A stretch of DNA of 64,000 nt from an uncultured Actinomycetes bacterium. GTDB lineage: Bacteria > Actinomycetota > Thermoleophilia > UBA2241. The translations under genes and the position numbers were made by a program. Below, piece after piece: positions 1 through 64,000 of this stretch. The notes under the pieces were generated by a model. It did not search any database and had not been told where the DNA came from. It saw only the letters and a list, made by a program, of their open reading frames with translations. Location of the stretch: assembly GCA_963767005.1 (NCBI GenBank), contig CAVYCN010000002.1:544001-608000 (forward strand). Reading direction: 5' to 3'. Positions within the stretch are counted from its first letter, which is position 1, and every line of letters starts with the position of its first letter.

Positions 1-1057
1 GCGCGCGCCGCACCTCGACCCGCGCCCCGCGCCGCGCCGCGAGCACGGCGGCGAGCTCGGCCGTGCCTTCGTCGAGCGGCACGATCACCTGACCGGGGAT
101 GCTCACCCCGTCGCCGTAGTAGCCCAGCGCGAACTCCTCGACCACGTCGCGCGCCTCGCGGTCGGCCGTGTTCTCGACGAAGAACGTCTGGCGATCGACC
201 AGCGCGCCGTCGCGCACCCTGAAGACCTGCAGGTTGCCGCCGGGCTCGCCCTGCCAGAGGCCGAGCACGTCGAACGACCCGGCGCCCTCGCTCTCGACTG
301 CCTGGCGCTCCTGCACGTGACGCACCGCGTCGAGCCGGTCGCGCAGCAACGCCGCCTTCTCGAACTCGCGGGCGGCCGCGGCGGCTCGCATGTCGCGCTC
401 GATGCTGTGTTCGACGTCGGCCAGCTTGCCGCGCAGAAAGTCGATCACCTGGTCGATGACCTCGAGGTACTCGTCGCGCGAGACGCGATCGTCGCACGGT
501 CCGAGCGAGCGGTCGATGAAGTACTGCAGGCAGGGCGAGCCGCTCGGCCGGCCGGGCCGCTCCGCCTTGCACTTGCGGTACGGGAAGATGCGCCCGATCA
601 GCTCCAGCGTCTCGCGCACCTTGCGGGCGCTGGAGTAGGGCCCGAAGTAGAGGTTGCCCGGCACGTGGCGGCCGCGGAAGAAACGCACGCGCGGCCACTC
701 GTCGTTCAGCGTGATCTCGATGAACGGGTAGCTCTTGTCGTCGCGCAGGCGCAGGTTGAACGGCGGCCGCGCCTCCTTGATGAAGTTGTCCTCGAGGAGC
801 AGCGCCTCGGTCTCGGAGTGGGTCACGACGTAGTCGATGCTGCGCGCGCGCGAGACCATTTCGGCCGTACGCGCCAGCGGGGCGGCGGCGCCGCCCCGAA
901 AGTACGACGACAGGCGCTTGCGCAGGTCCTTGGCCTTGCCGACGTAGAGCACGTCGCCGGCCGCGTCGAGCCAGCGATAGACGCCGGGCGCGGCCGGCGC
1001 CCGACGGGCGATCTCGTGCAGCGCGGTCAGCGCGTCGTCTGAGCGTTCGTCGATCAT
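1..1057 (-). CDS. uvrC: Excinuclease ABC subunit C, N-terminal part (runs off the window start)
   Basis: Not in the ORF track. Manual minus-strand translation from ATG at 1057 gives MIDERSDDALTALHEIARRAPAAPGVYRWLDAAGDVLYVGKAKDLRKRLSSYF, the GIY-YIG motif of UvrC. It lies directly downstream of uvrA. Confidence 0.95.
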   Translation of the reverse strand, partial: MIDERSDDALTALHEIARRAPAAPGVYRWLDAAGDVLYVGKAKDLRKRLSSYFRGGAAAPLARTAEMVSRARSIDYVVTHSETEALLLEDNFIKEARPPFNLRLRDDKSYPFIEITLNDEWPRVRFFRGRHVPGNLYFGPYSSARKVRETLELIGRIFPYRKCKAERPGRPSGSPCLQYFIDRSLGPCDDRVSRDEYLEVIDQVIDFLRGKLADVEHSIERDMRAAAAAREFEKAALLRDRLDAVRHVQERQAVESEGAGSFDVLGLWQGEPGGNLQVFRVRDGALVDRQTFFVENTADREARDVVEEFALGYYGDGVSIPGQVIVPLDEGTAELAAVLAARRGARVEVRRA

Positions 1058-1145
1058 GTCTCGGGGACGATTATCGCACCGCGCCGCGGGACCGCGCGCT
1101 ACGCGAGCGGCCGAGCCGTCTCGCGGCCGCCCCGCCGGTCGCCGG

Positions 1146-4094
<2,949 letters not shown>

Positions 4095-4255
4095 GAAGGC
4101 AGTGTCACTCCAGTCGGTCGGAAACGAACGGCGACGGGCCCGCGCCGACGGGCAGCGGGCCGGCCGGCACGGGGTCGGGATCGCGCCAAGCGATGCGCGC
4201 CGGCGCGCCGGCGGGAGAGATAGGTGGTCATGGTCGCCGCCCCGGCCAAGGCACG

Positions 4256-6271
4256 TCAGCCAACCGCGGCCTCCCTTCGAGAGAGCTCCTTGCCGAGCTC
4301 CCTGATCTCGTCGCGCAGCTTGGCCGCGTACTCGAACTTGAGCTGGTCGGCGGCGGCGAACATCTCGGCCTCGAGGTTCGTGATGAGCTTCTCGAGGTCG
4401 GCGACCGGCATGGCCGCGCGCTCGCCGGCCGGGCGCTGACCGCGACGCCGCCCCTTGGGCGTGGCCGCCTGCTGCGAGCTCATCTGGGCGATGTCGGTGA
4501 CCGCCTTGACGATACTGCGCGGCGTGATGCCGTGGTCGTCATTGTAGGCCATCTGCCGGCCGCGGCGGCGGTTCGTCTCGTCGATCGCGCTGCGCATGGC
4601 CTCGGTCACGCGGTCGGCGTACATGACGACCGTGCCGTTCACGTTGCGGGCCGCCCGGCCGATCGTCTGGATGAGGCTCGTCTGGCCGCGCAGGAAGCCC
4701 TCCTTGTCGGCGTCGAGGATGGCGACGAGCGTGACCTCGGGCATGTCGATGCCCTCGCGCAGCAGGTTGATGCCGACCAGGATGTCGAATTCGCCGAGGC
4801 GCAGCTCACGCACGATCTCGAGGCGCTGCAGCGTGTCGATCTCGCTGTGCAGGTAGCGCACGCGGAAGCCGTTCTCGACGAGGTAGTCGGTGAGGTCCTC
4901 GGCCATGCGTTTGGTGAGCGTGGTCACCAGCACGCGCTCGTCGCGCTCGATACGCCGCCGCGCCTCGTTCATGAGGTCGTCGATCTGGCCGGTCGTGGGT
5001 CGCACCTCGACCTGGGGGTCGACGAGGCCGGTCGGACGGATGATCTGCTCGGCGATGTTGACGCTCTCGCGCAGCTCGAACGGTCCGGGCGTGGCGGACA
5101 CGAAGACGATCTGGGGCACCTTGGTGATGAACTCGTCGAAGCGCAGCGGCCGGTTGTCGAGGGCGCTCGGCAGGCGGAAGCCGTAGTCGACCAGTGTCTG
5201 CTTGCGCGAGCGGTCGCCTTCGTACATGCCGTGGATCTGGGGCACCGTCATGTGCGACTCGTCGATGAACACGAGGTAGTCGTCGGGGAAGAAGTCGAGC
5301 AGGCAGTTGGGGGTGGCCCCGGGCTGCTTGCCGAGCAGGATGCGCGAGTAGTTCTCGATGCCGTTGCAGAAGCCCATCTCGCGCAGCATCTCCATGTCGT
5401 ACTGGGTGCGCTGGCGCAGGCGGTGCGATTCGAGCACCTTGCCGTGCTCGTCGAACCACGCGCAGCGCTCGTCGAGCTCGCGCCGCATCTCGGTCAGCGC
5501 CCGCTCGATCGCGGGGCCGCTCGTGACGAAGTGCGTCGCCGGGTACACAGCGACGTAGGCCGGCTTGTCGACGACTTCGCCGCTCACCGGGTCGTAGCGC
5601 ACGATGGTCTCGATCTCGTCGCCCCAGAGCTCGACCCGCAGGAGCGTGTCCTCGTCGGCCGGCCAGACTTCGAACGAGTCGCCCCGCACGCGGAACTTGC
5701 CGCGCGTGGGCTCGTAGTCGTTGCGCTGGTACTGGATGTCGACCAGCTTGCGCAGCACGGCGTCGCGGTCGATGTGGTCGCCGGTGCGCAGCAGCACGAC
5801 GCTCTGCAGGTAGTCGTCGGGCGAGCCCAGACCGAAGATGCAGCTCACGCTCGCCACGATCACGGTATCGCGTCGCATGAGCAGCGCGTTGGTGGCGGCG
5901 TGGCGCAGCCGGTCGATCTCGTCGTTGATCGACGAGTCCTTCTCGATGTAGAGGTCCTGCTGAGGCACGTAGGCTTCGGGCTGGTAGTAGTCGTAATAGC
6001 TCACGAAGTACTCGACCGCGCTGCCCGGCAGGAACTCGCGGAACTCGTTGCAGAGCTGCGCCGCGAGCGTCTTGTTGTGGGCGATCACGAGCGTCGGCTT
6101 GCGCGCCCGGGCGATGACGTTGGCCATGGTGAAGGTCTTGCCGGAGCCGGTGACGCCGAGCAGGGTCTGGAACCGGTCGCCGCGGGCCACGCCGGCGGTC
6201 AGGCTGTCGACGGCCTGCGGCTGGTCGCCGGTCAGCGCATACCCGGCCTCGATCTGGAAGGTATCGGTCAC
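4256..6271 (-). CDS. uvrB: Excinuclease ABC subunit B
   Basis: [28 protein letters not shown] and a C-terminal UVR domain ([11 protein letters not shown]). Start placed at GTG 6271 because the ORF-track extension to 6514 overlaps the next gene. Confidence 0.98.
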
Positions 6272-6369
6272 GTGGTCGTCTTTCGTGTCGCGCGCGCCGC
6301 GGCCGTACGCCCGGCCGCGGCAAGATGCTAGCAGAGCGAACGTACGTTCGCAATGCCCGCCGTGACGGC

Positions 6370-6951
6370 TCAGCCCCCGGGCGGCGGGCCGAGGCTCGAC
6401 CCCCACGCGCGCCGGTACGTTTTCTGCAAGTCGAGCACGGCGGCGACGTAGTCGCGCGTCTCGCTGAACGGGATCTCCGCCGTCGTGAGCTTGCCCCCCG
6501 TGACCGACAGCCACGCATCGACGTTGGCCTGACCGGCGTTGTAGGCGGCGATCGCGGCGACCATCGCGCCGTGATAGTGATCCAGCAACTCGCGCAGGTA
6601 GTAGCAGCCGTACAGGACGTTGACCCGCGGATCGGTGAGGTCGGTGACGACGAAGTCGGTGCCGCCCGTCTTGCGCGCGATCTCCTGAGCCGTCGAGGGC
6701 AGGACCTGCATGAGGCCGACAGCGCCCTGGTGCGAGCTCACGTCGTCGCGGAAGTGGCTCTCCTCATAGATGACCGCGGCCACGAGAGCCGGGTCGAGCC
6801 GGTTACGCGCGGCCGCCGCGTGGATCGCGTCGACGTGCGAGAGCGGGTAGACGATGCGCAGGTACCAGGCGGGCCGGGCCGCCGCCAGCACGCCCCAGGT
6901 CAGCGCCAGCGCCGCGACGGCGAGGCCGACGATGAGCAGGCCGCGACGCAC
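6370..6951 (-). CDS. Soluble lytic transglycosylase (SLT domain) with N-terminal membrane anchor
   Basis: [28 protein letters not shown] and PFSETRDYV motifs; hydrophobic N-terminus. Confidence 0.92.
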
Positions 6952-6954
6952 CCG

Positions 6955-7599
6955 TTAGCGGGTCGGCGAGTCGTCCCGCCGGCCCCCTTCCGCGAGGATG
7001 GTCGCGTAGATCTCCCCGACGTAGCGCCGCAGGTTCTCGCGGCTGCCCACGTTCTCGACCACGAAGTCGCTGCGCGCCGCCTTCTCTTCTTCGGACAGTT
7101 GCCGCGCCGCCCGCCGCGTGAACTCCTCGGCCGTCACCTTGGCGGACAGGCGCCGCCGGCGTGCGGCCTCGGGCGCCGTCACGAGCAGGATGTAGTCGAA
7201 GATGTCGGCCATGTCGGTCTCGAAGAGCAGCGGCACCTCGGCGACGAGCAGCGCCGGCCGCGGCCGGCGCGCCTCCTGCTCGCGGGCCCAGTCGTCGATC
7301 AGGCGCTTGACGTGGGGGTGGAGCAGGCTCTCGAGCCAGACGAGCTCGCCGGCGTCGTTGAAGACGATGCTGGCGAGCGCCGGTCGGTCGACCTGCTCGT
7401 CGTCGAGCACGTCGCCGCCGAAGTGGCGCTCGACGCGCGCGATGATGGCTTGCTCCTCGAGCAGGTGGTGGACGAGCTCGTCGGCCGATACGACGGCGGC
7501 CCCCAGCTCGGCCAGGAAGGCCGTGGCCGTCGACTTCCCGGAGCCGATGCCGCCGGTCACGCCGAGCCGCGGGACGCGGCGCGCCGTGCTCGCGGCGAT
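6955..7599 (-). CDS. coaE: Dephospho-CoA kinase (start codon uncertain)
   Basis: LGVTGGIGSGKST P-loop, DRPALASIVF, LLHPHV and EVPLLFE. No ATG/GTG lies between the rpsA stop and GTG 7560, so the start given (ATC 7599) is approximate. Confidence 0.92.
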   Translation of the reverse strand: MAASTARRVPRLGVTGGIGSGKSTATAFLAELGAAVVSADELVHHLLEEQAIIARVERHFGGDVLDDEQVDRPALASIVFNDAGELVWLESLLHPHVKRLIDDWAREQEARRPRPALLVAEVPLLFETDMADIFDYILLVTAPEAARRRRLSAKVTAEEFTRRAARQLSEEEKAARSDFVVENVGSRENLRRYVGEIYATILAEGGRRDDSPTR

Positions 7600-7608
7600 G
7601 CCGGTCGT

Positions 7609-7644
7609 GCGGACGGCGCGGCGCTCGCGCGCCGCGCCGTCCGC
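7609..7644 (-). terminator. 16-bp GC hairpin just downstream of rpsA (terminator or mRNA-stabilising stem)
   Basis: Minus strand GCGGACGGCGCGGCGC-GCGA-GCGCCGCGCCGTCCGC, a perfect stem with a GNRA loop and no U-tract. Confidence 0.5.
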
Positions 7645-7663
7645 CGACCGGATCGCCTGATCG

Positions 7664-9193
7664 TCAGTCCTCGACCGGCTCGTCGGAGGCCTCGCCGTCG
7701 GCGGCCTCGTCGGCCGCGTCGTCGGCACGCCGCTCGGCACCCGCCGGGAACACCTCATCGGAGAGGCCCAGGGTCGGCGTGTCCTCGACCACGGCGGGTT
7801 CGTCGTCGGGCGTCTCGACGGCCTCGGCCGGCTCGTCGGCCGACTGCTCGACATCGACCACCGCGACCGGCTCGGTCTCGACCGCCGCCTCGGCCTCCTC
7901 GGCGACCGCGGCCTGCTCCTCGGCCTCCTCGACGTCCTCGGCCTCGGGCTCGACGTCCTCGGCGACCTCGGTCTCGAGCTCGACGTCCCCGGCCTCGGGC
8001 TCGACGTCCTCGGCCGTATCGGGCTCGACCCGCCGCATGGGCTCGACCTGCTGGCCCTCGACGCGCTTGATGGAGAGGCTCAGGCGGCGCCGGTCGGAGT
8101 CGATCTCGATGACCTTGACCTGCACCTGCTGGCTGACGGAGACGACTTCGTCGGGACGCTCGACGTGACGGTTGGCGAGCTCCGAGATGTGGACGAGGCC
8201 CTCGATGCCCTCGTAGATCTCGACGAACGCGCCGAAGGCCACGATCTTGGTGACGCGGCCCTGCACGACGTCGCCGATACGGTGCTCGGCCACGATCTTC
8301 TGCCACGGGTCTTCCTGGGTCTGCTTGAGGCCCAGGCTGATGCGCTGGCGGTCGCGGTCGATGTCCAGGACCTTGACCTTGACCTCCTGGTTGACCTGCA
8401 GCACCTCGGACGGGTGGTTGATGTGCGTCCAGGACAGCTCGGAGATGTGGATGAGGCCGTCGATGCCGTCGAGGTCAACGAACGCGCCGAAGTCGACGAT
8501 GTTCGAGATGGTGCCCGTGACGATGTCGCCGACGTTGAGCTCGTCGATGATCTGCTGACGGACCTCTTTGCGCTCCTCCTCGAGGACCGCGCGGCGCGAG
8601 AGCACGACGTTGTTGCGGTTGCGGTTCATCTCGATGACGCGACAGGAGAGCTCCTGACCGACGTACTCGGAGAGGTCCTGGACACGGCGGATGTCGACGA
8701 GCGAGGCCGGCAGGAAGCCGCGTACGCCGAGGTCGAGGATCAGCCCGCCCTTGACGACCTCGATGACCGTGCCCTGGACCGGCACGCCACTCTCGTGCGC
8801 CTCTTCGATGCGCTTCCAGGCCTTCTCGAAGCGGGCCCGCTTCTTGGACAGGATCAGGCGCCCGTCGGCGTCCTCTTTCTGCATGACGAGCGCGTCGATC
8901 TCCTCGCCGAGCTGGACCTCTTCGGAGGTGTTGACCGACTTGCGGATCGAGAGCTCGCTGACGGGGATGACGCCTTCGGACTTGTAGCCGATGTCGACCA
9001 GGACCTCGTCCTTGTCGATGCGGACCACGTGGCCCGTCACGATGTCGCCCTCGCCGAAGATGTTGATGGTGAGGTCGTAGTTGGGGACGATCTGCCCGTC
9101 GACCTCGGTGAGGTAGCCCTCGCTCTCGGCGATGATGCGGGCGTTCTCGGCGGAGATCTGGGTGGGGGCGGCTTCTTGGGTGTCTTCGGTCAT
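7664..9193 (-). CDS. rpsA: 30S ribosomal protein S1 with acidic low-complexity C-terminal tail
   Basis: Four S1 repeats (VDIGYKSEGVIP, GFLPASLVD, and two FGAFV..GL(I/V)HISEL), the four-domain type of Gram-positive bacteria. Confidence 0.97.
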   Translation of the reverse strand: MTEDTQEAAPTQISAENARIIAESEGYLTEVDGQIVPNYDLTINIFGEGDIVTGHVVRIDKDEVLVDIGYKSEGVIPVSELSIRKSVNTSEEVQLGEEIDALVMQKEDADGRLILSKKRARFEKAWKRIEEAHESGVPVQGTVIEVVKGGLILDLGVRGFLPASLVDIRRVQDLSEYVGQELSCRVIEMNRNRNNVVLSRRAVLEEERKEVRQQIIDELNVGDIVTGTISNIVDFGAFVDLDGIDGLIHISELSWTHINHPSEVLQVNQEVKVKVLDIDRDRQRISLGLKQTQEDPWQKIVAEHRIGDVVQGRVTKIVAFGAFVEIYEGIEGLVHISELANRHVERPDEVVSVSQQVQVKVIEIDSDRRRLSLSIKRVEGQQVEPMRRVEPDTAEDVEPEAGDVELETEVAEDVEPEAEDVEEAEEQAAVAEEAEAAVETEPVAVVDVEQSADEPAEAVETPDDEPAVVEDTPTLGLSDEVFPAGAERRADDAADEAADGEASDEPVED

Positions 9194-9296
9194 GTCGGTC
9201 GCTTGCCTTCCTTTCCGGCGTGCACAGGCGGTCCGTCGCTTTCCGGAGGTTGAGCCGGCGACCCAGCTGGACCGTGAAGGGTCGCCAAACTTAGGG

Positions 9297-9305
9297 ATTG
9301 TACCA
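9297..9305 (-). promoter_or_regulatory. Extended -10 promoter element for rpsA
   Basis: Minus strand TGGTACAAT (TGnTACAAT) about 100 nt upstream of the rpsA ATG. The leader contains a GGCGACCC...GGGTCGCC stem and an AAGGAAGG RBS. Confidence 0.55.
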
Positions 9306-9403
9306 CCGGGCCCGATTTCGTCGCCAGGCAGACCAGCGTCGCGACGGCTCGCCTGTGCCGTCCGAGCCGAGGCCCCGCGCGGTCGCCGAGCGCCGCCGGC
9401 TCG

Positions 9404-12007
9404 CTACTTGGCCGCCAGCCAGGTGTCGCCCACGCCGATCGAGACGTCGAGCGGCGGCTCCATGGTGAAAGCGCCGCACATGGCGTCGCGCACGATCGGC
9501 AGGACGGGATCGACCTCGTCGTCGGGGCTCTCGAAGACCAGCTCGTCGTGGATCTGCAGCACGAGGCGCGTGATCAGGCCGGCCGCGGCGAAGGCCTTCG
9601 TCACGCGCAGCATCGCCACCTTGATGATATCGGCCGCGCTGCCCTGAAGCACGGCGTTGACGGCCAGGCGCTCGCCGAGCGAACGCTCGCGGAAGCTCGC
9701 GGCGCGCAGCTCGGGCACGGCCCGGCGGCGACCGAAGACGGTCGTCACGAAGCCGGCGTCGGTCGCCTCGGCGATCACCTTCTCGCGGAAGGCCTGCACC
9801 CGCGGGTAGCGCGCGAAGTAGGCATCGATGAAGGCCCTGGCCTCGTCGACCGGCATGTCGACCTGCTCGGACAGACCGAAGGCCGACAGGCCGTACATGA
9901 TGCCGAAGTTGGTCGCCTTGGCGCGCTCCCGCTGGGCCTTGGTGACCTGCTCCACCGGGATGCCGGCGACGGCCGCCGCCGTGACTCGGTGCACGTCCTC
10001 GCCGCGTTCGTAGGCGGCGATCAGGGCCGGCTCCTGGGCCAGGTAGGCCATGAGACGCAGCTCGATCTGCGAGTAGTCGGCGACGATCAGCCGCATGCCC
10101 TCGGCGGCGATGAAGCAGTCGCGGATCTGGCTGCCGAGCTCGGTGCGAATCGGGATGTTCTGCAGGTTGGGGTTCGTGCTCGACAGGCGGCCGGTCGAGG
10201 CGACCGTCTGGCGGAACGTGGTGTGCAGGCGGCCGGTGCGCGGGTCGATGCGCGCCGGCAGCGGCTCGAGGTAGGTGTTCACGAGCTTGGTGAGCTCGCG
10301 CCATTCTTCGACGAGCGGCACGAGCGGGTGCTGGTCGCGCAGCTGCCGCAGCACCCGCGCGTCGGTCGAGTAGCCCGTCTTGCCCTTGCGCATCGGCTGC
10401 AGGCCGAGGCGCGAGAACAGCACCTCGGCGAGCTGCTGGGGCGAGCCGACCGTGAACGGGCCGCCGGCGAGCTCGTACAAGCGGTCGCGCACCTCGTCGA
10501 TGCGGTCGCTCAGGCGCGCCGAGATCTCGCCGAGGCGGTGCGTGTCGATGGCCACGCCGACGGCCTCCATGCCGGCCAGCACGCGCACGAGCGGCAGCTC
10601 GATGTCGTGGAACAGCGTGTCGAGTCCGAGCTCGCCCAGCCGCACGCGCTGCTCGGCGGCCAGGCGCAGCGTCAGCACGGCCCGCGTGGCCGCCAGCGCC
10701 TCGAGGTGGGGGCCGTCGACCAGGTGCTCGGCGTCGGCCTGGGCGAGCGTGAAGAGGTCGTCCTCGGGCCGCTCCGGCTGGAGCAGGTAGGCGGCGATGT
10801 CGGTGTCAAAGGCGGGGTCGGCCGCCGCCGTCGGGAACTCGGGATACGACTTGGCGTCGTGAGCCACGACGTGCGGCGCCAGACGCCAGATGGCGCGCCA
10901 GTCGGCGCTGTCGAGACGGGCGGCGACGGCCTCGTCGCCGCCGTCTGCGACGGCGGCGACCCAGCCGTCGCCCTCGGGCACGAAGCCCACGGCTGCCGGC
11001 CCGCGCCCGAGGACGGCGAGCAGGGGCGCCGCGTCGGGCGCTACCACGAGGCGCGGGAAGGGGACGGCGGCGAGGCCGCCGGCCTCGCCGCCGTCCCCCG
11101 CTCCCTGCGCCGCTGCCATCTCGCGCAGGCGGCGTCCCAGGCTGTTGAACTCGAAGCGTCGGCAGAAGACCTCGGCCTCGCGATACGGCAGGGCATAGCC
11201 GGTCCGCCCGACGATTTTCACGATGTCCTCGTCGAGGGGCACGTCGAGCACCATGCAGGCGAGGTGCTTGGAGAGGCGCGCGGCCGGCTCGTGCTCGGCG
11301 AGCAGCGCGCGGCGCTTGTCGGAGCTGACCTCGCCGAGGCGCTCGTACAGGCTCTCGACCGTGCCGAACTGCTGCACGAGGGCGGCCGCCGTCTTGTCGC
11401 CGACACCCGGGATGCCGGGGATGTTGTCGGACGTGTCGCCCTTCAGGCCGATGAAGTCGGGGATCTGCGCCGGCGTCACCCCGAAGCGCTCGACCACCGC
11501 GGCCGGCGTGTAGATCTTGACGTCGGTGACGCCCCTGCCGGTGGTCACGACCCAGATGTCGTCGTCGACGATCTGCAGGGCGTCGCGGTCGCCGGTCACG
11601 ACGAGCGAGCGCCGGCCCTGGCGCTTGGCCTCTTCGGCGAGGGTGCCGAGGATGTCGTCGGCCTCGTACCCTTCCTTCAGCAGGTTGGGGATGCCGAAGG
11701 CGTCCATGAGTCCCGGCAGGTGCTCCCACTGCAGGGCGAGCGGGTCGGGCATCCGCGGCCGCTGCGCCTTGTAGCCGTCGAACTCCTCGTGGCGGAAGGT
11801 CTTCTCGCGCCCGTCCCAGGCCACGGCCACCGCCGACGGCTCGAACTCGGTGATGAGCTTGACGAGCATCTGGGCCAGGCCGAAGAGCGCGTTCGTGGGA
11901 AAGCCGTCCCGCGTGGCGATCGACTCGGGCAGCGCGAAGTAGGCCCGGTAGGCCAGGCTCGAGCCGTCAATGAGGATCAGGCGGTGCTTGACCGCGGCGT
12001 CGTCCAT
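9404..12007 (-). CDS. polA: DNA polymerase I
   Basis: 5'-3' exonuclease motifs (LIDGSSLAYRAYFA, YEADD, GDTSDNIPG) and polymerase motifs (TGRLSS..PNLQNIP, ADYSQIELR, KATNFGIMYG, LQIHDEL). Confidence 0.99.
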   Translation of the reverse strand: MDDAAVKHRLILIDGSSLAYRAYFALPESIATRDGFPTNALFGLAQMLVKLITEFEPSAVAVAWDGREKTFRHEEFDGYKAQRPRMPDPLALQWEHLPGLMDAFGIPNLLKEGYEADDILGTLAEEAKRQGRRSLVVTGDRDALQIVDDDIWVVTTGRGVTDVKIYTPAAVVERFGVTPAQIPDFIGLKGDTSDNIPGIPGVGDKTAAALVQQFGTVESLYERLGEVSSDKRRALLAEHEPAARLSKHLACMVLDVPLDEDIVKIVGRTGYALPYREAEVFCRRFEFNSLGRRLREMAAAQGAGDGGEAGGLAAVPFPRLVVAPDAAPLLAVLGRGPAAVGFVPEGDGWVAAVADGGDEAVAARLDSADWRAIWRLAPHVVAHDAKSYPEFPTAAADPAFDTDIAAYLLQPERPEDDLFTLAQADAEHLVDGPHLEALAATRAVLTLRLAAEQRVRLGELGLDTLFHDIELPLVRVLAGMEAVGVAIDTHRLGEISARLSDRIDEVRDRLYELAGGPFTVGSPQQLAEVLFSRLGLQPMRKGKTGYSTDARVLRQLRDQHPLVPLVEEWRELTKLVNTYLEPLPARIDPRTGRLHTTFRQTVASTGRLSSTNPNLQNIPIRTELGSQIRDCFIAAEGMRLIVADYSQIELRLMAYLAQEPALIAAYERGEDVHRVTAAAVAGIPVEQVTKAQRERAKATNFGIMYGLSAFGLSEQVDMPVDEARAFIDAYFARYPRVQAFREKVIAEATDAGFVTTVFGRRRAVPELRAASFRERSLGERLAVNAVLQGSAADIIKVAMLRVTKAFAAAGLITRLVLQIHDELVFESPDDEVDPVLPIVRDAMCGAFTMEPPLDVSIGVGDTWLAAK

Positions 12008-12166
12008 CGTCCGATTCTACCGCGCGCGCCGGCGCCGGCGCGGCGCGTGCGTCGATACCCGGCGCGGCGCCCGCCGCCGCACGTTCACCGTGGTGCATAC
12101 TTGGCGGGCAGAGCGGCGCGGCCCGCCGGGTGGCGCCGTCCCACCGCCGGCAAGGAGCGATGCGAC

Positions 12167-12598
12167 ATGGGCAGTCTCGAGTTCGCGACGGGCAGGACGA
12201 TCGTCGCCCGTCTCGCGCACGGCGCCGACCTTCTCGAGGAGATCGTCGGCCTGGCCGAGCGCCACGGCATCGAGGCGGCCGCGCTCCAGGGCCTCGGAGC
12301 CCTGCGGCGCGCCCGCCTGGCCTCGTACGACCAGGCGGCGCAGGCATACGCGGAGTTCGACCTGGACCGCCCGCTCGAGCTCACCTGCCTGGCCGGCAAC
12401 CTGTCGCGCCGCGACGGGGCGCCCGCGGCGCACGTGCACCTGACGCTCGCCGACCACGACGGCCGCGCCTGGGGCGGCCACGCCGCGCCCGGCTGCGTCG
12501 TCTTCGCCTGCGAGCTGATCGTGACCGAGCTCCTTGGTCCGGCCCTCGACCGCGCCTCCGACGAGGTCACCGGTCTGCCGCTCTGGCGCGGGCTGTAG
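12167..12598 (+). CDS. PPC domain (DUF296) putative DNA-binding protein
   Basis: C-terminal part of ORF 9548..12598 from ATG 12167 after AAGGAG. Motifs RLAHGADLLEEI, ELTCLAGNLS, HVHLTLAD and GGH. Confidence 0.85.
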   Translation: MGSLEFATGRTIVARLAHGADLLEEIVGLAERHGIEAAALQGLGALRRARLASYDQAAQAYAEFDLDRPLELTCLAGNLSRRDGAPAAHVHLTLADHDGRAWGGHAAPGCVVFACELIVTELLGPALDRASDEVTGLPLWRGL

Positions 12599-12633
12599 GC
12601 GGAAGACCGCGACGGCTGCGGCGGCCAGTCGGT

Positions 12634-12674
12634 GCCACCTGATCCGGCGCCGCCGCGCCGCCGGATCAGGTGGC
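12634..12674. terminator. Inverted repeat between convergent genes (possible bidirectional terminator)
   Basis: GCCACCTGATCCGGCG-N9-CGCCGGATCAGGTGGC with perfect 16-bp arms, overlapping the stop of the PAS gene. Confidence 0.55.
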
Positions 12675-13832
12675 GGACGACCGCGCCCGCGTGATCACGC
12701 AGATGCCCCCGACGATGTCGCCGTCGGGGCCGAGGACGGGCTGGACGTGGAGGTTCACGGACATGGCGTGAATCCCGTCCGGCGCGATACGGGCGCTCTC
12801 GAAGCTGCCCTCGCGGCCCTGCAGCGCGGCCACGAGGGTGTCGGTGAACGGCCGGCCGCGCAGGTCGGCGGCCATGATGCGTTCGCGGGGAGAGCCGACC
12901 ATCGCCACCGCCGCGTCGTTGCACGACGTCAGGCGCAGGTCGGTGTCGAACAGACAGATGCCGACCGGCGCGCGCTCGACGAACGACCGGTACATGCGCT
13001 CGGAGCGGGCCAGGGCTTCTTCGGCGCGGCGCTGCTCGGTGATGTCGCGCACGACCACGACGCAGCCGCTGTCGGGCAGCCCGACGACACGCGCCTCGAA
13101 CCAGGCCGGCCCGTCGGGGGTGGCCACCGAGACCTCGCACGACTCGGCGACGCCCCAGCGGCGCGCCCGGTCCAGCGCCCTCGTGAGCGCCGGCGCGGCG
13201 TCGGCCGGCAGGACGTCGATCAGACGGCGGCCGAGCAGGTCGTCCGAAGTCAGGTGACGGTCGAAGCCCGAGTCGATGTGGAAGTCGACCACGGCGCCCT
13301 CGTGATCGATCCTGAAGTAGAGGTCGGGCAGCGCGTGCAGCACGCCGTGGAGCTCGTCGGCGACGCGCGCGTAGAGCGCTTCGGCCGCCTTCTGCGAGGT
13401 GATGTCGGTGAGCGTCACGATCACCGCCGGCGGCGCCCACGGCGGCAGATCGAGCGTGCGCTGGGCCGACACCAGCAGCCAGACGGGCTCGGCGCCGGCC
13501 GGCCGCATTCCCAGGACGGTGGGCACGATCGAACGGCCGGCGCGCAGGTCGGCGAGCGCGGTCTCGCCCAGACGCTCGGCCGGGCTGCCGTCCTCGAAGA
13601 ACGGTCGTGCCGGCAGCCAGGACAGGTCGACGATGCTGTGCCCGACGATCTCGGCGGGCGGCAGCAGCAGCAGACGCGCGGCCGCCGCGTTGCAGTCGTG
13701 GATCACGCCGTCGCTGTCGCAGACCACGACGCCGCTCGAGACGCAGTCCGCGTACAGGTGGTTGATGTCGTCCCACGTCTCTGGTTCGTGCGCCTCGTCC
13801 GCCATCTCCATCGCGCCGTCCGCTTCGTCCAC
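12666..13832 (-). CDS. Multi-PAS-domain sensor protein with no evident output domain
   Basis: Three PAS/PAC-like units (GVVVCDSDGVIHDCNAAAARLL...DITSQK; LPDLYFRIDHEG...VRDITEQRRAEEAL; APVGICLFDTDLRLTSCN). Confidence 0.8.
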   Translation of the reverse strand: MDEADGAMEMADEAHEPETWDDINHLYADCVSSGVVVCDSDGVIHDCNAAAARLLLLPPAEIVGHSIVDLSWLPARPFFEDGSPAERLGETALADLRAGRSIVPTVLGMRPAGAEPVWLLVSAQRTLDLPPWAPPAVIVTLTDITSQKAAEALYARVADELHGVLHALPDLYFRIDHEGAVVDFHIDSGFDRHLTSDDLLGRRLIDVLPADAAPALTRALDRARRWGVAESCEVSVATPDGPAWFEARVVGLPDSGCVVVVRDITEQRRAEEALARSERMYRSFVERAPVGICLFDTDLRLTSCNDAAVAMVGSPRERIMAADLRGRPFTDTLVAALQGREGSFESARIAPDGIHAMSVNLHVQPVLGPDGDIVGGICVITRARSSAT

Positions 13833-13975
13833 AGGGAGGCCACCCCGCCGCGCCGCACCGCCACCGGTCCAGAGCCACTATACGCTCGCCCGCGACCCGG
13901 ACGGAGAGACGCCGGATACGCCACCCGAGGCGTCGTGCGTACCGGCGCGACGCGCCCATCGACCGGAAAGGGGGG

Positions 13976-14064
13976 TGGTGTCGGAAGGGGGACTTGAACC
14001 CCCATGAGGTAATGCCCTCACTAGGCCCTCAACCTAGCGCGTCTACCAATTCCGCCATTCCGAC
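13976..14064 (-). tRNA. tRNA-Leu (anticodon GAG), CCA encoded
   Basis: Reverse complement GTCGGAATGGCGGAATTGGTAGACGCGCTAGGTTGAGGGCCTAGTGAGGGCATTACCTCATGGGGGTTCAAGTCCCCCTTCCGACACCA shows the acceptor stem, D-loop, GAG anticodon loop, long variable arm and TTCAA T-loop. Confidence 0.97.
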
Positions 14065-14099
14065 ACGCGGCGAACGGGCGCATGACGCCCGGGCGAGAC

Positions 14100-14129
14100 A
14101 GTATAGTCCGCCGCGCCGAGGAGGGTCAA
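14100..14129 (-). promoter_or_regulatory. Sigma70-type promoter of tRNA-Leu
   Basis: Minus strand TTGACC-N18-TATACT, about 35 nt upstream of the tRNA 5' end. Confidence 0.65.
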
Positions 14130-14451
14130 CGCAGGCGCGACGGGTCGTGTGGGTGATGGAGTCTGTCGGCGACGCCAGACGGAACGGACTCTCTCATCCG
14201 GGTGCGCGCCGGACCAGCCGCCGCGCCCCGCGCCGGGTAGCGTCCGGCGAGGACCGCTCGGGTAGCGCCACAGTGCGCCGCCGACAGACGGACTGGCGAC
14301 CGTGACCGACGGACACAGCCGCCGTCCCCGTCACTATAGGACGACCACCGGGACGTGACAACGTGGACGATGACGCCGCCGGCCGCGCCGCGGCAGGTCC
14401 CCGGGGTACACTGCGGGCGTACCGCTCGAGAGGCGACACGCGGAGGCGCGC

Positions 14452-15492
14452 ATGGACAGCCGGGCCGGCCGGATCCTCGTCGGCAACTGCTCGTGGACCG
14501 ATCCCACCCTGATCGCCTCGGGCGGTTTCTACCCGCCGGGCACCACCAGCGCGGCGCGGCGTCTTGCCTACTACGCCACGCAGTTCCCGATCGTCGAGGT
14601 CGACTCGACCTTCTATGCCCCGCCCGACGTCGGCAACGCCACGCGCTGGGCCGAGCGCACGCCGCCCGGCTTCGTCTTCGACGTCAAGGCGTTCGCCCTG
14701 CTGACCGGCCACGGCGCGGCGCCCGAGCGGCTCACGTCCGAGCTCCGGTCCTGCCTGCCGGCCGACGCCGCCGGCAAGCGCAACGTCTACCTGCGCGACC
14801 TGCCGGCCACGGCCGAGACCATCCTCTGGGACGCCCACCGCCTCGCCCTCGCGCCGCTCCAGGCCGCCGGCAAGCTCGGCGCCGTCCTCTTCCAGTTTCC
14901 ACCCTGGTTCAGCGCCAGCCACGAGAGCCGCGAGCACATCCGCAAGGCGGTGCGCGAGCTGCACCCCTACCGCGTCGCGGTCGAGTTTCGCGGCGGCGGC
15001 TGGCTCGCCGACGAGGCCGGCATCGCCCGCACCCTCTCGTTCCTCGAGTCGGCGGGGGCGAGCTACGTGTCGGTCGACGAGCCCCAGGGCTTCCCGAACA
15101 GCTCGCCGCCGCTCGCCGCCGCGACCTCCGACCTGGCCGTGGTCCGTTTTCACGGACGCAACACCGACACGTGGCAGATCCGCGGACGGGCGGCGTCCGA
15201 CCGCTTCAACTACCTCTACCGCGGCGAGGAGCTCGGCGAGTGGGTGCCACAGATCCGCGCCCTCGCCGAACGGGCGGCGACCGTCCACGTGCTGTTCAAC
15301 AACAACTACCGCGACTACGGCGTGCGCAACGCCCGCCAGATGACCGCCCTCCTCGGACTCGACGACGCCTGGCCGGCCGCCGACCCCCCGGGTGGGGGCG
15401 TGAGCGCCGGGCGACGACAGGCTCCCGACGACCGCGGCGACGAGTCGTCTCCGGCGCGGCGCGCGGCGCCGGGGCAGCAGCGGCTGCTGTAG
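14452..15492 (+). CDS. DUF72 (YecE-like) protein
   Basis: ILVGNCSW, LAYYATQFPIVEVDSTFY, FVFDVKA, LFQFPPWF, VEFR, VRFHGRN and FNN motifs. Confidence 0.92.
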   Translation: MDSRAGRILVGNCSWTDPTLIASGGFYPPGTTSAARRLAYYATQFPIVEVDSTFYAPPDVGNATRWAERTPPGFVFDVKAFALLTGHGAAPERLTSELRSCLPADAAGKRNVYLRDLPATAETILWDAHRLALAPLQAAGKLGAVLFQFPPWFSASHESREHIRKAVRELHPYRVAVEFRGGGWLADEAGIARTLSFLESAGASYVSVDEPQGFPNSSPPLAAATSDLAVVRFHGRNTDTWQIRGRAASDRFNYLYRGEELGEWVPQIRALAERAATVHVLFNNNYRDYGVRNARQMTALLGLDDAWPAADPPGGGVSAGRRQAPDDRGDESSPARRAAPGQQRLL

Positions 15493-15559
15493 GCCGGGGG
15501 CCCGCGACCGCCAAAACCGATATCATCGTGCCGCAGGCGAGCGGCGAAAGGATGCGGCG

Positions 15560-16924
15560 ATGCAGGTTCCGGGCTTGGCGCGCGACGAGTGCAGAGCGAT
15601 CGAGCGCGAGGCCGTCGCGCTGCTGGCGGAGCTGCTGCGGACCGACACCACCAACCCACCCGGCAACGAGACGCGCGCGGCGCTCGTCCTGCGCGAGTAC
15701 TTCGCCGGCCACGGCCTCGACGCCGAGCTCATCGGCGAGTTCCCCGACCGGCAGAACCTGATCGTGCGACTGCCCGGGACGCGGCCGGGACCCCGTCTGG
15801 GGCTGCTCGGCCACCTCGACGTGGTGCCGGCCGAGGCCGCCGAGTGGACCGTCCCGCCGTTCTCGGGCGAGGTGCGCGACGGCTACGTCTGGGGCCGCGG
15901 CGCGACCGACATGAAGAACCAAGTGGCGGCCCAGGCGGTCGCCCTCACCCGTCTGGCGCGCGCCGGCACGCCGCTTGCCGGCGAGATCGTGTTCATCGCG
16001 ACCGCCGACGAAGAACGTGGCGAACACTGCGGTGCGCACTGGCTCGTGACCGAGCATCCCGACCTCGTGCACTGCGACTACCTCGTGAACGAGGGCGGCG
16101 GCACCTTCTCGGTCGCCGGCGGCGTGCGCCTCTACCCCCTCACGGTGGGCGAGAAGGCCTTCGCCGACTTTCGCATCACCGTCCGCGGCCGTGGCGGCCA
16201 CGGCTCCGTGCCGCTGCACGACCTCAACCCCGTCGAACTGCTGGGCCGCGTCATCGCCGCCCTCGCCGACCACGAAGCGGCGGTCGCGATCGCGCCGTTC
16301 ACGGCGCGCTACATCGACCGCCTCGTCGCCGACCCCGACCTGCGCGCCGCGCTCACCGACCCGGACCGTGCCCGCGCCGCCGTTCGCCGGCTGCACGAGC
16401 TCGATCCCGAAGCCGCCTATCTCATCGAGCCGCTGCTGGGCGTGACGTTCTCGCCGACCATCGTGCGCGGCGGCGGCGAAGCGGTGAACGTCATCCCGTC
16501 CCACGCGGCCGTCGACATCGACTGCCGCATCCTGCCGGGCCAGACCGGCGACGACGTGCGCCGCGAGGTCGCCGCGGCTCTCGCCGGCATCCCCGGCTGG
16601 GAGTTCGCCTGGACCGACCTGACGAGCGGCAACGAGTCGCCCGTGCCCACGGCGCTCTCCGCCGCCGTCGAGAGTGCCATGGCCGAGCTCGTGCCCGGCT
16701 GCGACGTGGTGCCGCTCCACCTCTGCGGCTTCACCGACTCGCGCTGGTTCCGCGAGGCGTTCCCCGACATCGTGGCGTACGGCTTCTGCCCGTTCGTGGC
16801 CGAGGACGCCGCCACCATGGGCGGGCGCGAGCACGCCCGCGACGAACGCATCGCCGTCTCCGACATCTCGTTCCAGGTGCGCTTCTTCGAGCTGCTCGCG
16901 GACGCCCTGCTCGGGGAGGCGTGA
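15560..16924 (+). CDS. M20/M25/M40 family metallohydrolase (ArgE/DapE-like)
   Basis: TTNPPGNE, GHLDVVPA, WGRGATDMK, ADEE, NEGGG, GHGS and H..DERI motifs. Confidence 0.93.
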   Translation: MQVPGLARDECRAIEREAVALLAELLRTDTTNPPGNETRAALVLREYFAGHGLDAELIGEFPDRQNLIVRLPGTRPGPRLGLLGHLDVVPAEAAEWTVPPFSGEVRDGYVWGRGATDMKNQVAAQAVALTRLARAGTPLAGEIVFIATADEERGEHCGAHWLVTEHPDLVHCDYLVNEGGGTFSVAGGVRLYPLTVGEKAFADFRITVRGRGGHGSVPLHDLNPVELLGRVIAALADHEAAVAIAPFTARYIDRLVADPDLRAALTDPDRARAAVRRLHELDPEAAYLIEPLLGVTFSPTIVRGGGEAVNVIPSHAAVDIDCRILPGQTGDDVRREVAAALAGIPGWEFAWTDLTSGNESPVPTALSAAVESAMAELVPGCDVVPLHLCGFTDSRWFREAFPDIVAYGFCPFVAEDAATMGGREHARDERIAVSDISFQVRFFELLADALLGEA

Positions 16925-17949
16925 CGGCAGCCGATCCGCCGCCGGCCGGACCGGGCGACCCCCAGGGCGCCGCGGCCGAGGTCGCCTGGCAGCCGGCGGC
17001 GCTCGGGCGGCCCGTGCCCCGCGATCGTTTTCGCGGCGCGCTCCTGGGCCTCGCCGTCGGCGACGCCATGGGCGCGCCCGCCGAGTTCCTCACGCCCGCG
17101 CAGGTGCGCGAGCGCTGGGGTGTGCTCGCCGAGATGGTCGGCGGCGGCTGTCACGAGGTGCGTCCCGGCGAGGTCACCGACGCGACCGAGATGATGCTCG
17201 CCCTCGCCCACAGCCTGGTCGGCGTCGGCGGCTTCGACGCCGAGGACGTGCTCTCGCGCTACCGCGCCTGGTTCGCGGCCGGGCCACGCGACGTGAGCCT
17301 GACGACGCGCACCGTGATGCTCATCCTGACGGCCGGCACGCCCTGGGACCGCGCCTCACGACGCGCCTACGAGGTGCTCGGCTTTCCGACCGCCGGCAAC
17401 GGCAGCGTCATGCGCTGCGCCCCGGTCGCGCTGCGCTACGCCTGCGACGGCGACACGCGCCGCCGGGTCTCGCTGCGCGAGTCCATGCTGACGCACTACG
17501 ACCGGCTCGCCGGCTGGTCGTGCGTGGCCCTGAACGAGCTCATCGTGGCGGCGATGGCCGGTGCGCTCGACGAGAGCCTGCCGGCCATCGCCGCCGCGCT
17601 CGACATCGAGGAGGCGCGCGTCTCGATGACGCTGCGCGACGCGGTCGTGGCCGAGCCCGACGAGATCGAGCCGGCCGCCTTCGTGCTCGACTCGCTGCGC
17701 GCCGCCGTCTGGGCCGTGCTCCACACCGACAGCTTCGAGGGCGCCATCCTCGAGATCGTCAATCGCGGCGGCGACTGCGACACGGTGGGCGCCGTAGCGG
17801 GCGCCCTGGCGGGCGCCCGCTACGGCGCCGCGGCCATCCCCGCCCGCTGGCTCGACCCGCTCCGGGTGCGCGACGAGGTCGCTGCGGCCGCCGACGCCCT
17901 GGCCGACCTCGCCGACGCCGACGCGCCGGCCGACCCGGTCTCGGCCTGA
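16921..17949 (+). CDS. ADP-ribosylglycohydrolase (DraG/ARH family)
   Basis: GTG overlaps the M20 gene stop. Motifs GALLGLAVGDAMG.PAEF, TDATEM, AGNGSVMR and GGDCDTVGAVAGALAGA. Confidence 0.92.
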   Translation: MTAADPPPAGPGDPQGAAAEVAWQPAALGRPVPRDRFRGALLGLAVGDAMGAPAEFLTPAQVRERWGVLAEMVGGGCHEVRPGEVTDATEMMLALAHSLVGVGGFDAEDVLSRYRAWFAAGPRDVSLTTRTVMLILTAGTPWDRASRRAYEVLGFPTAGNGSVMRCAPVALRYACDGDTRRRVSLRESMLTHYDRLAGWSCVALNELIVAAMAGALDESLPAIAAALDIEEARVSMTLRDAVVAEPDEIEPAAFVLDSLRAAVWAVLHTDSFEGAILEIVNRGGDCDTVGAVAGALAGARYGAAAIPARWLDPLRVRDEVAAAADALADLADADAPADPVSA

Positions 17950-18201
17950 CCAACACGCGGGCCGGCCCCGCACACCGCCGCACGTCCCGACACGCTCGCC
18001 GGCCTTCGTGTACGACGGTCCAACGCCGGCCGGCTTTTCGCGGCCTTTCTTCGTAGGAGATACTGGCGCCGAGACGCCGCCGCGAGATCCTCGGCGCGAG
18101 CCGGCGCGGCGGTGCCGGCGCAGGGCCGCTGCCGACCAGGCGGCCGGTCACCGGCGAGGCACGCCGACTCGCGGGCGACCGCAGACACCGAAAGGAGCAT
18201 C

Positions 18202-18777
18202 ATGCCGAAGCACGACTCCAAGGACGCCAAAGCGGCGCGCGGCAGCGCGCGCAAGGCCGGCGGCACACGCGACGTGAAGGCCGCGGCGACCACCCGCGGC
18301 ACGCAGGCGGCGACCGGCACGGTCGCCGGCTCGCCGGCGCGCAGGGCCGGTCGCGCCCCGATCACCAGAGGGGCGCTCATCGACCACCTGAACGACGATC
18401 TCGCCAAGGAGTTCCAGGCCCTGATCCAGTACGTGCAGCACGCGGCCGTGATCACCGGGCCGCAGTACGACGCGATCCGCGCCGAGCTCACGATCCACTC
18501 CAACGAGGAGCACACCCACGCGATCTCGCTCGCCGAGCAGATCGACTTCCTCGGCGGCACGCCGGGCGTCGACGTGGCCAGGGTGCAGGTCTCCGAGGTC
18601 GCCAAGGTCATGCTCGAGCAGGATCTCGAGGGCGAGCTCGACGCCATCGGCCGCTACAAGGCGCGCATCGCCCAGGCCGAGCAACTCCAGGAGTACGGGC
18701 TGCGACGCGCCCTCGAGGACATCCTCATGGTCGAGGAGGAGCACGCCCGCGACCTGCAGAACGCCCTCGACCTGTAG
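18202..18777 (+). CDS. Ferritin-like (bacterioferritin/Dps superfamily) protein with basic N-terminal extension
   Basis: AAAGGAG RBS; di-iron ligand pattern LAKEFQALIQY, EEHTHA, DLEGE, EEEHA. Confidence 0.85.
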   Translation: MPKHDSKDAKAARGSARKAGGTRDVKAAATTRGTQAATGTVAGSPARRAGRAPITRGALIDHLNDDLAKEFQALIQYVQHAAVITGPQYDAIRAELTIHSNEEHTHAISLAEQIDFLGGTPGVDVARVQVSEVAKVMLEQDLEGELDAIGRYKARIAQAEQLQEYGLRRALEDILMVEEEHARDLQNALDL

Positions 18778-18783
18778 GCGCGG

Positions 18784-20073
18784 CTAGTCGACGTCGGCCA
18801 GCGCGCCGGCCGGCCCCGGCCGGCGCGCTCCGACCTTGCCGCGCAGCAGCGCGAACAGCACGGCGCCGGTCAGGCCGACCACGAACACGATGCCGAACGT
18901 CGGCCGGCCGCCGAGCGTCTGCATGGCCCAGCCGCCGAAAGCCGGGGCGAGCGACGCGCCGCCGTTCCAGACGATCGTCCAGGCGCCGTTGTAGCGGCCG
19001 CGGATCGCCTCGGGCGCCATGTCGGACACGACGGCTGCGGCGACCGGCCCGAGCAGGACCTCACCCGCGCTCAGGACGCAGACGAGCGCGTAGAGCTCCC
19101 AGCCGCGATGGGCCAGCGCCGTGCCGCCCAGGCCGACGGCGATCAACACGCTCGAGCCGGCGAGCAGCAGCATGCGGTCGACGCCGGCGACGGCGCGCAT
19201 CGCCGGGTAGCTGAGCACGGCGACGACCGCCGCGTTCAGGGCGAGCAGCAGCGCCCAGGTCGTGTTCGACACGTGCAGGAAGCCCGTGATGTAGAGCGAG
19301 AACATGGCGCCGAACATGCCGAAGCAGAAGACCGGCAGCACCGCGACCGCGCAGAACAGCAGGAACTGGCCGTCGCCGAGCACGATCGCCCAGCCCGTAC
19401 GGCCGGCGGCATCGACGTGCCGGGCGGGGTGCCGGGCGCTCTCCGGCCGCGTCTCGCGCAGGGCCACGGCCACGAGCGCGAGGAACGCCAGGCAGCCGAC
19501 GGCGGCGGCCAGGAACAGCTCCCGGAACGAGGCTCCCAGGCCGAGCGCGAGGCCGCCGATCGGCGGCCCGCCGACGACGCCGACGTTGATCGCGGCGCGC
19601 AGCAGGCTGAACGCGTCGGCACGGCGCTCCTCGGGCAGCAGGTCGGCGGTCATGGCATTGGCCGCCGTCTGGAACAGCGGCCAGCCGAACGCGCCCTCCA
19701 TCGCGACCAGGATCGCCACCTGCCAGGCGTTGTGCGCCGCGGCGAAGCCCACGAACCAGACCGCGGCGCTCACCCCGGCCACGAGCATCATGCTCTTGCG
19801 CCCGAAGCGGTCTGTGAGCGTGCCGCCCAGCACCTGGAAGGGCATCACCGCGAGCGTCACGAGGCCGAACACGACGCCGATCATGAGCAGCGAGATGTGC
19901 AGCGTCTGGCGCATGTACAGACCCTCGAACGGAAAGCCGAGGGCGGCGACGCCCGTGTAGACGAACGTGCCCACGACGAGGAGCCAGAACTGGCGCGGAA
20001 ACCCGCGCAGGCCGGTGCGCAGGCTCGCCATGCCCTCGCCGAAGCGTCCCGAAGCCCGAGTCATCTCCCCCAC
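18784..20073 (-). CDS. MFS transporter
   Basis: About 12 hydrophobic segments; motif A GGTLTDRFGRK; APEAIRGRY. Confidence 0.92.
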   Translation of the reverse strand: MGEMTRASGRFGEGMASLRTGLRGFPRQFWLLVVGTFVYTGVAALGFPFEGLYMRQTLHISLLMIGVVFGLVTLAVMPFQVLGGTLTDRFGRKSMMLVAGVSAAVWFVGFAAAHNAWQVAILVAMEGAFGWPLFQTAANAMTADLLPEERRADAFSLLRAAINVGVVGGPPIGGLALGLGASFRELFLAAAVGCLAFLALVAVALRETRPESARHPARHVDAAGRTGWAIVLGDGQFLLFCAVAVLPVFCFGMFGAMFSLYITGFLHVSNTTWALLLALNAAVVAVLSYPAMRAVAGVDRMLLLAGSSVLIAVGLGGTALAHRGWELYALVCVLSAGEVLLGPVAAAVVSDMAPEAIRGRYNGAWTIVWNGGASLAPAFGGWAMQTLGGRPTFGIVFVVGLTGAVLFALLRGKVGARRPGPAGALADVD

Positions 20074-20203
20074 TTCTGCCGCGGCGACGGTCGCCCGTGC
20101 GGCCGCCGCCCGGCCCCATGGTATCGGACGCGAGGGGGGCCGGGCGAGCGTGAGCGGTCCGCCCCGTGTTGACCGTGCCGCCGTATTTGGCTAGCTTCCA
20201 CTC

Positions 20204-21298
20204 ATGTACTTGAGCGTGCAGCTCGCGGCGCGCCGGCTCGGCGTCTCACCCCATACCATCCGTCGCTGGACGGCGTCGGGCTTCCTGCCGTGCACCCGGA
20301 CGGCCGGCGGCCACCGTCGCATCCGGCGCGAGGACGTCGACGAGCTCGCCGGCCTCATCCACGACGGCGACCACCTGAGCGCCCGCATCGCCCGGGAGCG
20401 CGAGCTCGAGACGCTGGTCGAGACCTCGATCGCCCTCACCAGTCGCCTCGACCTGCCTGAGCTGCTCGTCGAGATCGCGCGCCGCATGACCGCCCTGCTC
20501 GACTGCCACTTCTGTGCCATCTCCGACTACGACGAGCGCTCCGACACCGTACGCGTGCTGGCCGACTTCGACCGTCACGGGCGGCGCGTGGCCGACTGGC
20601 AGCCCTACACCCTCAAGGACTTCCCTTTCACCAAGCGCCTCATGGCCGAGCAGGAGCTGGGCGTCATCAACGTGAGCGACCCGCGCGCCGACCCCGCCGA
20701 GACCGCCATCATGCGCCACTGGGACGACAAGGCGCTGCTCCTCGTCCCCCTTGTCTACCACGAGCATCCCGTGGGCCTGCTCGAGGTCCTGGACGGGCTG
20801 CGGGAACGCCGCTTCACCCGCCAGGAGCTGCGCCTCGCCCGGGCGCTCGCCGGCCTCGCCGCGGTCGCCCTGCAGAACGCCAAGGCCTTCGGCCGGCTCG
20901 CCCACGGCGAAGGCGAAGGGCGCGACCTGCAGACGGCGCTCGAGCGGACGGTCGCCGGCCTGCCGGCGCTCGCGGCCGCGAGCTCGGTCGACGACGCGCT
21001 GGCGGGAGCGGCGACGCTCGCCGCCACGGCGCTGCCGGCCGTCGCCGCCGTCGCCCGCCGCGGCGAGCTGACCGCCCAGGCCGGCGCCGGCCTCTCGGAC
21101 GGCCCCGCCGTGCCGGCGGAAGCGGCGGGCGCGCGGCCCGACCCCCGCGTGAGCACGGCCGTGGCCTCCACGCGTGGCGGCGACCTCGTCCTGACGGTCG
21201 CCCTCGACAGGCTGCCGACCGATGGTCACGCCGCCCTGGTGCGTCTCATCGCCCTGAGCGCGGCGCAGGCGGTCGACGCCGCCGCGGCGACCGCCTGA
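20204..21298 (+). CDS. BldC/excisionase-like HTH DNA-binding domain fused to a GAF domain
   Basis: N-terminus LSVQLAARRLGVSPHTIRRW...RTAGGHRRIRREDV, followed by a GAF domain (ALLLVPLVYHEHPVGLLEV...FTRQELRLARALAGLAAVALQNA). Confidence 0.8.
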   Translation: MYLSVQLAARRLGVSPHTIRRWTASGFLPCTRTAGGHRRIRREDVDELAGLIHDGDHLSARIARERELETLVETSIALTSRLDLPELLVEIARRMTALLDCHFCAISDYDERSDTVRVLADFDRHGRRVADWQPYTLKDFPFTKRLMAEQELGVINVSDPRADPAETAIMRHWDDKALLLVPLVYHEHPVGLLEVLDGLRERRFTRQELRLARALAGLAAVALQNAKAFGRLAHGEGEGRDLQTALERTVAGLPALAAASSVDDALAGAATLAATALPAVAAVARRGELTAQAGAGLSDGPAVPAEAAGARPDPRVSTAVASTRGGDLVLTVALDRLPTDGHAALVRLIALSAAQAVDAAAATA

Positions 21299-21369
21299 CA
21301 CGCGGAGGCGGCGAAGGTCCACCCCTCCGGGCCGATCGCGGCCCGACACCCTGTGCTACGCTCGGCCCG

Positions 21370-24318
21370 ATGCCAGCGCCACCGCTAGAGCTCGTCGTCC
21401 TCGACACCGAGACCACCGGCCTCGACCCTGTACGTGACCGTGTCGTCGAGATCGGCGCCGCGCGCCTCGACGCCGGCCTGCGCGTCGTCGCCACCTGGGA
21501 CACCCTGGTCGACCCCGGCTGTCCGCTGCCGCTGCAGATCGCGCGGCTGACCGGCTTGAGCCCGGACGACCTCGCCGCCGCGCCGCCCTTCGGCGACGCC
21601 TACGCCGCCCTGCGCGACTTCCTGGGCGACGCCGTCGTGGTCGGTCAGAACGTCGCCTTCGACCTCGCCATGCTGGGCGCGGCGGCGGCGCGCTGCAGCG
21701 CGCCGCCGCCGCACCCGCGCGTGTTCGACACGCTCGAGGCGGCGCTGCTGCTCCTCCCCGAGCTCGACCGCCACGGTCTGAGCTCGCTCGCCCTCACGCT
21801 CGACCTCGGCGACGCGCCCCATCGCGCCCTGCCCGACGCCCTGGCGACGGCGGCCCTGCTGCGCGAGCTCGCGCGACGCGCCGCCGGCCTGTCCGACGCG
21901 GAGCGTCGCCTGCTCACGGCCGCGGCCTGGCGGCCGCTCGATCTGCTCGACACGCTGAGCGTGGCACCCGACGACCTTCCCGCGAGGCCCACGGCCGCGG
22001 CGCCAGAGCACCTTCGCGGCGTCGCTCGCCGCCCGGCCCTCACGGTGGACCGCGCCGGACCTGCCGCCGACGAGCCCCCGCCCGACGACGCCGAGCCGGC
22101 CGGCGCCGAGGCCCGTCCGGCCTCGCTGCCCTGCCGCGCCGACGGCTGGCGCGCCGCCTTTGCCGCCGACGGCGCCTTGGCGGCGGCGCTCGAGGGCTTC
22201 GCCGTCCGCCCCGGCCAGGTCGAGCTGGCCGGCGAGGTGGCCGACCTGCTCGACGGCGGCGGCCTCGCGCTCTTCGAGGCCGGCACCGGCATGGGCAAGA
22301 GCCTGGCCTATCTGCTGCCGGCTGCCTTCCGCGCGGGCGCGAGCGGCACCCGCGTCACGGTCAGCACCAAGACCAAGGCGTTGCAGCGCCAGCTCGCCGA
22401 GCGCGAGCTGCCGCTCGTCGCCTCGTGCCTGCCGGACGGCTTTCGCTGGACACTCCTCATGGGCCGCGAGAACTACGTGTGCCGCCGTCGCCTCGACGAG
22501 GCGCTCGCGAGCGCCGGCGCCGACCTGTTCGACCGCGATCGCGCTCTCGCCCTGGCCTGGCTCGCCGGCCGCCTCCGCCGCGGCCAGGTCGACGTCTCCG
22601 CGCTGCCCTTCGGCGCGACCAGCGCGCTGCCGGCCCTCGCCGAAGCCGCCCACGAACTGCGCGCCCACGCCGCGGCGTGTCTGGGCGGACGCTGCCGCGC
22701 CCGCGACGGCTGCCTCTGGCGGCGCGCTCGCGCCGCTGCCCGCGCCGCCCACCTCGTCTGCGTGAACCACGCCCTGCTGCTCGCCGGCGGCGACGCCCTG
22801 CCACCGTTCGACGACCTCGTGATCGACGAGGCCCACCTCCTGCCCGACGAGGCCGTGTCGGCCTTCACCGAGCGGGTGGACCAGGCCGCGATCGACGCGC
22901 TGCTCGACGAGGTGCGCGGCGGCCGCGGCGGCCGGCGGCCGCTGGCCGCGGTCGTTCGGCACGCGGCGAGCACGGCGCCGGCCGAGGTCGCCGCGACGCT
23001 CGAAGGCGCCGCCGTGGGCTTCGAGCGCGCCGCCACGGCCCTCCCCGGTCTCGCGGCCGACCTCGCGACGGCGCTCGAGGCGCTCGTCGCGGCGGCCGCG
23101 CCGCCGGCCGACGGCGAGGCTGCCGAGCTCTACGGTCGCACCCTGCTGCTCACGCCCGGCCTGCAGGAGCAGCCCCTGTTCGACGACGTCGCCACCGTCG
23201 GCAGCGCGCTCGGGGCCGCGCTCGCCGGCCTCGCCCGGGCATCCGCCACGGCCGCCGACGCGCTGCCCGACGAGCACCGTGAGCGGCCGCGAGCGGTCTC
23301 GGTGGGCGCCGAGGCCGCGGCTGCGGCACGCCTGCTCGACGACGCGAACCGCCCGCCACTCGCCGACGTCGTGTCGTGGGCCGAGCACGCCCGCCGGCCC
23401 GTCCGGCAGGCCGGCCGCGCCGCACGAGGCGGCTCCGTGTGGTCGCTCAACCGCGCACCGCTGTCGCCGGCTCCCCTCGTGCGCGAACGCCTGTGGGACC
23501 GGTTACGCAGCGGCGTGCTCCTGAGTGCCACGCTCGGCGTCGCCGGCTCCTTCGACTACTACCGGGGCGAGGCCGGCCTGGCCGCCGACCTGGACGTGCG
23601 CGAGCGCGTCTTCGCCTCGCCCTTCGACTACCGCCGTCAGGCGGCGCTCGTCCTCGAGCACGATCCCGCGGCGCGCTACGACGCCGCCGCGCGGCCGGCC
23701 CGCCTGGCCGCCCATCTGCGGCGCCTCACCGAGATCACCGGCGGCCGGCTGCTCGCCCTGTTCACCAACCGCCGCGAGGTCGAGGACGTGGCCGGCCGCG
23801 TCGGACCCCACGTCGAGGACGAGGGTGTCGTCCTCCTCGCTCAGGGCGTCCACGGCGGCGCGGCCGCCCTCGCCGAGGAGTTCCGCAGCCACTCGGCGAC
23901 CGTGCTGCTCGGCGTCGACGCCCTCTGGACCGGGCAGGACTTCCCCGGCGACGCCCTCGTCTGCCTGGTGATCGCACGCCTCCCCTTCCCGCGTCAGGAC
24001 GCGCGCTTCCAGGCGCGCCGGCGCGTCGCCGAGCAGGAGGGCCGCGACTGGTTCGCGTCGTTCTACCTGCCCGAGGCCGTCCTGCGTTTCCGTCAGGGGT
24101 TCGGACGCCTCATCCGCACCGAGACCGACCGGGGGGTCGTCGTGGTGCTTGACCAGCGCCTCACGCAGAAGTCGTACGAGCGCCGGTTCCTCGACAGCCT
24201 GCCGGCGCTCGACACCGTGCGGGTCGCGCCCGACGAGCTGCCGGCGGCCGTCGCGACCGCCCTCGCCCACCTGGGGGTGGAGCAGCGGTCGTCATCCGGC
24301 GCCGTGCGTCCCGGCTGA
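21370..24318 (+). CDS. dinG: DnaQ-like 3'-5' exonuclease fused to DinG family helicase
   Basis: DEDDh motifs (DTETTG, HRALPDA), EAGTGMGKS, Fe-S cysteines, DEAH and QGFGRLIR. Confidence 0.9.
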   Translation: MPAPPLELVVLDTETTGLDPVRDRVVEIGAARLDAGLRVVATWDTLVDPGCPLPLQIARLTGLSPDDLAAAPPFGDAYAALRDFLGDAVVVGQNVAFDLAMLGAAAARCSAPPPHPRVFDTLEAALLLLPELDRHGLSSLALTLDLGDAPHRALPDALATAALLRELARRAAGLSDAERRLLTAAAWRPLDLLDTLSVAPDDLPARPTAAAPEHLRGVARRPALTVDRAGPAADEPPPDDAEPAGAEARPASLPCRADGWRAAFAADGALAAALEGFAVRPGQVELAGEVADLLDGGGLALFEAGTGMGKSLAYLLPAAFRAGASGTRVTVSTKTKALQRQLAERELPLVASCLPDGFRWTLLMGRENYVCRRRLDEALASAGADLFDRDRALALAWLAGRLRRGQVDVSALPFGATSALPALAEAAHELRAHAAACLGGRCRARDGCLWRRARAAARAAHLVCVNHALLLAGGDALPPFDDLVIDEAHLLPDEAVSAFTERVDQAAIDALLDEVRGGRGGRRPLAAVVRHAASTAPAEVAATLEGAAVGFERAATALPGLAADLATALEALVAAAAPPADGEAAELYGRTLLLTPGLQEQPLFDDVATVGSALGAALAGLARASATAADALPDEHRERPRAVSVGAEAAAAARLLDDANRPPLADVVSWAEHARRPVRQAGRAARGGSVWSLNRAPLSPAPLVRERLWDRLRSGVLLSATLGVAGSFDYYRGEAGLAADLDVRERVFASPFDYRRQAALVLEHDPAARYDAAARPARLAAHLRRLTEITGGRLLALFTNRREVEDVAGRVGPHVEDEGVVLLAQGVHGGAAALAEEFRSHSATVLLGVDALWTGQDFPGDALVCLVIARLPFPRQDARFQARRRVAEQEGRDWFASFYLPEAVLRFRQGFGRLIRTETDRGVVVVLDQRLTQKSYERRFLDSLPALDTVRVAPDELPAAVATALAHLGVEQRSSSGAVRPG

Positions 24319-24329
24319 CGCCGGCTGAT

Positions 24330-24517
24330 CGTTGCGCGCCTCGTCCGGCAGTCGACTTCGTCGGCGCCGCTCAGGCGGGCGTGACTACGTTGCGCGCCTA
24401 GTCCGGCGATCGACTTCGTCGGCGCCGCTCAGGCAGGCGTGACTACGTTGCGCGCCTAGTCCGGCGATCGACTTCGTCGGCGCCGCTCAGGCAGGCGTGG
24501 CTGCGCTGCGCGCCTAG
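24330..24517. repeat. Intergenic tandem repeat, 58-bp unit x about 3.2
   Basis: Unit CGTTGCGCGCCTAGTCCGGCGATCGACTTCGTCGGCGCCGCTCAGGCAGGCGTGACTA starts at 24330, 24388, 24446 and (partial) 24504. No spacers. Confidence 0.93.
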
Positions 24518-24981
24518 TGCTTGCGGCCGCCGCGGCGCTGCGGCGCGCGACGGGCGCCGCCCTTGGCGGGGCGTCCGCTCTGGCCTCCGCTACGCTCCCG
24601 TGAGACGTAGGGGTCGGCGGGCGCGTCGCCGGTCGTCATCTTCAGGGCGACAGCCCTGGTGCGCTGGCCGCAGCGCGGGCAGGTGAGCGACTTCCAGGTG
24701 TGGTAGGTGCCGTCCGGGTTGCGGCCCACCCCGGAAAAGGTCAGAAGGTTGACGACCGTCGGCGCCCGGAAGGCGTGGCCGCAGTTGCCACAGCGATACG
24801 AGTAGGTGCGCGAGAAGGCGCGCACCAGCATGAGCGTCAGCAGCAGCATGATGAGGACCGTGAAGGCCAGGCCCCAGCGCGGGTAGATGAACATGACGAC
24901 GAAGGCGAACGCCACGCCGAAACCGAGGGCGATCCCGATGCGGTAGAGCGCTTCGCGCGGGTTGTAGCGGGACGGACTCAC
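24514..24981 (-). CDS. Small membrane protein with two TM helices and a CxxC...CxxC zinc ribbon
   Basis: From GTG 24981: two hydrophobic helices, then YRCGNCGHAF...LTCPRCG. Directly follows the ABC permease. Confidence 0.7.
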   Translation of the reverse strand: MSPSRYNPREALYRIGIALGFGVAFAFVVMFIYPRWGLAFTVLIMLLLTLMLVRAFSRTYSYRCGNCGHAFRAPTVVNLLTFSGVGRNPDGTYHTWKSLTCPRCGQRTRAVALKMTTGDAPADPYVSRERSGGQSGRPAKGGARRAPQRRGGRKH

Positions 24982-24988
24982 GTGAGCA

Positions 24989-26080
24989 TCACTCCCAGCG
25001 GAAGAAACGGACGGACAATACGAAGAAGAAGCCGGTAACGACCGCCAGGATGAGGATATCCCAGCGCACCGCCCACAGCGCAAAACCCTTGACCATGACG
25101 TCGCGCATGGCGTTGGCGAGGTAGTAGAGCGGCATCGCCTTGACCACCGGCTGGATCCAGGCGGGCGCATTGTTCATGGGAAAGAAGATGCCGGACAGGA
25201 ACATCATGGGCGTGCCGATCACCTGACCCAGGGCGGCGGCGATCTCGGCGTTGTGCGAGACGGCCGCCACGAAGAAGCCGATCGACACGAACCCCCCCGA
25301 GCCGAGCAGGGCGAGCACCGCCATGCGCTCGAGGGTCGGACCACTCGCCATGTGCACGTGGAACATGCCCACGCCCACGGCGATCACCAGGGCGGCCTGG
25401 ATGAGCGCGAGGAACAGGTGGACCAGCACGCGCGAGCCGACGAAGCTCGGCAGCGGCATCGGCGTCGCCTTGAGGCGCCGCAGCACGCCGCGCTGGCGGT
25501 AGGTGACGAAGGTGCCGGAGACCCCGTAGATGCCGTTCGTCATGAGCGCCATGGCGACCACGCCGGGCACGAGGAAGCTGATGTAGTTGAAGCTCGAGCT
25601 CGCGATGCCTTGCGAGGTGAGCTCGAACTTCGGCTGCGAGCCGGTCGCCCGGTCCGAGAACTGGGTCATCACCGTCTGGGTGACCATCGTCACCGTGCCG
25701 GCCTGTGACAGCGACGTGTTGTCGTAGTAGAAGGGCAGGTGGGCGACGCTGCTCGCAAAGCTCTTCTCGAGGCCGGCCGGCAGCACGAGCACCGCCGCGT
25801 AGTCGCCGTTTCTGAGCGAGTGGAGCGCCCGCTGCCTGCCGGTCACCTCGGAGACCTGCAGCGCGTCGACCTTCTGGAAGGCGCCGACCAGGGCGCTGGC
25901 CATCGGCCCGTGGTCCTGATCGACGATCGCCAGCTTGGTGGTGAACGAGCCCGACTGGCCGAACACGACGCCCAGCAGGAACATCAGCAGGACCGGGAAG
26001 AAGAACGTCCAGAACAGCGCCTGGCGATTGCGCACGGTGATCTGGACGTCGGACTTCACGAAGTCCCAGAAGGTGCGCAT
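24989..26080 (-). CDS. ABC-2 type exporter permease
   Basis: LFWTFFFPVLLM, FLVPGVVAM, RQRGVLRRLKATP and FLSGIFFP motifs. Confidence 0.93.
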   Translation of the reverse strand: MRTFWDFVKSDVQITVRNRQALFWTFFFPVLLMFLLGVVFGQSGSFTTKLAIVDQDHGPMASALVGAFQKVDALQVSEVTGRQRALHSLRNGDYAAVLVLPAGLEKSFASSVAHLPFYYDNTSLSQAGTVTMVTQTVMTQFSDRATGSQPKFELTSQGIASSSFNYISFLVPGVVAMALMTNGIYGVSGTFVTYRQRGVLRRLKATPMPLPSFVGSRVLVHLFLALIQAALVIAVGVGMFHVHMASGPTLERMAVLALLGSGGFVSIGFFVAAVSHNAEIAAALGQVIGTPMMFLSGIFFPMNNAPAWIQPVVKAMPLYYLANAMRDVMVKGFALWAVRWDILILAVVTGFFFVLSVRFFRWE

Positions 26081-27088
26081 CTACCGGCCTCTCCCCCAGC
26101 CGAAACGCCGCTTCTTGGGCGCGGCCGCGGCCTCTTCCTCGTCGTCGCTCAGCTTGCGCCCGGTCATGCTGAGGAAGACGTCCTCGAGGTCGGCGCCCTT
26201 TACGTCGAGGTGCGCGACCCGCAGGCCGCGGGTCCGGGCGAGGTCCAGCAGCGAGACCACCGTGCGCTGGGCGTCGTCGGCGATCACCTCGTAGCCGTTC
26301 TCGACGGCCCGGCAGGCGGTGGCGCCGTCGAGGTCGCATAGGTCGTCGGCCGCCATCCGCTGGCTCAGGTCGAACCGCACCGTGGCCTCGGTGCCGAGCT
26401 GCGTGATCAGCGCGCGCGGCGCGTCGAGGGCCATGACGCGGCCGCGGTCCATCACGGCGACGCGATCGCACAGACGCTCGGCCTCCTCCATGTAGTGCGT
26501 CGTCAGGACAACGGTCGTGCCGTCGCGGTTGATCTCGCCGATCACGTCCCAGAGCGCCCGCCGGGCGCGCGGGTCGAGCCCGGTGGTGGGCTCGTCGAGG
26601 AAGGTGACGACCGGGTCATTGACGAGCGCCAGGGCGATCGAGAGGCGCTGCGCCTGGCCGCCGGACAGCTCGCTGGCGAAGGCATCGGTCTTCTCGGCGA
26701 GGCCGACCCGGTCGAGCAGCGCGACGCAGTCGCGCCGCTCACGGTAGATGCCGTAGCAGGAGCCGAAGATGTAGATGATCTCGTGGAGCCGCTGGTAGTC
26801 GAACAGGGCGGTCGCCTGGAGCTGCACGCCGATGCGTCGCTTGACGGCGGTCGGGTCAGGCCAGACCGGCAGGCCGTCGACCGTCACCTCGCCGCCGTCG
26901 GGCCGCCGCAGCCCCTCGACCATCTCCAGGGTGGTCGTCTTGCCGGCGCCGTTGGGGCCGAGGATGCCGAAGATCTCGCCGCGCTGCACGGCGAGCGAGA
27001 TGGCGTCGACCGCCACCAGGTCGCCGTAGCGCTTGGTCAGGCCGCTGACGCGGATGACGTCGGGATCGTCGGGCGTGATGGTGACCAG
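26081..27088 (-). CDS. ABC exporter ATP-binding protein (start uncertain, possibly CTG)
   Basis: GPNGAGKTT, LSGGQ and LDEPTTGLD. The frame continues upstream of 27016 through VIRVSGLTKRYGDL to a CTG placed after GAGGAG. Confidence 0.92.
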   Translation of the reverse strand: MVTITPDDPDVIRVSGLTKRYGDLVAVDAISLAVQRGEIFGILGPNGAGKTTTLEMVEGLRRPDGGEVTVDGLPVWPDPTAVKRRIGVQLQATALFDYQRLHEIIYIFGSCYGIYRERRDCVALLDRVGLAEKTDAFASELSGGQAQRLSIALALVNDPVVTFLDEPTTGLDPRARRALWDVIGEINRDGTTVVLTTHYMEEAERLCDRVAVMDRGRVMALDAPRALITQLGTEATVRFDLSQRMAADDLCDLDGATACRAVENGYEVIADDAQRTVVSLLDLARTRGLRVAHLDVKGADLEDVFLSMTGRKLSDDEEEAAAAPKKRRFGWGRGR

Positions 27089-27186
27089 CGTCGCTCCTCG
27101 TGGCGCTCTCGTTCGTGCGGGTCACCGTCGAGTATACCGGCGTCGCTTGCCGCGGCGCACGCATCGGGACGGCCGGGCGTGGACGA

Positions 27187-28338
27187 TCAGGCGCGCGGCG
27201 GCTCGGGCGGCGCCGGCGGCGGACCGGGCGGCGCCGCTGGCGGCGCCGGCGGCTGCGAACGGCTCCAGGGCGGAGGCTCGCTCACCCAGGGTCGCGGCTG
27301 CTCGGGCTGCGCGCCGGGCGGCGACGCCTGTTGCGGCGCTCCGCTCGGAGCGCCGGACGGCGGCGCGGAGGGCGGCGACCCTGGTGCCGCGTAGGGCGGC
27401 GGGCCGTACGGGGCGACCCCGGGTGGCGGCTGCGTGGAGGGGGCCCAGCCGGAAGCGGCCGGCGGGCCGTACGGGCCCCGCCCTCCCGCCGGCGCGTACG
27501 GCGGCGGACCGTACGGCCCCGCGGCGGGCGGCGCGTACGGCGGCGGCCCAGCCGGGGCGGAGTACGGCGCGGGTCCTGTCGCGCCCCAGGCCGGCTGCCA
27601 GGGTCCGAACGACCACGAGTAGACCACCCCGCCCTGCCAGGCCGCCGACGGACCGGGGAAGCTCGAGGGCAGGGCCCCACCCCCACCGCTCGCCTGCAGG
27701 TACATCGAGGAGTAGGCGGCGAACTGCCACGGCGTGAGGACCACGGCAGCGACGAGACCGCCGATGCCGAACGTCACGGAGCTCAGCAAGCTGTTCGCCA
27801 TGCCGGCGATGAAGCCGACCAGGAAGATGGCCAGGAAGGTGATCCAGAAGCCGCTGCCCGAGACGAGCTCGCGGCTGGCCCTGAGCGCGTCGACCACGCC
27901 GAGCCGGCGGTCGGCCATGAGCGGCAGCCAGTAGACCCAGACGGTCCCGAGGTAGGCCGCCACGAACGCGGCGGCGATGGCGGCGATCATCGTCAGGAAG
28001 ATACCGAAGGCGCGTGCGCCGGAGTCGCGCACGACGAGCAGCAGCAGCGGCGCGCCGACGACGACGGCGAAAGCCAGAGCGACACCGACGAACAGCAGGT
28101 AGGCGAGCAGGAACGCGCCGATCCGATCGCAGCAGTCGAACACGTTGCGCATCTCGGGCTTGCGCCCCTCGCGCACGCGGCGCAGCATCATCAGGTAAAG
28201 GCCGGCGCACAGGGGCGCGGCCAGGATGCCGACGGTGACGACAGACAGGGCGAGCGTGATCAGGGCGCCCAGTATGAGTACGCCCCAGTCCTTGGTGAAG
28301 ATCACCCACGAGTCCTTGAGGACCCGGCCGATGTCCAT
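27187..28338 (-). CDS. Multi-pass membrane protein with long Pro/Gly/Tyr-rich C-terminal tail
   Basis: MDIGRVLKDSW start, several hydrophobic helices and a tail with repeated PYGPPPYA-like units. Confidence 0.75.
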   Translation of the reverse strand: MDIGRVLKDSWVIFTKDWGVLILGALITLALSVVTVGILAAPLCAGLYLMMLRRVREGRKPEMRNVFDCCDRIGAFLLAYLLFVGVALAFAVVVGAPLLLLVVRDSGARAFGIFLTMIAAIAAAFVAAYLGTVWVYWLPLMADRRLGVVDALRASRELVSGSGFWITFLAIFLVGFIAGMANSLLSSVTFGIGGLVAAVVLTPWQFAAYSSMYLQASGGGGALPSSFPGPSAAWQGGVVYSWSFGPWQPAWGATGPAPYSAPAGPPPYAPPAAGPYGPPPYAPAGGRGPYGPPAASGWAPSTQPPPGVAPYGPPPYAAPGSPPSAPPSGAPSGAPQQASPPGAQPEQPRPWVSEPPPWSRSQPPAPPAAPPGPPPAPPEPPRA

Positions 28339-28590
28339 GCCGTCGTCTCCCCCGTCGTCGCCCGCGCGCGGCGGCCGCACGCGTGCCGCGGCCCGCTCAC
28401 GGGCCGCCGGACCCATCGTCGTTGCCCCGTCGTCGTCGCCGCCCGCACACGGGCCCGCGGAAACCGCCGTGGTTGCGGCCCGCGCCCGAGCCTACGGAGC
28501 ATCTATCGGCCTCGTGCGCCCTGGACATGAAGCGGCACGGCCGCGGGCCCGCGGGCCGTGACCGTCCGGCGCCGGACCGAGCGCCGCCGG

Positions 28591-29523
28591 TTACACGGTC
28601 GCCAGGACCGCCGCCAGGTTGCGCGCGAGCGCGACGCCCAGGAAGTCGTCGTCGTAGGAGAGCAAGCCGAGCTCGTCGAGCTTGCCGCACAGGCCGCTCT
28701 CGCGGGCCAGCACGTCGCGGTCGAGACCGGCGAGCAGCAGCGCCGTCTCGCGCTCGTCGAACACGGCCGTCTCGGCGAGCTTGTCGCGCCCGGCGAGGTT
28801 CTCCGGGCAGCAGCGCTGGCAGCGCAGGCAGCCCCAGAGGCAGTGGTGCCAGGACGGGTCGATCCAGGCGGGGAACGGCCGGTCGCTCTCGTTGTGCAGG
28901 GTCAGGCAACGGTCGCCGTGCAGCAGAAAGCGGTCGGCGCCGATGGCGCCGGTGGGACAGGCGCGGCGGCACGCGTCGCAGGTCTCGCAGCGCTCGAGCA
29001 GGCGCGGCCCCGTCCAGAGGTCGTCGCCGGCAGGGAGGTCGGTCGCGCACACGGCGAGCTCGCAGAAGCTGCCGCACCCCTCGGCGTAGAGGATGTTGTT
29101 GCGGCCGTACCGCCCCAGGCCGGCGCACGCCGCGACCAGCTTCTCGGGCAGCGCGACGAGCGCCGCCCGGCGGCCCGACGGAGCGAGGGCCGCCGACACG
29201 GCGCTCAGGACCTCGGCCTGGGTCTCGGTGTGATGGCAGTAGGTGGTGGGGATCGGCACGTCGTGCTCGCGACCGTCCCGGGTCACGGTCACCCGCGCGC
29301 AGGCATGCGGCACGACGGTCGCGACGAGCGACCGCGTCCCCTGCAGGCCGGCATCGAGGTCGACGTTGCGCGCGAGGACCTCGCGCACCCCCGGGTCGAG
29401 CTCGGCGCGACCGGCGTCGATCTCGGCGCGCAGGTCGTCGAGACGCTCCACCGGCACCACCGCCACTCGCCAGCCGCGCCCGGTCAGCGTGGCGCTCAGA
29501 CGGTCACTCGTCAGGTCGCTCAA
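28591..29523 (-). CDS. QueG-like (epoxyqueuosine reductase family) 4Fe-4S dicluster protein
   Basis: LPEKLVAACAGLGRYGRNN, CETCDACRRACPTGAI, RCLTLHNE and LWGCLRCQRCCP. Confidence 0.78.
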   Translation of the reverse strand: MSDLTSDRLSATLTGRGWRVAVVPVERLDDLRAEIDAGRAELDPGVREVLARNVDLDAGLQGTRSLVATVVPHACARVTVTRDGREHDVPIPTTYCHHTETQAEVLSAVSAALAPSGRRAALVALPEKLVAACAGLGRYGRNNILYAEGCGSFCELAVCATDLPAGDDLWTGPRLLERCETCDACRRACPTGAIGADRFLLHGDRCLTLHNESDRPFPAWIDPSWHHCLWGCLRCQRCCPENLAGRDKLAETAVFDERETALLLAGLDRDVLARESGLCGKLDELGLLSYDDDFLGVALARNLAAVLATV

Positions 29524-29680
29524 AGCCTGCCTCCCTCGCGGCTCACGGGCAGGCCAAGGGTAGCCCGGATCGCGGCCGCAAGTACAGCCGGCCGGTCAAC
29601 CCGCGGCGCCTTGTGGCCGATACCCTCGCCAGGACCGGCGGGCGGCGCCCGCCGGTCGAGACGACGACAAGGAGCGCGGC

Positions 29681-30163
29681 ATGCGCAAGACCTGTCTGCT
29701 GATCGCCGCCTGCCTGCTCTGCGCGGCGGCCGCCATGCTCGCCGGCTGCAGCCTGACGAGCGTGTCGAGCGGCCAGGGCAGCAAGAACGTCGACGTCACC
29801 ATGGGCGGCCACGTGACGACCGACGGCACCCTCGACTTCAAGGCCGTCGGCTACAGCGGCAACGGGCTCCAGATCGAGAACTCGGCGACGCAGGCCAAGC
29901 TTACGATCCAGCCCGGCACGCCGATCTATGCCGGCGACGGCAGCGTGGCGGCGCGCGTCGTCGGCACGGCCGCCCTGACGCTCGCCCCCGGCCAGACCGG
30001 CACGCTCGTCCTGAGCGCCGAGCTGGCTCCGGGCGAGGAGTACTACCTGGGCGCCACCGACGGCGGCACGCCCTCGATCCGCCAGCTCTTCCTGTGCCCC
30101 GGCGATGCGGCCGGCACGGGCTCCGCCGACTCCACCGGCAGCGCCCTCGACAACCTGCCGTGA
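29681..30163 (+). CDS. Putative lipoprotein, function unknown
   Basis: AAGGAG RBS; signal peptide with lipobox LAGC. Confidence 0.7.
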   Translation: MRKTCLLIAACLLCAAAAMLAGCSLTSVSSGQGSKNVDVTMGGHVTTDGTLDFKAVGYSGNGLQIENSATQAKLTIQPGTPIYAGDGSVAARVVGTAALTLAPGQTGTLVLSAELAPGEEYYLGATDGGTPSIRQLFLCPGDAAGTGSADSTGSALDNLP

Positions 30164-30302
30164 GCGTGCCGCGCGGCGGCGGCGGGACGCCGCCGCCGCG
30201 CGGCGCCGGCCCACCCGCCACGCCCCCGACTGCACGTGCGGCGTGCGGCCCGCGGCCGCTCGACGCCGACCGCCGCGGGCCGGTCCCGTATACTGGTCGC
30301 CC

Positions 30303-32218
<1,916 letters not shown>

Positions 32219-32222
<4 letters not shown>

Positions 32223-33070
32223 CACGGCCCACTTCCGCTGGAGCGCCGGCCGCGGCGATCGCCGGCGTCGTCCCGCCGCCGGCGATCGTGCGGGCGCTGC
32301 AGGAGCGGCTGCTCGCGTGGTACGGCGAGCACCGCCGCGACCTGCCCTGGCGGCGCACGACCGATCCCTATGCCATCCTCGTGAGCGAGGTCATGCTCCA
32401 GCAGACGCAGGTGCCGCGCGTGATCGCCCGCTACGGACCGTTCCTCGAGCGCTTTCCCACGCTGGCCGCACTGGCCCGCGCTCCGCTGCCCGAGGTGCTG
32501 GCCGCCTGGCTCGGCCTCGGCTACAACACGCGCGCTCTGCGCCTCAAGCGCTGCGCCGAGGCGGCGCCCGGCGGCCTGCCGCGCGACCTCCTCAGTCTGC
32601 GGGGCCTGCCCGGCGTCGGACCCTATACCGCTCGGGCCGTTCTCGTCTTCGCGCACGACGCCGACCTCGCCGCCGTCGATGCCAACGTGCGCCGCGTGCT
32701 GACGAGCGAGCTCGCCCTGCCCCACGACCTCTCCCCCGCGGCGCTGCAGGTCGTGGCCGACGCCGTGCTGCCGCGCGGGCGCTCGCGCGACTGGCACAAC
32801 GCCCTCATGGACTACGGCTCGCTCGTGCTCACGGCGCGCGCCACCGGCATCGCGCCGCGGACGCGCCAGACGCCGTTCGCCGGCTCGCCCCGCGAGCGCC
32901 GCGCCCGACTGCTACGCCGCCTGGTCGACGACGGCCCGCTCACGCTCGCCGCCGCGGCCGCGGCCCTCGGCGTGCCCCCCGCCGCCTGCCGCGAGACGGC
33001 CGCGAGCCTGGCGGCCGACGGCCTCGTCGTCGAGGACGCCGGCGGCCTGCTCAAGGTGGTCGAGGCATGA
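32219..33070 (+). CDS. MutY-like HhH-GPD DNA glycosylase lacking the 4Fe-4S motif
   Basis: RDLPWR, PYAILVSEVMLQQTQV, W.GLGY..RA, LPGVGPYTA, VDANVRRV and NALMDYG. GTG overlaps the ABC-F stop. Confidence 0.88.
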
Positions 33071-33588
33071 CGGGCGGCGGCGAGCAGACGGGCGTGGGCG
33101 CGACGCCCGGCGCGGCACCGTACGAGATCGAGATCGTACCCGTGGCCGAGCAGGTCTTCGTGTGCTTGGGAGGTCGCGGATCGGTCGGCGAGCTGCGCGA
33201 GCGCGAGCGGCGGCTGGCCGCCGCCCTCGCGGCTGCCGGCGTCGCGCCGGCCGGCCCCGTCATGGCACGCTACCCCGAGACCGGCTACGACCCGGCGGAC
33301 GTCGAGTTCGAGGTCTGCCTGCCGATCGCGCCGCGCCCCGACGGCTCGGTGCCGGACCGCGTGGCCGGCCTGCCGACCGTGCTGATCCCCGCGCACCACG
33401 CGATGGTCGCGCGCCACCATGGTCCCCGGACCGGCCTGGCCGCGGCCCACCACGCCATCGCCGCAGCGCTCGACGACGTCGGCTACCGGCGCGCCGGGCC
33501 CGTCAGCGAGGTGTACCTCGTCGGTCCCGCGCAGGGTGTCCCGGCGAGCGAGTACCTGACCGAGGTGCGCTACCCGTACGCCCGCTGA
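33067..33588 (+). CDS. GyrI-like small-molecule binding domain protein
   Basis: ATGA overlap with the upstream gene. Motifs GPVMARY, FEVCLPI, HHGP..GL..AH, GPVSEVYLVGP and TEVRYP. Confidence 0.8.
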   Translation: MTGGGEQTGVGATPGAAPYEIEIVPVAEQVFVCLGGRGSVGELRERERRLAAALAAAGVAPAGPVMARYPETGYDPADVEFEVCLPIAPRPDGSVPDRVAGLPTVLIPAHHAMVARHHGPRTGLAAAHHAIAAALDDVGYRRAGPVSEVYLVGPAQGVPASEYLTEVRYPYAR

Positions 33589-33608
33589 GGCGGACCACGG
33601 GCCGTCCG

Positions 33609-34574
33609 TCAGTGGCCGACGGTCAGCGGGATCGTCACCTCGTGGAGCGTGGAGCCGTCCTCCATCGACACCTCCCACACTGACAGGGACACCGTCGGCG
33701 CCCCCGTCGCGAAGGACACGCCGAAGCTGAAGTTGCCGCGCGTGCCGCTGCCCGAGCTCGCCGTGACCGTCTTGCGCGCGAGGCCGGCCCCCGTGCCGGT
33801 CACCAGCCGCGCCGAGAAGGTCGCCTCGAACACGTCGGCGGTGCCGGTCACGCGCAACGGGGCCGTGACGCTGTCGAACGGCGCCGGTGACTCGACGAAG
33901 ATGGGCGGCGTGACGGCCTCGAAGTCGGCGCGGTCCAGCGGCGCGCTCGCGTCGACCCCGCCGTAGGAGTCGACCGCCCGACCGTCGAGCTCGAACCGCA
34001 CGCCCTGCACCGTCGGGAACTGCGTGAGCGTGTAGACGACCTGGGCGAGTCGCGCGAGGGCCGTGCGACGGCCGACCGCGCCGCCGGGCAGCGAGAGGTC
34101 GACCGTGGCGATGCCGTCGTCGATGGCGACGCCGCGCAACGCCGACCCGTGCGGCAGCGCGCTGCGCATGCCGATGCCCTGTTCCCGTGCAAGCGGCCCG
34201 GCCAGTAGCGCCCGGAGGGCGCTGCTGGCGGCGGCACGGCTCTTCGCCACCAAGCGGTGGGCCGTGGCGATGAAGGGCCCCTCGGCCACGGCCTGTCCGG
34301 CCTTCACGCTCATGACCGGCCGCAGGAAGTACACGGAGACGCGCATCGTCTCGGCCGGCGCCTGAGACGGCGCCGTGCTCGCGCTCGCCGTCGGCTGAGC
34401 CGGCGCGCTCACGCTCGCCGTCGGCTGGACGGCCGCGCCGGAGCCGGAGCCCGAGCCCGACCCGGAGCCGCAGGCGAGCAACCCCGTCACGCACAGCGCG
34501 AGGGCCGCGCCGGCGAGCATCGTCGCCGGGACGGGGCTGCGCCACCACCGTCGTTGCCGCGCCGGTCCGTGCAT
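33609..34574 (-). CDS. Lipoprotein with GerMN domain and C-terminal Gmad2-like Ig domain
   Basis: Lipobox LLAC; ALLAGP...ATVDLS...LAQVVYTLTQFPTV..V (GerMN); PPIFVESP...VTGTADVFEA. Confidence 0.82.
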   Translation of the reverse strand: MHGPARQRRWWRSPVPATMLAGAALALCVTGLLACGSGSGSGSGSGAAVQPTASVSAPAQPTASASTAPSQAPAETMRVSVYFLRPVMSVKAGQAVAEGPFIATAHRLVAKSRAAASSALRALLAGPLAREQGIGMRSALPHGSALRGVAIDDGIATVDLSLPGGAVGRRTALARLAQVVYTLTQFPTVQGVRFELDGRAVDSYGGVDASAPLDRADFEAVTPPIFVESPAPFDSVTAPLRVTGTADVFEATFSARLVTGTGAGLARKTVTASSGSGTRGNFSFGVSFATGAPTVSLSVWEVSMEDGSTLHEVTIPLTVGH

Positions 34575-34642
34575 GTCGACTCCCCGCTCGCTCGTCGCCG
34601 GCGGCCGGCTGCCGCGGGCCGCCGTCCTTCGTCTCGCTCTTT

Positions 34643-34963
34643 TCAGTCGCGGAACATCGTGAGGACGAAGACGAGGTCGTCCCGCGCCCGCACCGCGTGC
34701 CGCAGCTGCGCCGGCATGTAGTACAGCATTCCGGGTCGCGCCTCGTGCTCCTGCCCGCCGAGCTCCACGGTCCCCGCGCCGCTCACGACGTGGATCACCG
34801 CCGGCACGCTCGCCGTGTGCTCCGACAGCTCCTGCCCCGCGGCGAGGGTGAAGAGGATCACCTTGTGGCGCTCGTTCTCGACGATGCTCTTGCTGACGAT
34901 GCCGTCGCGTGCGAACTCGCTCATGGCGGCCAGGTCGACCGCCACCGCTGCGTCCGTGGTCAT
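34643..34963 (-). CDS. Cupin domain protein
   Basis: GIVSKSI...LFTLAAGQELSEHTA...MPAQLRHAVRA. Confidence 0.85.
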   Translation of the reverse strand: MTTDAAVAVDLAAMSEFARDGIVSKSIVENERHKVILFTLAAGQELSEHTASVPAVIHVVSGAGTVELGGQEHEARPGMLYYMPAQLRHAVRARDDLVFVLTMFRD

Positions 34964-35144
34964 CCTTCGTCCTTTCGTCGCCCTCGCCGGCCACCCCGCC
35001 CTGCCGGGCGCCCGGCGCCGGGGCGCTCGCTGCTTCTGGGCACCCGCGAGCATACGCCGCCGGCTCGTCGCCCGCCGCGATCGGCCGTACCAGGGGGACC
35101 AGGAGCGCCGGCCACCGCCCCAGCGGGCACGGCGCGAGCGGCGC

Positions 35145-36515
35145 TCAGCCGGCGTCGACCGGCGAGAAGCAGGCCGGGTAGCGCCGCACCGGCTTCTTGC
35201 GGCGCTGGTAGGTGCGCGCCAGCTCGAGGAAGATGCCGATGTCGCGCTCCATGTCGCTCTGGGTGCCGTCGAAGTAGAAGGTGCGGATCGGCAGACCGTT
35301 CAGGTCGCGGCTCACCGCGGGGTAGATCGCCTCGGTGACGATGCCGTTCATGCAGGTGAAGGGGCTGATGTCGATGATGCCGTCGGCGCCCTTGCCCTGC
35401 AGGTAGATCGTCGTGCCCGTGCTGATCACCATCTCGCCGAGGGCGCCGTCGTAGGGCAGGTACGGCCAGGCACGCTCGAGGATGGCGCCCACCGAGTGCT
35501 CCTCCTCGTAGCCCACGAAGTCGTCGGCGAAGGGCCCGAGCAGGGCGCGCTCGTCGCGGCCCATCACGAACGCCTTGATGTTGCGCACCAGGTTCTCGCG
35601 CGAGAAGCGCCGGCCCTCGTCGGCGAGACGGCGGCGCTGCTCGTCGTCGACGTACCAGACCCACTCGCCGATGCCGGCCAGCCAGCACTCGCCGCCCTGC
35701 TCCTCGACCAGGCGCACGACGTCGGCGTTGGCGAACTGGTTCAGGCGGCAGAAGATCTCGCCGACCACCCCGATCAGCGGGCGCGACCGGTCGTACTGCG
35801 CCGGCACGGCGCGGAAGCGGTCGCGCGCCGCGGTGAGGGCGGCCACGACCGCGTTGCGGCGCTGCCCGTCGGAGACCTCGCGCAGGGCGAGCGCGCGACC
35901 GACGTCGCGCAGCGCGTCGAGGTAGACCCGGTCGGTCGCGCCGGACTCGATCTCGTAGGGCCGCGTGCGCAGCAGCATCTTCATGAGCGCGTCGCTCACC
36001 AGCACGGCGCGCCAGGCGGTGCGGACGAGCGACTGCGAGTACTGGCCGATCGACGCGTAGCCGTCGTTGGAGGTGATCGTGATGATCGGCACGTCGGAGT
36101 AGCCCAGGTCGTCGAGCTTGTGGCGAATGAGGTGCCGGTACTGGCCGAACCGGCAGGGCCCGTTGGCCTCGGGCATGAGGAACGCGACCCTGTCGCGGCC
36201 GACGTCCTCGATCATGCGCAGCAGGTCGCCGACGACGATCTTCTGCGGGTAGCACTCCTCGCCCGACGTCACCGCGCCGGCGAGCTCGATGCTGTGCGAG
36301 GTGGAGTGCGTGGCCGGCCAGCAGTCGAAGCCGATCGAGCGGATGGCGGCGGCGAGCAGGTAGCTGCCGCCGTAGGGCATGTGTGGCAGGTACAGCGTGC
36401 GCCCCTCGAGGCCGAAGTCGCCGATCGCCTGGATGACGCGCCCGTCGGTCGGCGGCGCGACCGGCTCGTCGCGACCGTCGCCCATGACCACCAGTGAGGC
36501 GTACTCGACGCTCAT
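35145..36515 (-). CDS. CoA-substrate activase-associated reductase/dehydratase subunit (DUF2229/HgdD-like; PlsR-like)
   Basis: SGEECYP, GPCRFGQY, IGVVGEIFCR and PFTCMNG. Starts 3 nt after the activase stop. Confidence 0.8.
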   Translation of the reverse strand: MSVEYASLVVMGDGRDEPVAPPTDGRVIQAIGDFGLEGRTLYLPHMPYGGSYLLAAAIRSIGFDCWPATHSTSHSIELAGAVTSGEECYPQKIVVGDLLRMIEDVGRDRVAFLMPEANGPCRFGQYRHLIRHKLDDLGYSDVPIITITSNDGYASIGQYSQSLVRTAWRAVLVSDALMKMLLRTRPYEIESGATDRVYLDALRDVGRALALREVSDGQRRNAVVAALTAARDRFRAVPAQYDRSRPLIGVVGEIFCRLNQFANADVVRLVEEQGGECWLAGIGEWVWYVDDEQRRRLADEGRRFSRENLVRNIKAFVMGRDERALLGPFADDFVGYEEEHSVGAILERAWPYLPYDGALGEMVISTGTTIYLQGKGADGIIDISPFTCMNGIVTEAIYPAVSRDLNGLPIRTFYFDGTQSDMERDIGIFLELARTYQRRKKPVRRYPACFSPVDAG

Positions 36516-36518
36516 GGC

Positions 36519-39500
36519 CTAGGCCCGCACCGCCGCGCCCGACATCTCGCCCGCAGCCGCGGCGGGCCGGCCGCCCAGCTCGTCGCCGCCCTGAGACCAC
36601 CAGCGCAGGAACCCCTTGCTGTCGAGGTAGGCCTCGCAGCGCGTCATCGCGCCGGCGTCGTTCTGGTGCTCGTCGAACTGCAGCGTGAGGAACGGCTTGC
36701 TCGACGCTCCCCTGATGTAGTGCTTCAGGTAGGAGTCGGGGCCGCACTTGAAGTTCGTGAGGTAGATGATGTGCAGCCGCTCGCGCTGACCGACGTACAC
36801 CGCCGCCTGCAGGATCTTGCGCCCGTAGTTCCAGTACATGTTGGAGATCACGTGGCGCACGTCGATGCCCTTGAGCGGCAGGTAGTCCATCGGGATGACG
36901 TTGACGCCGTAGTACGTGCGCAGCTTACGCGGGATGTCCATGTTGACGCCCTTGTCGTACATGTTGTACGGCCGGCCGATGATGACGATGCCGAGGTCGC
37001 CCGACGCCTCGAGGTCGGCGAGCGCGGTGCGGCCGGCGGCGGCGAGCTGCTCGCGGAAGCGCTGCTGGGCGGCGTCACCGGCGCGGTAGGCCGCGAGCAC
37101 GCGCTCGTCGGTCAGGCCGAGCCGGCGGCTGACCGGCGCCACGTCGGCGACGAACTTGTCGGGCCCCAGGCGGAAGCGCACCCGCGGGATCAGGATGCGG
37201 TCGGCGAACGGCTCGAGCCGCGGCGCGCGGCGCACGACGAAGGGCAGCGTCTGGCCCCATGGACAGGCGTGCGAGAAGACCTCGGGGAACTCGGTCTCCT
37301 CGTTGATCACGTTGGGCAGGAACACGTAGTCGGCGCCCGCCTGGACGAGGGCCTCGACGTGGCCGTGGGCCACCCTGATCGGGAAGCAGGGTTCGGCCAC
37401 GGTGATGTCGACACCGGCCTCGCGGATGCCCTTGTCGGTCTCGCCCGAGAGTAGCGGCCGGAAGCCGAGCTCGGCCCAGAACGTGGCCCAGAAGGGCAGG
37501 CGGTCGAAGGTGTACATGCTGCGCGGGACGCCGATCGTGGTGGGCGCTCCGGCTGCCTCGGCCCGCGCCACGGCGGCTTCGTAGGGCTCCAGCAGCAGGC
37601 GCTCGCGCAGGGCCACGAGGTCGTCGATCACGGGCTGCCTGTCGACCTTGGCGCGCTTGCGGTAGCGGTCGGAGCACTTGTCGCCCCAGTAGGTCTTCTC
37701 GCCCTCGATCGTGAACTGGCGGATGTCGCACTCGTTGGAGCAGTGTTTGCAGACGAAGTCCTTGACCGTGTAGTCGACCGCCGACAGGTCCCAGCCGCGG
37801 AAGGTCGTGACCTCGCCGGTGCGGCTCATGCGCTCGCGCGCGAGCAGCGCCATGCCGATCGCCCCCATCACGCCGTTGTGCGGCGGCACGATGATCTCCT
37901 TGTCGAGGATCTGGGCGAAGGCGGCGGCCACCGCGTCGTTGTAGGCGGTGCCGCCCTGGAAGAAGATGCACTCGCCGACCTTGCGCTCGCGCACCAGGCG
38001 GTTGAGGTAGTTGAAGGCGATGGAGTAGGCGAGGCCGGCCACGAGGTCCTTGCGGGCCGCGCCGCGCGACTGGTAGCTCATCACGTCGCGCTCCATGAAC
38101 ACCGTGCAGCGCTCCCCCAGGCGGATGGGCGCCGTCGATTGCAGCGCGAGCTCGGCGAACTCGCCGACGATCTCGATGTCGAGCTTCTCGGCCTGCTCCT
38201 CGAGGAACGAGCCGGTGCCGGCCGCGCAGGCCTCGTTCATGGCGAAGTCGACGACGATGCCGTCCTGCATCGAGATGAACTTGGAGTCCTGGCCGCCGAT
38301 CTCGAAGATGGTGTCGACCTGGCGGCCGATGCTGCGGCCGATGAAGTCGGCGCCCGTCTTGTGTGCGGTGATCTCGTCGGTGATGAGGTCGGCGCCACAG
38401 AGCTCGCCGACGAGCTCGCGGCCTGAGCCGGTCGTGCCCACACCGAGCACGCGGATGCGGTCGCCGATCTCGTCGCTGATCTCGGCGAGGCCGGCGTCGA
38501 CCACCTCGACCGGCCGCGCCTGTGTCTTGGTGTAGATCGCCTTGACGACCTCGCCGGCCTGGTCGAGCACGACGAGGTTGGTCGAGACCGAGCCGATGTC
38601 GATGCCGAGGTACGTGTCGACGATGGCGCCGTCGGCCGGGAACTCGTAGGGCCGCGCGAGGTCGCGCAGCAGGAGGACGTTGTCGGTCGCGAGCGCATCG
38701 GCCGTGGGGAACACCGCGGCCGGCAGCCGGGCGGGATCGAGCGTCACGCCGTGTGCGTCGCCGGCGCCGTCGCTCGCGCGACCCGCGTCGGCCTCGATCA
38801 GGGCGGCGCCCACGGCGCCCATCCAGGCGTAGAGGTCGGGTACGAAGAGCTGGCCGTCGTCGAGCCCGAAGGCGTCGCGCACCGCCTGCACCGCGCCTTT
38901 GTTGGCGGCCACGCCGCCGATGAAGGCGACAGGCGGCGCGATCAGCTTGCCCTTGGTGATGGTGCCCTTGTAGTTGCGCACGACGGCGTCGCACAGGCCC
39001 TTGAGGACCTCGGGCGGCTCGTAGCCCTTCTGCTGGGCGTGGATCATGTCCGACTTGGCGAACACGCTGCAGCGCCCGGCGATGTTGGCGGCCCGACCCG
39101 CCGAGACGACGATGTCGCCGACGTCCTCGATCTCGTAGAGCAGCCGGCTGGCCTGCTGGTCCATGAACGAGCCGGTGCCGGCCGCGCAGTCGCCGTTGGT
39201 CTGGTAGTCGGCGATGCCGGTGCGACCGGTCGTGGCGTCGGTATCGAGCCGCAGGAACTTGGACGACTCGCCGCCCATCTCGAAGACGGTGACGACGTCG
39301 GGGTGCAGGCCGGACAGACCGCGCGCGATCGCCTTGAACTCGTTCTCGTAGGTGGCGTCGAGCGCCTGACCGATGAGGCGGCCACCCGAACCCGTAACAC
39401 GCACGCCGCGCACGCGGTCGGCCGGCACGACGGCGAACAGCTCGTCGAGCAGCACCCGGGTGGCCTCGCTCGGGCTGCCCTTGATGCGGCGATAGTTGGT

Positions 39501-39665
39501 GACGACGACCGGCCGGTCGCCGGCGCGCACGACACCGCCAGGGGACACGTGGAGGAGGTCGGGAGCCTGGACGGCCGCTGAAGCCAGGAAGTCGAGTTCG
39601 TCAGCGTCTCCGACCAACGCGGCCTTGAGGCTGATGCAGCCGATGTCTATGCCCAGGAACGCCAT
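36519..39665 (-). CDS. Acyl-CoA dehydratase activase with two BcrAD/BadFG ATPase domains plus DUF2229 domain (PlsA-like)
   Basis: Two repeats of LGIDIG..S...(E/D)xGG...CAAGTGSF...RC(S/T)VF, then EPCFPIRVAHGH, CPWGQ, GRPYN, NFKCGPD and DEH...TRCEA. Confidence 0.9.
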   Translation of the reverse strand: MAFLGIDIGCISLKAALVGDADELDFLASAAVQAPDLLHVSPGGVVRAGDRPVVVTNYRRIKGSPSEATRVLLDELFAVVPADRVRGVRVTGSGGRLIGQALDATYENEFKAIARGLSGLHPDVVTVFEMGGESSKFLRLDTDATTGRTGIADYQTNGDCAAGTGSFMDQQASRLLYEIEDVGDIVVSAGRAANIAGRCSVFAKSDMIHAQQKGYEPPEVLKGLCDAVVRNYKGTITKGKLIAPPVAFIGGVAANKGAVQAVRDAFGLDDGQLFVPDLYAWMGAVGAALIEADAGRASDGAGDAHGVTLDPARLPAAVFPTADALATDNVLLLRDLARPYEFPADGAIVDTYLGIDIGSVSTNLVVLDQAGEVVKAIYTKTQARPVEVVDAGLAEISDEIGDRIRVLGVGTTGSGRELVGELCGADLITDEITAHKTGADFIGRSIGRQVDTIFEIGGQDSKFISMQDGIVVDFAMNEACAAGTGSFLEEQAEKLDIEIVGEFAELALQSTAPIRLGERCTVFMERDVMSYQSRGAARKDLVAGLAYSIAFNYLNRLVRERKVGECIFFQGGTAYNDAVAAAFAQILDKEIIVPPHNGVMGAIGMALLARERMSRTGEVTTFRGWDLSAVDYTVKDFVCKHCSNECDIRQFTIEGEKTYWGDKCSDRYRKRAKVDRQPVIDDLVALRERLLLEPYEAAVARAEAAGAPTTIGVPRSMYTFDRLPFWATFWAELGFRPLLSGETDKGIREAGVDITVAEPCFPIRVAHGHVEALVQAGADYVFLPNVINEETEFPEVFSHACPWGQTLPFVVRRAPRLEPFADRILIPRVRFRLGPDKFVADVAPVSRRLGLTDERVLAAYRAGDAAQQRFREQLAAAGRTALADLEASGDLGIVIIGRPYNMYDKGVNMDIPRKLRTYYGVNVIPMDYLPLKGIDVRHVISNMYWNYGRKILQAAVYVGQRERLHIIYLTNFKCGPDSYLKHYIRGASSKPFLTLQFDEHQNDAGAMTRCEAYLDSKGFLRWWSQGGDELGGRPAAAAGEMSGAAVRA

Positions 39666-39762
39666 ACCGGAATTGTTCGGACCTCCCCGAGGGCTCGTAT
39701 GAAAGCCCCGTGTAGGGTAGCGGCCCGAGCCTCATCCCGCAAGCTCCGCGCCGCCAGCCGAA

Positions 39763-39795
39763 ATGAAGACTAACTTCATCCGCTTTTTCGGTCAA
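39763..39795 (-). promoter_or_regulatory. Sigma70-type promoter of the activase operon with overlapping palindromic operator
   Basis: Minus strand TTGACC-N17-TAGTCT. Palindrome ATGAAG-N5-CTTCAT (39763-39779) covers the -10 element. Confidence 0.6.
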
Positions 39796-40032
39796 CCGTT
39801 CCCGGCGAGCCGCGTCCGCAGCGCCGCCGCCGGGGCCGGCTCTACCGTCAGCGCGGTCGGGCGCTCTACGGTGACGGCGCTCGTGCAGCTTGCGGTCGCG
39901 GCGGTCGTGCACCTCGCCGACGCGCCGACGTCACCTCGACGGGCGCTCTCGTCATCTGTCGACGACGAAAGCCCGTCGCTAGGGTCGTGGCCGCACGGAG
40001 AAGCCCGGACGACGTCGACCCCCGGAGGAGCA

Positions 40033-40833
40033 GTGAACACGCAGCCATCCCTGACCAACACCGAGCGCCGCGACGACGTGCTGTTCCTGGTGCAGCGCTA
40101 CGAGGCGACCGGCCAGCGCCCGCCCGACCTGCTCGACGACGACGACAAGCGACGCTTCCTGGCCGGCGACACGCACACTCAGCACCGCCTCTTCTTCCGC
40201 CTGCTGTGCTACGGAGCGCTCGCCGCGCAGCCGGCCCCCGAGGCGCTCGTGCGCGCCGACTGGCAGCGCCTGCGCGCCGCCGGACTGCCCGACGACATCT
40301 TCGACCGTCGTTTCGACGTCGAGCGCTTCGCCGCGGCGGCGCCGGTGGCCCGCACCGACAGCAAGGGCCGCGTCATCGACTTCGTGCGGCTCTCGGAGAC
40401 GCGCGACGTGTGGGCCCGCCTGCTGCCTTGGCCGGCCGACCCCGCGACGGTCGTCGACGTCCTCTACGCCTGCTCCGGCGGCGCCCTCAAGTCGCGCGCC
40501 TTCTGGGTCGTGCGCGAGATGATCAGGATCGGCCTGTGGCAGCCCGCCGGTCTCGACCGCTTCGCCTGCGTCCCCGACGGACGCGTGCGCAAGCGCGCGG
40601 CCCGCATCGGTCTCGTCGATTGTGACGAGAAGGCCGACGCGATCGACGACATGAAGCTCGTCTCGGCCGGACTGCATGCGGCCCTCGGGCTCGGCGGCAA
40701 CGGCACGCGCAGCTACTTCGACCTGCCGCTGTCGACCGCCGAGCAGCGCTGCGAGGTCTGCGACCGCGAGCGCATGGCCGAGTGCGCCATGCCCCACTGC
40801 CGGCACCGACGGGCGACGCTCGGCGCCGACTAG
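40033..40833 (+). CDS. Hypothetical protein, possibly divergent HhH-GPD/endonuclease III fold with C-terminal Cys cluster
   Basis: GGAGGAG RBS then GTG 40033. Motifs KSRAFWVVREM, VPDGRVRKRAARIGLV and a C-terminal CEVC-x7-C-x4-C. Confidence 0.6.
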   Translation: MNTQPSLTNTERRDDVLFLVQRYEATGQRPPDLLDDDDKRRFLAGDTHTQHRLFFRLLCYGALAAQPAPEALVRADWQRLRAAGLPDDIFDRRFDVERFAAAAPVARTDSKGRVIDFVRLSETRDVWARLLPWPADPATVVDVLYACSGGALKSRAFWVVREMIRIGLWQPAGLDRFACVPDGRVRKRAARIGLVDCDEKADAIDDMKLVSAGLHAALGLGGNGTRSYFDLPLSTAEQRCEVCDRERMAECAMPHCRHRRATLGAD

Positions 40834-40896
40834 GCGCGCAGCGAAGCTACGCCAGCTTGAGCGGCGGCGACGAGGTCGACCCGACCGGCGCGACCG

Positions 40897-43407
40897 CTAC
40901 TTGACCGTCAGCGTGAGCGTGGCCGGCTTGGCCTGCCCGTTGCCGGCCAGGTCGGTCGCGGCGATCGTCACGCGGTAGACGCCGCGCGCCGCGGGCTTGA
41001 ACGCCCAGGCGGTGCGGGCACCGACCGCGACGGCCGGCAGCGTGACCGACTTCACGACCGCGCCGGCGCCCGACTTCACGATCAGCGTCACGCTCGCCCG
41101 CGGGCTCATGGCGTCGGCCACCCGATAGCCCAGGTGCACCGTGTGGCCGTGCTTCATCGTCACGGCGGTCGAGATCCACGACGCGGTCGGCGGCGCGGTG
41201 TCGACGTAGCCGCGTACCGTCACGGCGACCGTGCCCACCGTGTTCACCGCCCTCACCGCGACGGCGTAGGCGCCATCGGGCAGCGTCGCGCCCGCGCCAC
41301 CATGGCCGTCCCAGGCCCAGGTGTGCGCCCCGCTCGCCAGGGTGCCCAGCGCGGCGCGACGCACGACCTTGCCGGCGGCATCGGACACGCTCACGGTCAC
41401 CTTGGCGTTGCGTGTCGTGCGAAACGACAGCGTCGTCGCATCGTGCACGCCGTCGCCGTTCGGCGACAGCCAGACCGGCGTGAGGCGCGGATGGCCGAGC
41501 GTGTCGTCGACGACCAGGCTGTGCGTGGCCGTGGTCGAGTTGCCGGCCGGGTCGGTGGCCTGGAGCGTCAGGCTGTACGTGCCGTCGGGCGCGGCGCTCA
41601 GGCCGGTCGCGCCGCTCACCTTGCCGTCCCACGACAGCCGCGCACTGCCGGCGCGGACGGCGAGCGGCGCGAGCGTGCGCACCAGCACGCCGCGCGCGTC
41701 GCGCACCACGAGACCGACGCTGCAGCTCTCGCTGACGGAGAAAGTGAGGCCGACGGTGTCGGCGAGGCGGTCGCCGTTCGGGCTGATCAGCGCCGGCGAC
41801 AGCTTCAGGCCGGTCACCGCCGGCGGCACCGTGTCGAGCCGCACGGCCAGACTCGCGGGCCGTGCCGTGCCGTTCGCGCTCGTCGCGCTGAAGGCGGCGG
41901 TGTAGAGCCCGTCGGGCAGGTGCCGACCGGCGGCGTCGTGACCCGCCCAGGTCGCGGCAGCCGCGGCGCCGGTGCCCGAGAACTGGTCCACGACCGTGCC
42001 GCTCCCGTCGCTCACGGTGATCGTCCAGTCGTCCTTGCCGGAGAGCCCGGCGTGCAACGTGACCGTATCGCGCACCCCGTCGCCGTTCGGGCTGAACGCG
42101 GCCGGCGAGGCGGTGGGCGTGTAGATCTTGGGGTCACCGATGGCCGCGACCGCGGCGCGGATGGTCGGCAGCAGGCCGAACAGCACGTTCCCAGGACACT
42201 CGGTGTAGTTGACCTGCCGATGTCCCGAGATGACCGGTATCCTCACCCACTGGCCGGCGCGGTACTTCTGGGTGGTCAGGCACTCGACTCGGGCGGTGCC
42301 CTGCGGGTCCAGGTGAGACAGGTCGAGCTTCCATGCCAGCAGCCGCTCGAGCGACGAGAGCGCGGCCTTCGAGGGCGCCACGGTCTGGAAGGTGCCGATC
42401 AACGACACGCCCGTGCTCATGCTGTTGAAGCCCAGCACCTGAGCCCCGATCACGGCCTTGGCCACGCCGCCGTAGCGGCCTTCGTAGATGGTGCCGAAGC
42501 GGTCGATCAGGAAGTTGTAGCCGATGTCGTTCCAGCCGTTCACGCGTGTGTGGTAGTAGTAGATGCCGCGCACCAGGGCCGGCGCCTGGGCGCGCGTGTA
42601 GTCGTTGGCGTTCACCGTGTGGTGCACGAACGCACAGCGCACCTGGCCGTAGCTCGGCGACGCCGAGCGCAGGGCCTCGTCGGCGCCCCACTGCGCACGT
42701 GTGACGATCGCGGGTTCGGCCGGGCGCCCCAGCGGGGCGGGCACACCCGGACCCGCGGTGCCTGCGTCGGCGGCGGTCGCAGCGCTGCCGGCCGGCGCCG
42801 CGACGTCGGCCGTCGCGACCGTCGTCTTCGACTCGACGCAGGCCAGACGCACGTCGGTCACCGGCACGGCGCCGCCGCTGAAGGCGACCTCGTACTGCAC
42901 GTAGCGGGCCGCGCCCACCCAGACCGGCTCAGTCACGAGATCGGCACGCCCTTCGACGCTGCCGGCCGGTCCGCCGCCGTCGTCGGCGCGCAGCGTGAAC
43001 CACGGCGTCCAGGTGCGCCGATCGGCGCTCGTGCGCACGTGGAACTCGACCGTGCCGGCCCCGCCGGCCGTCGTGCGGAAGAGGATGCCGATCATGTCGA
43101 AAGGAGCGCCGGCGTCGACGGTCGCCGCGGGGCGTCCGTCGGGGCCGGTCACGTCCGGCAGCGCGAGGGCGCTCCGCAGGGCGGGGCCGTCGGCCACAGC
43201 GGCGACCGGCGCGGCGGCTGCGCCCGGCGTCGCCACGATGAAGCCGGTAGTCGGCGACGACGCCCAGGCGGGCGTCGCCGCGGCGCCCGCCCCCAGGGCG
43301 AGCGCGAGGGCGACCCCGAGCACGGCGGCGAGCCGGCGCGCGGTGCGCGGAGCGGCGGTCCTGGCGGCGGTGAGCGGTCGACCGAGGCGTCGAGACGGAC
43401 TGTGCAT
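40897..43407 (-). CDS. Secreted N-acetylmuramoyl-L-alanine amidase (PGRP/Amidase_2) with FlgD-type Ig-like repeats
   Basis: Signal peptide; TRAQWGADE, FVHHT, GWNDIGYNFLID, ISGHR, TECPG; three SPNGD.. repeats with WDG/DG.Y. Confidence 0.9.
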   Translation of the reverse strand: MHSPSRRLGRPLTAARTAAPRTARRLAAVLGVALALALGAGAAATPAWASSPTTGFIVATPGAAAAPVAAVADGPALRSALALPDVTGPDGRPAATVDAGAPFDMIGILFRTTAGGAGTVEFHVRTSADRRTWTPWFTLRADDGGGPAGSVEGRADLVTEPVWVGAARYVQYEVAFSGGAVPVTDVRLACVESKTTVATADVAAPAGSAATAADAGTAGPGVPAPLGRPAEPAIVTRAQWGADEALRSASPSYGQVRCAFVHHTVNANDYTRAQAPALVRGIYYYHTRVNGWNDIGYNFLIDRFGTIYEGRYGGVAKAVIGAQVLGFNSMSTGVSLIGTFQTVAPSKAALSSLERLLAWKLDLSHLDPQGTARVECLTTQKYRAGQWVRIPVISGHRQVNYTECPGNVLFGLLPTIRAAVAAIGDPKIYTPTASPAAFSPNGDGVRDTVTLHAGLSGKDDWTITVSDGSGTVVDQFSGTGAAAAATWAGHDAAGRHLPDGLYTAAFSATSANGTARPASLAVRLDTVPPAVTGLKLSPALISPNGDRLADTVGLTFSVSESCSVGLVVRDARGVLVRTLAPLAVRAGSARLSWDGKVSGATGLSAAPDGTYSLTLQATDPAGNSTTATHSLVVDDTLGHPRLTPVWLSPNGDGVHDATTLSFRTTRNAKVTVSVSDAAGKVVRRAALGTLASGAHTWAWDGHGGAGATLPDGAYAVAVRAVNTVGTVAVTVRGYVDTAPPTASWISTAVTMKHGHTVHLGYRVADAMSPRASVTLIVKSGAGAVVKSVTLPAVAVGARTAWAFKPAARGVYRVTIAATDLAGNGQAKPATLTLTVK

Positions 43408-43598
43408 GACTCTCCCTTCGCAACCCTGCGGTCAAGGTCGTCACAACCGCCGAAACCTTTACCGCTCGCGGCGCGCTCGCGGCGTGAGCCGGCCGGCGCG
43501 AGCCGCGAACGCCCGCGGGGCGGGCGGCCATGCTGGCCGCCCGCCCCGCGGGCATCGTACAGAAGCGAGCGACCGGCGCGCGGCCGGCCGGCGGTGCG

Positions 43599-44957
43599 CT
43601 ACTTCTTGTCCTCTTTGGCCTGCGTCATGCACGACCACACCGGCTGGTAGACACGGTCGACCTCGCTCGCGTACTCGTCGAGCTCGGTGCGCAGCTCGGT
43701 GATCATGTTCTCCGCGCCGACGTGAGTCGGATGCGCGCCGGTGACCTCGATGATCTCGCGCGAGTGGTGCGGGTTGTCGATCAGCATGCACGGCATGAGC
43801 AGGTTGTGGTTGAAGGGCTGGCGGCGCCGGATCTCCTGGAAGAACGGCGACGAGAAGGCCTGCTTGAGCGACACGTCGTGCACGTTGTCGGTCGCGAAGT
43901 GCGTGAAGATGCAGGGCTCGACCCAGCCCTCGTTGTTGATGTGGATGTAGTGCTTGCCGGCGATGCAGCCCTTGACGTACGGCGCGTCGCCCCAGAAGTC
44001 GACCGGGAAGAGCGCCTTGGTGTTGCGCACGCGCTCGATGCCCTCGCGGAACCGGTTGCGTTCGGCCGGCGTGAGCATGAGGCTCATGTCGGGGTTGGCG
44101 CCGACCGGCATGTAGAGGAAGTTCCAGGCGAGCATCGCGCCCTTCTCGACCATCAGGTCGGTGAACTCGTCGCTGACCAGCATCTCGAAGTTCTTGCGCG
44201 TGACGGTGGCCGAGTAGCCGAACACCATGCCGCGCTTGCGCAGCCCATCCATGGTCTGCATGATCTGGTCGAAGATGCCGGGTCCGCGGCGCGCGTCGGT
44301 GGGCTCCCGGCCGCCCTCGATGCTGAGCATGGGAGCCACGTTGCCGAGCGCGGCCAGGCGGTCGAGGGTGTCTTCGTCGAGCAGCGTGCCGTTCGTATAG
44401 ACCTGGAAGTAGACGTCGGGGTTGGCCGCGTAGAAGTCGAGCAGGTCGGGCCGGAAGAAGGGCTCGCCTCCGAGGATGGTGATCAGGTAGACGCCCATCT
44501 CGTTGGCCTGGTCGACGATCCGCTGCAGGGTGGCGACGTCCATGTCGCTGTCGCGCGAGTACTCGCCGGCGAAGCAGCCCTCGCAGGTGAGGTTGCAGCG
44601 CATGGTGGGGCTGATCAGGATCGTGAACGGCGTGGGCACGCCCTCGCGCTCGGTGAACTCGGAGCGCTTGGCCGAGCCGCGCAGCATGGTGTTGATCACG
44701 AAGCACTCGATGAAGCGGTTGCGCGCCCGCGGGCTGAGCTGCCCGACCACGTGCTTGGCGATGTGCAGCGCGGGGTGGTCCTCGATGACCTTGTCGCGCA
44801 CGAACAGGATCTCCGCCTTGTGCGCCTCGGGCGTGAGCTTCTCGGCGAGATTGAACGCTTTGACGATCTTGCCCTTGTCGTCACTCGTGGCGAGCTTGAG
44901 AATCTGATTGATGGTGCGTCGCTGGACCGCCGTGTACAGGCCCTCGGTGGTGCTCAT
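43599..44957 (-). CDS. Radical SAM protein with C-terminal SPASM/twitch-like domain
   Basis: CNLTCEGC, GGEP, YTNGT, GCIAG..YIHIN..GWVEPC and PCMLIDNP. ATG 44957 follows GGGGAGGGGAG. Confidence 0.92.
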   Translation of the reverse strand: MSTTEGLYTAVQRRTINQILKLATSDDKGKIVKAFNLAEKLTPEAHKAEILFVRDKVIEDHPALHIAKHVVGQLSPRARNRFIECFVINTMLRGSAKRSEFTEREGVPTPFTILISPTMRCNLTCEGCFAGEYSRDSDMDVATLQRIVDQANEMGVYLITILGGEPFFRPDLLDFYAANPDVYFQVYTNGTLLDEDTLDRLAALGNVAPMLSIEGGREPTDARRGPGIFDQIMQTMDGLRKRGMVFGYSATVTRKNFEMLVSDEFTDLMVEKGAMLAWNFLYMPVGANPDMSLMLTPAERNRFREGIERVRNTKALFPVDFWGDAPYVKGCIAGKHYIHINNEGWVEPCIFTHFATDNVHDVSLKQAFSSPFFQEIRRRQPFNHNLLMPCMLIDNPHHSREIIEVTGAHPTHVGAENMITELRTELDEYASEVDRVYQPVWSCMTQAKEDKK

Positions 44958-45085
44958 CGTCTCCCCTCCCCTGAGGCTGTCCTCGAGTCTGGCGCCCATC
45001 ATACCAAACGAAGCCGCTCATCTTCGAACCGGTGCGTGCGTGGCTATCCTCATACCCGACCGCGGCGGCTTGCCGCGGCCGTTGA

Positions 45086-45135
45086 CTGCGGCGACATCGG
45101 CGGCGCCGCGCGTGGCGCCGCCGATGTCGCCGCAG
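45086..45135. repeat. Perfect 22-bp-arm inverted repeat in the divergent intergenic region
   Basis: CTGCGGCGACATCGGCGGCGCC-gcgcgt-GGCGCCGCCGATGTCGCCGCAG. Confidence 0.9.
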
Positions 45136-45189
45136 CGGCTACGCATTCGCAGGCCCTACCCCCTACAGGAAGCGCACCACCTGTCGATA

Positions 45190-45280
45190 GACGGATTGAC
45201 AAGGGCAAACCTGCCGCGAGGCAGGGACGCAAAGCCAGAGGTCTTGAGGTGATCAAGATAGCTCGGTTGCCGCAAACGAG
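45190..45280 (+). ncRNA. Cyclic di-GMP-I (GEMM-I) riboswitch
   Basis: AGGGCAAACC-TGCC-GCGA-GGCA-GGGACGCAAAGCC...GGTCTTGA...TCAAGATAGC...GGTTGCCG matches the GEMM-I core (GGCAAAC, GNRA-capped P2, GACGCAAAGC, P3, GGTTRCC). Ends approximate. Confidence 0.92.
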
Positions 45281-45407
45281 AGCCATCCAGGCTCACAGCA
45301 CCCTCCTCTCTCCGCCTCTGCCCGCGTCGACCCCTCGTCGCCGGCATCAGACCTGACGGTCGGGGCTGCCGGCGTCCCGATCGTCAGTGCGTCGCGGAGG
45401 CGGTGTG

Positions 45408-47018
45408 ATGAAACGCAGATTCCTCGTGGTGGCAGCCGCGCTGCTGGTCGCGGTGGTGCTCGCCTGGGGCGGCACCGCCTGGGCCGACCAGACGAGCGCA
45501 CAGATCGATCCGAGCGTGCTCACGGAGCTCGACGCCGCTGGCGGCGCCAGCGTGCCGGTCATCGTCTATGCGACCCCCGGCCACCTCGCCGACCTGACCG
45601 CAGAGCTCGGCGCGACCAACGTCGATGAATCGCTCGCGCTGATCGGCGCCGTCTCGACCGACGTCACGCCCGACACGATCACAACCGTCGCCGCGCTGCC
45701 CTACACCGACTACGTCGCCGCCGACGCCCCCATCTTCGGCACCGACTATCAGGCGAGTCTCGACGTGACCAACGCCACGATCGGGCTTGGCGCCATCGCA
45801 CCGCCCGCGCCCGTGGCGCACGGGCTCGACGGTGCAGGTGTCGGTGTGGCCGTGCTCGACAGCGGCAGCGCCGACGTACCAGACCTCGATGCCGCCAACG
45901 GCCAGTCGAGGGTCGTCGCCTTCGTCGACTTCGTGAACGGCCGGCGCCGCATGTACGACGACGGCGGGCACGGTACCTTCGTCGACGGCATCATCGCCGG
46001 CAACGGCGCAGGCTCGGTGCCGGTCGACCAGGGCGGCAAGGCCGCGACGCAGTACCGCGGCGTCGCGCCCGACGCGAACATCGTCTCGCTCAAGGTCCTC
46101 GACCGGCACGGCGACGGTCGCTCCTCGGCGCTCGTCGCCGCCATCGCCTGGGCGATCGCCCACCGGCAGCAGTACGACATCCGCGTCATGAACATCTCGG
46201 TCGAGGGGAACGTCACCTGTCCGGCCGCTTACGACCCGGTCGATCGTGCCGTCGACGCCGCCTGGAAGGCGGGCATCGTCGTCGTCTGCGCCGCCGGCAA
46301 CGAGGGCGCGTTCGGCGAAGGCGGCATCCTCTCCCCCGGCAACGATCCCTACGCGGTCACCGTCGGCGCCGCCGATACGCAGCAGACCGACGACCCGAGC
46401 GACGACGCCGTGTGCTCGTACAGCTCGATCGGTCCGACCCAGTTCGACGAGTTCGCCAAGCCCGACATCGTCGCCCCCGGCAACCACATCGTCTCGCTGC
46501 GGGCGCCCGGGAGCTGGGTCGACCTGAACTACCCGCAGACTCGCGTGCCGGTGTCGAGCTACATCCCGGGCGCCTCCAACTGGACACCGAGCGCCTACGC
46601 CGTCATGTCGGGCACGAGCGCCGCGGCCCCGGTCGTCGCCGGCGCGGCGGCGCTCATGATCCAGCAGGACCCGACGCTCACGCCGGGCGAGGTCAAGCTG
46701 CGCCTCATGGACAGCGCTCAGCCGATCGCAACGAGCGACAAGTACGCCGCGGGCGCCGGTGAGCTCGACGTCGCGGCCGCCCTCAAGGACGGGGCGACCA
46801 CGACCGGCTACGACACCTCCGCCAAGCTCGGCAACGGCACCACGATCCTGCCGATCGACGTCCAGCTCCAGTGGCAGCGCTACAGCTGGTCGCGCTATAG
46901 CTGGTCGCGCTACAGCTGGTCGCGCTACTCGTGGTCGCGCTACAGCTGGTCGCGGTACTCCTGGTCGAGATACACCTGGAGCAGGTACTCGTGGTCGGTG
47001 ATCATCGACGGGGAGTGA
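45408..47018 (+). CDS. Secreted S8 subtilisin-like serine protease with C-terminal Trp-rich pentapeptide repeats
   Basis: Signal peptide (MKRRFLVVAAALL...AWA); catalytic triad VAVLDSG / GHGT / SGTSAAAP; AAGN oxyanion hole; KPDIVAPG. Confidence 0.95.
   Translation: MKRRFLVVAAALLVAVVLAWGGTAWADQTSAQIDPSVLTELDAAGGASVPVIVYATPGHLADLTAELGATNVDESLALIGAVSTDVTPDTITTVAALPYTDYVAADAPIFGTDYQASLDVTNATIGLGAIAPPAPVAHGLDGAGVGVAVLDSGSADVPDLDAANGQSRVVAFVDFVNGRRRMYDDGGHGTFVDGIIAGNGAGSVPVDQGGKAATQYRGVAPDANIVSLKVLDRHGDGRSSALVAAIAWAIAHRQQYDIRVMNISVEGNVTCPAAYDPVDRAVDAAWKAGIVVVCAAGNEGAFGEGGILSPGNDPYAVTVGAADTQQTDDPSDDAVCSYSSIGPTQFDEFAKPDIVAPGNHIVSLRAPGSWVDLNYPQTRVPVSSYIPGASNWTPSAYAVMSGTSAAAPVVAGAAALMIQQDPTLTPGEVKLRLMDSAQPIATSDKYAAGAGELDVAAALKDGATTTGYDTSAKLGNGTTILPIDVQLQWQRYSWSRYSWSRYSWSRYSWSRYSWSRYSWSRYTWSRYSWSVIIDGE
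46881..46997 (+). repeat. 15-bp coding tandem repeat encoding eight Y(S/T)WSR units (the last lacks its R)
   Basis: TACAGCTGGTCGCGC-type units whose differences are mostly synonymous codon changes. Confidence 0.95.
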
Positions 47019-48544
47019 GCGGCGCCTCTGAGCCGATGCGCCCGGCAGCGGCCGCGCAATCGCGCGCGGCCGTCACCGCGTTCGTCGTCGCGACGGCGCT
47101 CGCCGCCTGCGCGGCTCTCGTCTTCGCCCACACCCAGGGCGCCGCCGACCTGCCTCCCGGCGTGCTCGCCTTCGTGGTGCTCGTGTTCGTCACCAGCCTG
47201 CGCGACGTGCGCCTTCCGGTGGTCGGCCACGTCACGCTCACGTTCGTGCCGGTGCTCGCCGCGCTCGTCGTCTTCGGTCTCTGGCCGGCGCTCGTCGTCG
47301 TCGTCTTCTCGGGCCTGGCGACCATCGGGGTCACGCGCGACCCCGAGAAGATCCTCTTCAACGTCAGCAGCTACATCGTCGCGATGTTCGCGGCCGGCAC
47401 CGTCTATCTCGTGCTCCTGCCCGCCGCGCCCACCCTGTCGACGAAGGTCCTGCCGGCCTTCGCCGCCACCGGGGCCGACTTCCTCGTCAGCACGGCCATG
47501 CTGGCCACGGTGATCGCACTGTCCTCGCAACAGAACCCCGTTGTCGTCTGGCAGCGCAACTACCAGTGGGGCTTCCCGAGCTACCTCACGGGCGCCTCGC
47601 TCGCGCTGTGCGTCGCCTGGCTCTACCTGCGGATCGGCGTCGCCGGGCTCGCGCTCGGCGTGCCGCCGCTGTTCCTCATCTGGTACTCCTACGACGTCTA
47701 CACCGGACGCCTGCGCGACCGTGCCGCGTACACGAGCGAGGTGGCTTCGTTTCGCGAGGAGCTCGCCGCCGCGGTACGCTCGCAGGACGAGCTGCGTTCC
47801 GCTCAGCACCGGGTCGCCGCCGAGATCGAGCGGGCGCGCGGCATCCAGGCCGACCTGCTGCCGCGCCAGGCGCCCGACGTACAGGGGCTCGAGCTCGCCC
47901 ACCGCATCGAGTTCATGACCGAGATGGGCGGCGACTACTTCGACTTCGTCCCGCTGGACGACGGCCGCCTGGGCATCGTCTGTGGCGACGTCATGGGCAA
48001 GGGCCTCGCGGCCGCTCTCATCATGACGATGGCGCGCAGCATGATCCTCGGCGCCGCCCGCGACGGACGCCGCCCCGGCGAGGTCCTGTCGGCGGTGAAC
48101 GATGGCCTGACCCGTGATCTCGCCGGCCAGTCGGCGCCCTCGTTCCTGACGCTCGCCTACGCCATCTACTCGCCGTCACAACGCGAGCTCGTCATCGCCA
48201 ACGGCGGACACAACCCGCTGCTCGTGTTCGGCTCCGGCGGGCGCCGCGAGCTGCCCTCGCGGGGCAGCATGCTGGGCGTGCGCACCGACCTCGAGTTTCC
48301 CGAGGACCGTGTCGCGCTCGCGCCCGGCGACTCGTTCGCGCTCTTCACCGACGGTCTCACCGAGGCTCGCGGCGAGGACCGCGAGCTCTTCGGCGTGGAG
48401 CGTCTCGCCGACTCCCTGGCCGACGCCTCCGGCACCTCGGCCGCGGCGACCGTCGAGGCCGCCTGGCAAGCGGTGAGCGACTTCCGCGACGGCACGCCGG
48501 CGAGCGACGACGCCACCCTGCTGATCGGCCGCGTCGTCGCCTGA
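47015..48544 (+). CDS. Membrane sensor domain fused to SpoIIE/PP2C (RsbU-like) phosphatase
   Basis: GTGA overlap with the protease stop. About 7-8 TM helices, a coiled coil, then ARGIQADLLP, GGDYFD, GDVMGKG, NGGH, FTDGLTEA and DDAT. Confidence 0.92.
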   Translation: MSGASEPMRPAAAAQSRAAVTAFVVATALAACAALVFAHTQGAADLPPGVLAFVVLVFVTSLRDVRLPVVGHVTLTFVPVLAALVVFGLWPALVVVVFSGLATIGVTRDPEKILFNVSSYIVAMFAAGTVYLVLLPAAPTLSTKVLPAFAATGADFLVSTAMLATVIALSSQQNPVVVWQRNYQWGFPSYLTGASLALCVAWLYLRIGVAGLALGVPPLFLIWYSYDVYTGRLRDRAAYTSEVASFREELAAAVRSQDELRSAQHRVAAEIERARGIQADLLPRQAPDVQGLELAHRIEFMTEMGGDYFDFVPLDDGRLGIVCGDVMGKGLAAALIMTMARSMILGAARDGRRPGEVLSAVNDGLTRDLAGQSAPSFLTLAYAIYSPSQRELVIANGGHNPLLVFGSGGRRELPSRGSMLGVRTDLEFPEDRVALAPGDSFALFTDGLTEARGEDRELFGVERLADSLADASGTSAAATVEAAWQAVSDFRDGTPASDDATLLIGRVVA

Positions 48545-48591
48545 TCGAGCCATCCAGAATCGGCGATTTCAGCCGATACACAACAGCGGAG

Positions 48592-49365
48592 ATGGTCATG
48601 CCAGCGCACGAGAGCAAGGTGAACCCCGCCACCCTCCAGGTGATGCGCTACGACGCTCGCCGGGGCACGCTGTCGGTCATCGTCGGCGAGGCCAGCGGCA
48701 TCCCGCGCGAGATCCTCGGCCAGCGCGCGATCGAAGCCATGCGGGCGCGCAGCTTCATCTGCCACACGACCGAGGCCGACACGCTGCTGGGCGCCGACGA
48801 GATCTGCTTCATCCCGCGCGGCGACCGCTGCGAGATCGTGAGCATCCACACCAACGGCTGGCGCCGCCACCACGGCGACCATCGCCGCAGCCTCGTCGAG
48901 ATCCTGAACGATCTCGCCGCGGCCGTCGCCCGCGGCACGCTCACGTTCCTCGACCGCGGTGAGCTCGAGGCGGTCAGGGCCGAGGGACACGCCGTGCTCA
49001 CCTGCACGATCGACGACACCGCCTCGCTCGCCCAGGCGCGCGCCGCGGTGGCTCAGGTCCTGTCCGACCACGGCGTCCCCGCCGACGCCCGGCGGCGCCT
49101 CGAGCTCTGCGTCTCCGAGGCCACCACGAACATGCTCGTGCACGGCGGCGGCGGCGGCACCATGAGCCTCGTGCGCGTCGCGGATCGTCTGCGTATCATC
49201 GTCGCTGACCGGGGACCCGGCCTGAACTTCATCAACTGGACCGAGACGGGCTCACGGCAACCCTCGATGGGCTACGGCTACAAGATCATTCTTGATAACC
49301 TTGAGCGCGTGTACCTGCACACCGGCGACGAGGGCACGACCCTCGTCCTCGATCACACGATCTAG
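48592..49365 (+). CDS. Anti-sigma factor/Ser-Thr kinase (RsbW-like HATPase_c) with unrecognised N-terminal domain
   Basis: VSEATTNMLVHG, ADRGPG, GYGY and GTTL motifs. Confidence 0.8.
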   Translation: MVMPAHESKVNPATLQVMRYDARRGTLSVIVGEASGIPREILGQRAIEAMRARSFICHTTEADTLLGADEICFIPRGDRCEIVSIHTNGWRRHHGDHRRSLVEILNDLAAAVARGTLTFLDRGELEAVRAEGHAVLTCTIDDTASLAQARAAVAQVLSDHGVPADARRRLELCVSEATTNMLVHGGGGGTMSLVRVADRLRIIVADRGPGLNFINWTETGSRQPSMGYGYKIILDNLERVYLHTGDEGTTLVLDHTI

Positions 49366-49379
49366 AAGGGACGGGACCG

Positions 49380-49694
49380 ATGCTGCACACGCGCGTTGAG
49401 ACCGCGGACACGCCCGTCATCCACCTCGAGGGCGAGATCGACCTCGACTCGGCGGAGACGTTCCGTTGGGTCGTGACCGACGCGGTGCGAGGCGCGACCC
49501 AGGTCGTGCTCGACTTCGCCAAGGTCACGTTCATCGACTCGTCCGGCACGGGGCTGCTCGTCCGCCTCTGCCTCGACTACAAGTCGCAGGGCGTGCGGCT
49601 GCTCCTCACCAACATCCCGCCCGCCGTCGACGACGTCTTCACCATGCTCAAGGTGCGGACCCTCGTCGGCGACGAATCGTTCCTCGACGCCTAG
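49380..49694 (+). CDS. STAS-domain anti-anti-sigma factor (RsbV-like)
   Basis: LEGEIDL and VLDFAKVTFIDSSG with the phospho-acceptor Ser. Confidence 0.92.
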   Translation: MLHTRVETADTPVIHLEGEIDLDSAETFRWVVTDAVRGATQVVLDFAKVTFIDSSGTGLLVRLCLDYKSQGVRLLLTNIPPAVDDVFTMLKVRTLVGDESFLDA

Positions 49695-49761
49695 CCTCCC
49701 GCCGCGGCGCTGCTCCCGGCGGGTCCGCCGCGCGCCCCGACGCAGGTCCGCGCGCCGCGAC

Positions 49762-50280
49762 TCAAGCCGAGATCGTCTTCTCACCCGGGCGCCAGTCGAC
49801 CGGGCACAGCTCCCCGGTCTGCAGCGCCTGCAGCACCCGCAGCGTCTCATCGGTATTGCGCCCCACGTTGTTGTCGTGGACGACCATGTACCGCAGCAGC
49901 CCCTCGGGGTCGACGATGAAGGTGCCACGCAGGGTGTGTCCCTCGTCGGGTAGCAGCACGCCGTAGCTGCGCGCCACCTCGCGCGTGAGGTCGGACAGCA
50001 GGGGGAAGCCGAGCTCGCCGAGGTCGTGCTCACACCAGGCGAGGTGACTGTACTTGCTGTCGACGCTCGCCCCGAAGACCTTGGCTCCCAGGGCCTCGAA
50101 CTCGCCGCAACGCTGCGCGAAGCCGCGGATCTCCGTCGGGCACACGAACGTGAAGTCGAGCGGATAGAAGAACAGCACGACCCAGTTGCCGCGCTGGTGG
50201 GCGAGCGTCACGGTGACGAAGTCGCCGTCGAGCACGCCGTCGAGGGTGAAGTCGGGGGCTGGCTGGCCTACCTGGATCAC
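49762..50280 (-). CDS. ahpC: 2-Cys peroxiredoxin (AhpC/TSA)
   Basis: FFYPLDFTFVCPTEI, SVDS.YSH.AW and GELCPVDW. GTG start after AAGGAG. Confidence 0.93.
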   Translation of the reverse strand: MIQVGQPAPDFTLDGVLDGDFVTVTLAHQRGNWVVLFFYPLDFTFVCPTEIRGFAQRCGEFEALGAKVFGASVDSKYSHLAWCEHDLGELGFPLLSDLTREVARSYGVLLPDEGHTLRGTFIVDPEGLLRYMVVHDNNVGRNTDETLRVLQALQTGELCPVDWRPGEKTISA

Positions 50281-50404
50281 GAGCGCTCCTTCGTCGTCCC
50301 GGCCGCCGCGACGCAGGGGTTCGGCGGATCGGCGAAGACAGATACCCCGTGCCGTGCCCTTCCAAGCCGGGCCGGCGGGTCGGCGGGCAGCCCGCCGGCC
50401 GGCC

Positions 50405-50752
50405 CTAGGCGGCGCGCGGCGCCGCGCGGCAGTCCGTGACCGCGCAGCGCTCGTCGGTGTACCGGCGGTAGCGCTCGAGGTCGTCGCGCAGGCGCTCGCG
50501 CACCCGCCGCGCCTCGTCGGGCGCGCCGGTCGGCTCGTAGGCCAGCTCGACGGTGACCGCGACCTGGCCATCGGCCTCCCGCGCGAACGTCACCGTGCCG
50601 CGCTCCACCGGGCTCTCGTCGACCCACCAGCGCGAGTCGGCGACGCTGCGCGGCCGGCCCGCGCTCCTCGACGCGAACACGTATTCGTCCCACGCGCGAC
50701 CCGCAAAACGCGCCGGTACGTCGGTGCGGATCGACTCGCTGATCGTCTCCAT
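50405..50752 (-). CDS. Small hypothetical protein, SRPBCC/cyclase-like
   Basis: GAAGGAG RBS; METISESI.TDVP...GTVTF...VTVELAYEP...DLERYRRY resembles short SRPBCC proteins. Confidence 0.55.
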   Translation of the reverse strand: METISESIRTDVPARFAGRAWDEYVFASRSAGRPRSVADSRWWVDESPVERGTVTFAREADGQVAVTVELAYEPTGAPDEARRVRERLRDDLERYRRYTDERCAVTDCRAAPRAA

Positions 50753-50888
50753 CGCCACTCCTTCTCGCATGCGAATCCGCTGCCACTGTCCCTGTCCGAG
50801 CCGACCTCCAAACCAGCGCGAGGGCCACCCGGCACCCGCCGGCGCAATCGCCGGTTAGTGTCGGGCCGCGCGCCGGTACTTTCACCTC

Positions 50889-51716
50889 ATGGCAAGCGAG
50901 CCGACCGGTCTCACCGCGACGAGCGACATGCTCGACGAGGCCCGTGCCCTCATCGACGAGGCGCGGGCGGGCGGCGTGACGCTGCGCCTCGTCGGCGGCC
51001 TGGCCGTGCGCGCCCACTGCGCCGCGCCGGTGCTGTGCGAGCGGCCCTGCCGCGACATCGACCTCGTCGCGCCGCGCCGCGCGGGGCGCGCGGTCGGCGC
51101 GCTGCTCGACGGCCTCGGCTGGACCGAGAACCGCCAAGTGGCGATGGCGGCGGCGGGCCGCAAGCGCCAGTTCTTCCGCGGCTGCCGCCACGCCACCTCC
51201 GCCGGCAACGCCCATGTCGACGACCGCGTCGACCTGTACCTCGACGCCTTTCGGCTGCACCACACGATCGACCTGCGCGAGCGCCTCGACCTCGATCCCT
51301 ACACCGTGTCGCTGTCCGACGTGCTGCTCGTCAAGCTGCAGCGCACCCAGGCCGAGCCCGACGACGTGCGCGACATGCTCGGTGTGCTCGAGAGCGCCGG
51401 CGCGCTGGGTGAAGACGACGGCCCCGGGATCCTCAACCTCGACTACCTGACCCGGCTCTGCGCGGCCGATTGGGGCCTCTGCCACGACGTGGAGCGCAAC
51501 CTCGCGCGCTGCCGCGACGCCCTCGCCACGCCCGCGCGGCGAGACCCTGGCGTCCAGCGTGCGCCGGCCCGTCTCGACGCCATCGCAGCGGCCCTGGCGG
51601 GAGCGCCGCGGAGCTGGCGCTGGCGGCTGCGCGCCGCCCTGGGCGAACGGCTCGCCTGGCACGAGCCGGTCGACGACGTCGAGGGCGTGACCTTCGCCCC
51701 GGGCGAGCGGCCCTGA
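50889..51716 (+). CDS. Putative nucleotidyltransferase-fold protein
   Basis: LVGGLAVRAH...R...DIDLV...VDLY...KLQ...DVRD, a GG-x-A...DxD...K...D pattern of the pol-beta/AbiEii-like NTase fold. Confidence 0.6.
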   Translation: MASEPTGLTATSDMLDEARALIDEARAGGVTLRLVGGLAVRAHCAAPVLCERPCRDIDLVAPRRAGRAVGALLDGLGWTENRQVAMAAAGRKRQFFRGCRHATSAGNAHVDDRVDLYLDAFRLHHTIDLRERLDLDPYTVSLSDVLLVKLQRTQAEPDDVRDMLGVLESAGALGEDDGPGILNLDYLTRLCAADWGLCHDVERNLARCRDALATPARRDPGVQRAPARLDAIAAALAGAPRSWRWRLRAALGERLAWHEPVDDVEGVTFAPGERP

Positions 51717-51858
51717 CGATCGCTCGACCGCGCGCGTCGGCTCTGGTCCCGGAACCGACGCCGCCTTCGCCCTTGTTGCGACGCGGCCACGCTGCGACGA
51801 TACTGTGGCAACGTCTTCGGCCCGTCCGCCGTCGCACGAGTGATCGGGGGGATCGCCG

Positions 51859-54800
51859 GTGTCGACCGTGCGCACGCCACGCCGCACCACGCCGCGCCGA
51901 GGCGTCCGGCCCCCGGGCACGCCGGGCGGGCGCCCCGCGCTGCGGCACGCCGCGCGCCAGCCCCAGCGGCTCATGCGCAGCGTCCTCGGCCCGGTCGACA
52001 TCGCCGCCTCGACCATGGCCAACATCGCCCCGGCCATGAGCTTCTACTTCGGCTTCGGCTTCCTCGCGCTCACGGCCGGCATCGCCTCGCCGCTCACGAT
52101 CGTCGCCGCCGGCGTCGCCATCGCCTTCCTGGCCAACACGCTGGCGCAGTTCTCGCGGGCCCATCCGTCGACCGGCTCGTTCATCACCTTCATCGGCAAG
52201 GCGTTCGGCCCGACGAGCGCGATCGCGACCGCCGTCATCCTCATCACCGGCTACGTGATCGCCATCATCTCGGTGCTCGTCATGTCGGGCGGTTTCACGG
52301 CCATCTTCCTGCACCGTTACGTGCCCGGCGTACCGGCCTCGTCGTGGCCCTGGTTCATGGTCGTCTTCGTGAGCGCGGCCGCCTACCTCATGGTGCGCGG
52401 CGTGCACATCTCGACTCGCTGGGCCGGGATCTTCTTCGCTTTCGAGATCGCGGTACTCGTCGTGGTCACGTTCAGCGCCCTGATCCACCACGCCGACCAC
52501 CTGACGCTCCATCCGTTCGACCCGCGCTACCTGTCGAACGGCTTCAAGGGCCTGGGCCTCGGGTTCCCGCTGGCCGTGTACCTGTTCATCGGCTGGGAGA
52601 ACTCGGCCGCCCTCGCCGAGGAGACCGAGAACCCGCGCCGCAACGTGCCCCGCGCCCTCTTCGCCAGCGTCGGCCTGATGATGCTGAGCTACGTCCTGTT
52701 CGCCTACGCCACCGTCGAGGGCTTCGGCGAGAACGTCGCCGCCCTGACCGCCGCGCCGATCCCCTTCATCACGCTGGCCGACAGCGTGCTCGGCGTGCTC
52801 GCCTTCCTCGCCTACCTCGCCGGCGTGACGTCGACCCTCGCCTGTCTGATCGCCGCGGTGAACTCGCAGTCGCGCCTGCTGTTCCACGCCGGCCGCGAGG
52901 GTCTGCTGCCGTCGTGGGTCGGCCGCGTGTACGCGCGCCGGCGCACGCCGGTGAACGCCCTCATGACCTTCACCGGTATCGGCCTCGTGCTCGTCTTCGC
53001 CTGGTCGTTCGGGCAGCACATCGACCCGGTGACGCTGTTCGCCGAGGCCTCGACGCTCGGCACCATCCTCGTGGTCGTCGTCTATCTCGTCGCCAACCTG
53101 GCACTGCCGGTCTTCTACCGCAAGCACCACCCCGACCAGTGGTCGCCCCTGCCCCACCTCGTCATCCCGCTCGTCGGCGCCGGCCTCATCGCCCTGCCGA
53201 TCTACGAACTCGTCAAGCCGGGGCAGGCCTCACCCTACGACCTGTTCCCGTACGTGGCGCTCGCGGTGATCGTGGTCGCCGTGGCCTACGCGGTGGCGCT
53301 GAACGCGCGCGACAAGACCTTGGCCGACCGCGTCGGCTCGCTCGTCGCCGACGACGCCGCCGACGGCAAGTTCGCCGGCTTCCTCGACGATGACGAGGAG
53401 CAGGTCCGCCACCTGCATCGCATCGCCCGCTGCCTGAACGAGGACCGCGACACCAAGCCGGCCCTGCAGAACGCCTTGCGCGTCGTCGCCGAGACGCTGG
53501 GCGCCGCCTCGGCGGCCGTGTTCGTCGTGCGTCCGGGCGACGTCGCCGAAGCCCTCACCGTCTGCGGCGACGCGCGCCGCAGCTTCCCCTACGCGCCGCT
53601 CGATCTCCGCCATCCGCTGCTCGCCCGGCTCGTGCGGCGTCCGGGCCTGCTCGAGGTCGTCGACGTCGACGGCCTGCCAGCGCCCCTGCTCGCCGTCGTC
53701 GCTCCCGACGCCGCCCGGGTCACCCTCGCGCCCCTGCCGGCCGGCCCCGGGGTCGCCGCACTCCTGCTGCTCAGCCGGCGGTCCGACGCTCCGCTCAGCG
53801 CGCGCAAGGCGGCCTTCGTCGCCGTCGTCTGCGAGACCCTGGGACCGGCCATCACGAGCCGCGCGCTGGCCGAAGAGTCGCATCACACGGCGGCCGTGCT
53901 CGAGACCGCCTACGCGGTCTCGCGGGCGATCACCCAGAGCCTCGACCTCGAGCACACCTACCGCGAGATCGCACGAAGCGCGGCGCGCGTCGCACGCGGC
54001 TCCCACTGCCTGTTGTTCGAACTCGAGCGCGGCACGGGCGACCATCTCGCCGTCGCCTGCTCCGATCCGGAGAGCGAGGACCTGCTGGGCACGCGCGTGC
54101 GGCTGCTCGAGAGCGCCGACCGGCCGCGCCAGCGAGCCGGCGGTGGTTTTGTCGTCCGGCCGGCGGCCACCCGCGGCGGCGGCCAGACCAGCAAGTTCTC
54201 GCTGGGCGGCCACCTCGGCGCCCGCCTGGCCGGCATGTTCAACGCCGACTCCTCGGTGCTCGTGCCCCTGTTCGCGCAGCAGGTGCCCGTCGGCTCGCTG
54301 CTCGTGTACGCGGCCGGCCGGCGGCGCCGCTTCTCGCCGCTCGAGGTGGCCGAGCTCGGCAGCGTGGGCGAGCAGGCCGCGATCGCCATCCACAACGCCC
54401 AGCTCTACCGCGACCTCACCGATAGCCGGGCGAGCGTCGAAGCGCTGCTCGGGCGTCTCACGCGGATCCGCGACCAGGAGCGCCAGGGCCTCGCCCGCGT
54501 GGTCCACGACGACATCGTGCAGTCCATCGTGGGCGCGGTCTACCGCCTCGACCTTCTGCGCGACGGCGTGGCCGGCGATCGGGTGGCCGAGTTCGACGAG
54601 GCGGTCGCCGGTCTGCGCCAGAGCATCGACGACGCCCGCCGGGTGATCTGGGAGCTGCGCCCGCCGGCGATCGAGGGCCTCGGCCTGCCGGCGGCGCTGC
54701 GCTCGCTGGCGGAGCGCAGCCACGACGGCGGCGCCCGCGTCGCGGTGTCGATCGAGGACGTCGTCGGCCTCTCCGACGCGGTCACGACCGGCCTCTACAA

Positions 54801-55095
54801 GATCGCCCGCGAGGCCCTCACCAACGCCCTGCACCACGCCGGCGCGCGCCGCATCGGCATCTCGCTCGCCGGCGCGCCCGCGGGCGAGCACGGCGGCGCG
54901 CACCTCGTCGTCGAGGACGACGGTGTAGGCTTCGTGGCCGACGCGAGCCGCGACGGCGGCCACTACGGGACGGTGATGATGGAGGAGCAGGCGACGCTCA
55001 TCGGTGCGACCCTGTCGATCGAATCACAGCCCGGTCGCGGCACGCGCGTCCGGGTCGTCGTGCCGGCGCCCCGCGCCGCGGCGGCGGCGAGATGA
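51859..55095 (+). CDS. APC family amino-acid permease fused to GAF domains and a HisKA_3/HATPase_c histidine kinase
   Basis: One 1078-aa ORF: roughly 12-TM APC domain (to about 53355), two GAF-like regions, H-box ERQGLARVVHDDIVQ, N-box EALTNALHHA, G1 EDDGVGF and GTRV. Confidence 0.9.
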   Translation: MSTVRTPRRTTPRRGVRPPGTPGGRPALRHAARQPQRLMRSVLGPVDIAASTMANIAPAMSFYFGFGFLALTAGIASPLTIVAAGVAIAFLANTLAQFSRAHPSTGSFITFIGKAFGPTSAIATAVILITGYVIAIISVLVMSGGFTAIFLHRYVPGVPASSWPWFMVVFVSAAAYLMVRGVHISTRWAGIFFAFEIAVLVVVTFSALIHHADHLTLHPFDPRYLSNGFKGLGLGFPLAVYLFIGWENSAALAEETENPRRNVPRALFASVGLMMLSYVLFAYATVEGFGENVAALTAAPIPFITLADSVLGVLAFLAYLAGVTSTLACLIAAVNSQSRLLFHAGREGLLPSWVGRVYARRRTPVNALMTFTGIGLVLVFAWSFGQHIDPVTLFAEASTLGTILVVVVYLVANLALPVFYRKHHPDQWSPLPHLVIPLVGAGLIALPIYELVKPGQASPYDLFPYVALAVIVVAVAYAVALNARDKTLADRVGSLVADDAADGKFAGFLDDDEEQVRHLHRIARCLNEDRDTKPALQNALRVVAETLGAASAAVFVVRPGDVAEALTVCGDARRSFPYAPLDLRHPLLARLVRRPGLLEVVDVDGLPAPLLAVVAPDAARVTLAPLPAGPGVAALLLLSRRSDAPLSARKAAFVAVVCETLGPAITSRALAEESHHTAAVLETAYAVSRAITQSLDLEHTYREIARSAARVARGSHCLLFELERGTGDHLAVACSDPESEDLLGTRVRLLESADRPRQRAGGGFVVRPAATRGGGQTSKFSLGGHLGARLAGMFNADSSVLVPLFAQQVPVGSLLVYAAGRRRRFSPLEVAELGSVGEQAAIAIHNAQLYRDLTDSRASVEALLGRLTRIRDQERQGLARVVHDDIVQSIVGAVYRLDLLRDGVAGDRVAEFDEAVAGLRQSIDDARRVIWELRPPAIEGLGLPAALRSLAERSHDGGARVAVSIEDVVGLSDAVTTGLYKIAREALTNALHHAGARRIGISLAGAPAGEHGGAHLVVEDDGVGFVADASRDGGHYGTVMMEEQATLIGATLSIESQPGRGTRVRVVVPAPRAAAAAR

Positions 55096-55733
55096 CCGCG
55101 TCGGCCGACAGGACACGCGTCCTCATCGTCGACGACCACGCCGTCGTGCGCGAGGGTCTCGAGCGCATCATGGCCAAGTGCGCCGATCTCGAGGTGGTCG
55201 GCTCGGCCGCGAGCGGCGAGGAGGCGCTCGACCTGGCCGCCTCCCTCGAGCCCGACCTCGTGCTGCTCGATCTCTCGCTGCCGGGCATGCACGGCCTCGA
55301 CGTGCTGGGCGTCCTGCAGACGCTGCCGCGCCCGCCCCGGGTGATCGTGCTCACCGTGCACGACGACGACGACATCGTGCTCGGCGCCGTGCGTGGCGGC
55401 GCCCAGGGCTACGTCCTCAAGAACGCCACGCGCGACGAGCTCATCGCCGCCGTGCGCCACGTCGCGACCGGCGGCCAGTCTTTCGACGAGGTCGTCGTGC
55501 GCGCCCTGCTGCGCGGCGACCAGCGCGAGGTGCTGTGCAGCCTGCTCACCGCGCGCGAGCTCGACGTCCTGCGCCTCGTGGCCGGCGGCCAGACCAACAA
55601 GGAGATCGCCGCCGCCCTGTTCATCAGCGCCGACACCGTCAAGGGGCACCTCGAGACGATCTACCGCAAGCTCGGCGTGTCCGACCGGGCGCACGCCGTG
55701 GCGGTCGCCATCCGCAACGGCCTCGTTGCCTGA
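55092..55733 (+). CDS. NarL/LuxR family response regulator
   Basis: ATGA overlap with the kinase. Receiver domain (IVDDH, LLDLSLP, YVLK) and LuxR HTH (LTARELDVL...NKEIA...TVKGH). Confidence 0.96.
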   Translation: MTASADRTRVLIVDDHAVVREGLERIMAKCADLEVVGSAASGEEALDLAASLEPDLVLLDLSLPGMHGLDVLGVLQTLPRPPRVIVLTVHDDDDIVLGAVRGGAQGYVLKNATRDELIAAVRHVATGGQSFDEVVVRALLRGDQREVLCSLLTARELDVLRLVAGGQTNKEIAAALFISADTVKGHLETIYRKLGVSDRAHAVAVAIRNGLVA

Positions 55734-55890
55734 CGGTCATCCCCCGAACGGCCCCCCGCCTCGCGGGCCGAACGCCGGCGCGATCCCACCCGATCGGCGC
55801 CGGCGGAGCGCCGTTTGTGGCGTTTCGGCGGCGGCCCGCGTCGCCTAGGCTCGGCGCGGCGGTATCCGTAGTCGATGATCGGGGGGATCT

Positions 55891-57495
55891 ATGGCTGAAG
55901 AGATCGCGTTTGCCCGCAAGGCGAGCGGCCTGGTGCGCGGACTGTCCTTCTGGGACGTGACCGGCATCGGCCTCGCGTTCATCACGCCCATCTACGCCAT
56001 CTGGTACATCATCGAGGTGGGCCTCGTCCTGTACCCGTCGGCCAACCTGCTGATCGCGATCCTTATCTCAGTGCTGACGATCGGCTGGGCGAGCCCCATC
56101 GTCTGGGGCGTCCTGGGCGGCAGCATGCCGCGCAGCGGCGGCGAGTACATCTACAACTCGCGCATCATCAACCCGGCCGTCGCGCTGGGCGCGAGCTTCA
56201 CCGCGATCGTCGCCCAGTTCTACTGGAACCTCTTCAACTCGAGCCTGATCGCGGTGCCCTCGCTGGCCATCCTCGGCCAGTACCTCGGCTGGACGGGGCT
56301 GTCGAACTTCGCCACGAGCAAGCACGGCGGCGTCATCCTCTCGTGTCTGGGTATCGGCATCGCCTTCCTCATCCTGGCCTTCGGCATGAAGACCTTCCGG
56401 CACCTGTCGAAGGTCGTGATCGTCATCATGCTGGGCGGCGTCGTGATCCTTGACCTCGCCCTGACCCTGGCCAGCAAGGCGAGCTTCATCAAGCACTGGG
56501 ACGCGCAGGCCGCCAAGTACCACTCGCTGCCCTACCACCAGTTCGTCGCCGCGGCCCACACGGCCGGCGCCGCCACGCCGACGACCTGGACCTGGGGCGA
56601 CACCTTCGGCGCCACGGCCGGCGTCTTCATGATCTTCATCTGGGCGTTCGGCATCGCCTACGTAGGCGGCGAGGTCAAGCGTCCCGACAAGACCGTCATG
56701 CGCGCCCAGTGGGCGGCCGTGGGCATGCCGGTGCTGCTCTGCATCTGGGCCGTGCTGGCGATCGGTCACATCATGCCGTACGACTTCCTGCGGGCCGCGG
56801 CCTTCCAGGACTTCTCGGCGGCCACCAAGGGCTACAACCTGCCCTACTCGACGAGCTTCATGTCGATCGCCTTCGTCGCCTCGGGCGCGAACTGGTTCAT
56901 CGGCCTCGTGGCCGGCGTCACCTTCGGAGTGACCGCGCTCTGGCTCGTCGTCGTCAACCTGCTGATGTGCCAGCGCGCGATGTTCGCCTGGGGCATGGAC
57001 CGCATGGGGCCGACCTGGTTCACGTCGATCAACACGCGCACCGCGTCGCCGATCGGCATGCTCGGCTTCGTGGCGGCCATCTCGGCGTTCCTGTCGGTAG
57101 CCTACTGGTACCTGTTCCCGAGCGTCCTGTCGGGTCTGTTCGCGTCGGGCATGCAGCTCGTGTCGGTGTTCGGCGTGACCGCTATCTCGGCGATCATCTT
57201 CGCCTACCGCAAGAAGGCGGCTCACATCTGGAACTCGTCGCCCTACCGCAACTGGAAGGTGGCCGGCATCCCGGTGCTGACGATCGCCGGAGTCGTCTAC
57301 CTCTGCTACATCGTCGCGCTGCTGTACTTCGCGTTCTTCGACGCAAAGACGAAGGACGTGACGGGCAAGAAGGTCTGGCTCATGGTCGTGGCCTGGGCCG
57401 CGGGCATCGCCTGGTACTACTTCTGGAAGTACCGCAGCGCCCAGAAGGGCGTCGACGTGGCGACCATGACCTACGGCGAGCTGCCGCCTGAGTGA
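55891..57495 (+). CDS. APC family amino-acid/amine permease (second, divergent type)
   Basis: FARKASGLVR, MPRSGGEYIYNSR, YVGGEVKRP and RAMFAWGMDR; many TM helices. Confidence 0.88.
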   Translation: MAEEIAFARKASGLVRGLSFWDVTGIGLAFITPIYAIWYIIEVGLVLYPSANLLIAILISVLTIGWASPIVWGVLGGSMPRSGGEYIYNSRIINPAVALGASFTAIVAQFYWNLFNSSLIAVPSLAILGQYLGWTGLSNFATSKHGGVILSCLGIGIAFLILAFGMKTFRHLSKVVIVIMLGGVVILDLALTLASKASFIKHWDAQAAKYHSLPYHQFVAAAHTAGAATPTTWTWGDTFGATAGVFMIFIWAFGIAYVGGEVKRPDKTVMRAQWAAVGMPVLLCIWAVLAIGHIMPYDFLRAAAFQDFSAATKGYNLPYSTSFMSIAFVASGANWFIGLVAGVTFGVTALWLVVVNLLMCQRAMFAWGMDRMGPTWFTSINTRTASPIGMLGFVAAISAFLSVAYWYLFPSVLSGLFASGMQLVSVFGVTAISAIIFAYRKKAAHIWNSSPYRNWKVAGIPVLTIAGVVYLCYIVALLYFAFFDAKTKDVTGKKVWLMVVAWAAGIAWYYFWKYRSAQKGVDVATMTYGELPPE

Positions 57496-57526
57496 TCGGA
57501 CGGCGTCACGCCGCCTGCAGCGAACC

Positions 57527-57569
57527 GGGGCGGCGGGGGCGGGCTGGCGCCCGCCCCCGCCGCCCCTTT
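57527..57569 (+). terminator. Intrinsic terminator-like hairpin
   Basis: 18-bp stem GGGGCGGCGGGGGCGGGC-TGGC-GCCCGCCCCCGCCGCCCC followed by TTT. Confidence 0.75.
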
Positions 57570-57618
57570 AGATGGTACGGTTCAGCGAATCAGCACGGGA
57601 CGACGAGTGGAGGCGGCC

Positions 57619-58110
57619 ATGACGCAGGACGCGCAGATGCGCAGGAGCGACAAGGAGATCACCGACCGTGACGTGCTCGAGCGCCTGCTCGACGACGCCC
57701 AGGTGCTGCACCTCGGGCTGGTCGATGAGGGCCGCCCCTACGTCGTGCCGCTCAACTTCGGCCGCGAGGGCGACGTCCTCTACGTGCACTGCGCCGCCGA
57801 GGGCCGCAAGCTCCGCTGCCTGACCGCGCAGCCGGCCGTCTGTGTCGAGGTCGAGCGCCTCGACCGCGTCACCAAGGGCAGTTCGGCCTGCGGTGAGTGG
57901 ACCAGCCACTACGAGTCGGCGATCGGCTTCGGCACGGCCCGCGTGCTCGCCGACGAGGCCGACCGTGAGCGCGGCCTGCAGGCGATCATGGCCAAGTACT
58001 CGGGGCGGCGCGACTGGACCTTCAAGCCCGAGACGCTGGCCAAGACGATCGTCGTACGCATCGACCTCGAGCGGCTCACCGGCAAGCGCTCGCCGGCGCA
58101 GTCCGCTTAG
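57619..58110 (+). CDS. Pyridoxamine 5'-phosphate oxidase family (NimA-like) flavin-binding protein
   Basis: MRRSDKEI, PYVVPLNF, YVHCA.EGRK, YESAIGFG and TGKR. Confidence 0.88.
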   Translation: MTQDAQMRRSDKEITDRDVLERLLDDAQVLHLGLVDEGRPYVVPLNFGREGDVLYVHCAAEGRKLRCLTAQPAVCVEVERLDRVTKGSSACGEWTSHYESAIGFGTARVLADEADRERGLQAIMAKYSGRRDWTFKPETLAKTIVVRIDLERLTGKRSPAQSA

Positions 58111-58130
58111 GCCGAGCCCGGCGCCCTCGT

Positions 58131-59426
58131 TTAGACTCGCTCGGCGCGCTCCGGCGCGGCCGCTCCGCCGAGGAGCTCCAGCTCCATGCCCTGCGCCGCG
58201 AGCTCGTCCTGGATGCGACCGGCCGCGAGGTCGCGTGGCGCGCACCCGTCGCGCACCGCGAGCGCCGCGGCGACGCCGGCCGCCTGCCCGGTGGCGAAGC
58301 ACACCGGGATCAGGCGGAGCTGCACCATGGCGTCGGGAGCCGCCGACAGGCAGCGACCGGCGAACAGCAGTCCGTCGACCGACTCGGGCACCAGTGAGCG
58401 GTACGGGATGCGCATGGAGCGCCCGGCGTAGGGCTTGGCCACCGTGTCGGGGAACACGGTCGCGAAGACCTCCTTGAGGCCCGGTGTGGCGAGGCCGGTG
58501 ATGCGCCGCGTGCCGCGCACGCCGACCTGCGCCGCCGTGCACTCCAGGCGGGCGCGCTCGAAGCCCGCCAGGCGCGTGCGCAGAAACGCGACCAGCCGCA
58601 TGGTGTGCTGGCGGGTCACGATCTCGGCCCTCGTCAGGTCGTCGGGGTCGATGCCGTTCACGCCGAACAGGCTGCCCGACCACAGGTTGATCTGACCCGG
58701 GTAACAGAGCTCGGCGGCGAAGACGCCCGGCGCGAACGCGCGCGAGTGGACCTCGAGGTCGAACTCGAGCTCGCCGGCGGCCACGGCCGCTTCGACCAGA
58801 CCGCGCAGGTTACCCCAGCTGCCGAGCTGCCCGAGGGCGCGAGCGGTGTCGATGCCGACGACCGTCGACATGAGGGTCACCGGCAGTGGCCGCGAGTCGA
58901 GCTCGTAGGCGGCGCCGGCGGCGGCCGCGAGGTCGCCGTCGCCGGTCGTGTCGATCACGAGGCGGGCGCGGATCGCCGCCCGCCCCGCCTTGGTCTCGAT
59001 GATGACGCCGCTCACGCGACCGTCGTCGGTGAGGCTACCGACCACGCCGGTGTGCAGCAGGAGCCGGGCACCGGAGTCGAGCAGCAGGGTGAGCAGCTCG
59101 AACTTGAGGATCTCGGGGTCGACCGCGATCAGGCCGTCGACCGCGGGGTCGTCGCCCAGGTTGGCGCACTCCTGGTAGGTGCGCGCCTCCTCGAGCCGCC
59201 CACGTACCTCGCCGTTGATGCCGTTGTCGAGCGGCGGCACGGTGATCACGAGGCCGCCGGTGGCGAGGCCGCCGAGATAGCCGTACCGCTCCAGCAGGAT
59301 GACGCGCGCGCCCAGGCGAGCGGCGCAGACGGCCGCCGCCACCCCCGCGACGCCGCCGCCGCAGACCACGACGTCGGTCTCGTCGTACACCGGGATCGAA
59401 CGTCTCTCCTCGATCACCACATCCAT
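58131..59426 (-). CDS. FAD-dependent oxidoreductase (FAD_oxidored family)
   Basis: DVVVCGGGVAG..AA..AAR.G...ER...LGG..TGG, DTTGDGD, IPYRSLVP, AGRCLS and TGQAAG. Confidence 0.9.
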   Translation of the reverse strand: MDVVIEERRSIPVYDETDVVVCGGGVAGVAAAVCAARLGARVILLERYGYLGGLATGGLVITVPPLDNGINGEVRGRLEEARTYQECANLGDDPAVDGLIAVDPEILKFELLTLLLDSGARLLLHTGVVGSLTDDGRVSGVIIETKAGRAAIRARLVIDTTGDGDLAAAAGAAYELDSRPLPVTLMSTVVGIDTARALGQLGSWGNLRGLVEAAVAAGELEFDLEVHSRAFAPGVFAAELCYPGQINLWSGSLFGVNGIDPDDLTRAEIVTRQHTMRLVAFLRTRLAGFERARLECTAAQVGVRGTRRITGLATPGLKEVFATVFPDTVAKPYAGRSMRIPYRSLVPESVDGLLFAGRCLSAAPDAMVQLRLIPVCFATGQAAGVAAALAVRDGCAPRDLAAGRIQDELAAQGMELELLGGAAAPERAERV

Positions 59427-59482
59427 GATCTACTCGGCCCCCTTGCACCGCGGCTCGCGCACCACGCTCGAGGTCCGCCGCG

Positions 59483-60916
59483 TCACTCCTGTCCTCCCGC
59501 GTCCTTCACTGCCTGCTTCAGCGAAGCGTAGCCGGGGAGTGTACGATAAAACTCGTCGCGGGTGTAGCAGCCCGACACGGTGCCGAAGCCCGGCGCGATG
59601 TCGCACCAGCTACAGGCGTTGCAGAGGCTCTTGCGCCGCAGCGGGCGCCCCGCGACGACGTCGGCCGCGATGTCGGGGTAGCTCAGCGCCATGCGCCCGA
59701 TGCCGATCGTGTCGGCCCAGCCGCGCTCGACGACCGCCTGACCCACGTTGGGCAGCCACTGCTGCAGGTACGAATAGCCGCTGCCGATGTGCACGAGCTC
59801 GGGATGCGCCCGCTTGAGCTCGGCCACGATCTTCACGAGTCGCACGACGCCGACGAGCGGGTCTTCGGGCGGCCGGTGCGGCGCGACCGGCAGCGACATG
59901 TAGGGCTCCATCACGTGCGAGTTGTACTCGGCGCCGCCCGAGGCCGACACCAGACTGATGTCGAGCTCGGCCAGCAGGTCGAGGAACGCCAGGGGCTCGC
60001 GCAGGTCGCAGCCCAGGCCGCTGCCGTCGCCGCCGAAGGCGTAGCGGTAAGGCTCCCGGCCCGGAGGCGCAGGCTGCGTGCGGTCGCCGTCGCCGTCGAT
60101 GAAGGGCACGAAGTCGACGGCGCTGAAGCGCACGGCGATGCCGAGACCGGGGGCCTCGGCACGGATGCCGGCCACGATCTCGCGCAGGAAGCGCGTGCGG
60201 TTCTCGAAGCTGCCGCCGTAGGGGCCGGGCCGCTCGACGGCGCTCAGGAACTCATGGCCAAGGTAGCCGTGACAGTGCTTGACGTCGACGAAGTCGAAGC
60301 CCGCCTGCCGCGACAGCACGCCGGCGTGGACGAAGTCGGCGACCACGCGCTCGATCTCGGCGTCGCTCATGACGGCGTCGTCGCCCTGGGCGTCGTAGCG
60401 CTCGTCGAGCAGCGGGTGGTGGTACAGCACGCGCGGCTCGCAGCGGTCCATGTCGTGCGGATGCGCGACGCGCCCCGAGTGGGTGAGCTGCACGCCGACC
60501 ATGAGGTCGTCGGTCCTGCCGAAGTGGCGCTCGTGGGTGGCGACGAGCAGCCGCCGCAGGCCGGCGATGTCGTCGAGGTTCTCGTCGACCATGACGAGCT
60601 GGCTCGGGCTGCCCCTGCCCTCGGGACAGACGGCGATCGCCTCGGCCCCGAAGATGAGCTTCGCGCCGCTCAGGCCCCAGCGCTCCCAGCGCCGCCGGGT
60701 GAGGTCGGTCGGGCGGCCGTCGACCGTACAGTCCCAACCCTCCATGGGCAGGATCGCAAAGCGGTTGCCCACCGTGCGCCCGAACACCTCCAGCGGACGG
60801 CCGAGCGGCGAGTCGGGGCCGGACCGCACCTCGTCGTCGACCGGCAGCTCCAGGCCGAGCGACTCGACGTACGCGCGCAGCGACTCCACGTCTTCAAAAC
60901 GACCGATGTTGCGCAT
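59483..60916 (-). CDS. NADH:flavin oxidoreductase (Old Yellow Enzyme-like)
   Basis: NRFAILPMEGWD, QLTHSGR, AGFDFVDVKHCHGYLGHEFLS, YGGSFENRTRF and C-terminal CNACSWC. ATG 60916 follows GAAGGAGG. Confidence 0.9.
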   Translation of the reverse strand: MRNIGRFEDVESLRAYVESLGLELPVDDEVRSGPDSPLGRPLEVFGRTVGNRFAILPMEGWDCTVDGRPTDLTRRRWERWGLSGAKLIFGAEAIAVCPEGRGSPSQLVMVDENLDDIAGLRRLLVATHERHFGRTDDLMVGVQLTHSGRVAHPHDMDRCEPRVLYHHPLLDERYDAQGDDAVMSDAEIERVVADFVHAGVLSRQAGFDFVDVKHCHGYLGHEFLSAVERPGPYGGSFENRTRFLREIVAGIRAEAPGLGIAVRFSAVDFVPFIDGDGDRTQPAPPGREPYRYAFGGDGSGLGCDLREPLAFLDLLAELDISLVSASGGAEYNSHVMEPYMSLPVAPHRPPEDPLVGVVRLVKIVAELKRAHPELVHIGSGYSYLQQWLPNVGQAVVERGWADTIGIGRMALSYPDIAADVVAGRPLRRKSLCNACSWCDIAPGFGTVSGCYTRDEFYRTLPGYASLKQAVKDAGGQE

Positions 60917-61041
60917 GAGCCTCTGCTTCCTCCTTCGGGCCACGTCACTGCCCTCGTGCGGGCGACGCCGGCCGCCGCGCCGGGCCCGGCGCGGGCCCGG
61001 TTCGACCCCGCCGGTCGGGACCGGCCGTCCGTCGTGCTCGC

Positions 61042-61072
61042 GGCGGGGGTGGAGCGTCGCTCCACCCCCGCC
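61042..61072. terminator. GC hairpin downstream of the stand-alone APC permease
   Basis: GGCGGGGGTGGAGCG-T-CGCTCCACCCCCGCC inverted repeat. Confidence 0.5.
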
Positions 61073-61103
61073 ACCCGCGGTTGTCGTTGGCGATCCCCGG
61101 CGA

Positions 61104-62600
61104 CTACTCGTCAGCGACGAGGGCACCGACCCTGTCGCCGAGGGTCTTGTCGCGGCTGTTGATGATCGCGGCGTAGATCAGCGCCACGACGATCATCGCC
61201 AGGGCCACGTAGGGGAACGCGTTGTACGGCGAAGGCTGGCCGGGCTTCACCAGGTTGTAGAGCGGATACACGATGACCGCCGTGCCGATGACCGGCAGGA
61301 TGAGATCCCTGACGACGCTGAACTGGCTGCGGTAGTGCTTGAGGTAGAAGATCGGCAGCGACAGGTTGGCCACCGCGTACGCGATGATCACGAGGATCGT
61401 ACCAAGCGTCGAGGGTTCGGCGAAGAGCACGATCGGCGTGATGCCCTGGATCAGCGCCCAGCCGAAGCAGCCGACCAGGCCGATGATCATGAAGACGACG
61501 AGGGCGTTGACCGGCGTGCCGCGCTTCGCGGACACCTTGCCAAGCCACTTCGGCAGCAGACCCTCGCGCCCCGAGTTGAACATGAGCCGGGCCTGCGAGT
61601 TGACCGCGGCGATCAGACAGCCGACGGTCGAGGTCACGCCGGCGATGTAGGCGAGGAAGGCGAGGAAGGCAAGCTCCTTCTGGGCCACGCCGATGAACGG
61701 GATCGAGTTGGCGGTCAGCTTGCCGACGTTCTCGCCGTAGGCCTCGACGGTGGCGTAGGAGAAGAGCACGAAGCTGGCCAGCATGAGCGCCACGCTGGCA
61801 AACAGAGCACGCGGGATGTTCTTGCGCGGCTGGTCGGTCTCTTCGGCCATGGGGCCGGCCGCCTCCCAGCCGATGAACATGTAGACGGCGAGCGGGAAGC
61901 CCAGGCCCAGCCCCTTGAAGCCGCTCAGCAGGTAGTGCGGGTTGAAGGGGTGCAACGTGAGATGGCCGCCGTTCTGGATGAGCGCGATGATGCTGACGAG
62001 CATCAGGATGATGAACTCGAAGGCGAAGAAGGCGCCCGCCCAGCGGGTCGAGAGGTGCACGCCCCTGATCATGAGGAAGGCGGCCAGACCGACGAAGGCG
62101 CAGACGAAGATCGGCCACGTCCACGACGGGAACGAGTGGAAGTAGTTCTGCAGGAACATGGTCATGAAACCGCCGGAGATGGCCATGATCGAGAAGATGT
62201 TCACAAGATAGCCGCCGACCAGCACGATGGCCGTGGTGATCGCCAGGACCGGCCCAAGAGCCATGCCTATGAACGTGATGAACGAGCCGGTCGACGGGTG
62301 GGCCTGCATATAGCGTGAGAGCGTGTTGGCCAGGAACGCGACCGCAATGCCGGCCACGATGATGGTGAGCGGCGAAGCGACACCCGACGTCGCCGCAAGG
62401 AAGCCAAAGCCGAAGTAGAAGCTCATCGCCGGGGCGATGTCGGCCATGGTCGAAGCCGCGACCTCGAACGGCCCGAGCACGCCGCGCTTGAGGCGGTTGC
62501 TCTCGGTGGCCGGGGTGGCCGCGGCTTCGGTCGCCGCGGGCGGCGGTGCCGTCACCGTGCTGACGCCACTGCGGGCGCCCTCTGCGTCGTTGGACTCCAT
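61104..62600 (-). CDS. APC family amino-acid/amine permease, paralog of the kinase-fused permease domain
   Basis: About 12 TM helices; IAPAMSFYFGFGFLA, FIGWE..GPMAEET and GREGLLP; GAGGGAGGGG RBS. Confidence 0.93.
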   Translation of the reverse strand: MESNDAEGARSGVSTVTAPPPAATEAAATPATESNRLKRGVLGPFEVAASTMADIAPAMSFYFGFGFLAATSGVASPLTIIVAGIAVAFLANTLSRYMQAHPSTGSFITFIGMALGPVLAITTAIVLVGGYLVNIFSIMAISGGFMTMFLQNYFHSFPSWTWPIFVCAFVGLAAFLMIRGVHLSTRWAGAFFAFEFIILMLVSIIALIQNGGHLTLHPFNPHYLLSGFKGLGLGFPLAVYMFIGWEAAGPMAEETDQPRKNIPRALFASVALMLASFVLFSYATVEAYGENVGKLTANSIPFIGVAQKELAFLAFLAYIAGVTSTVGCLIAAVNSQARLMFNSGREGLLPKWLGKVSAKRGTPVNALVVFMIIGLVGCFGWALIQGITPIVLFAEPSTLGTILVIIAYAVANLSLPIFYLKHYRSQFSVVRDLILPVIGTAVIVYPLYNLVKPGQPSPYNAFPYVALAMIVVALIYAAIINSRDKTLGDRVGALVADE

Positions 62601-62703
62601 GTCCCCCTCCCTCTCTTTCAGGTACGCGGTCAGCGGTACGTGGAACGGACGGCGGGACTCCCCCAGACCGGCCGGCTGTCGGGACGTGCCAGGCGTGCAC
62701 CCG

Positions 62704-64000
62704 TCATCGCGGCGGCTCGATCGCCGCCACGAGCGGCTTCAGGATGTCGACGACGCGGTCGGCCTCGTCGACGGTCGTCGTGCAGGGCGGCGCGATCACG
62801 ATGCGGTTCGAGCCCATCTGCCGCAGGTGCAGGCCCAGATGCCGGGCCTCGTCGAGCAGCGGCATGATCGGCCCCACCGGCGGATTGAACATCGCCTTCG
62901 TCTCTTTGTCGGCGACGATCTCCATGGCGAGCATGAGGCCGAGGCCGCTGTGCGTGCCGACGCACGGCATCGGCATGAACTCGCGTTCGATGCGCTCGAC
63001 GATGTGGGCGCCGACCCGGGTCGCGTTCTCGGCGATGTGCTCGTTCACGTAGACGTCGACCGCCGCGATCGCGGCGGCGCAGCCGGCCGGCGAGCCGCTG
63101 AAGGTGTACTGGTGCATGAGCGGGATGCCCTCGAGGCCGGCCCAGATCCTGTCGTTGAAGGCGACGGCGCCCATCGGGACGTAGCCGCCGGTGATGCCCT
63201 TCGACATCGCGATCACGTCGGGCACCACGTCCCAGTGGTTGATGCAGAACATCGTGCCGGTGCGGCAGAAGCCGCACATCACCTCATCGGCGATCATGGC
63301 GACCTCGTACCTGCTGCAGATCTCGCGGATCAGCGGCCAGTAGGTGTCGGGCGGCACGAGGAAGCCCGACGCGCCGAGCTCGGGCTCGGCGATGAAGGCG
63401 GCCACGTTCTCGGGCCCCTCAGCCTCGATCACCGTCTCCAGGAAGCGCGCGCAGCGCGTGTCGCAGACCGGATACTCGAGACCGAACGGACAGCGGTAGC
63501 AGTAGTAGGCCGGGATCTTCAGGTAGCCCGGCGCCTCGGGCCCGTAGCCGGCCTGCATGGCCGGGATACCGGTCAGGTTCATGGGCCCGTTGCCGGTGCC
63601 GTGGTAGCTCATGTAGAGGCTCACGACCTTGCGCTTGGTGGGCTGGCCGATCGCCGTGAAGTAGCGCCGCACGAGGCGGATCGCGGCGTCGGTCGACTCG
63701 CCGCCGCCCGAGGTGAACCAGAAGTGGTCGAGGTCGCCGGGCGTGACCGTCGCGAGCTTGCGGGCGCATTCGACCATCGGCGTGCTGGAGTGGCCGTAGT
63801 ACTGCCCGACGTGCTGCAGCTTGTTCAGCTGCGCCGTGACCGCGTCGATGATCTCGCGCCGGCCGTGGCCCAGGTTGGCGCTCACCATCTGCGACGAGGC
63901 GTCGAGGTACTCCTTGCCCTCGGTGTCGCGCAGCACGATGCCTTCGGCGGAGTCGTAGATCACGCCGAGCGTCTCGCCGAGCGGGATCTGGGCGTGCAGG
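62704..64000 (-). CDS. Class III PLP-dependent aminotransferase (omega-amine/BioA-like); N-terminus extends beyond the window end
   Basis: EYLDA...NLGHG, TSGGGES, SYHG, AFIAEP, IADEVMCGFCRTG and SKGITGGYVPMG with the PLP lysine. Confidence 0.94.
   Translation of the reverse strand, partial: LHAQIPLGETLGVIYDSAEGIVLRDTEGKEYLDASSQMVSANLGHGRREIIDAVTAQLNKLQHVGQYYGHSSTPMVECARKLATVTPGDLDHFWFTSGGGESTDAAIRLVRRYFTAIGQPTKRKVVSLYMSYHGTGNGPMNLTGIPAMQAGYGPEAPGYLKIPAYYCYRCPFGLEYPVCDTRCARFLETVIEAEGPENVAAFIAEPELGASGFLVPPDTYWPLIREICSRYEVAMIADEVMCGFCRTGTMFCINHWDVVPDVIAMSKGITGGYVPMGAVAFNDRIWAGLEGIPLMHQYTFSGSPAGCAAAIAAVDVYVNEHIAENATRVGAHIVERIEREFMPMPCVGTHSGLGLMLAMEIVADKETKAMFNPPVGPIMPLLDEARHLGLHLRQMGSNRIVIAPPCTTTVDEADRVVDILKPLVAAIEPPR

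Follow-up and report, generated by a model that had tools for sequence, protein, structure and literature searches.

An operon led by a c-di-GMP-I riboswitch and kept in one Thermoleophilia family likely lets c-di-GMP set the levels of two products, a protease held at the cell surface and a partner switch that senses the envelope. The host is an uncultured soil actinobacterium (Thermoleophilia), and the operon lies within the whole 64,000-nucleotide stretch of DNA that we analysed (the window, 544001-608000 of its contig). Four co-directional open reading frames downstream of the aptamer encode an S8 protease, a membrane SpoIIE/PP2C phosphatase, a HATPase_c_2 kinase and a STAS protein (Table 1). 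A first-pass annotation had proposed a GEMM-I riboswitch followed by four such genes, and the covariance model and the reading frames bear this out. The operon joins three known building blocks, namely a c-di-GMP riboswitch, the gene of a secreted protease and a PP2C/kinase/STAS switch, and in the literature searched we found nothing on such a combination. It is a convenient system in which to ask what MASE9 membrane sensors detect, what sigma-less partner switches control and what role the strictly conserved [KR][YF]xW[ST] tail of the protease plays.

Operon structure and linkage in relatives

The intergenic gaps are -4, 47 and 14 nt in operon order, and no terminator-like site was found on the + strand inside the operon or in its leader. 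The GTGA overlap between the protease stop (47016-47018) and the GTG start of the phosphatase, hereafter the sensor (47015), had been claimed earlier; it is real in the sequence and recurs in the form NTGA in 18 of 27 protease-bearing loci of relatives. Through this overlap, the protease and the phosphatase would be made in coupled amounts. No RNA run was found to contain this stretch.

Table 1. Features of the operon and its surroundings (window coordinates)
Feature	Position	Strand	Basis
Radical SAM/SPASM enzyme, neighbour of the operon	43599-45002	divergently transcribed	
Conserved CGATA, possible -10 element	45185..45189	+	recurs in relatives' upstream stretches
c-di-GMP-I riboswitch aptamer	45195..45275	+	cmscan c-di-GMP-I clan, E 1.7e-14
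Putative expression platform	45276..45407	+	sequence, fold, leader conservation, Shine-Dalgarno accessibility model
Prepro-subtilase (S8)	45408..47018	+	Pfam Peptidase_S8 5e-44
C-terminal tail: 8 pentapeptide units (RYSWS x7, RYTWS x1) + VIIDGE	46878..47015	+	translation
Membrane phosphatase (sensor)	47015..48544	+	Pfam SpoIIE 4.6e-48
HATPase_c_2 serine-kinase-like protein	48592..49365	+	Pfam HATPase_c_2 2.3e-13, residues 142-253
STAS anti-sigma-antagonist-type protein	49380..49694	+	Pfam STAS 1.6e-18

We compared the operon with 68 further related loci, all from uncultured Thermoleophilia of one family. The protease gene was found directly upstream of the sensor gene in 66 of the 66 assessable loci, and the kinase and STAS genes were present in 67 and 64 of the 68, respectively, with the misses falling at contig ends. 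All 27 loci of relatives in which the protease gene is present keep the order protease-sensor-kinase-STAS, and a 28th (L060) starts inside the sensor gene. Full-length sensor orthologues occur in 28 of the 36 family genomes, and about 70 species-level genomes of this uncultured lineage from soil and peat preserve the arrangement. Three relatives, G020 and G027 (each 98% complete) and G015 (81% complete), yielded no protease and no full-length sensor; protease and sensor are indeed found together or not at all in the relatives searched.

This linkage bears on an idea from the first-pass annotation, namely that the exported protease, or peptides from its Trp-rich tail, is the ligand of the coupled membrane phosphatase and feeds an autocrine or quorum-like signal into the partner switch. 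Linkage in other genomes had been set beforehand as a point on which this idea could fail, and it survived there, with the strict adjacency, the conserved overlap and the joint absence from the three genomes all counting in its favour. However, all of the loci belong to one family, and the linkage therefore reflects one origin, a single evolutionary event. Moreover, the operon is lost as a unit, and since such a loss removes both genes at once, the linkage marks a shared unit and not a ligand-receptor pair. We regard the protease, or its tail peptides, as an improbable ligand.

Riboswitch and expression platform

The aptamer scored 73 bits against the canonical model RF01051 (GEMM-I; cut-off 35) and 69.9 bits against the GGC-variant model RF03167 (cut-off 59), which cmscan reports only as the E-value winner within the clan. 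In the cmscan alignment, the ligand-contact positions equivalent to G20, A47 and C92 of the Vc2 aptamer are G, A and C in the window, and the G20 and A47 equivalents are G and A in 54 of 54 aligned leaders. The GGC variant, presumably named for a G replacing A at the A47-equivalent position, was ruled out, since its model consensus has G where the window and all 54 leaders have A. Model score and ligand-contact bases identify it as a canonical c-di-GMP-I (GEMM-I) riboswitch, with predicted binding of c-di-GMP. No sigma-70 consensus promoter was found upstream of it; the CGATA element lies 10-20 nt ahead of the aptamer in relatives of several genera, among the upstream stretches listed.

Between the aptamer and the protease start (ATG, 45408), the pyrimidine tracts CCCUCCUCUCUCCGCCUC (about 45300-45322) are complementary to the Shine-Dalgarno sequence GGAGG at 45396-45400, and CGCCUC-like tracts and GGAGGCG are kept across the leaders. 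No intrinsic terminator was found on the + strand of this platform (45276-45407). These features suggest that the riboswitch acts on translation, with the leader pyrimidine tracts pairing with the Shine-Dalgarno sequence. In the accessibility model of 54 leaders, the Shine-Dalgarno sequence had a mean unpaired probability of 0.32 when the native aptamer was free, of 0.25 when the aptamer was shuffled and of 0.14 when it was taken out; this value dropped in 29 of the 54 leaders and rose in one. Because the shuffled aptamer still gives 0.25, most of this modelled effect is unspecific. The Shine-Dalgarno sequence of the window's own leader is predicted to be paired in both states (0.01 and 0.01), which, together with the largely unspecific effect, leaves the direction of switching weak. 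With this qualification, c-di-GMP would tune translation of the operon through what is probably an OFF switch.

A riboswitch precedes the protease in 21 of the 25 assessable family genomes, the four misses having been checked individually, and in 55 of the 62 loci of a wider set (53 by motif and two more by cmscan). It is missing in the other seven, and control by c-di-GMP is therefore not obligatory for the module. A close parallel is Clostridioides difficile, in which, according to PMC6366702, class I c-di-GMP riboswitches repress the secreted protease gene zmpI (PPEP-1), and type IV pili are also under the control of c-di-GMP riboswitches. As in that organism, a c-di-GMP-I riboswitch here precedes a secreted protease gene, as read from the sequence, and the second c-di-GMP-I riboswitch of the genome sits ahead of pilin genes. 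In contrast, the protease is an S8 subtilase where C. difficile has a zinc Pro-Pro endopeptidase, the platform seems to act on translation instead of through a terminator, and a signalling module is added to the operon. No substrate adhesins were identified here.

The protease and its repeat tail

The protease consists of a signal peptide (about 45408-45485), a propeptide-like N-terminal domain, a catalytic domain and the repeat tail. Residues D151, H188, N298 and S404, which are invariant in 34 orthologues, provide the Asp-His-Ser triad and the oxyanion Asn in the order of the subtilase (S8) family, and each of the 48 listed orthologues has a hydrophobic N-terminus. The AF2 model (pLDDT 66) has a beta-alpha-beta N-terminal domain. 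We also considered a mycosin, the T7SS-associated type of S8 protease, and rejected it, as the TIGR03921 score was 141 bits against a cut-off of 278.75 and the C-terminus is the repeat tail instead of the hydrophobic helix that anchors mycosins in the membrane.

The pentapeptide units span 46878-46997 and are followed by VIIDGE. Identical residues in these units are coded by different codons, and such synonymous differences between identical units show that the tail peptide is under purifying selection. The family consensus is [KR][YF]xW[ST] with 2-27 units (63 loci), the tail being conserved across genera and variable in copy number; the charge of the units also varies, as in KFKWT versus DFDWS. 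The motif occurs only once in a six-frame translation of the window's own genome. A tail profile gave 258 matches, and of the 120 listed, 119 carry PF00082 and the remaining one is a mis-called fragment; among these listed matches, the tail is found on this protease family alone. AF2 gave no confident fold for it: the pLDDT of the tail is <50 when the full protein is modelled, and a 27-unit tail by itself reaches 54. For this reason, we infer from composition only that the tail, being cationic and aromatic, would hold the protease at the envelope after export. Subtilases cleave after aromatic residues, and an unfolded tail could simply be degraded.

Alternatively, the tail would be a folded, pentapeptide-repeat-like (Rfr-type) beta-helix acting as a binding domain, in which [ST] at i-2 and the central [FY] both point inward, and Trp and Lys/Arg form outward stripes. 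The strict five-residue period, which places a small residue two positions from an aromatic one, is compatible with what we take to be the register of the pentapeptide-repeat families (PF00805, PF13599), and the alternation of basic and acidic units in long tails suggests stacking. Long tails also matched Pentapeptide_4, with a best score of 27 bits (E 5e-6); however, all scores are below the curated cut-off of 38, and the window's own tail gave no match at E up to 10. Furthermore, the AF2 models, at low confidence, show no beta-helix, and tails of 2-3 units are too short for one four-unit coil. Unlike pentapeptide-repeat proteins, the tail has an invariant Trp at a position that is unconserved in the family, and it is appended to a secreted subtilase. 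Membership in PF00805 or PF13599 was rejected on the scores and models, and we consider a beta-helix unlikely.

The neighbouring radical SAM (rSAM)/SPASM gene raises another reading, in which the tail is a RiPP-like substrate of this enzyme and receives, for example, Trp-to-Lys/Arg cyclophane cross-links on W-[ST]-[KR], as in darobactin and the triceptides. The rSAM gene lies between an amidase gene and the protease in 56 of the 62 assessable loci, the enzyme has weak similarity to the peptide-modifying SPASM enzymes PqqE, SuiB, SkfB and MftC (the last at 91 bits against a cut-off of 265), and the W-S-K triplet of the tail resembles what we take to be the darobactin cross-link site. Nevertheless, rSAM orthologues with 59-66% identity are encoded in G020, G027 and G015, all without the protease, and orthologues also occur in other families that lack the sensor (three of the five genomes of f4 and three of the four of f6). 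Conversely, no orthologue was found in G033 (97% complete), which has kept an eight-unit tail, the gene lies elsewhere, beside a Na+/H+ exchanger, in G018 and G023, and the tail is kept in six of six loci without the rSAM gene. The phyletic patterns of enzyme and tail thus disagree, unlike those of a maturase and its substrate in a darobactin- or triceptide-type RiPP system. The rSAM gene is not tied to the tail, and this pattern leaves cross-linking of the tail hardly credible and close to refuted.

The MASE9-type sensor, the partner switch and its candidate targets

The phosphatase comprises a MASE9-type domain (about 47015-47700), a linker and a SpoIIE/PP2C domain (about 47957-48535). Its membrane part has eight hydrophobic segments, two of them short, which fits the roughly 7-8 TM helices counted earlier. 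Against MASE9 (Pfam PF20972; cut-off 24.3), the full protein scored 23.5 bits and the TM part alone 25.7 bits, and 22 of the 23 sensor orthologues matched at E up to 0.01 (best 2.6e-7). A profile search with the sensor domain retrieved 2728 proteins at E up to 0.001. We scanned 51 long proteins ranked below the close family, picked from 150 listed of the 2728, for their output domains, and these distant relatives carried HD_5 (HD-GYP type; 23), histidine kinase (16), GGDEF-EAL (2), SpoIIE (2) or none (8); many of them also match MASE9. Judged by these profiles, the TM domain probably belongs to the widespread, promiscuous MASE9 superfamily with varied signalling outputs. The comparison with MASE families suggested along with the first-pass annotation yields a probable assignment to MASE9, and the HD-GYP, GGDEF/EAL and histidine-kinase outputs elsewhere weaken the idea of a dedicated coupling.

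Assuming positive-inside topology, the sensor has short outer loops, and conservation within the domain is lowest there (means of 0.30 and 0.48, compared with 0.7-0.9 in the helices), a pattern that does not favour an extracellular pocket dedicated to a peptide. Lys/Trp-rich peptides, for their part, partition into membrane interfaces. The tail might be a tethered or self-released, membrane-partitioning ligand that the MASE9 phosphatase reads inside the bilayer, in a c-di-GMP-gated autocrine circuit that would directly convert extracellular proteolysis into the phosphorylation state of STAS; we think it doubtful that this is the case. Peptide-level selection on the tail and its presence only on this protease, among the matches listed, speak for it, as would the sensor's proposed mode of binding: Galperin and Chou, who defined MASE9, argue in their preprint that ligands bind within the membrane (10.1101/2021.11.05.467447). 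Apart from the outer loops, however, it is opposed by the many outputs that MASE9 domains serve in organisms without this protease and by the 2-27 units of differing charge, which would be odd for a defined peptide signal. If it were true, the tail would be the first known ligand of any MASE9 domain, and with the tail or the protease as the cue, signals from the cell surface would reach gene control in a new way. Otherwise, the operon would still be a clear example, at the sequence level, of a signalling module and envelope remodelling placed together under c-di-GMP in Actinomycetota.

The sensor shares with MASE9, as 10.1101/2021.11.05.467447 describes it, about eight hydrophobic segments, two of them short, and poorly conserved outer loops. 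It differs in that MASE9-SpoIIE is not among the architectures that we saw named there, in the rarity of the SpoIIE fusion in our sample of distant relatives, and in invariant motifs of its own subfamily (DLRE[VI][RK]LP, TRDPxK and NYQWG.P.Y).

In the mechanism that we favour, the cue read by the MASE9 domain would come from the membrane or the envelope and may be a consequence of protease action. The cue would drive the dephosphorylation of STAS-P, after which STAS would sequester the kinase and thereby release a target whose gene is not linked to the operon. The partner switch likely reports on the cell envelope; the quorum- or matrix-sensing role put forward earlier is not supported.

The domain make-up of a partner switch, which had been recognised in the first pass, is confirmed by Pfam, by TIGR00377 (anti-sigma-antagonist superfamily), against which the STAS protein scored 62.8 bits (cut-off 53.45), and by motifs. 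The translations contain what we take to be the PP2C motifs (GDYFD, GDVMGKG, TDGLTEA and SDDATLL), the kinase N-box (EATTNMLVH) and G1 box (DRGPG), and the STAS serine motif (FIDSSG). The trio thus has the full set of partner-switching components, catalytic and phospho-acceptor motifs included, and is predicted to be active. The kinase (257 aa; 51.5 bits against the RsbA family, far below the cut-off of 210) has an N-terminal extension of about 140 residues before HATPase_c_2, for which no PDB or Atlas relative was found; an alternative start, ATG 48598, lies 7 nt after GGAG.

Bacillus subtilis has two well-known partner switches, SpoIIE-SpoIIAB-SpoIIAA (sigma F) and RsbU/RsbP-RsbW-RsbV (sigma B). 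The module resembles them in its PP2C/SpoIIE phosphatase, which is membrane-bound as SpoIIE is, in its HATPase_c_2 serine kinase and in the phosphorylatable serine motif of its STAS protein. Unlike in these systems, the sensor is of the MASE9 type and does not have SpoIIE's own membrane domain, the kinase is extended, the module stands behind a riboswitch with predicted translational coupling to a secreted protease, and the operon comes without a linked sigma gene. Indeed, the earlier remark that the operon lacks a sigma factor extends to the whole window, which contains none of the genome's 24 Sigma70_r2 matches.

The "sigma-factor switch" of the first-pass annotation was thus an assumption, made for a module with no linked sigma gene and a kinase whose N-terminal extension is unexplained. 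That extension may point to a non-sigma output, and the trio could control, through the kinase extension or STAS, something other than a sigma factor, such as an enzyme of c-di-GMP metabolism. A precedent is SiaA/SiaB/SiaC/SiaD of Pseudomonas aeruginosa, a biofilm-tied PP2C/kinase/STAS-like switch that controls a diguanylate cyclase with no sigma factor. The present module is likewise a membrane PP2C phosphatase with a kinase and a STAS-like partner, is linked to c-di-GMP and lacks a sigma factor; however, c-di-GMP is the output there and the input, via the riboswitch, here, and the match of the phosphatase to the SiaA model is weak (48 bits, far below the cut-off of 700). A non-sigma output is conceivable but on balance rather unlikely, as the STAS protein passes the anti-sigma-antagonist model, no GGDEF, EAL or HD-GYP gene was seen among the operon genes, and the genome offers possible sigma targets. 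It has about 15 HATPase_c_2 matches over the cut-off, and three other short HATPase_c_2 genes likewise do not adjoin sigma genes. Candidate targets of the switch are two SigB/F/G-like sigma factors that have no anti-sigma gene as a neighbour, and one of them is encoded in a type IV pilus cluster, beside the other c-di-GMP riboswitch of the genome.

Operon organisation and conservation

The best-supported reading of the region, judged from sequence, is an operon that a c-di-GMP-I riboswitch would govern and in which a subtilase, exported and bearing a tail, is coupled with a MASE9-PP2C/kinase/STAS partner switch (Table). All parts of the observation made in the first-pass annotation were confirmed, namely a GEMM-I riboswitch ahead of four co-directional genes, a GTGA overlap between the protease stop and the sensor start, a sensor with about 7-8 TM helices fused to SpoIIE, and the absence of a sigma factor from the operon. 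The STAS protein also exceeded the cut-off of the NCBI anti-sigma-antagonist superfamily model, and the gene that follows it is a convergent peroxiredoxin. A look-up of sequencing runs listed none of RNA that contains 45150-49750. Literature searches joining the c-di-GMP riboswitch with partner-switching returned nothing related, and a search on riboswitches and subtilisin-like proteases in Actinobacteria returned no paper.

Features of the operon and its surroundings; positions are in the window unless contig C2 of its own genome (G000) is named
Feature	Position	Strand	Remarks
Secreted-looking amidase protein	40897-43407	-	836 aa; N-acetylmuramoyl-L-alanine amidase, three FlgD-Ig-like and Big domains
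Orphan radical SAM/SPASM protein	43599-45002	-	467 aa; N-terminal extension of about 120 aa
GC-rich inverted repeat	45086-45136		arms of ~24 nt, almost loopless; between radical SAM start and riboswitch
c-di-GMP-I riboswitch	45195-45275	+	single riboswitch in cmscan of the window
S8 protease	ATG 45408 to stop 47016-47018	+	GGAGG at 45396-45400; Peptidase_S8, 5e-44 (Pfam)
Membrane phosphatase/sensor	GTG 47015 to 48544	+	SpoIIE, 4.6e-48 (Pfam)
Kinase-like protein	48592-49365	+	HATPase_c_2, 2.3e-13 (Pfam)
STAS protein	49380-49694	+	STAS, 1.6e-18 (Pfam)
Permease fusion protein	51859-55095	+	1078 aa; amino-acid permease fused to GAF, HisKA_3, HATPase_c
Second c-di-GMP-I riboswitch (locus L002)	G000:C2:501907-501986	-	63 bits
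Sigma factor over SigBFG cut-off	C2:511532-512206		

Full-length sensor orthologues were found in 28 of 36 same-family genomes (52-75% identity), and the matches in 24 other-family genomes were confined to the C-terminal half that holds SpoIIE. In these 28 loci the order, contig permitting, was amidase and radical SAM gene (both on the opposite strand), protease, sensor, kinase and STAS. The membrane-domain alignment was then scanned against 185,579 species genomes to give 68 loci, all from MAGs labelled, with three exceptions, as Thermoleophilia, Actinomycetes or Actinomycetota. As a result, the protease lay directly upstream of the sensor in 66/66 assessable loci, the other two beginning at a contig end, and the kinase followed in 67 and STAS in 64 of the 68, the misses being contig ends. 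This co-occurrence in other genomes is the linkage anticipated by the first-pass proposal that the protease, or peptides of its Trp-rich tail, is the ligand of the membrane phosphatase, and it is consistent with that proposal. In 18/27 loci the sensor has a GTG or ATG, in frame, that shares bases with the stop of the protease. The riboswitch was located just 5' of the protease in 21/25 assessable family genomes, the four misses being upheld by permissive cmscan, and in 55/62 loci of the wider set. Both the protease and a full-length sensor were missing from what was detected in the related genomes G020 and G027 (each 98% complete) and G015 (81%); the protease stands at a contig end in G017 and G034.

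Synteny of the amidase gene with the operon extends to most relatives. The radical SAM protein is conserved above its neighbours, at 60-95% identity, and its gene adjoins the protease in 56/62 loci. Its divergent position beside the protease suggested that it might cross-link the W-[ST]-[KR] triplets of the tail, as in darobactin or triceptides. However, orthologues occur in other families and in the protease-less genomes G020, G027 and G015, while none was found in G033 (97% complete), which nevertheless keeps the tail; in G018 and G023 the gene lies elsewhere in the genome, beside a Na+/H+ exchanger. On this phyletic pattern we rejected a radical SAM/RiPP modification of the tail. Near the downstream end of the operon in G033 we also detected an nhaA-I RNA motif (RF03057; 44.9 bits, cut-off 37), seen at 10013-10070 (-) in locus L062 and equally at 9225-9282 (-) in L134, which represent the same contig.

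The aptamer and its leader

In cmscan the riboswitch came out under RF03167, the 'c-di-GMP-I-GGC' variant (69.9 bits, cut-off 59), but the canonical c-di-GMP-I model RF01051 outscored it in bits (73, cut-off 35). We take a G at the A47-equivalent position to be the base behind the name of the variant; this position is the canonical A in the window, and also in 54/54 aligned leaders of relatives. We thus dropped the variant label and read the aptamer as an ordinary c-di-GMP-I (GEMM-I) one.

No terminator-like sites were found in the leader or between the operon genes, and pyrimidine tracts in the leader show complementarity to GGAGGCG, which is conserved. We computed the accessibility of the Shine-Dalgarno sequence in 54 leaders as mean unpaired probability, which was 0.32 with the whole leader free versus 0.14 with the aptamer removed from play; accessibility went down in 29/54 leaders and up in 1/54. 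Since a shuffled-aptamer control gave 0.25, most of this effect is unspecific, and the window's own Shine-Dalgarno sequence was predicted to be paired in both states. At most, the modelling hints weakly at an OFF switch that acts on translation. Such a switch would agree with C. difficile, where zmpI, which encodes a secreted protease, is repressed through a class I riboswitch (PMC6366702). The inverted repeat upstream of the aptamer has one genomic copy; relatives do not share its sequence and hold different GC-rich hairpins at this site.

The sensor domain and the tailed protease

Eight hydrophobic segments, of which two are short, lie within the N-terminal 260 residues of the sensor. The whole sensor fell marginally under the MASE9 cut-off (23.5 versus 24.3 bits) and its membrane part alone exceeded it (25.7 bits), with MASE9 matches in 22/23 sensor orthologues. 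A membrane-domain profile matched 2728 proteins in a library of 1.84 billion; 26 of the matches had E-values of 1e-30 or lower, and 931 had 1e-10 or lower. We scanned for outputs in 51 distant relatives, which were long proteins ranked below the close family and picked among the matches listed, and found 23 with HD_5 (HD-GYP type, mostly with GAF-GGDEF), 16 histidine kinases, two PAS-GGDEF-EAL proteins, two with SpoIIE, and eight without a detected output domain; many also matched MASE9. These varied outputs and MASE9 matches place the sensor domain, by profile similarity, in a promiscuous membrane-sensor superfamily. The nature of this domain does not favour the protease or its tail as the ligand, a reading that is possible but unlikely in spite of the strict linkage. 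When alignment A1 (sensor membrane domain) and alignment A3 (tail) were co-folded, the score was 0.00, which we counted neither for nor against this reading.

In the preprint that defined MASE9, the periplasmic segments are described as short and poorly conserved, and ligand binding within the membrane is proposed (10.1101/2021.11.05.467447). Likewise, under a positive-inside, N-in topology, the two outer loops of the operon's sensor had conservation means of 0.30 and 0.48, compared with inner loops at 0.66-0.83 and helices at 0.56-0.90. The sensor likely reads the state of the membrane or envelope.

The N-terminus of the protease is hydrophobic and signal-like, a property shared by all 48 orthologues listed, and its D151, H188, N298 and S404 show no variation among 34 sequences. 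In the AF2 model (pLDDT 66, pTM 0.74), a beta-alpha-beta N-terminal domain resembling a subtilisin propeptide precedes the catalytic domain. The C-terminus consists of seven RYSWS units and one RYTWS, followed by VIIDGE. Since Ser and Arg codons vary between units, the peptide is conserved, rather than a DNA repeat. Tails of relatives share the [KR][YF]xW[ST] design in 2 to 27 units, with variants such as EVAWT, DYEWA and DFDWS, and a conserved end, [VIT][LIM][ILT]x G[QE]. The motif occurs once in a six-frame translation of the own genome. A profile built from 24 tails and run against longer proteins matched 258, and 119/120 of the matches listed carry PF00082, the sole exception being a mis-called fragment. 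Long tails matched Pentapeptide_4 below threshold (27 bits, cut-off 38), and the window's own tail did not match it. AF2 gave no confident fold for the tail within the full protease (pLDDT under 50) or for a 27-unit tail by itself (pLDDT 54), and a literature search with the literal repeat strings found no relevant paper. Judged solely by its Lys/Arg-plus-aromatic composition, the tail likely holds the exported protease at the envelope.

The protease frame is interrupted in four MAGs, by a stop after two tail units in L037 (G004) and by several frame breaks in L047 (G028), L101 and L135; these breaks could stem from a repeat that collapsed in assembly or from sequencing errors as well as from real decay.

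Candidate outputs of the partner switch

All 24 Sigma70_r2 matches in the genome fall outside the window. HATPase_c_2 matches above the cut-off number about 15 in this genome, and three other short kinase genes of this type that we examined were likewise unlinked to sigma genes, so that no kinase-sigma pairing can be inferred. The second and sole other c-di-GMP-I riboswitch of the genome directly precedes two type IV pilin genes, and directly upstream of it lies a SigB/F/G-like sigma factor (C2:502127-502792; 171 bits on the SigBFG model, under the cut-off of 234), followed by pilC, pilT and pilB. The partner switch may target this sigma factor. Another candidate is the only sigma factor over the SigBFG cut-off, which has no anti-sigma gene beside it.

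The operon kinase carries an N-terminal extension of 140 residues beyond HATPase_c_2, for which an Atlas search gave no usable match; a PDB sequence search with the kinase gave no match. Because this extension is unexplained, the switch may possibly have a non-sigma output, as does the Pseudomonas SiaABCD network. Separately, the permease fusion protein encoded downstream of the operon looks, from its domains, like a transporter-linked histidine kinase ('transceptor').

Follow-up and report, generated by a model that had tools for sequence, protein, structure and literature searches.

A predicted APC-family permease fused to a tandem-GAF histidine kinase, a candidate transceptor of uncultured Thermoleophilia

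Does a permease that forms one polypeptide with a histidine kinase serve as the sensor of that kinase? The question is raised by a gene in a stretch of 64,000 nucleotides (the window) from an uncultured Actinomycetes bacterium. The initial annotation proposed that an APC-family amino acid permease is fused here to two GAF domains and a kinase, and that substrate binding or transport by the permease directly controls the kinase.

The fused gene and its domains

The fused gene is a single open reading frame of 1078 amino acids that starts with GTG and has no internal stop (Table 1), as the initial annotation had stated. Third-position GC is 0.88-0.99 in all 300-nucleotide segments from 51850 to 54850, and, because it is high in one constant frame, no frame change is visible near the junction at 53355, where a stop or frameshift had been considered. 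Assembled contigs of 151 nucleotides cover this junction (53238-53388, 53268-53418 and 53248-53398) with no differences from the window and neither stop nor frameshift; they come from three public runs in three studies, and the source sample may be among these runs. The annotation had also allowed that relatives might always encode the two halves as separate genes. Instead, the fused ORF is uninterrupted at the loci of seven of nine other genomes (eight of ten copies, counting the window) and interrupted in G146 and G116, and a search of other genomes found 24 database clusters with the full permease-GAF-kinase layout, which all derive from uncultured Thermoleophilia. We conclude that the fusion is genuine and conserved and is not an assembly artefact. 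Its hosts, actinobacteria of soil and peat that have not been cultured, form a small group. Some database entries (P0025 and P0028-P0031) are truncated forms.

Pfam searches and AlphaFold models agree with the anatomy originally described, which comprised an intact APC permease, two GAF domains, a HisKA_3 core and a coupled NarL-type regulator. The motifs ARVVHDD, EALTNALHHA and DDGVGF are all found in the translation. The Pfam matches of the fused protein all exceed the curated cut-offs; GAF-A has none. The N-terminal half matches AA_permease (residues 52-427, 96.9 bits, cut-off 24.6) and AA_permease_2 (64-471, 96.1 bits, cut-off 27), and its matches among PDB sequences are SLC7 and GkApcT transporters (E 1e-15 to 1e-12). 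AlphaFold predicts 12 transmembrane helices between residues 45 and 484 (moderate pLDDT, 50-85), and the model resembles BasC, AdiC, ApcT and GkApcT (LeuT-type fold) with target TM-scores of 0.72-0.78. By sequence and by its modelled 12-helix fold, this half is therefore assigned to the APC family. The LysP structure 9eyd is also among the fold matches. Neither the SSF/SLC5 family nor an Amt/Rh ammonium transporter domain occurs among the Pfam matches of the fused protein.

A linker of 22 residues leads straight into GAF-A, and no STAC-like adaptor is present among Pfam matches with E up to 0.01. Residues 492-511 of the linker are modelled with pLDDT below 50, and pTM for the whole protein is 0.42; the linker sequence is well kept within the first of the two fused clades described below, and G493 is invariant (25/25). 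GAF-A (about residues 513-693) has no Pfam match in the window protein. It is modelled as an alpha/beta domain with pLDDT 80-94 in two AlphaFold models, Pfam GAF matches two stretches in relatives at a lenient threshold, and a model of residues 506-1078 is matched by Foldseek to tandem-GAF proteins. The cytoplasmic part is thus modelled as a tandem GAF module, its two folds joined by a long helix, with GAF-A predicted from structure. HisKA_3 scores 35.4 bits (cut-off 24), the cut-off for HATPase_c is 26.4 bits, and the long DHp helices are predicted at residues 827-903 and 906-932. The catalytic domain resembles that of VraS (4gt8; Foldseek target TM-score 0.89). All 25 fused proteins compared have H883, D884, D885, N989, D1020, D1021, G1022 and G1024; with its catalytic residues intact, the kinase is predicted to be competent.

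Table 1. Positions of the predicted features, counted from the first nucleotide of the window
Feature	Position	Strand	Details
Promoter-like elements, kinase operon	51776..51805	+	TTGCGA 51776-51781, 17 nt, GATACT 51799-51804
Ribosome-binding run GGGGGG and GTG start	51846..51861	+	kinase gene
Fused sensor kinase gene (P0001)	51859..55095	+	1078 aa
APC-family permease domain	51964..53328	+	residues about 36-490; Pfam, PDB matches, AlphaFold
Acidic linker, helix 12 to GAF-A	53329..53394	+	residues 491-512; AlphaFold, alignment
GAF-A plus connecting helix	53395..53937	+	residues 513-693; AlphaFold, Foldseek
GAF-B	53938..54336	+	residues 694-826; Pfam GAF 696-844, 34.5 bits
DHp / HisKA_3 helices	54337..54654	+	residues 827-932; Pfam HisKA_3 874-936
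Phospho-acceptor His883 codon	54505-54507	+	in VHDD
Catalytic ATP-binding domain	54685..55071	+	residues 943-1071; Pfam HATPase_c 977-1071, 42.5 bits
NarL/LuxR-type response regulator (P0002)	55092..55733	+	213 aa; ATGA overlap with kinase stop
Conserved operator-like block	55781..55822	+	CGATCnCACCCG(T/A)TCG ... CGTTTGTGGCG; upstream of 534-aa permease gene
-10-like box of downstream permease gene	55844..55851	+	CCTAGGCT
Standalone distant APC permease	55891..57495	+	534 aa; Pfam AA_permease_2, 1e-12
Catabolic cluster around 498-aa permease	58131..64000	-	omega-aminotransferase/aldehyde-dehydrogenase
FAD oxidoreductase	58131-59426	-	
OYE-like flavoenzyme	59483-61126	-	
Standalone APC permease	61104..62600	-	498 aa; closest paralog of fused permease domain, 62% identity
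Class-III (omega) aminotransferase	62704-about 64100	-	

The operon and its neighbourhood

Direct reading verifies the previously noted overlap of the kinase stop with the start of the regulator gene. The regulator matches Response_reg (94.9 bits) and GerE (71.1 bits) in Pfam and adjoins the kinase in all eight orthologous loci. Six aligned orthologous regions ahead of the kinase gene show no variation in TTGC and CGATACTG, and a G-run followed by an (A/G)TGTCG start is kept in 6/6 aligned genomes. We infer that the promoter-like elements serve the kinase operon.

The operator-like block is conserved in eight of eight aligned genomes, 22-70 nucleotides upstream of the -10-like box. Its composite motif has one match in the whole 3.44-Mb genome, which is the block itself, and the same motif search found it absent upstream of the kinase gene and of the aminotransferase cluster. 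No conserved -35 element of the 534-aa permease gene appears in the alignment of eight genomes. The promoter of this gene may be activator-dependent, and the block is a candidate binding site for the regulator. The 534-aa permease gene follows the regulator in 7/8 orthologous loci (the exception is G296), and is a likely target of the regulator.

The 498-aa permease lies 6 kb away and is the sister group of the fused domain in the tree (joint support 100). The surrounding catabolic cluster continues just outside the window with a short-chain dehydrogenase and an aldehyde dehydrogenase. It adjoins the kinase operon in the four same-genus loci that are sufficiently long, and is elsewhere in the genome of G156. 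Paralogy and proximity offer only a lead that this cluster might be linked to the kinase, and an amine is only a guess for the ligand.

Origin, constraint and possible role of the permease domain

Two clades of fused proteins were found. The tree groups the clade-1 permease domains with the neighbouring standalone permease as sisters (supports 96 and 100) and indicates that they arose by duplication of that transporter lineage. The second clade consists of proteins of about 1190 amino acids, whose permease domains fall on the other side of the tree's deepest split, beside another standalone permease (support 99). Forcing all fused permease domains together is worse by 447.6 log-likelihood units (AU p 4e-64). 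Since the clade-2 permease has a separate origin, the kinase lineage gained an APC input twice.

Soluble paralogs carry the same GAF-GAF-kinase core without a permease. One of them, on contig C11 of the window's own genome, adjoins its own regulator and permease gene. Their N-terminal domain of about 110-130 amino acids has no Pfam match; clade 2 retains this domain behind the permease, and clade 1 has the permease in its stead. Because the soluble paralogs share the core, the cytoplasmic part presumably can sense alone. The large Atlas clusters closest to the query are also all GAF-GAF-HisKA_3 kinases.

Purifying selection on the permease is strong, and no other part of the fused protein is as constrained: the dN/dS of the permease is 0.063-0.208, as compared with 0.207-0.418 for the cytoplasmic half, and is lower in all six genome pairs. 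GAF-A is the fastest-evolving part (0.23-0.68), and values for GAF-B are 0.14-0.35. The two standalone permeases have dN/dS of 0.096-0.198 and 0.099-0.450, so the fused domain is as low or lower. The fused domain and the standalone sister differ by 24 fixed substitutions. In 17 cases the fused domain shares the state of at least four of six other standalone permeases, and in one case the sister does. A54-N55-x-A57-P58 in helix 1, G245-x-E247 in helix 6, and E196 are invariant in fused domains. Judged by these comparisons, the fused domain is not degenerate and keeps residues typical of standalone transporters; these residues and the low dN/dS hint indirectly that it may transport solutes. The sister differs in helices 1 and 6 (D in place of N55, and A-A-G in place of N248-S249-A250), and therefore the two may not share a ligand. 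The stem branch leading to the fused domain measures 0.088, against 0.31 for the standalone sister, with no acceleration on the fused branch.

These data suggest that the permease domain is likely the kinase's nutrient sensor. In the scheme that we propose, the signal input would be either the occupancy of the permease or its transport cycle, and the ligand is guessed to be an amine-like nutrient. The signal would pass through the short linker to the helical spine of the tandem GAF module and so determine how far the HisKA_3 kinase is autophosphorylated at His883, and the phosphorylated regulator would bind the operator-like block and turn on the 534-aa permease gene. We give this scheme as a whole an even chance. 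Direct control of the kinase by binding or transport, as the initial annotation proposed, is a candidate reading; it is compatible with the strongest constraint lying on the permease, with the retention of transporter-typical residues, and with the double gain of an APC input. Likewise, architecture and constraint are compatible with the fused protein being a transceptor. Against the scheme, the AlphaFold model displays neither rigid coupling nor a docking surface, given the low pLDDT of the linker and the low whole-protein pTM. Other points that count against it are the fast evolution of GAF-A, the domain adjoining the permease, the absence of a STAC-like adaptor among Pfam matches, the existence of soluble paralogs with the same core, the absence of the operator-like motif upstream of the kinase gene and of the aminotransferase cluster, the differences from the standalone sister in helices 1 and 6, and the interruption of two of ten fused copies.

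A broader reading, which we hold tentatively as possible but somewhat doubtful, is that APC permeases serve cytoplasmic kinases as sensor modules that can be plugged in and exchanged. A soluble kinase would have had an APC permease added in front, and then permease and old N-terminal domain would have been exchanged for a duplicate of the neighbouring transporter; in the product, the permease would still work as a transporter, and its transport cycle would gate the tandem-GAF HisKA_3 kinase.

Constraint, residue retention and double acquisition fit equally well a tethered importer with a cytoplasmic GAF sensor, an explanation that we consider a serious rival, though less probable than the scheme. 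Here, a constitutive low-level transporter would bring the inducer in, and a GAF domain would bind the inducer or a metabolite inside. The fusion would merely co-locate inducer entry and sensor, with no conformational signal from permease to kinase. Permease-free paralogs with the GAF-GAF-HisKA_3 core are common, the nearest large Atlas clusters are of this kind, GAF-B is well conserved, the linker is predicted to be flexible, and the kinase gene is preceded by conserved promoter-like boxes of its own but by no regulator-type block, all of which would suit an importer of this sort. However, in clade 1 the permease stands where the soluble kinases have their N-terminal domain and was not added to a complete sensor, GAF-A is weakly constrained, and the clade-1 linker sequence is conserved. 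Moreover, feeding a cytoplasmic sensor needs no covalent link, and still one has been retained or re-created with permeases of two origins.

It is less probable still, and in our judgement quite improbable, that the permease is a receptor that binds its ligand and has lost net transport, with uptake left to the 534-aa and 498-aa permeases. Yeast Ssy1 and E. coli UhpC are receptors that bind ligand without net transport, and such receptors usually originate as duplicates of transporter lineages, as the fused domain did; the presence of two standalone permeases nearby, one of them the likely target, also agrees with this explanation. But the fused branch, with its short stem, has not accelerated, and retention of the common state at most of the fixed differences indicates no loss of family-typical residues.

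Very unlikely is a mere membrane anchor or scaffold (for example, one that holds the kinase beside other transporters), or an artefact or decaying gene, because interrupted copies, several truncated entries and the long spurious frames that occur in high-GC DNA are outweighed by eight intact copies in independent assemblies, the 24 clusters, the single high-GC frame and the junction contigs, by which an assembly or gene-calling artefact is largely refuted, and because a dN/dS as low as 0.06-0.21, with motifs invariant in helices 1 and 6, goes far beyond what an anchor requires.

Relation to known systems

The view that the APC-GAF-HisKA_3 architecture is new holds in that our literature search found no paper on it and no characterised example; it was somewhat overstated in that one database source already labels such proteins "amino acid transporter/signal transduction histidine kinase". 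The cited parts of the literature describe CbrA, CrbS (MxtR) and RpuS of Pseudomonas, Vibrio and Sinorhizobium as SLC5/STAC sensor kinases whose partner regulators control nutrient uptake or catabolic genes, RpuS/R controlling a nearby symporter gene, and leave transport-signalling coupling open for CbrA too (PMC13488458, PMC9100948, PMC7096432, PMC5715377). As far as these accounts go, the fused protein resembles them in having a complete LeuT-fold secondary transporter N-terminal to a histidine kinase in one polypeptide. Unlike in these kinases, the membrane domain is AA_permease with 12 helices rather than SLC5 with 13, neither STAC nor PAS appears among the Pfam matches and a tandem GAF occupies that position, the kinase is of the HisKA_3 (NarX/DesK) type with a NarL-type regulator, and the hosts are Thermoleophilia rather than Proteobacteria.

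Amt transporters have also been joined to signalling enzymes, in the ammonium sensor Ks-Amt5 to a histidine kinase and in Sd-Amt1 to HAMP and a diguanylate cyclase, according to the portions cited (PMC5764959, PMC11152129). To that extent, a transporter fold likewise provides the membrane-bound input for an enzyme of signalling to which it is fused, although superfamily (Amt/Rh, with no Amt in the fused protein), ligand and kinase class all differ from Ks-Amt5. In LysP-CadC, the APC permease LysP is a co-sensor and a separate protein. Co-sensing by separate transporter and kinase proteins is described, in the part cited, for DctA-DcuS and BceAB-BceS (PMC11109136). In all three of these non-covalent pairs transporter state informs a signalling protein, whereas here permease and kinase are one polypeptide.

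The soluble GAF-GAF-HisKA_3 kinases (P0040-P0047 and the C11 paralog), from Thermoleophilia and other Actinomycetota, are 36-46% identical to the whole cytoplasmic half and colinear from GAF-A to the end, have the same regulator type and often a permease gene downstream, but lack a membrane domain. The structures that Foldseek matches best to the model of residues 506-1078 (8upk, 4e-17; 9eut, 9cxi, 3ibj, 1ykd) recall bacteriophytochrome kinases, PDE2/5/6 and the cyanobacterial cyclase CyaB2, in which two GAF-type domains also run through long helices into an effector; identity to tandem-GAF proteins is only 9-15%, and the input of the fused protein is a membrane transporter. DosS/DosT (DevS) of Mycobacterium are soluble GAF-GAF-HisKA_3-HATPase_c kinases with a NarL-type regulator, and so share cytoplasmic domain order and regulator family. 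Of these two kinases, a phmmer search of PDB sequences matched only the catalytic domain of DosT, weakly (3zxq, E 0.0078), and it matched no GAF chain. The fused protein is a rare variant among transporter-kinase fusions such as CbrA and, if its permease is indeed a plug-in module that gates the kinase, would be a bacterial APC-family transceptor with a mechanism distinct from the STAC-mediated type of CbrA.

An APC permease joined to a tandem-GAF histidine kinase

The fused kinase gene, which encodes the 1078-aa protein P0001, is a single open frame. Third-position GC remains at 0.88-0.99 in one constant frame through all 300-nt windows from 51850 to 54850, and therefore no frame change is hidden near the permease/kinase junction at ~53355. 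Pfam domains above curated cut-offs (see table) confirm the proposal of the initial annotation that one ORF carries both an APC permease and a kinase core, and the motif strings quoted there are present in the translation. The stop codon also overlaps the start of the predicted NarL-type regulator gene (ATGA), whose product has the corresponding domains.

The first of two GAF-like regions, GAF-A (residues ~513-693), has no Pfam match. In two AlphaFold models it is an alpha/beta domain (pLDDT 80-94) that is joined to GAF-B by a long helix, and a second long helix continues into the helix containing His883. The best matches of the model of residues 506-1078 (mean pLDDT 81) are bacteriophytochrome kinases, PDE2/5/6 and CyaB2, which are all tandem-GAF proteins, and two stretches of relatives match Pfam GAF at a lenient threshold. 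The models and fold matches thus support GAF-A as one of the two GAF-like regions that had been proposed. The model of the whole protein, of moderate quality (mean pLDDT 67.9, pTM 0.42), contains 12 membrane helices in residues 45-484; this membrane part matches BasC, AdiC, ApcT and GkApcT with target TM-scores of 0.72-0.78. The ESM Atlas returned GAF-GAF-HisKA_3 kinase clusters alone (score 0.86), which we treat as a lead and not as evidence.

The architecture recurs beyond the window. Among 401 genomes of the same class, 10 carry the fused gene, including the window's own, and all belong to one family: seven others are of the same genus (G226, G231, G104, G343, G161, G146 and G116), and G296 and G156 represent two other genera. 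The loci of the nine other genomes contain an uninterrupted single ORF in seven cases. The orthologs in G146 and G116 are broken into three and two frames, respectively, which may reflect sequencing errors or real decay. In a collection of 5.8 billion proteins, the full architecture occurs in 24 clusters at 90% identity (54-94% identical; 112 member sequences by our own sum), and all 24 "longer" relatives of the permease domain share it. Existing labels are "amino acid transporter/signal transduction histidine kinase" in one database source and "amino acid permease [Thermoleophilia bacterium]" in another. Queried with an alignment, a set of 185,579 species with a single genome each yielded 11 near-full-length loci, all in MAGs titled Thermoleophilia, Actinomycetes or Actinomycetota bacterium. 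The junction (53238-53418) is covered with 0 differences by 151-nt low-depth contigs from three public runs in three studies, and one of these runs is possibly the source sample. A search for RNA data sets covering this stretch listed none.

Among the best 150 of 6853 permease-domain relatives in 1.84 billion representatives, five exceed the length of a standalone permease, and the remainder are permease-sized or shorter fragments. Four of the five are fused forms or their fragments, and the fifth (P0039, 693 aa) has permease domains alone by Pfam. The database proteins P0025 and P0028-P0031 look like partial gene calls of fused forms; P0031 starts partway through helix 10 and groups inside the fused clade. 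The fused architecture is restricted to uncultured Thermoleophilia.

Coordinates of features in the window and in related loci (window positions unless a locus or protein is named)
Feature	Position	Strand	Remarks
Fused kinase ORF	51859-55095	+	1078 aa, GTG start
AA_permease	P0001 residues 52-427		Pfam, above curated cut-off
AA_permease_2	P0001 residues 64-471		Pfam, above curated cut-off
GAF (GAF-B)	P0001 residues 696-844		Pfam, above curated cut-off
HisKA_3	P0001 residues 874-936		Pfam, above curated cut-off
HATPase_c	P0001 residues 977-1071		Pfam, above curated cut-off
Regulator (P0002)	55092-55733	+	Response_reg + GerE
Conserved block CGATCnCACCCG(T/A)TCG ... CGTTTGTGGCG	55781-55822		Intergenic, before 534-aa permease gene
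-10-like box CCTAGGCT	55844-55851		After conserved block
534-aa APC permease	55891-57495	+	Distant; downstream of regulator
FAD oxidoreductase	58131-59426	-	PF12831; adjoins OYE-like gene
OYE-like flavoenzyme	59483-61126	-	547 aa; directly downstream of 498-aa permease gene
498-aa APC permease	61104-62600	-	62% identical to P0001 residues 22-503
LacI-family regulator	L028 3492-4559 (~66492-67559, past window end)	-	Directly upstream of aldehyde dehydrogenase gene
836-aa protein	40897-43407	-	N-acetylmuramoyl-L-alanine amidase + FlgD-Ig, Big, CHU_C
Radical-SAM/SPASM protein	43599-45002	-	
c-di-GMP-I-GGC aptamer	45195-45275	+	RF03167, 69.9 bits (gathering score 59)
Subtilase S8	45387-47018		~110 nt downstream of aptamer
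c-di-GMP-I-GGC aptamer, two other genomes	L030 1421-1501; L033 716-796		
Leaders of 534-aa permease gene	L030 10085-10248; L032 7383-7550; L033 9991-10156; L031 9981-10139; L034 9953-10088		
Leader of 534-aa permease gene	L035 9163-9307	-	
Broken ortholog, G146	L032 3329-6578		Three frames
Broken ortholog, G116	L017 2-3029		Two frames
Paralogous system, G000 (window's genome)	L003 (~C11:61143-65088)		On contig C11

Origin and constraint of the permease domain

A quick-search LG+G4 tree of 107 permease sequences unites the permease domains of fused kinases like the window's (clade 1) with support 96 and makes 498-aa standalone permeases their sister (joint support 100). Across the deepest split, with another standalone permease as neighbor (support 99), are the permease domains of the ~1190-aa clade-2 forms (P0033-P0036). 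A topology constrained to unite all fused permease domains is worse by 447.6 log-likelihood units (AU p 4e-64); although the group was defined with the tree already in view, this is a very large effect. In the tree of cytoplasmic halves, a branch that parts all fused proteins from soluble kinases has support 84/93, which is not decisive, and P0033, whose permease is of the clade-2 type, has a cytoplasmic half that groups as sister to clade 1 (100/100).

Over its residues 529-1187, P0035 is colinear with soluble kinases of 660-724 aa (46% identity); the aligned part includes an N-terminal domain of ~110-130 aa, and clade 2 can therefore be described as a permease plus a whole soluble kinase. 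Pfam does not match this extra domain even with the threshold relaxed to E 10, and its PAS-like look is a judgement by eye alone. Judging from the alignments, a different permease occupies its former place in clade 1. Most simply, the input of a single fusion was later replaced, or fusion took place on two occasions; in either history, this kinase lineage gained an APC input twice.

A paralogous system on another contig of the same genome comprises a class-IV aminotransferase, a soluble GAF-GAF-HisKA_3 kinase, a regulator and a permease gene. Its kinase is 39% identical to the fused cytoplasmic half and its regulator 55% identical to P0002, and the system represents a natural "no-permease" comparator.

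Estimates of dN/dS by the Nei-Gojobori method are lower for the permease domain (0.063-0.208) than for the cytoplasmic half (0.207-0.418) in all six genome pairs. Within the latter, values are 0.23-0.68 for GAF-A, 0.14-0.35 for GAF-B and 0.16-0.34 for the kinase core; the range for the regulator is 0.119-0.220, and those for the two standalone permeases are 0.096-0.198 and 0.099-0.450.

Fixed substitutions separate the 498-aa sister group from clade 1 at 24 positions. The residue found in at least four of six other standalone relatives is kept at 17 of these positions by the fused domain and at one by the sister. In helices 1 and 6 the derived state is that of the standalone sister and not of the sensor (N55 to D in helix 1, N248-S249-A250 to A-A-G in helix 6), and the ligands of the two permeases may therefore not be the same. 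All 25 of the 25 fused proteins share A54, N55, A57 and P58 (helix 1), E196 (helix 5), G245 and E247 (helix 6), and L252-A-E-E-T256. E196 aligns by phmmer with the Lys of "AIKVAV" in GkApcT, which we take to be the titratable Lys in helix 5 of that protein and of ApcT; an ApcT K158A mutant is named in a PDB title. For CbrA, a Lys at the Na2 site is described (PMC13488458). A P-A-M sequence in the fused permease aligns with the helix-1 G-T-G of GkApcT. Both E196 and P-A-M are also found in standalone relatives, and are thus marks of the subfamily rather than of the sensor.

Conserved neighborhood and a candidate target promoter

The 534-aa permease gene is followed by a PNPOx-like gene and then by a convergent minus-strand cluster that encodes an aldehyde dehydrogenase, a short-chain dehydrogenase, a class-III (omega) aminotransferase, the 498-aa permease, an OYE-like flavoenzyme and an FAD oxidoreductase. 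The last two together resemble a split two-domain flavoprotein, whose substrate may point to the pathway's compound. In a tblastn comparison of eight orthologous loci, the regulator directly follows the fused kinase in every case, and the 534-aa permease gene is next in seven; G296 has Suf-like genes there instead. The catabolic cluster adjoins in all four same-genus loci of sufficient length, and is on another contig in G156. PfkB kinase and KDPG aldolase genes adjoin a LacI-family regulator gene beyond the cluster, and part of the cluster might be under this regulator rather than under the two-component system.

A conserved module of SpoIIE phosphatase, anti-sigma-type kinase and STAS protein genes lies upstream of the kinase operon and is unrelated to the fusion. 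It follows a subtilase gene preceded by a c-di-GMP-I-GGC riboswitch aptamer, and two other genomes conserve this arrangement. Genes for a radical-SAM/SPASM protein and an 836-aa protein adjoin each other.

The intergenic block before the 534-aa permease gene was found in 8 of 8 genomes. A -10-like box follows it, and no -35 is conserved in the aligned upstream regions. The promoter looks activator-dependent; we infer that the adjacent regulator would bind the block. The kinase gene has its own conserved boxes (TTGCGA-17 nt-GATACT) without the block, an arrangement consistent with constitutive production of the sensor. A search of the 3.44-Mb genome with the composite motif gave a single hit, the block itself, and the idea of the same site before the aminotransferase cluster or the kinase gene was dropped. 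This motif is possibly over-specified, and the single occurrence is therefore weak evidence of absence elsewhere. Consensus scans of 51500-58200 detected no sigma-70 promoters or intrinsic terminators, as expected because the DNA exceeds 70% GC.

In six related genomes, the -10-like box and the 534-aa permease gene start are separated by a conserved leader of 135-170 nt, and this long leader is absent from the window and from G226. Its consensus fold is weak (-9.1 kcal/mol, covariation term -0.19, six genomes). Searches with Rfam found no family at 50000-64000 (E up to 0.1) and, at gathering scores, none in the leader regions taken from six orthologous loci. Given the weak fold, little covariation and lack of an Rfam match, we do not claim an RNA element in the leader.

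Possible signaling route and relation to known systems

We propose that the permease domain is the input, and that its ligand occupancy or transport cycle would be relayed via a conserved acidic linker to the helical spine of GAF-A and GAF-B. The spine would set autophosphorylation of His883, and the regulator would then activate the 534-aa permease gene. We give this chain as a whole an even chance of being correct. As an interpretation, the initial annotation is partly supported: its anatomy and its fusion hold, and direct control of the kinase by the APC domain is the part that we propose. The main rival is that the fused permease imports an inducer that is sensed by a GAF domain inside the cell. 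The existence of soluble paralogs and the low confidence at which the linker between permease and GAF-A is modelled both favor this explanation, which we consider unlikely but serious. A permease domain that acts as a receptor without transporting is improbable. A mere anchor or an artefact is very improbable, and the intact ORF in seven of nine other genomes, the 24 clusters and the contigs over the junction establish that the fusion is not an artefact.

For the proposed permease input, the ligand is tentatively an amine or omega-amino compound, an assignment we hold at somewhat under even odds. One lead is the aminotransferase and aldehyde dehydrogenase cluster of the 498-aa paralog. Another is provided by the database proteins P0045 and P0038, which carry copper amine oxidase domains (AGAO-like N2, N3 and catalytic) behind a permease 57-58% identical to the fused domain. 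These proteins may be true fusions or run-on gene calls in high-GC contigs, and we take them as a neighborhood hint, not as fusions. The third lead is that the fused permease is missing the helix-1 glycine motif, which we presume to bear on ligand class.

Nature supplies several controls for this family. The genome also encodes a soluble paralog, the sister clade combines another permease with an additional domain, a standalone transporter of 62% identity lies within a few kilobases, and there is one well-defined candidate target promoter. Signaling by the transporter and mere import of an inducer could therefore be distinguished directly by domain swaps and point mutants in a heterologous host. 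This comparator series is unusually informative, and its hosts are all uncultured. Coupling of transporter specificity to transcriptional output also suggests a route to biosensors.

Fusions of transporters to histidine kinases are regarded as rare. The initial annotation knew of no characterised APC-GAF-HisKA_3 kinase, and our search of full texts, with few subscription journals among them, likewise found no paper on one, or on a histidine kinase fused to any APC permease. The domain order of DosS/DosT is presumably that of the cytoplasmic half, although sequence comparison gives a weak catalytic-domain match alone and no match at the GAF level. The fused kinase would work like the SLC5/STAC kinases CbrA, CrbS and RpuS, but has no SLC5 or STAC domain by Pfam, and like the Amt-kinase Ks-Amt5, but has no Amt domain. 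A 2026 structural paper still calls CbrA a rare transceptor (PMC13488458), and even for CbrA the conversion of solute transport into a kinase signal is unsolved. The family described here, in which an APC permease is joined by a short linker to a tandem-GAF HisKA_3 kinase, would represent a second solution that is unrelated to CbrA.
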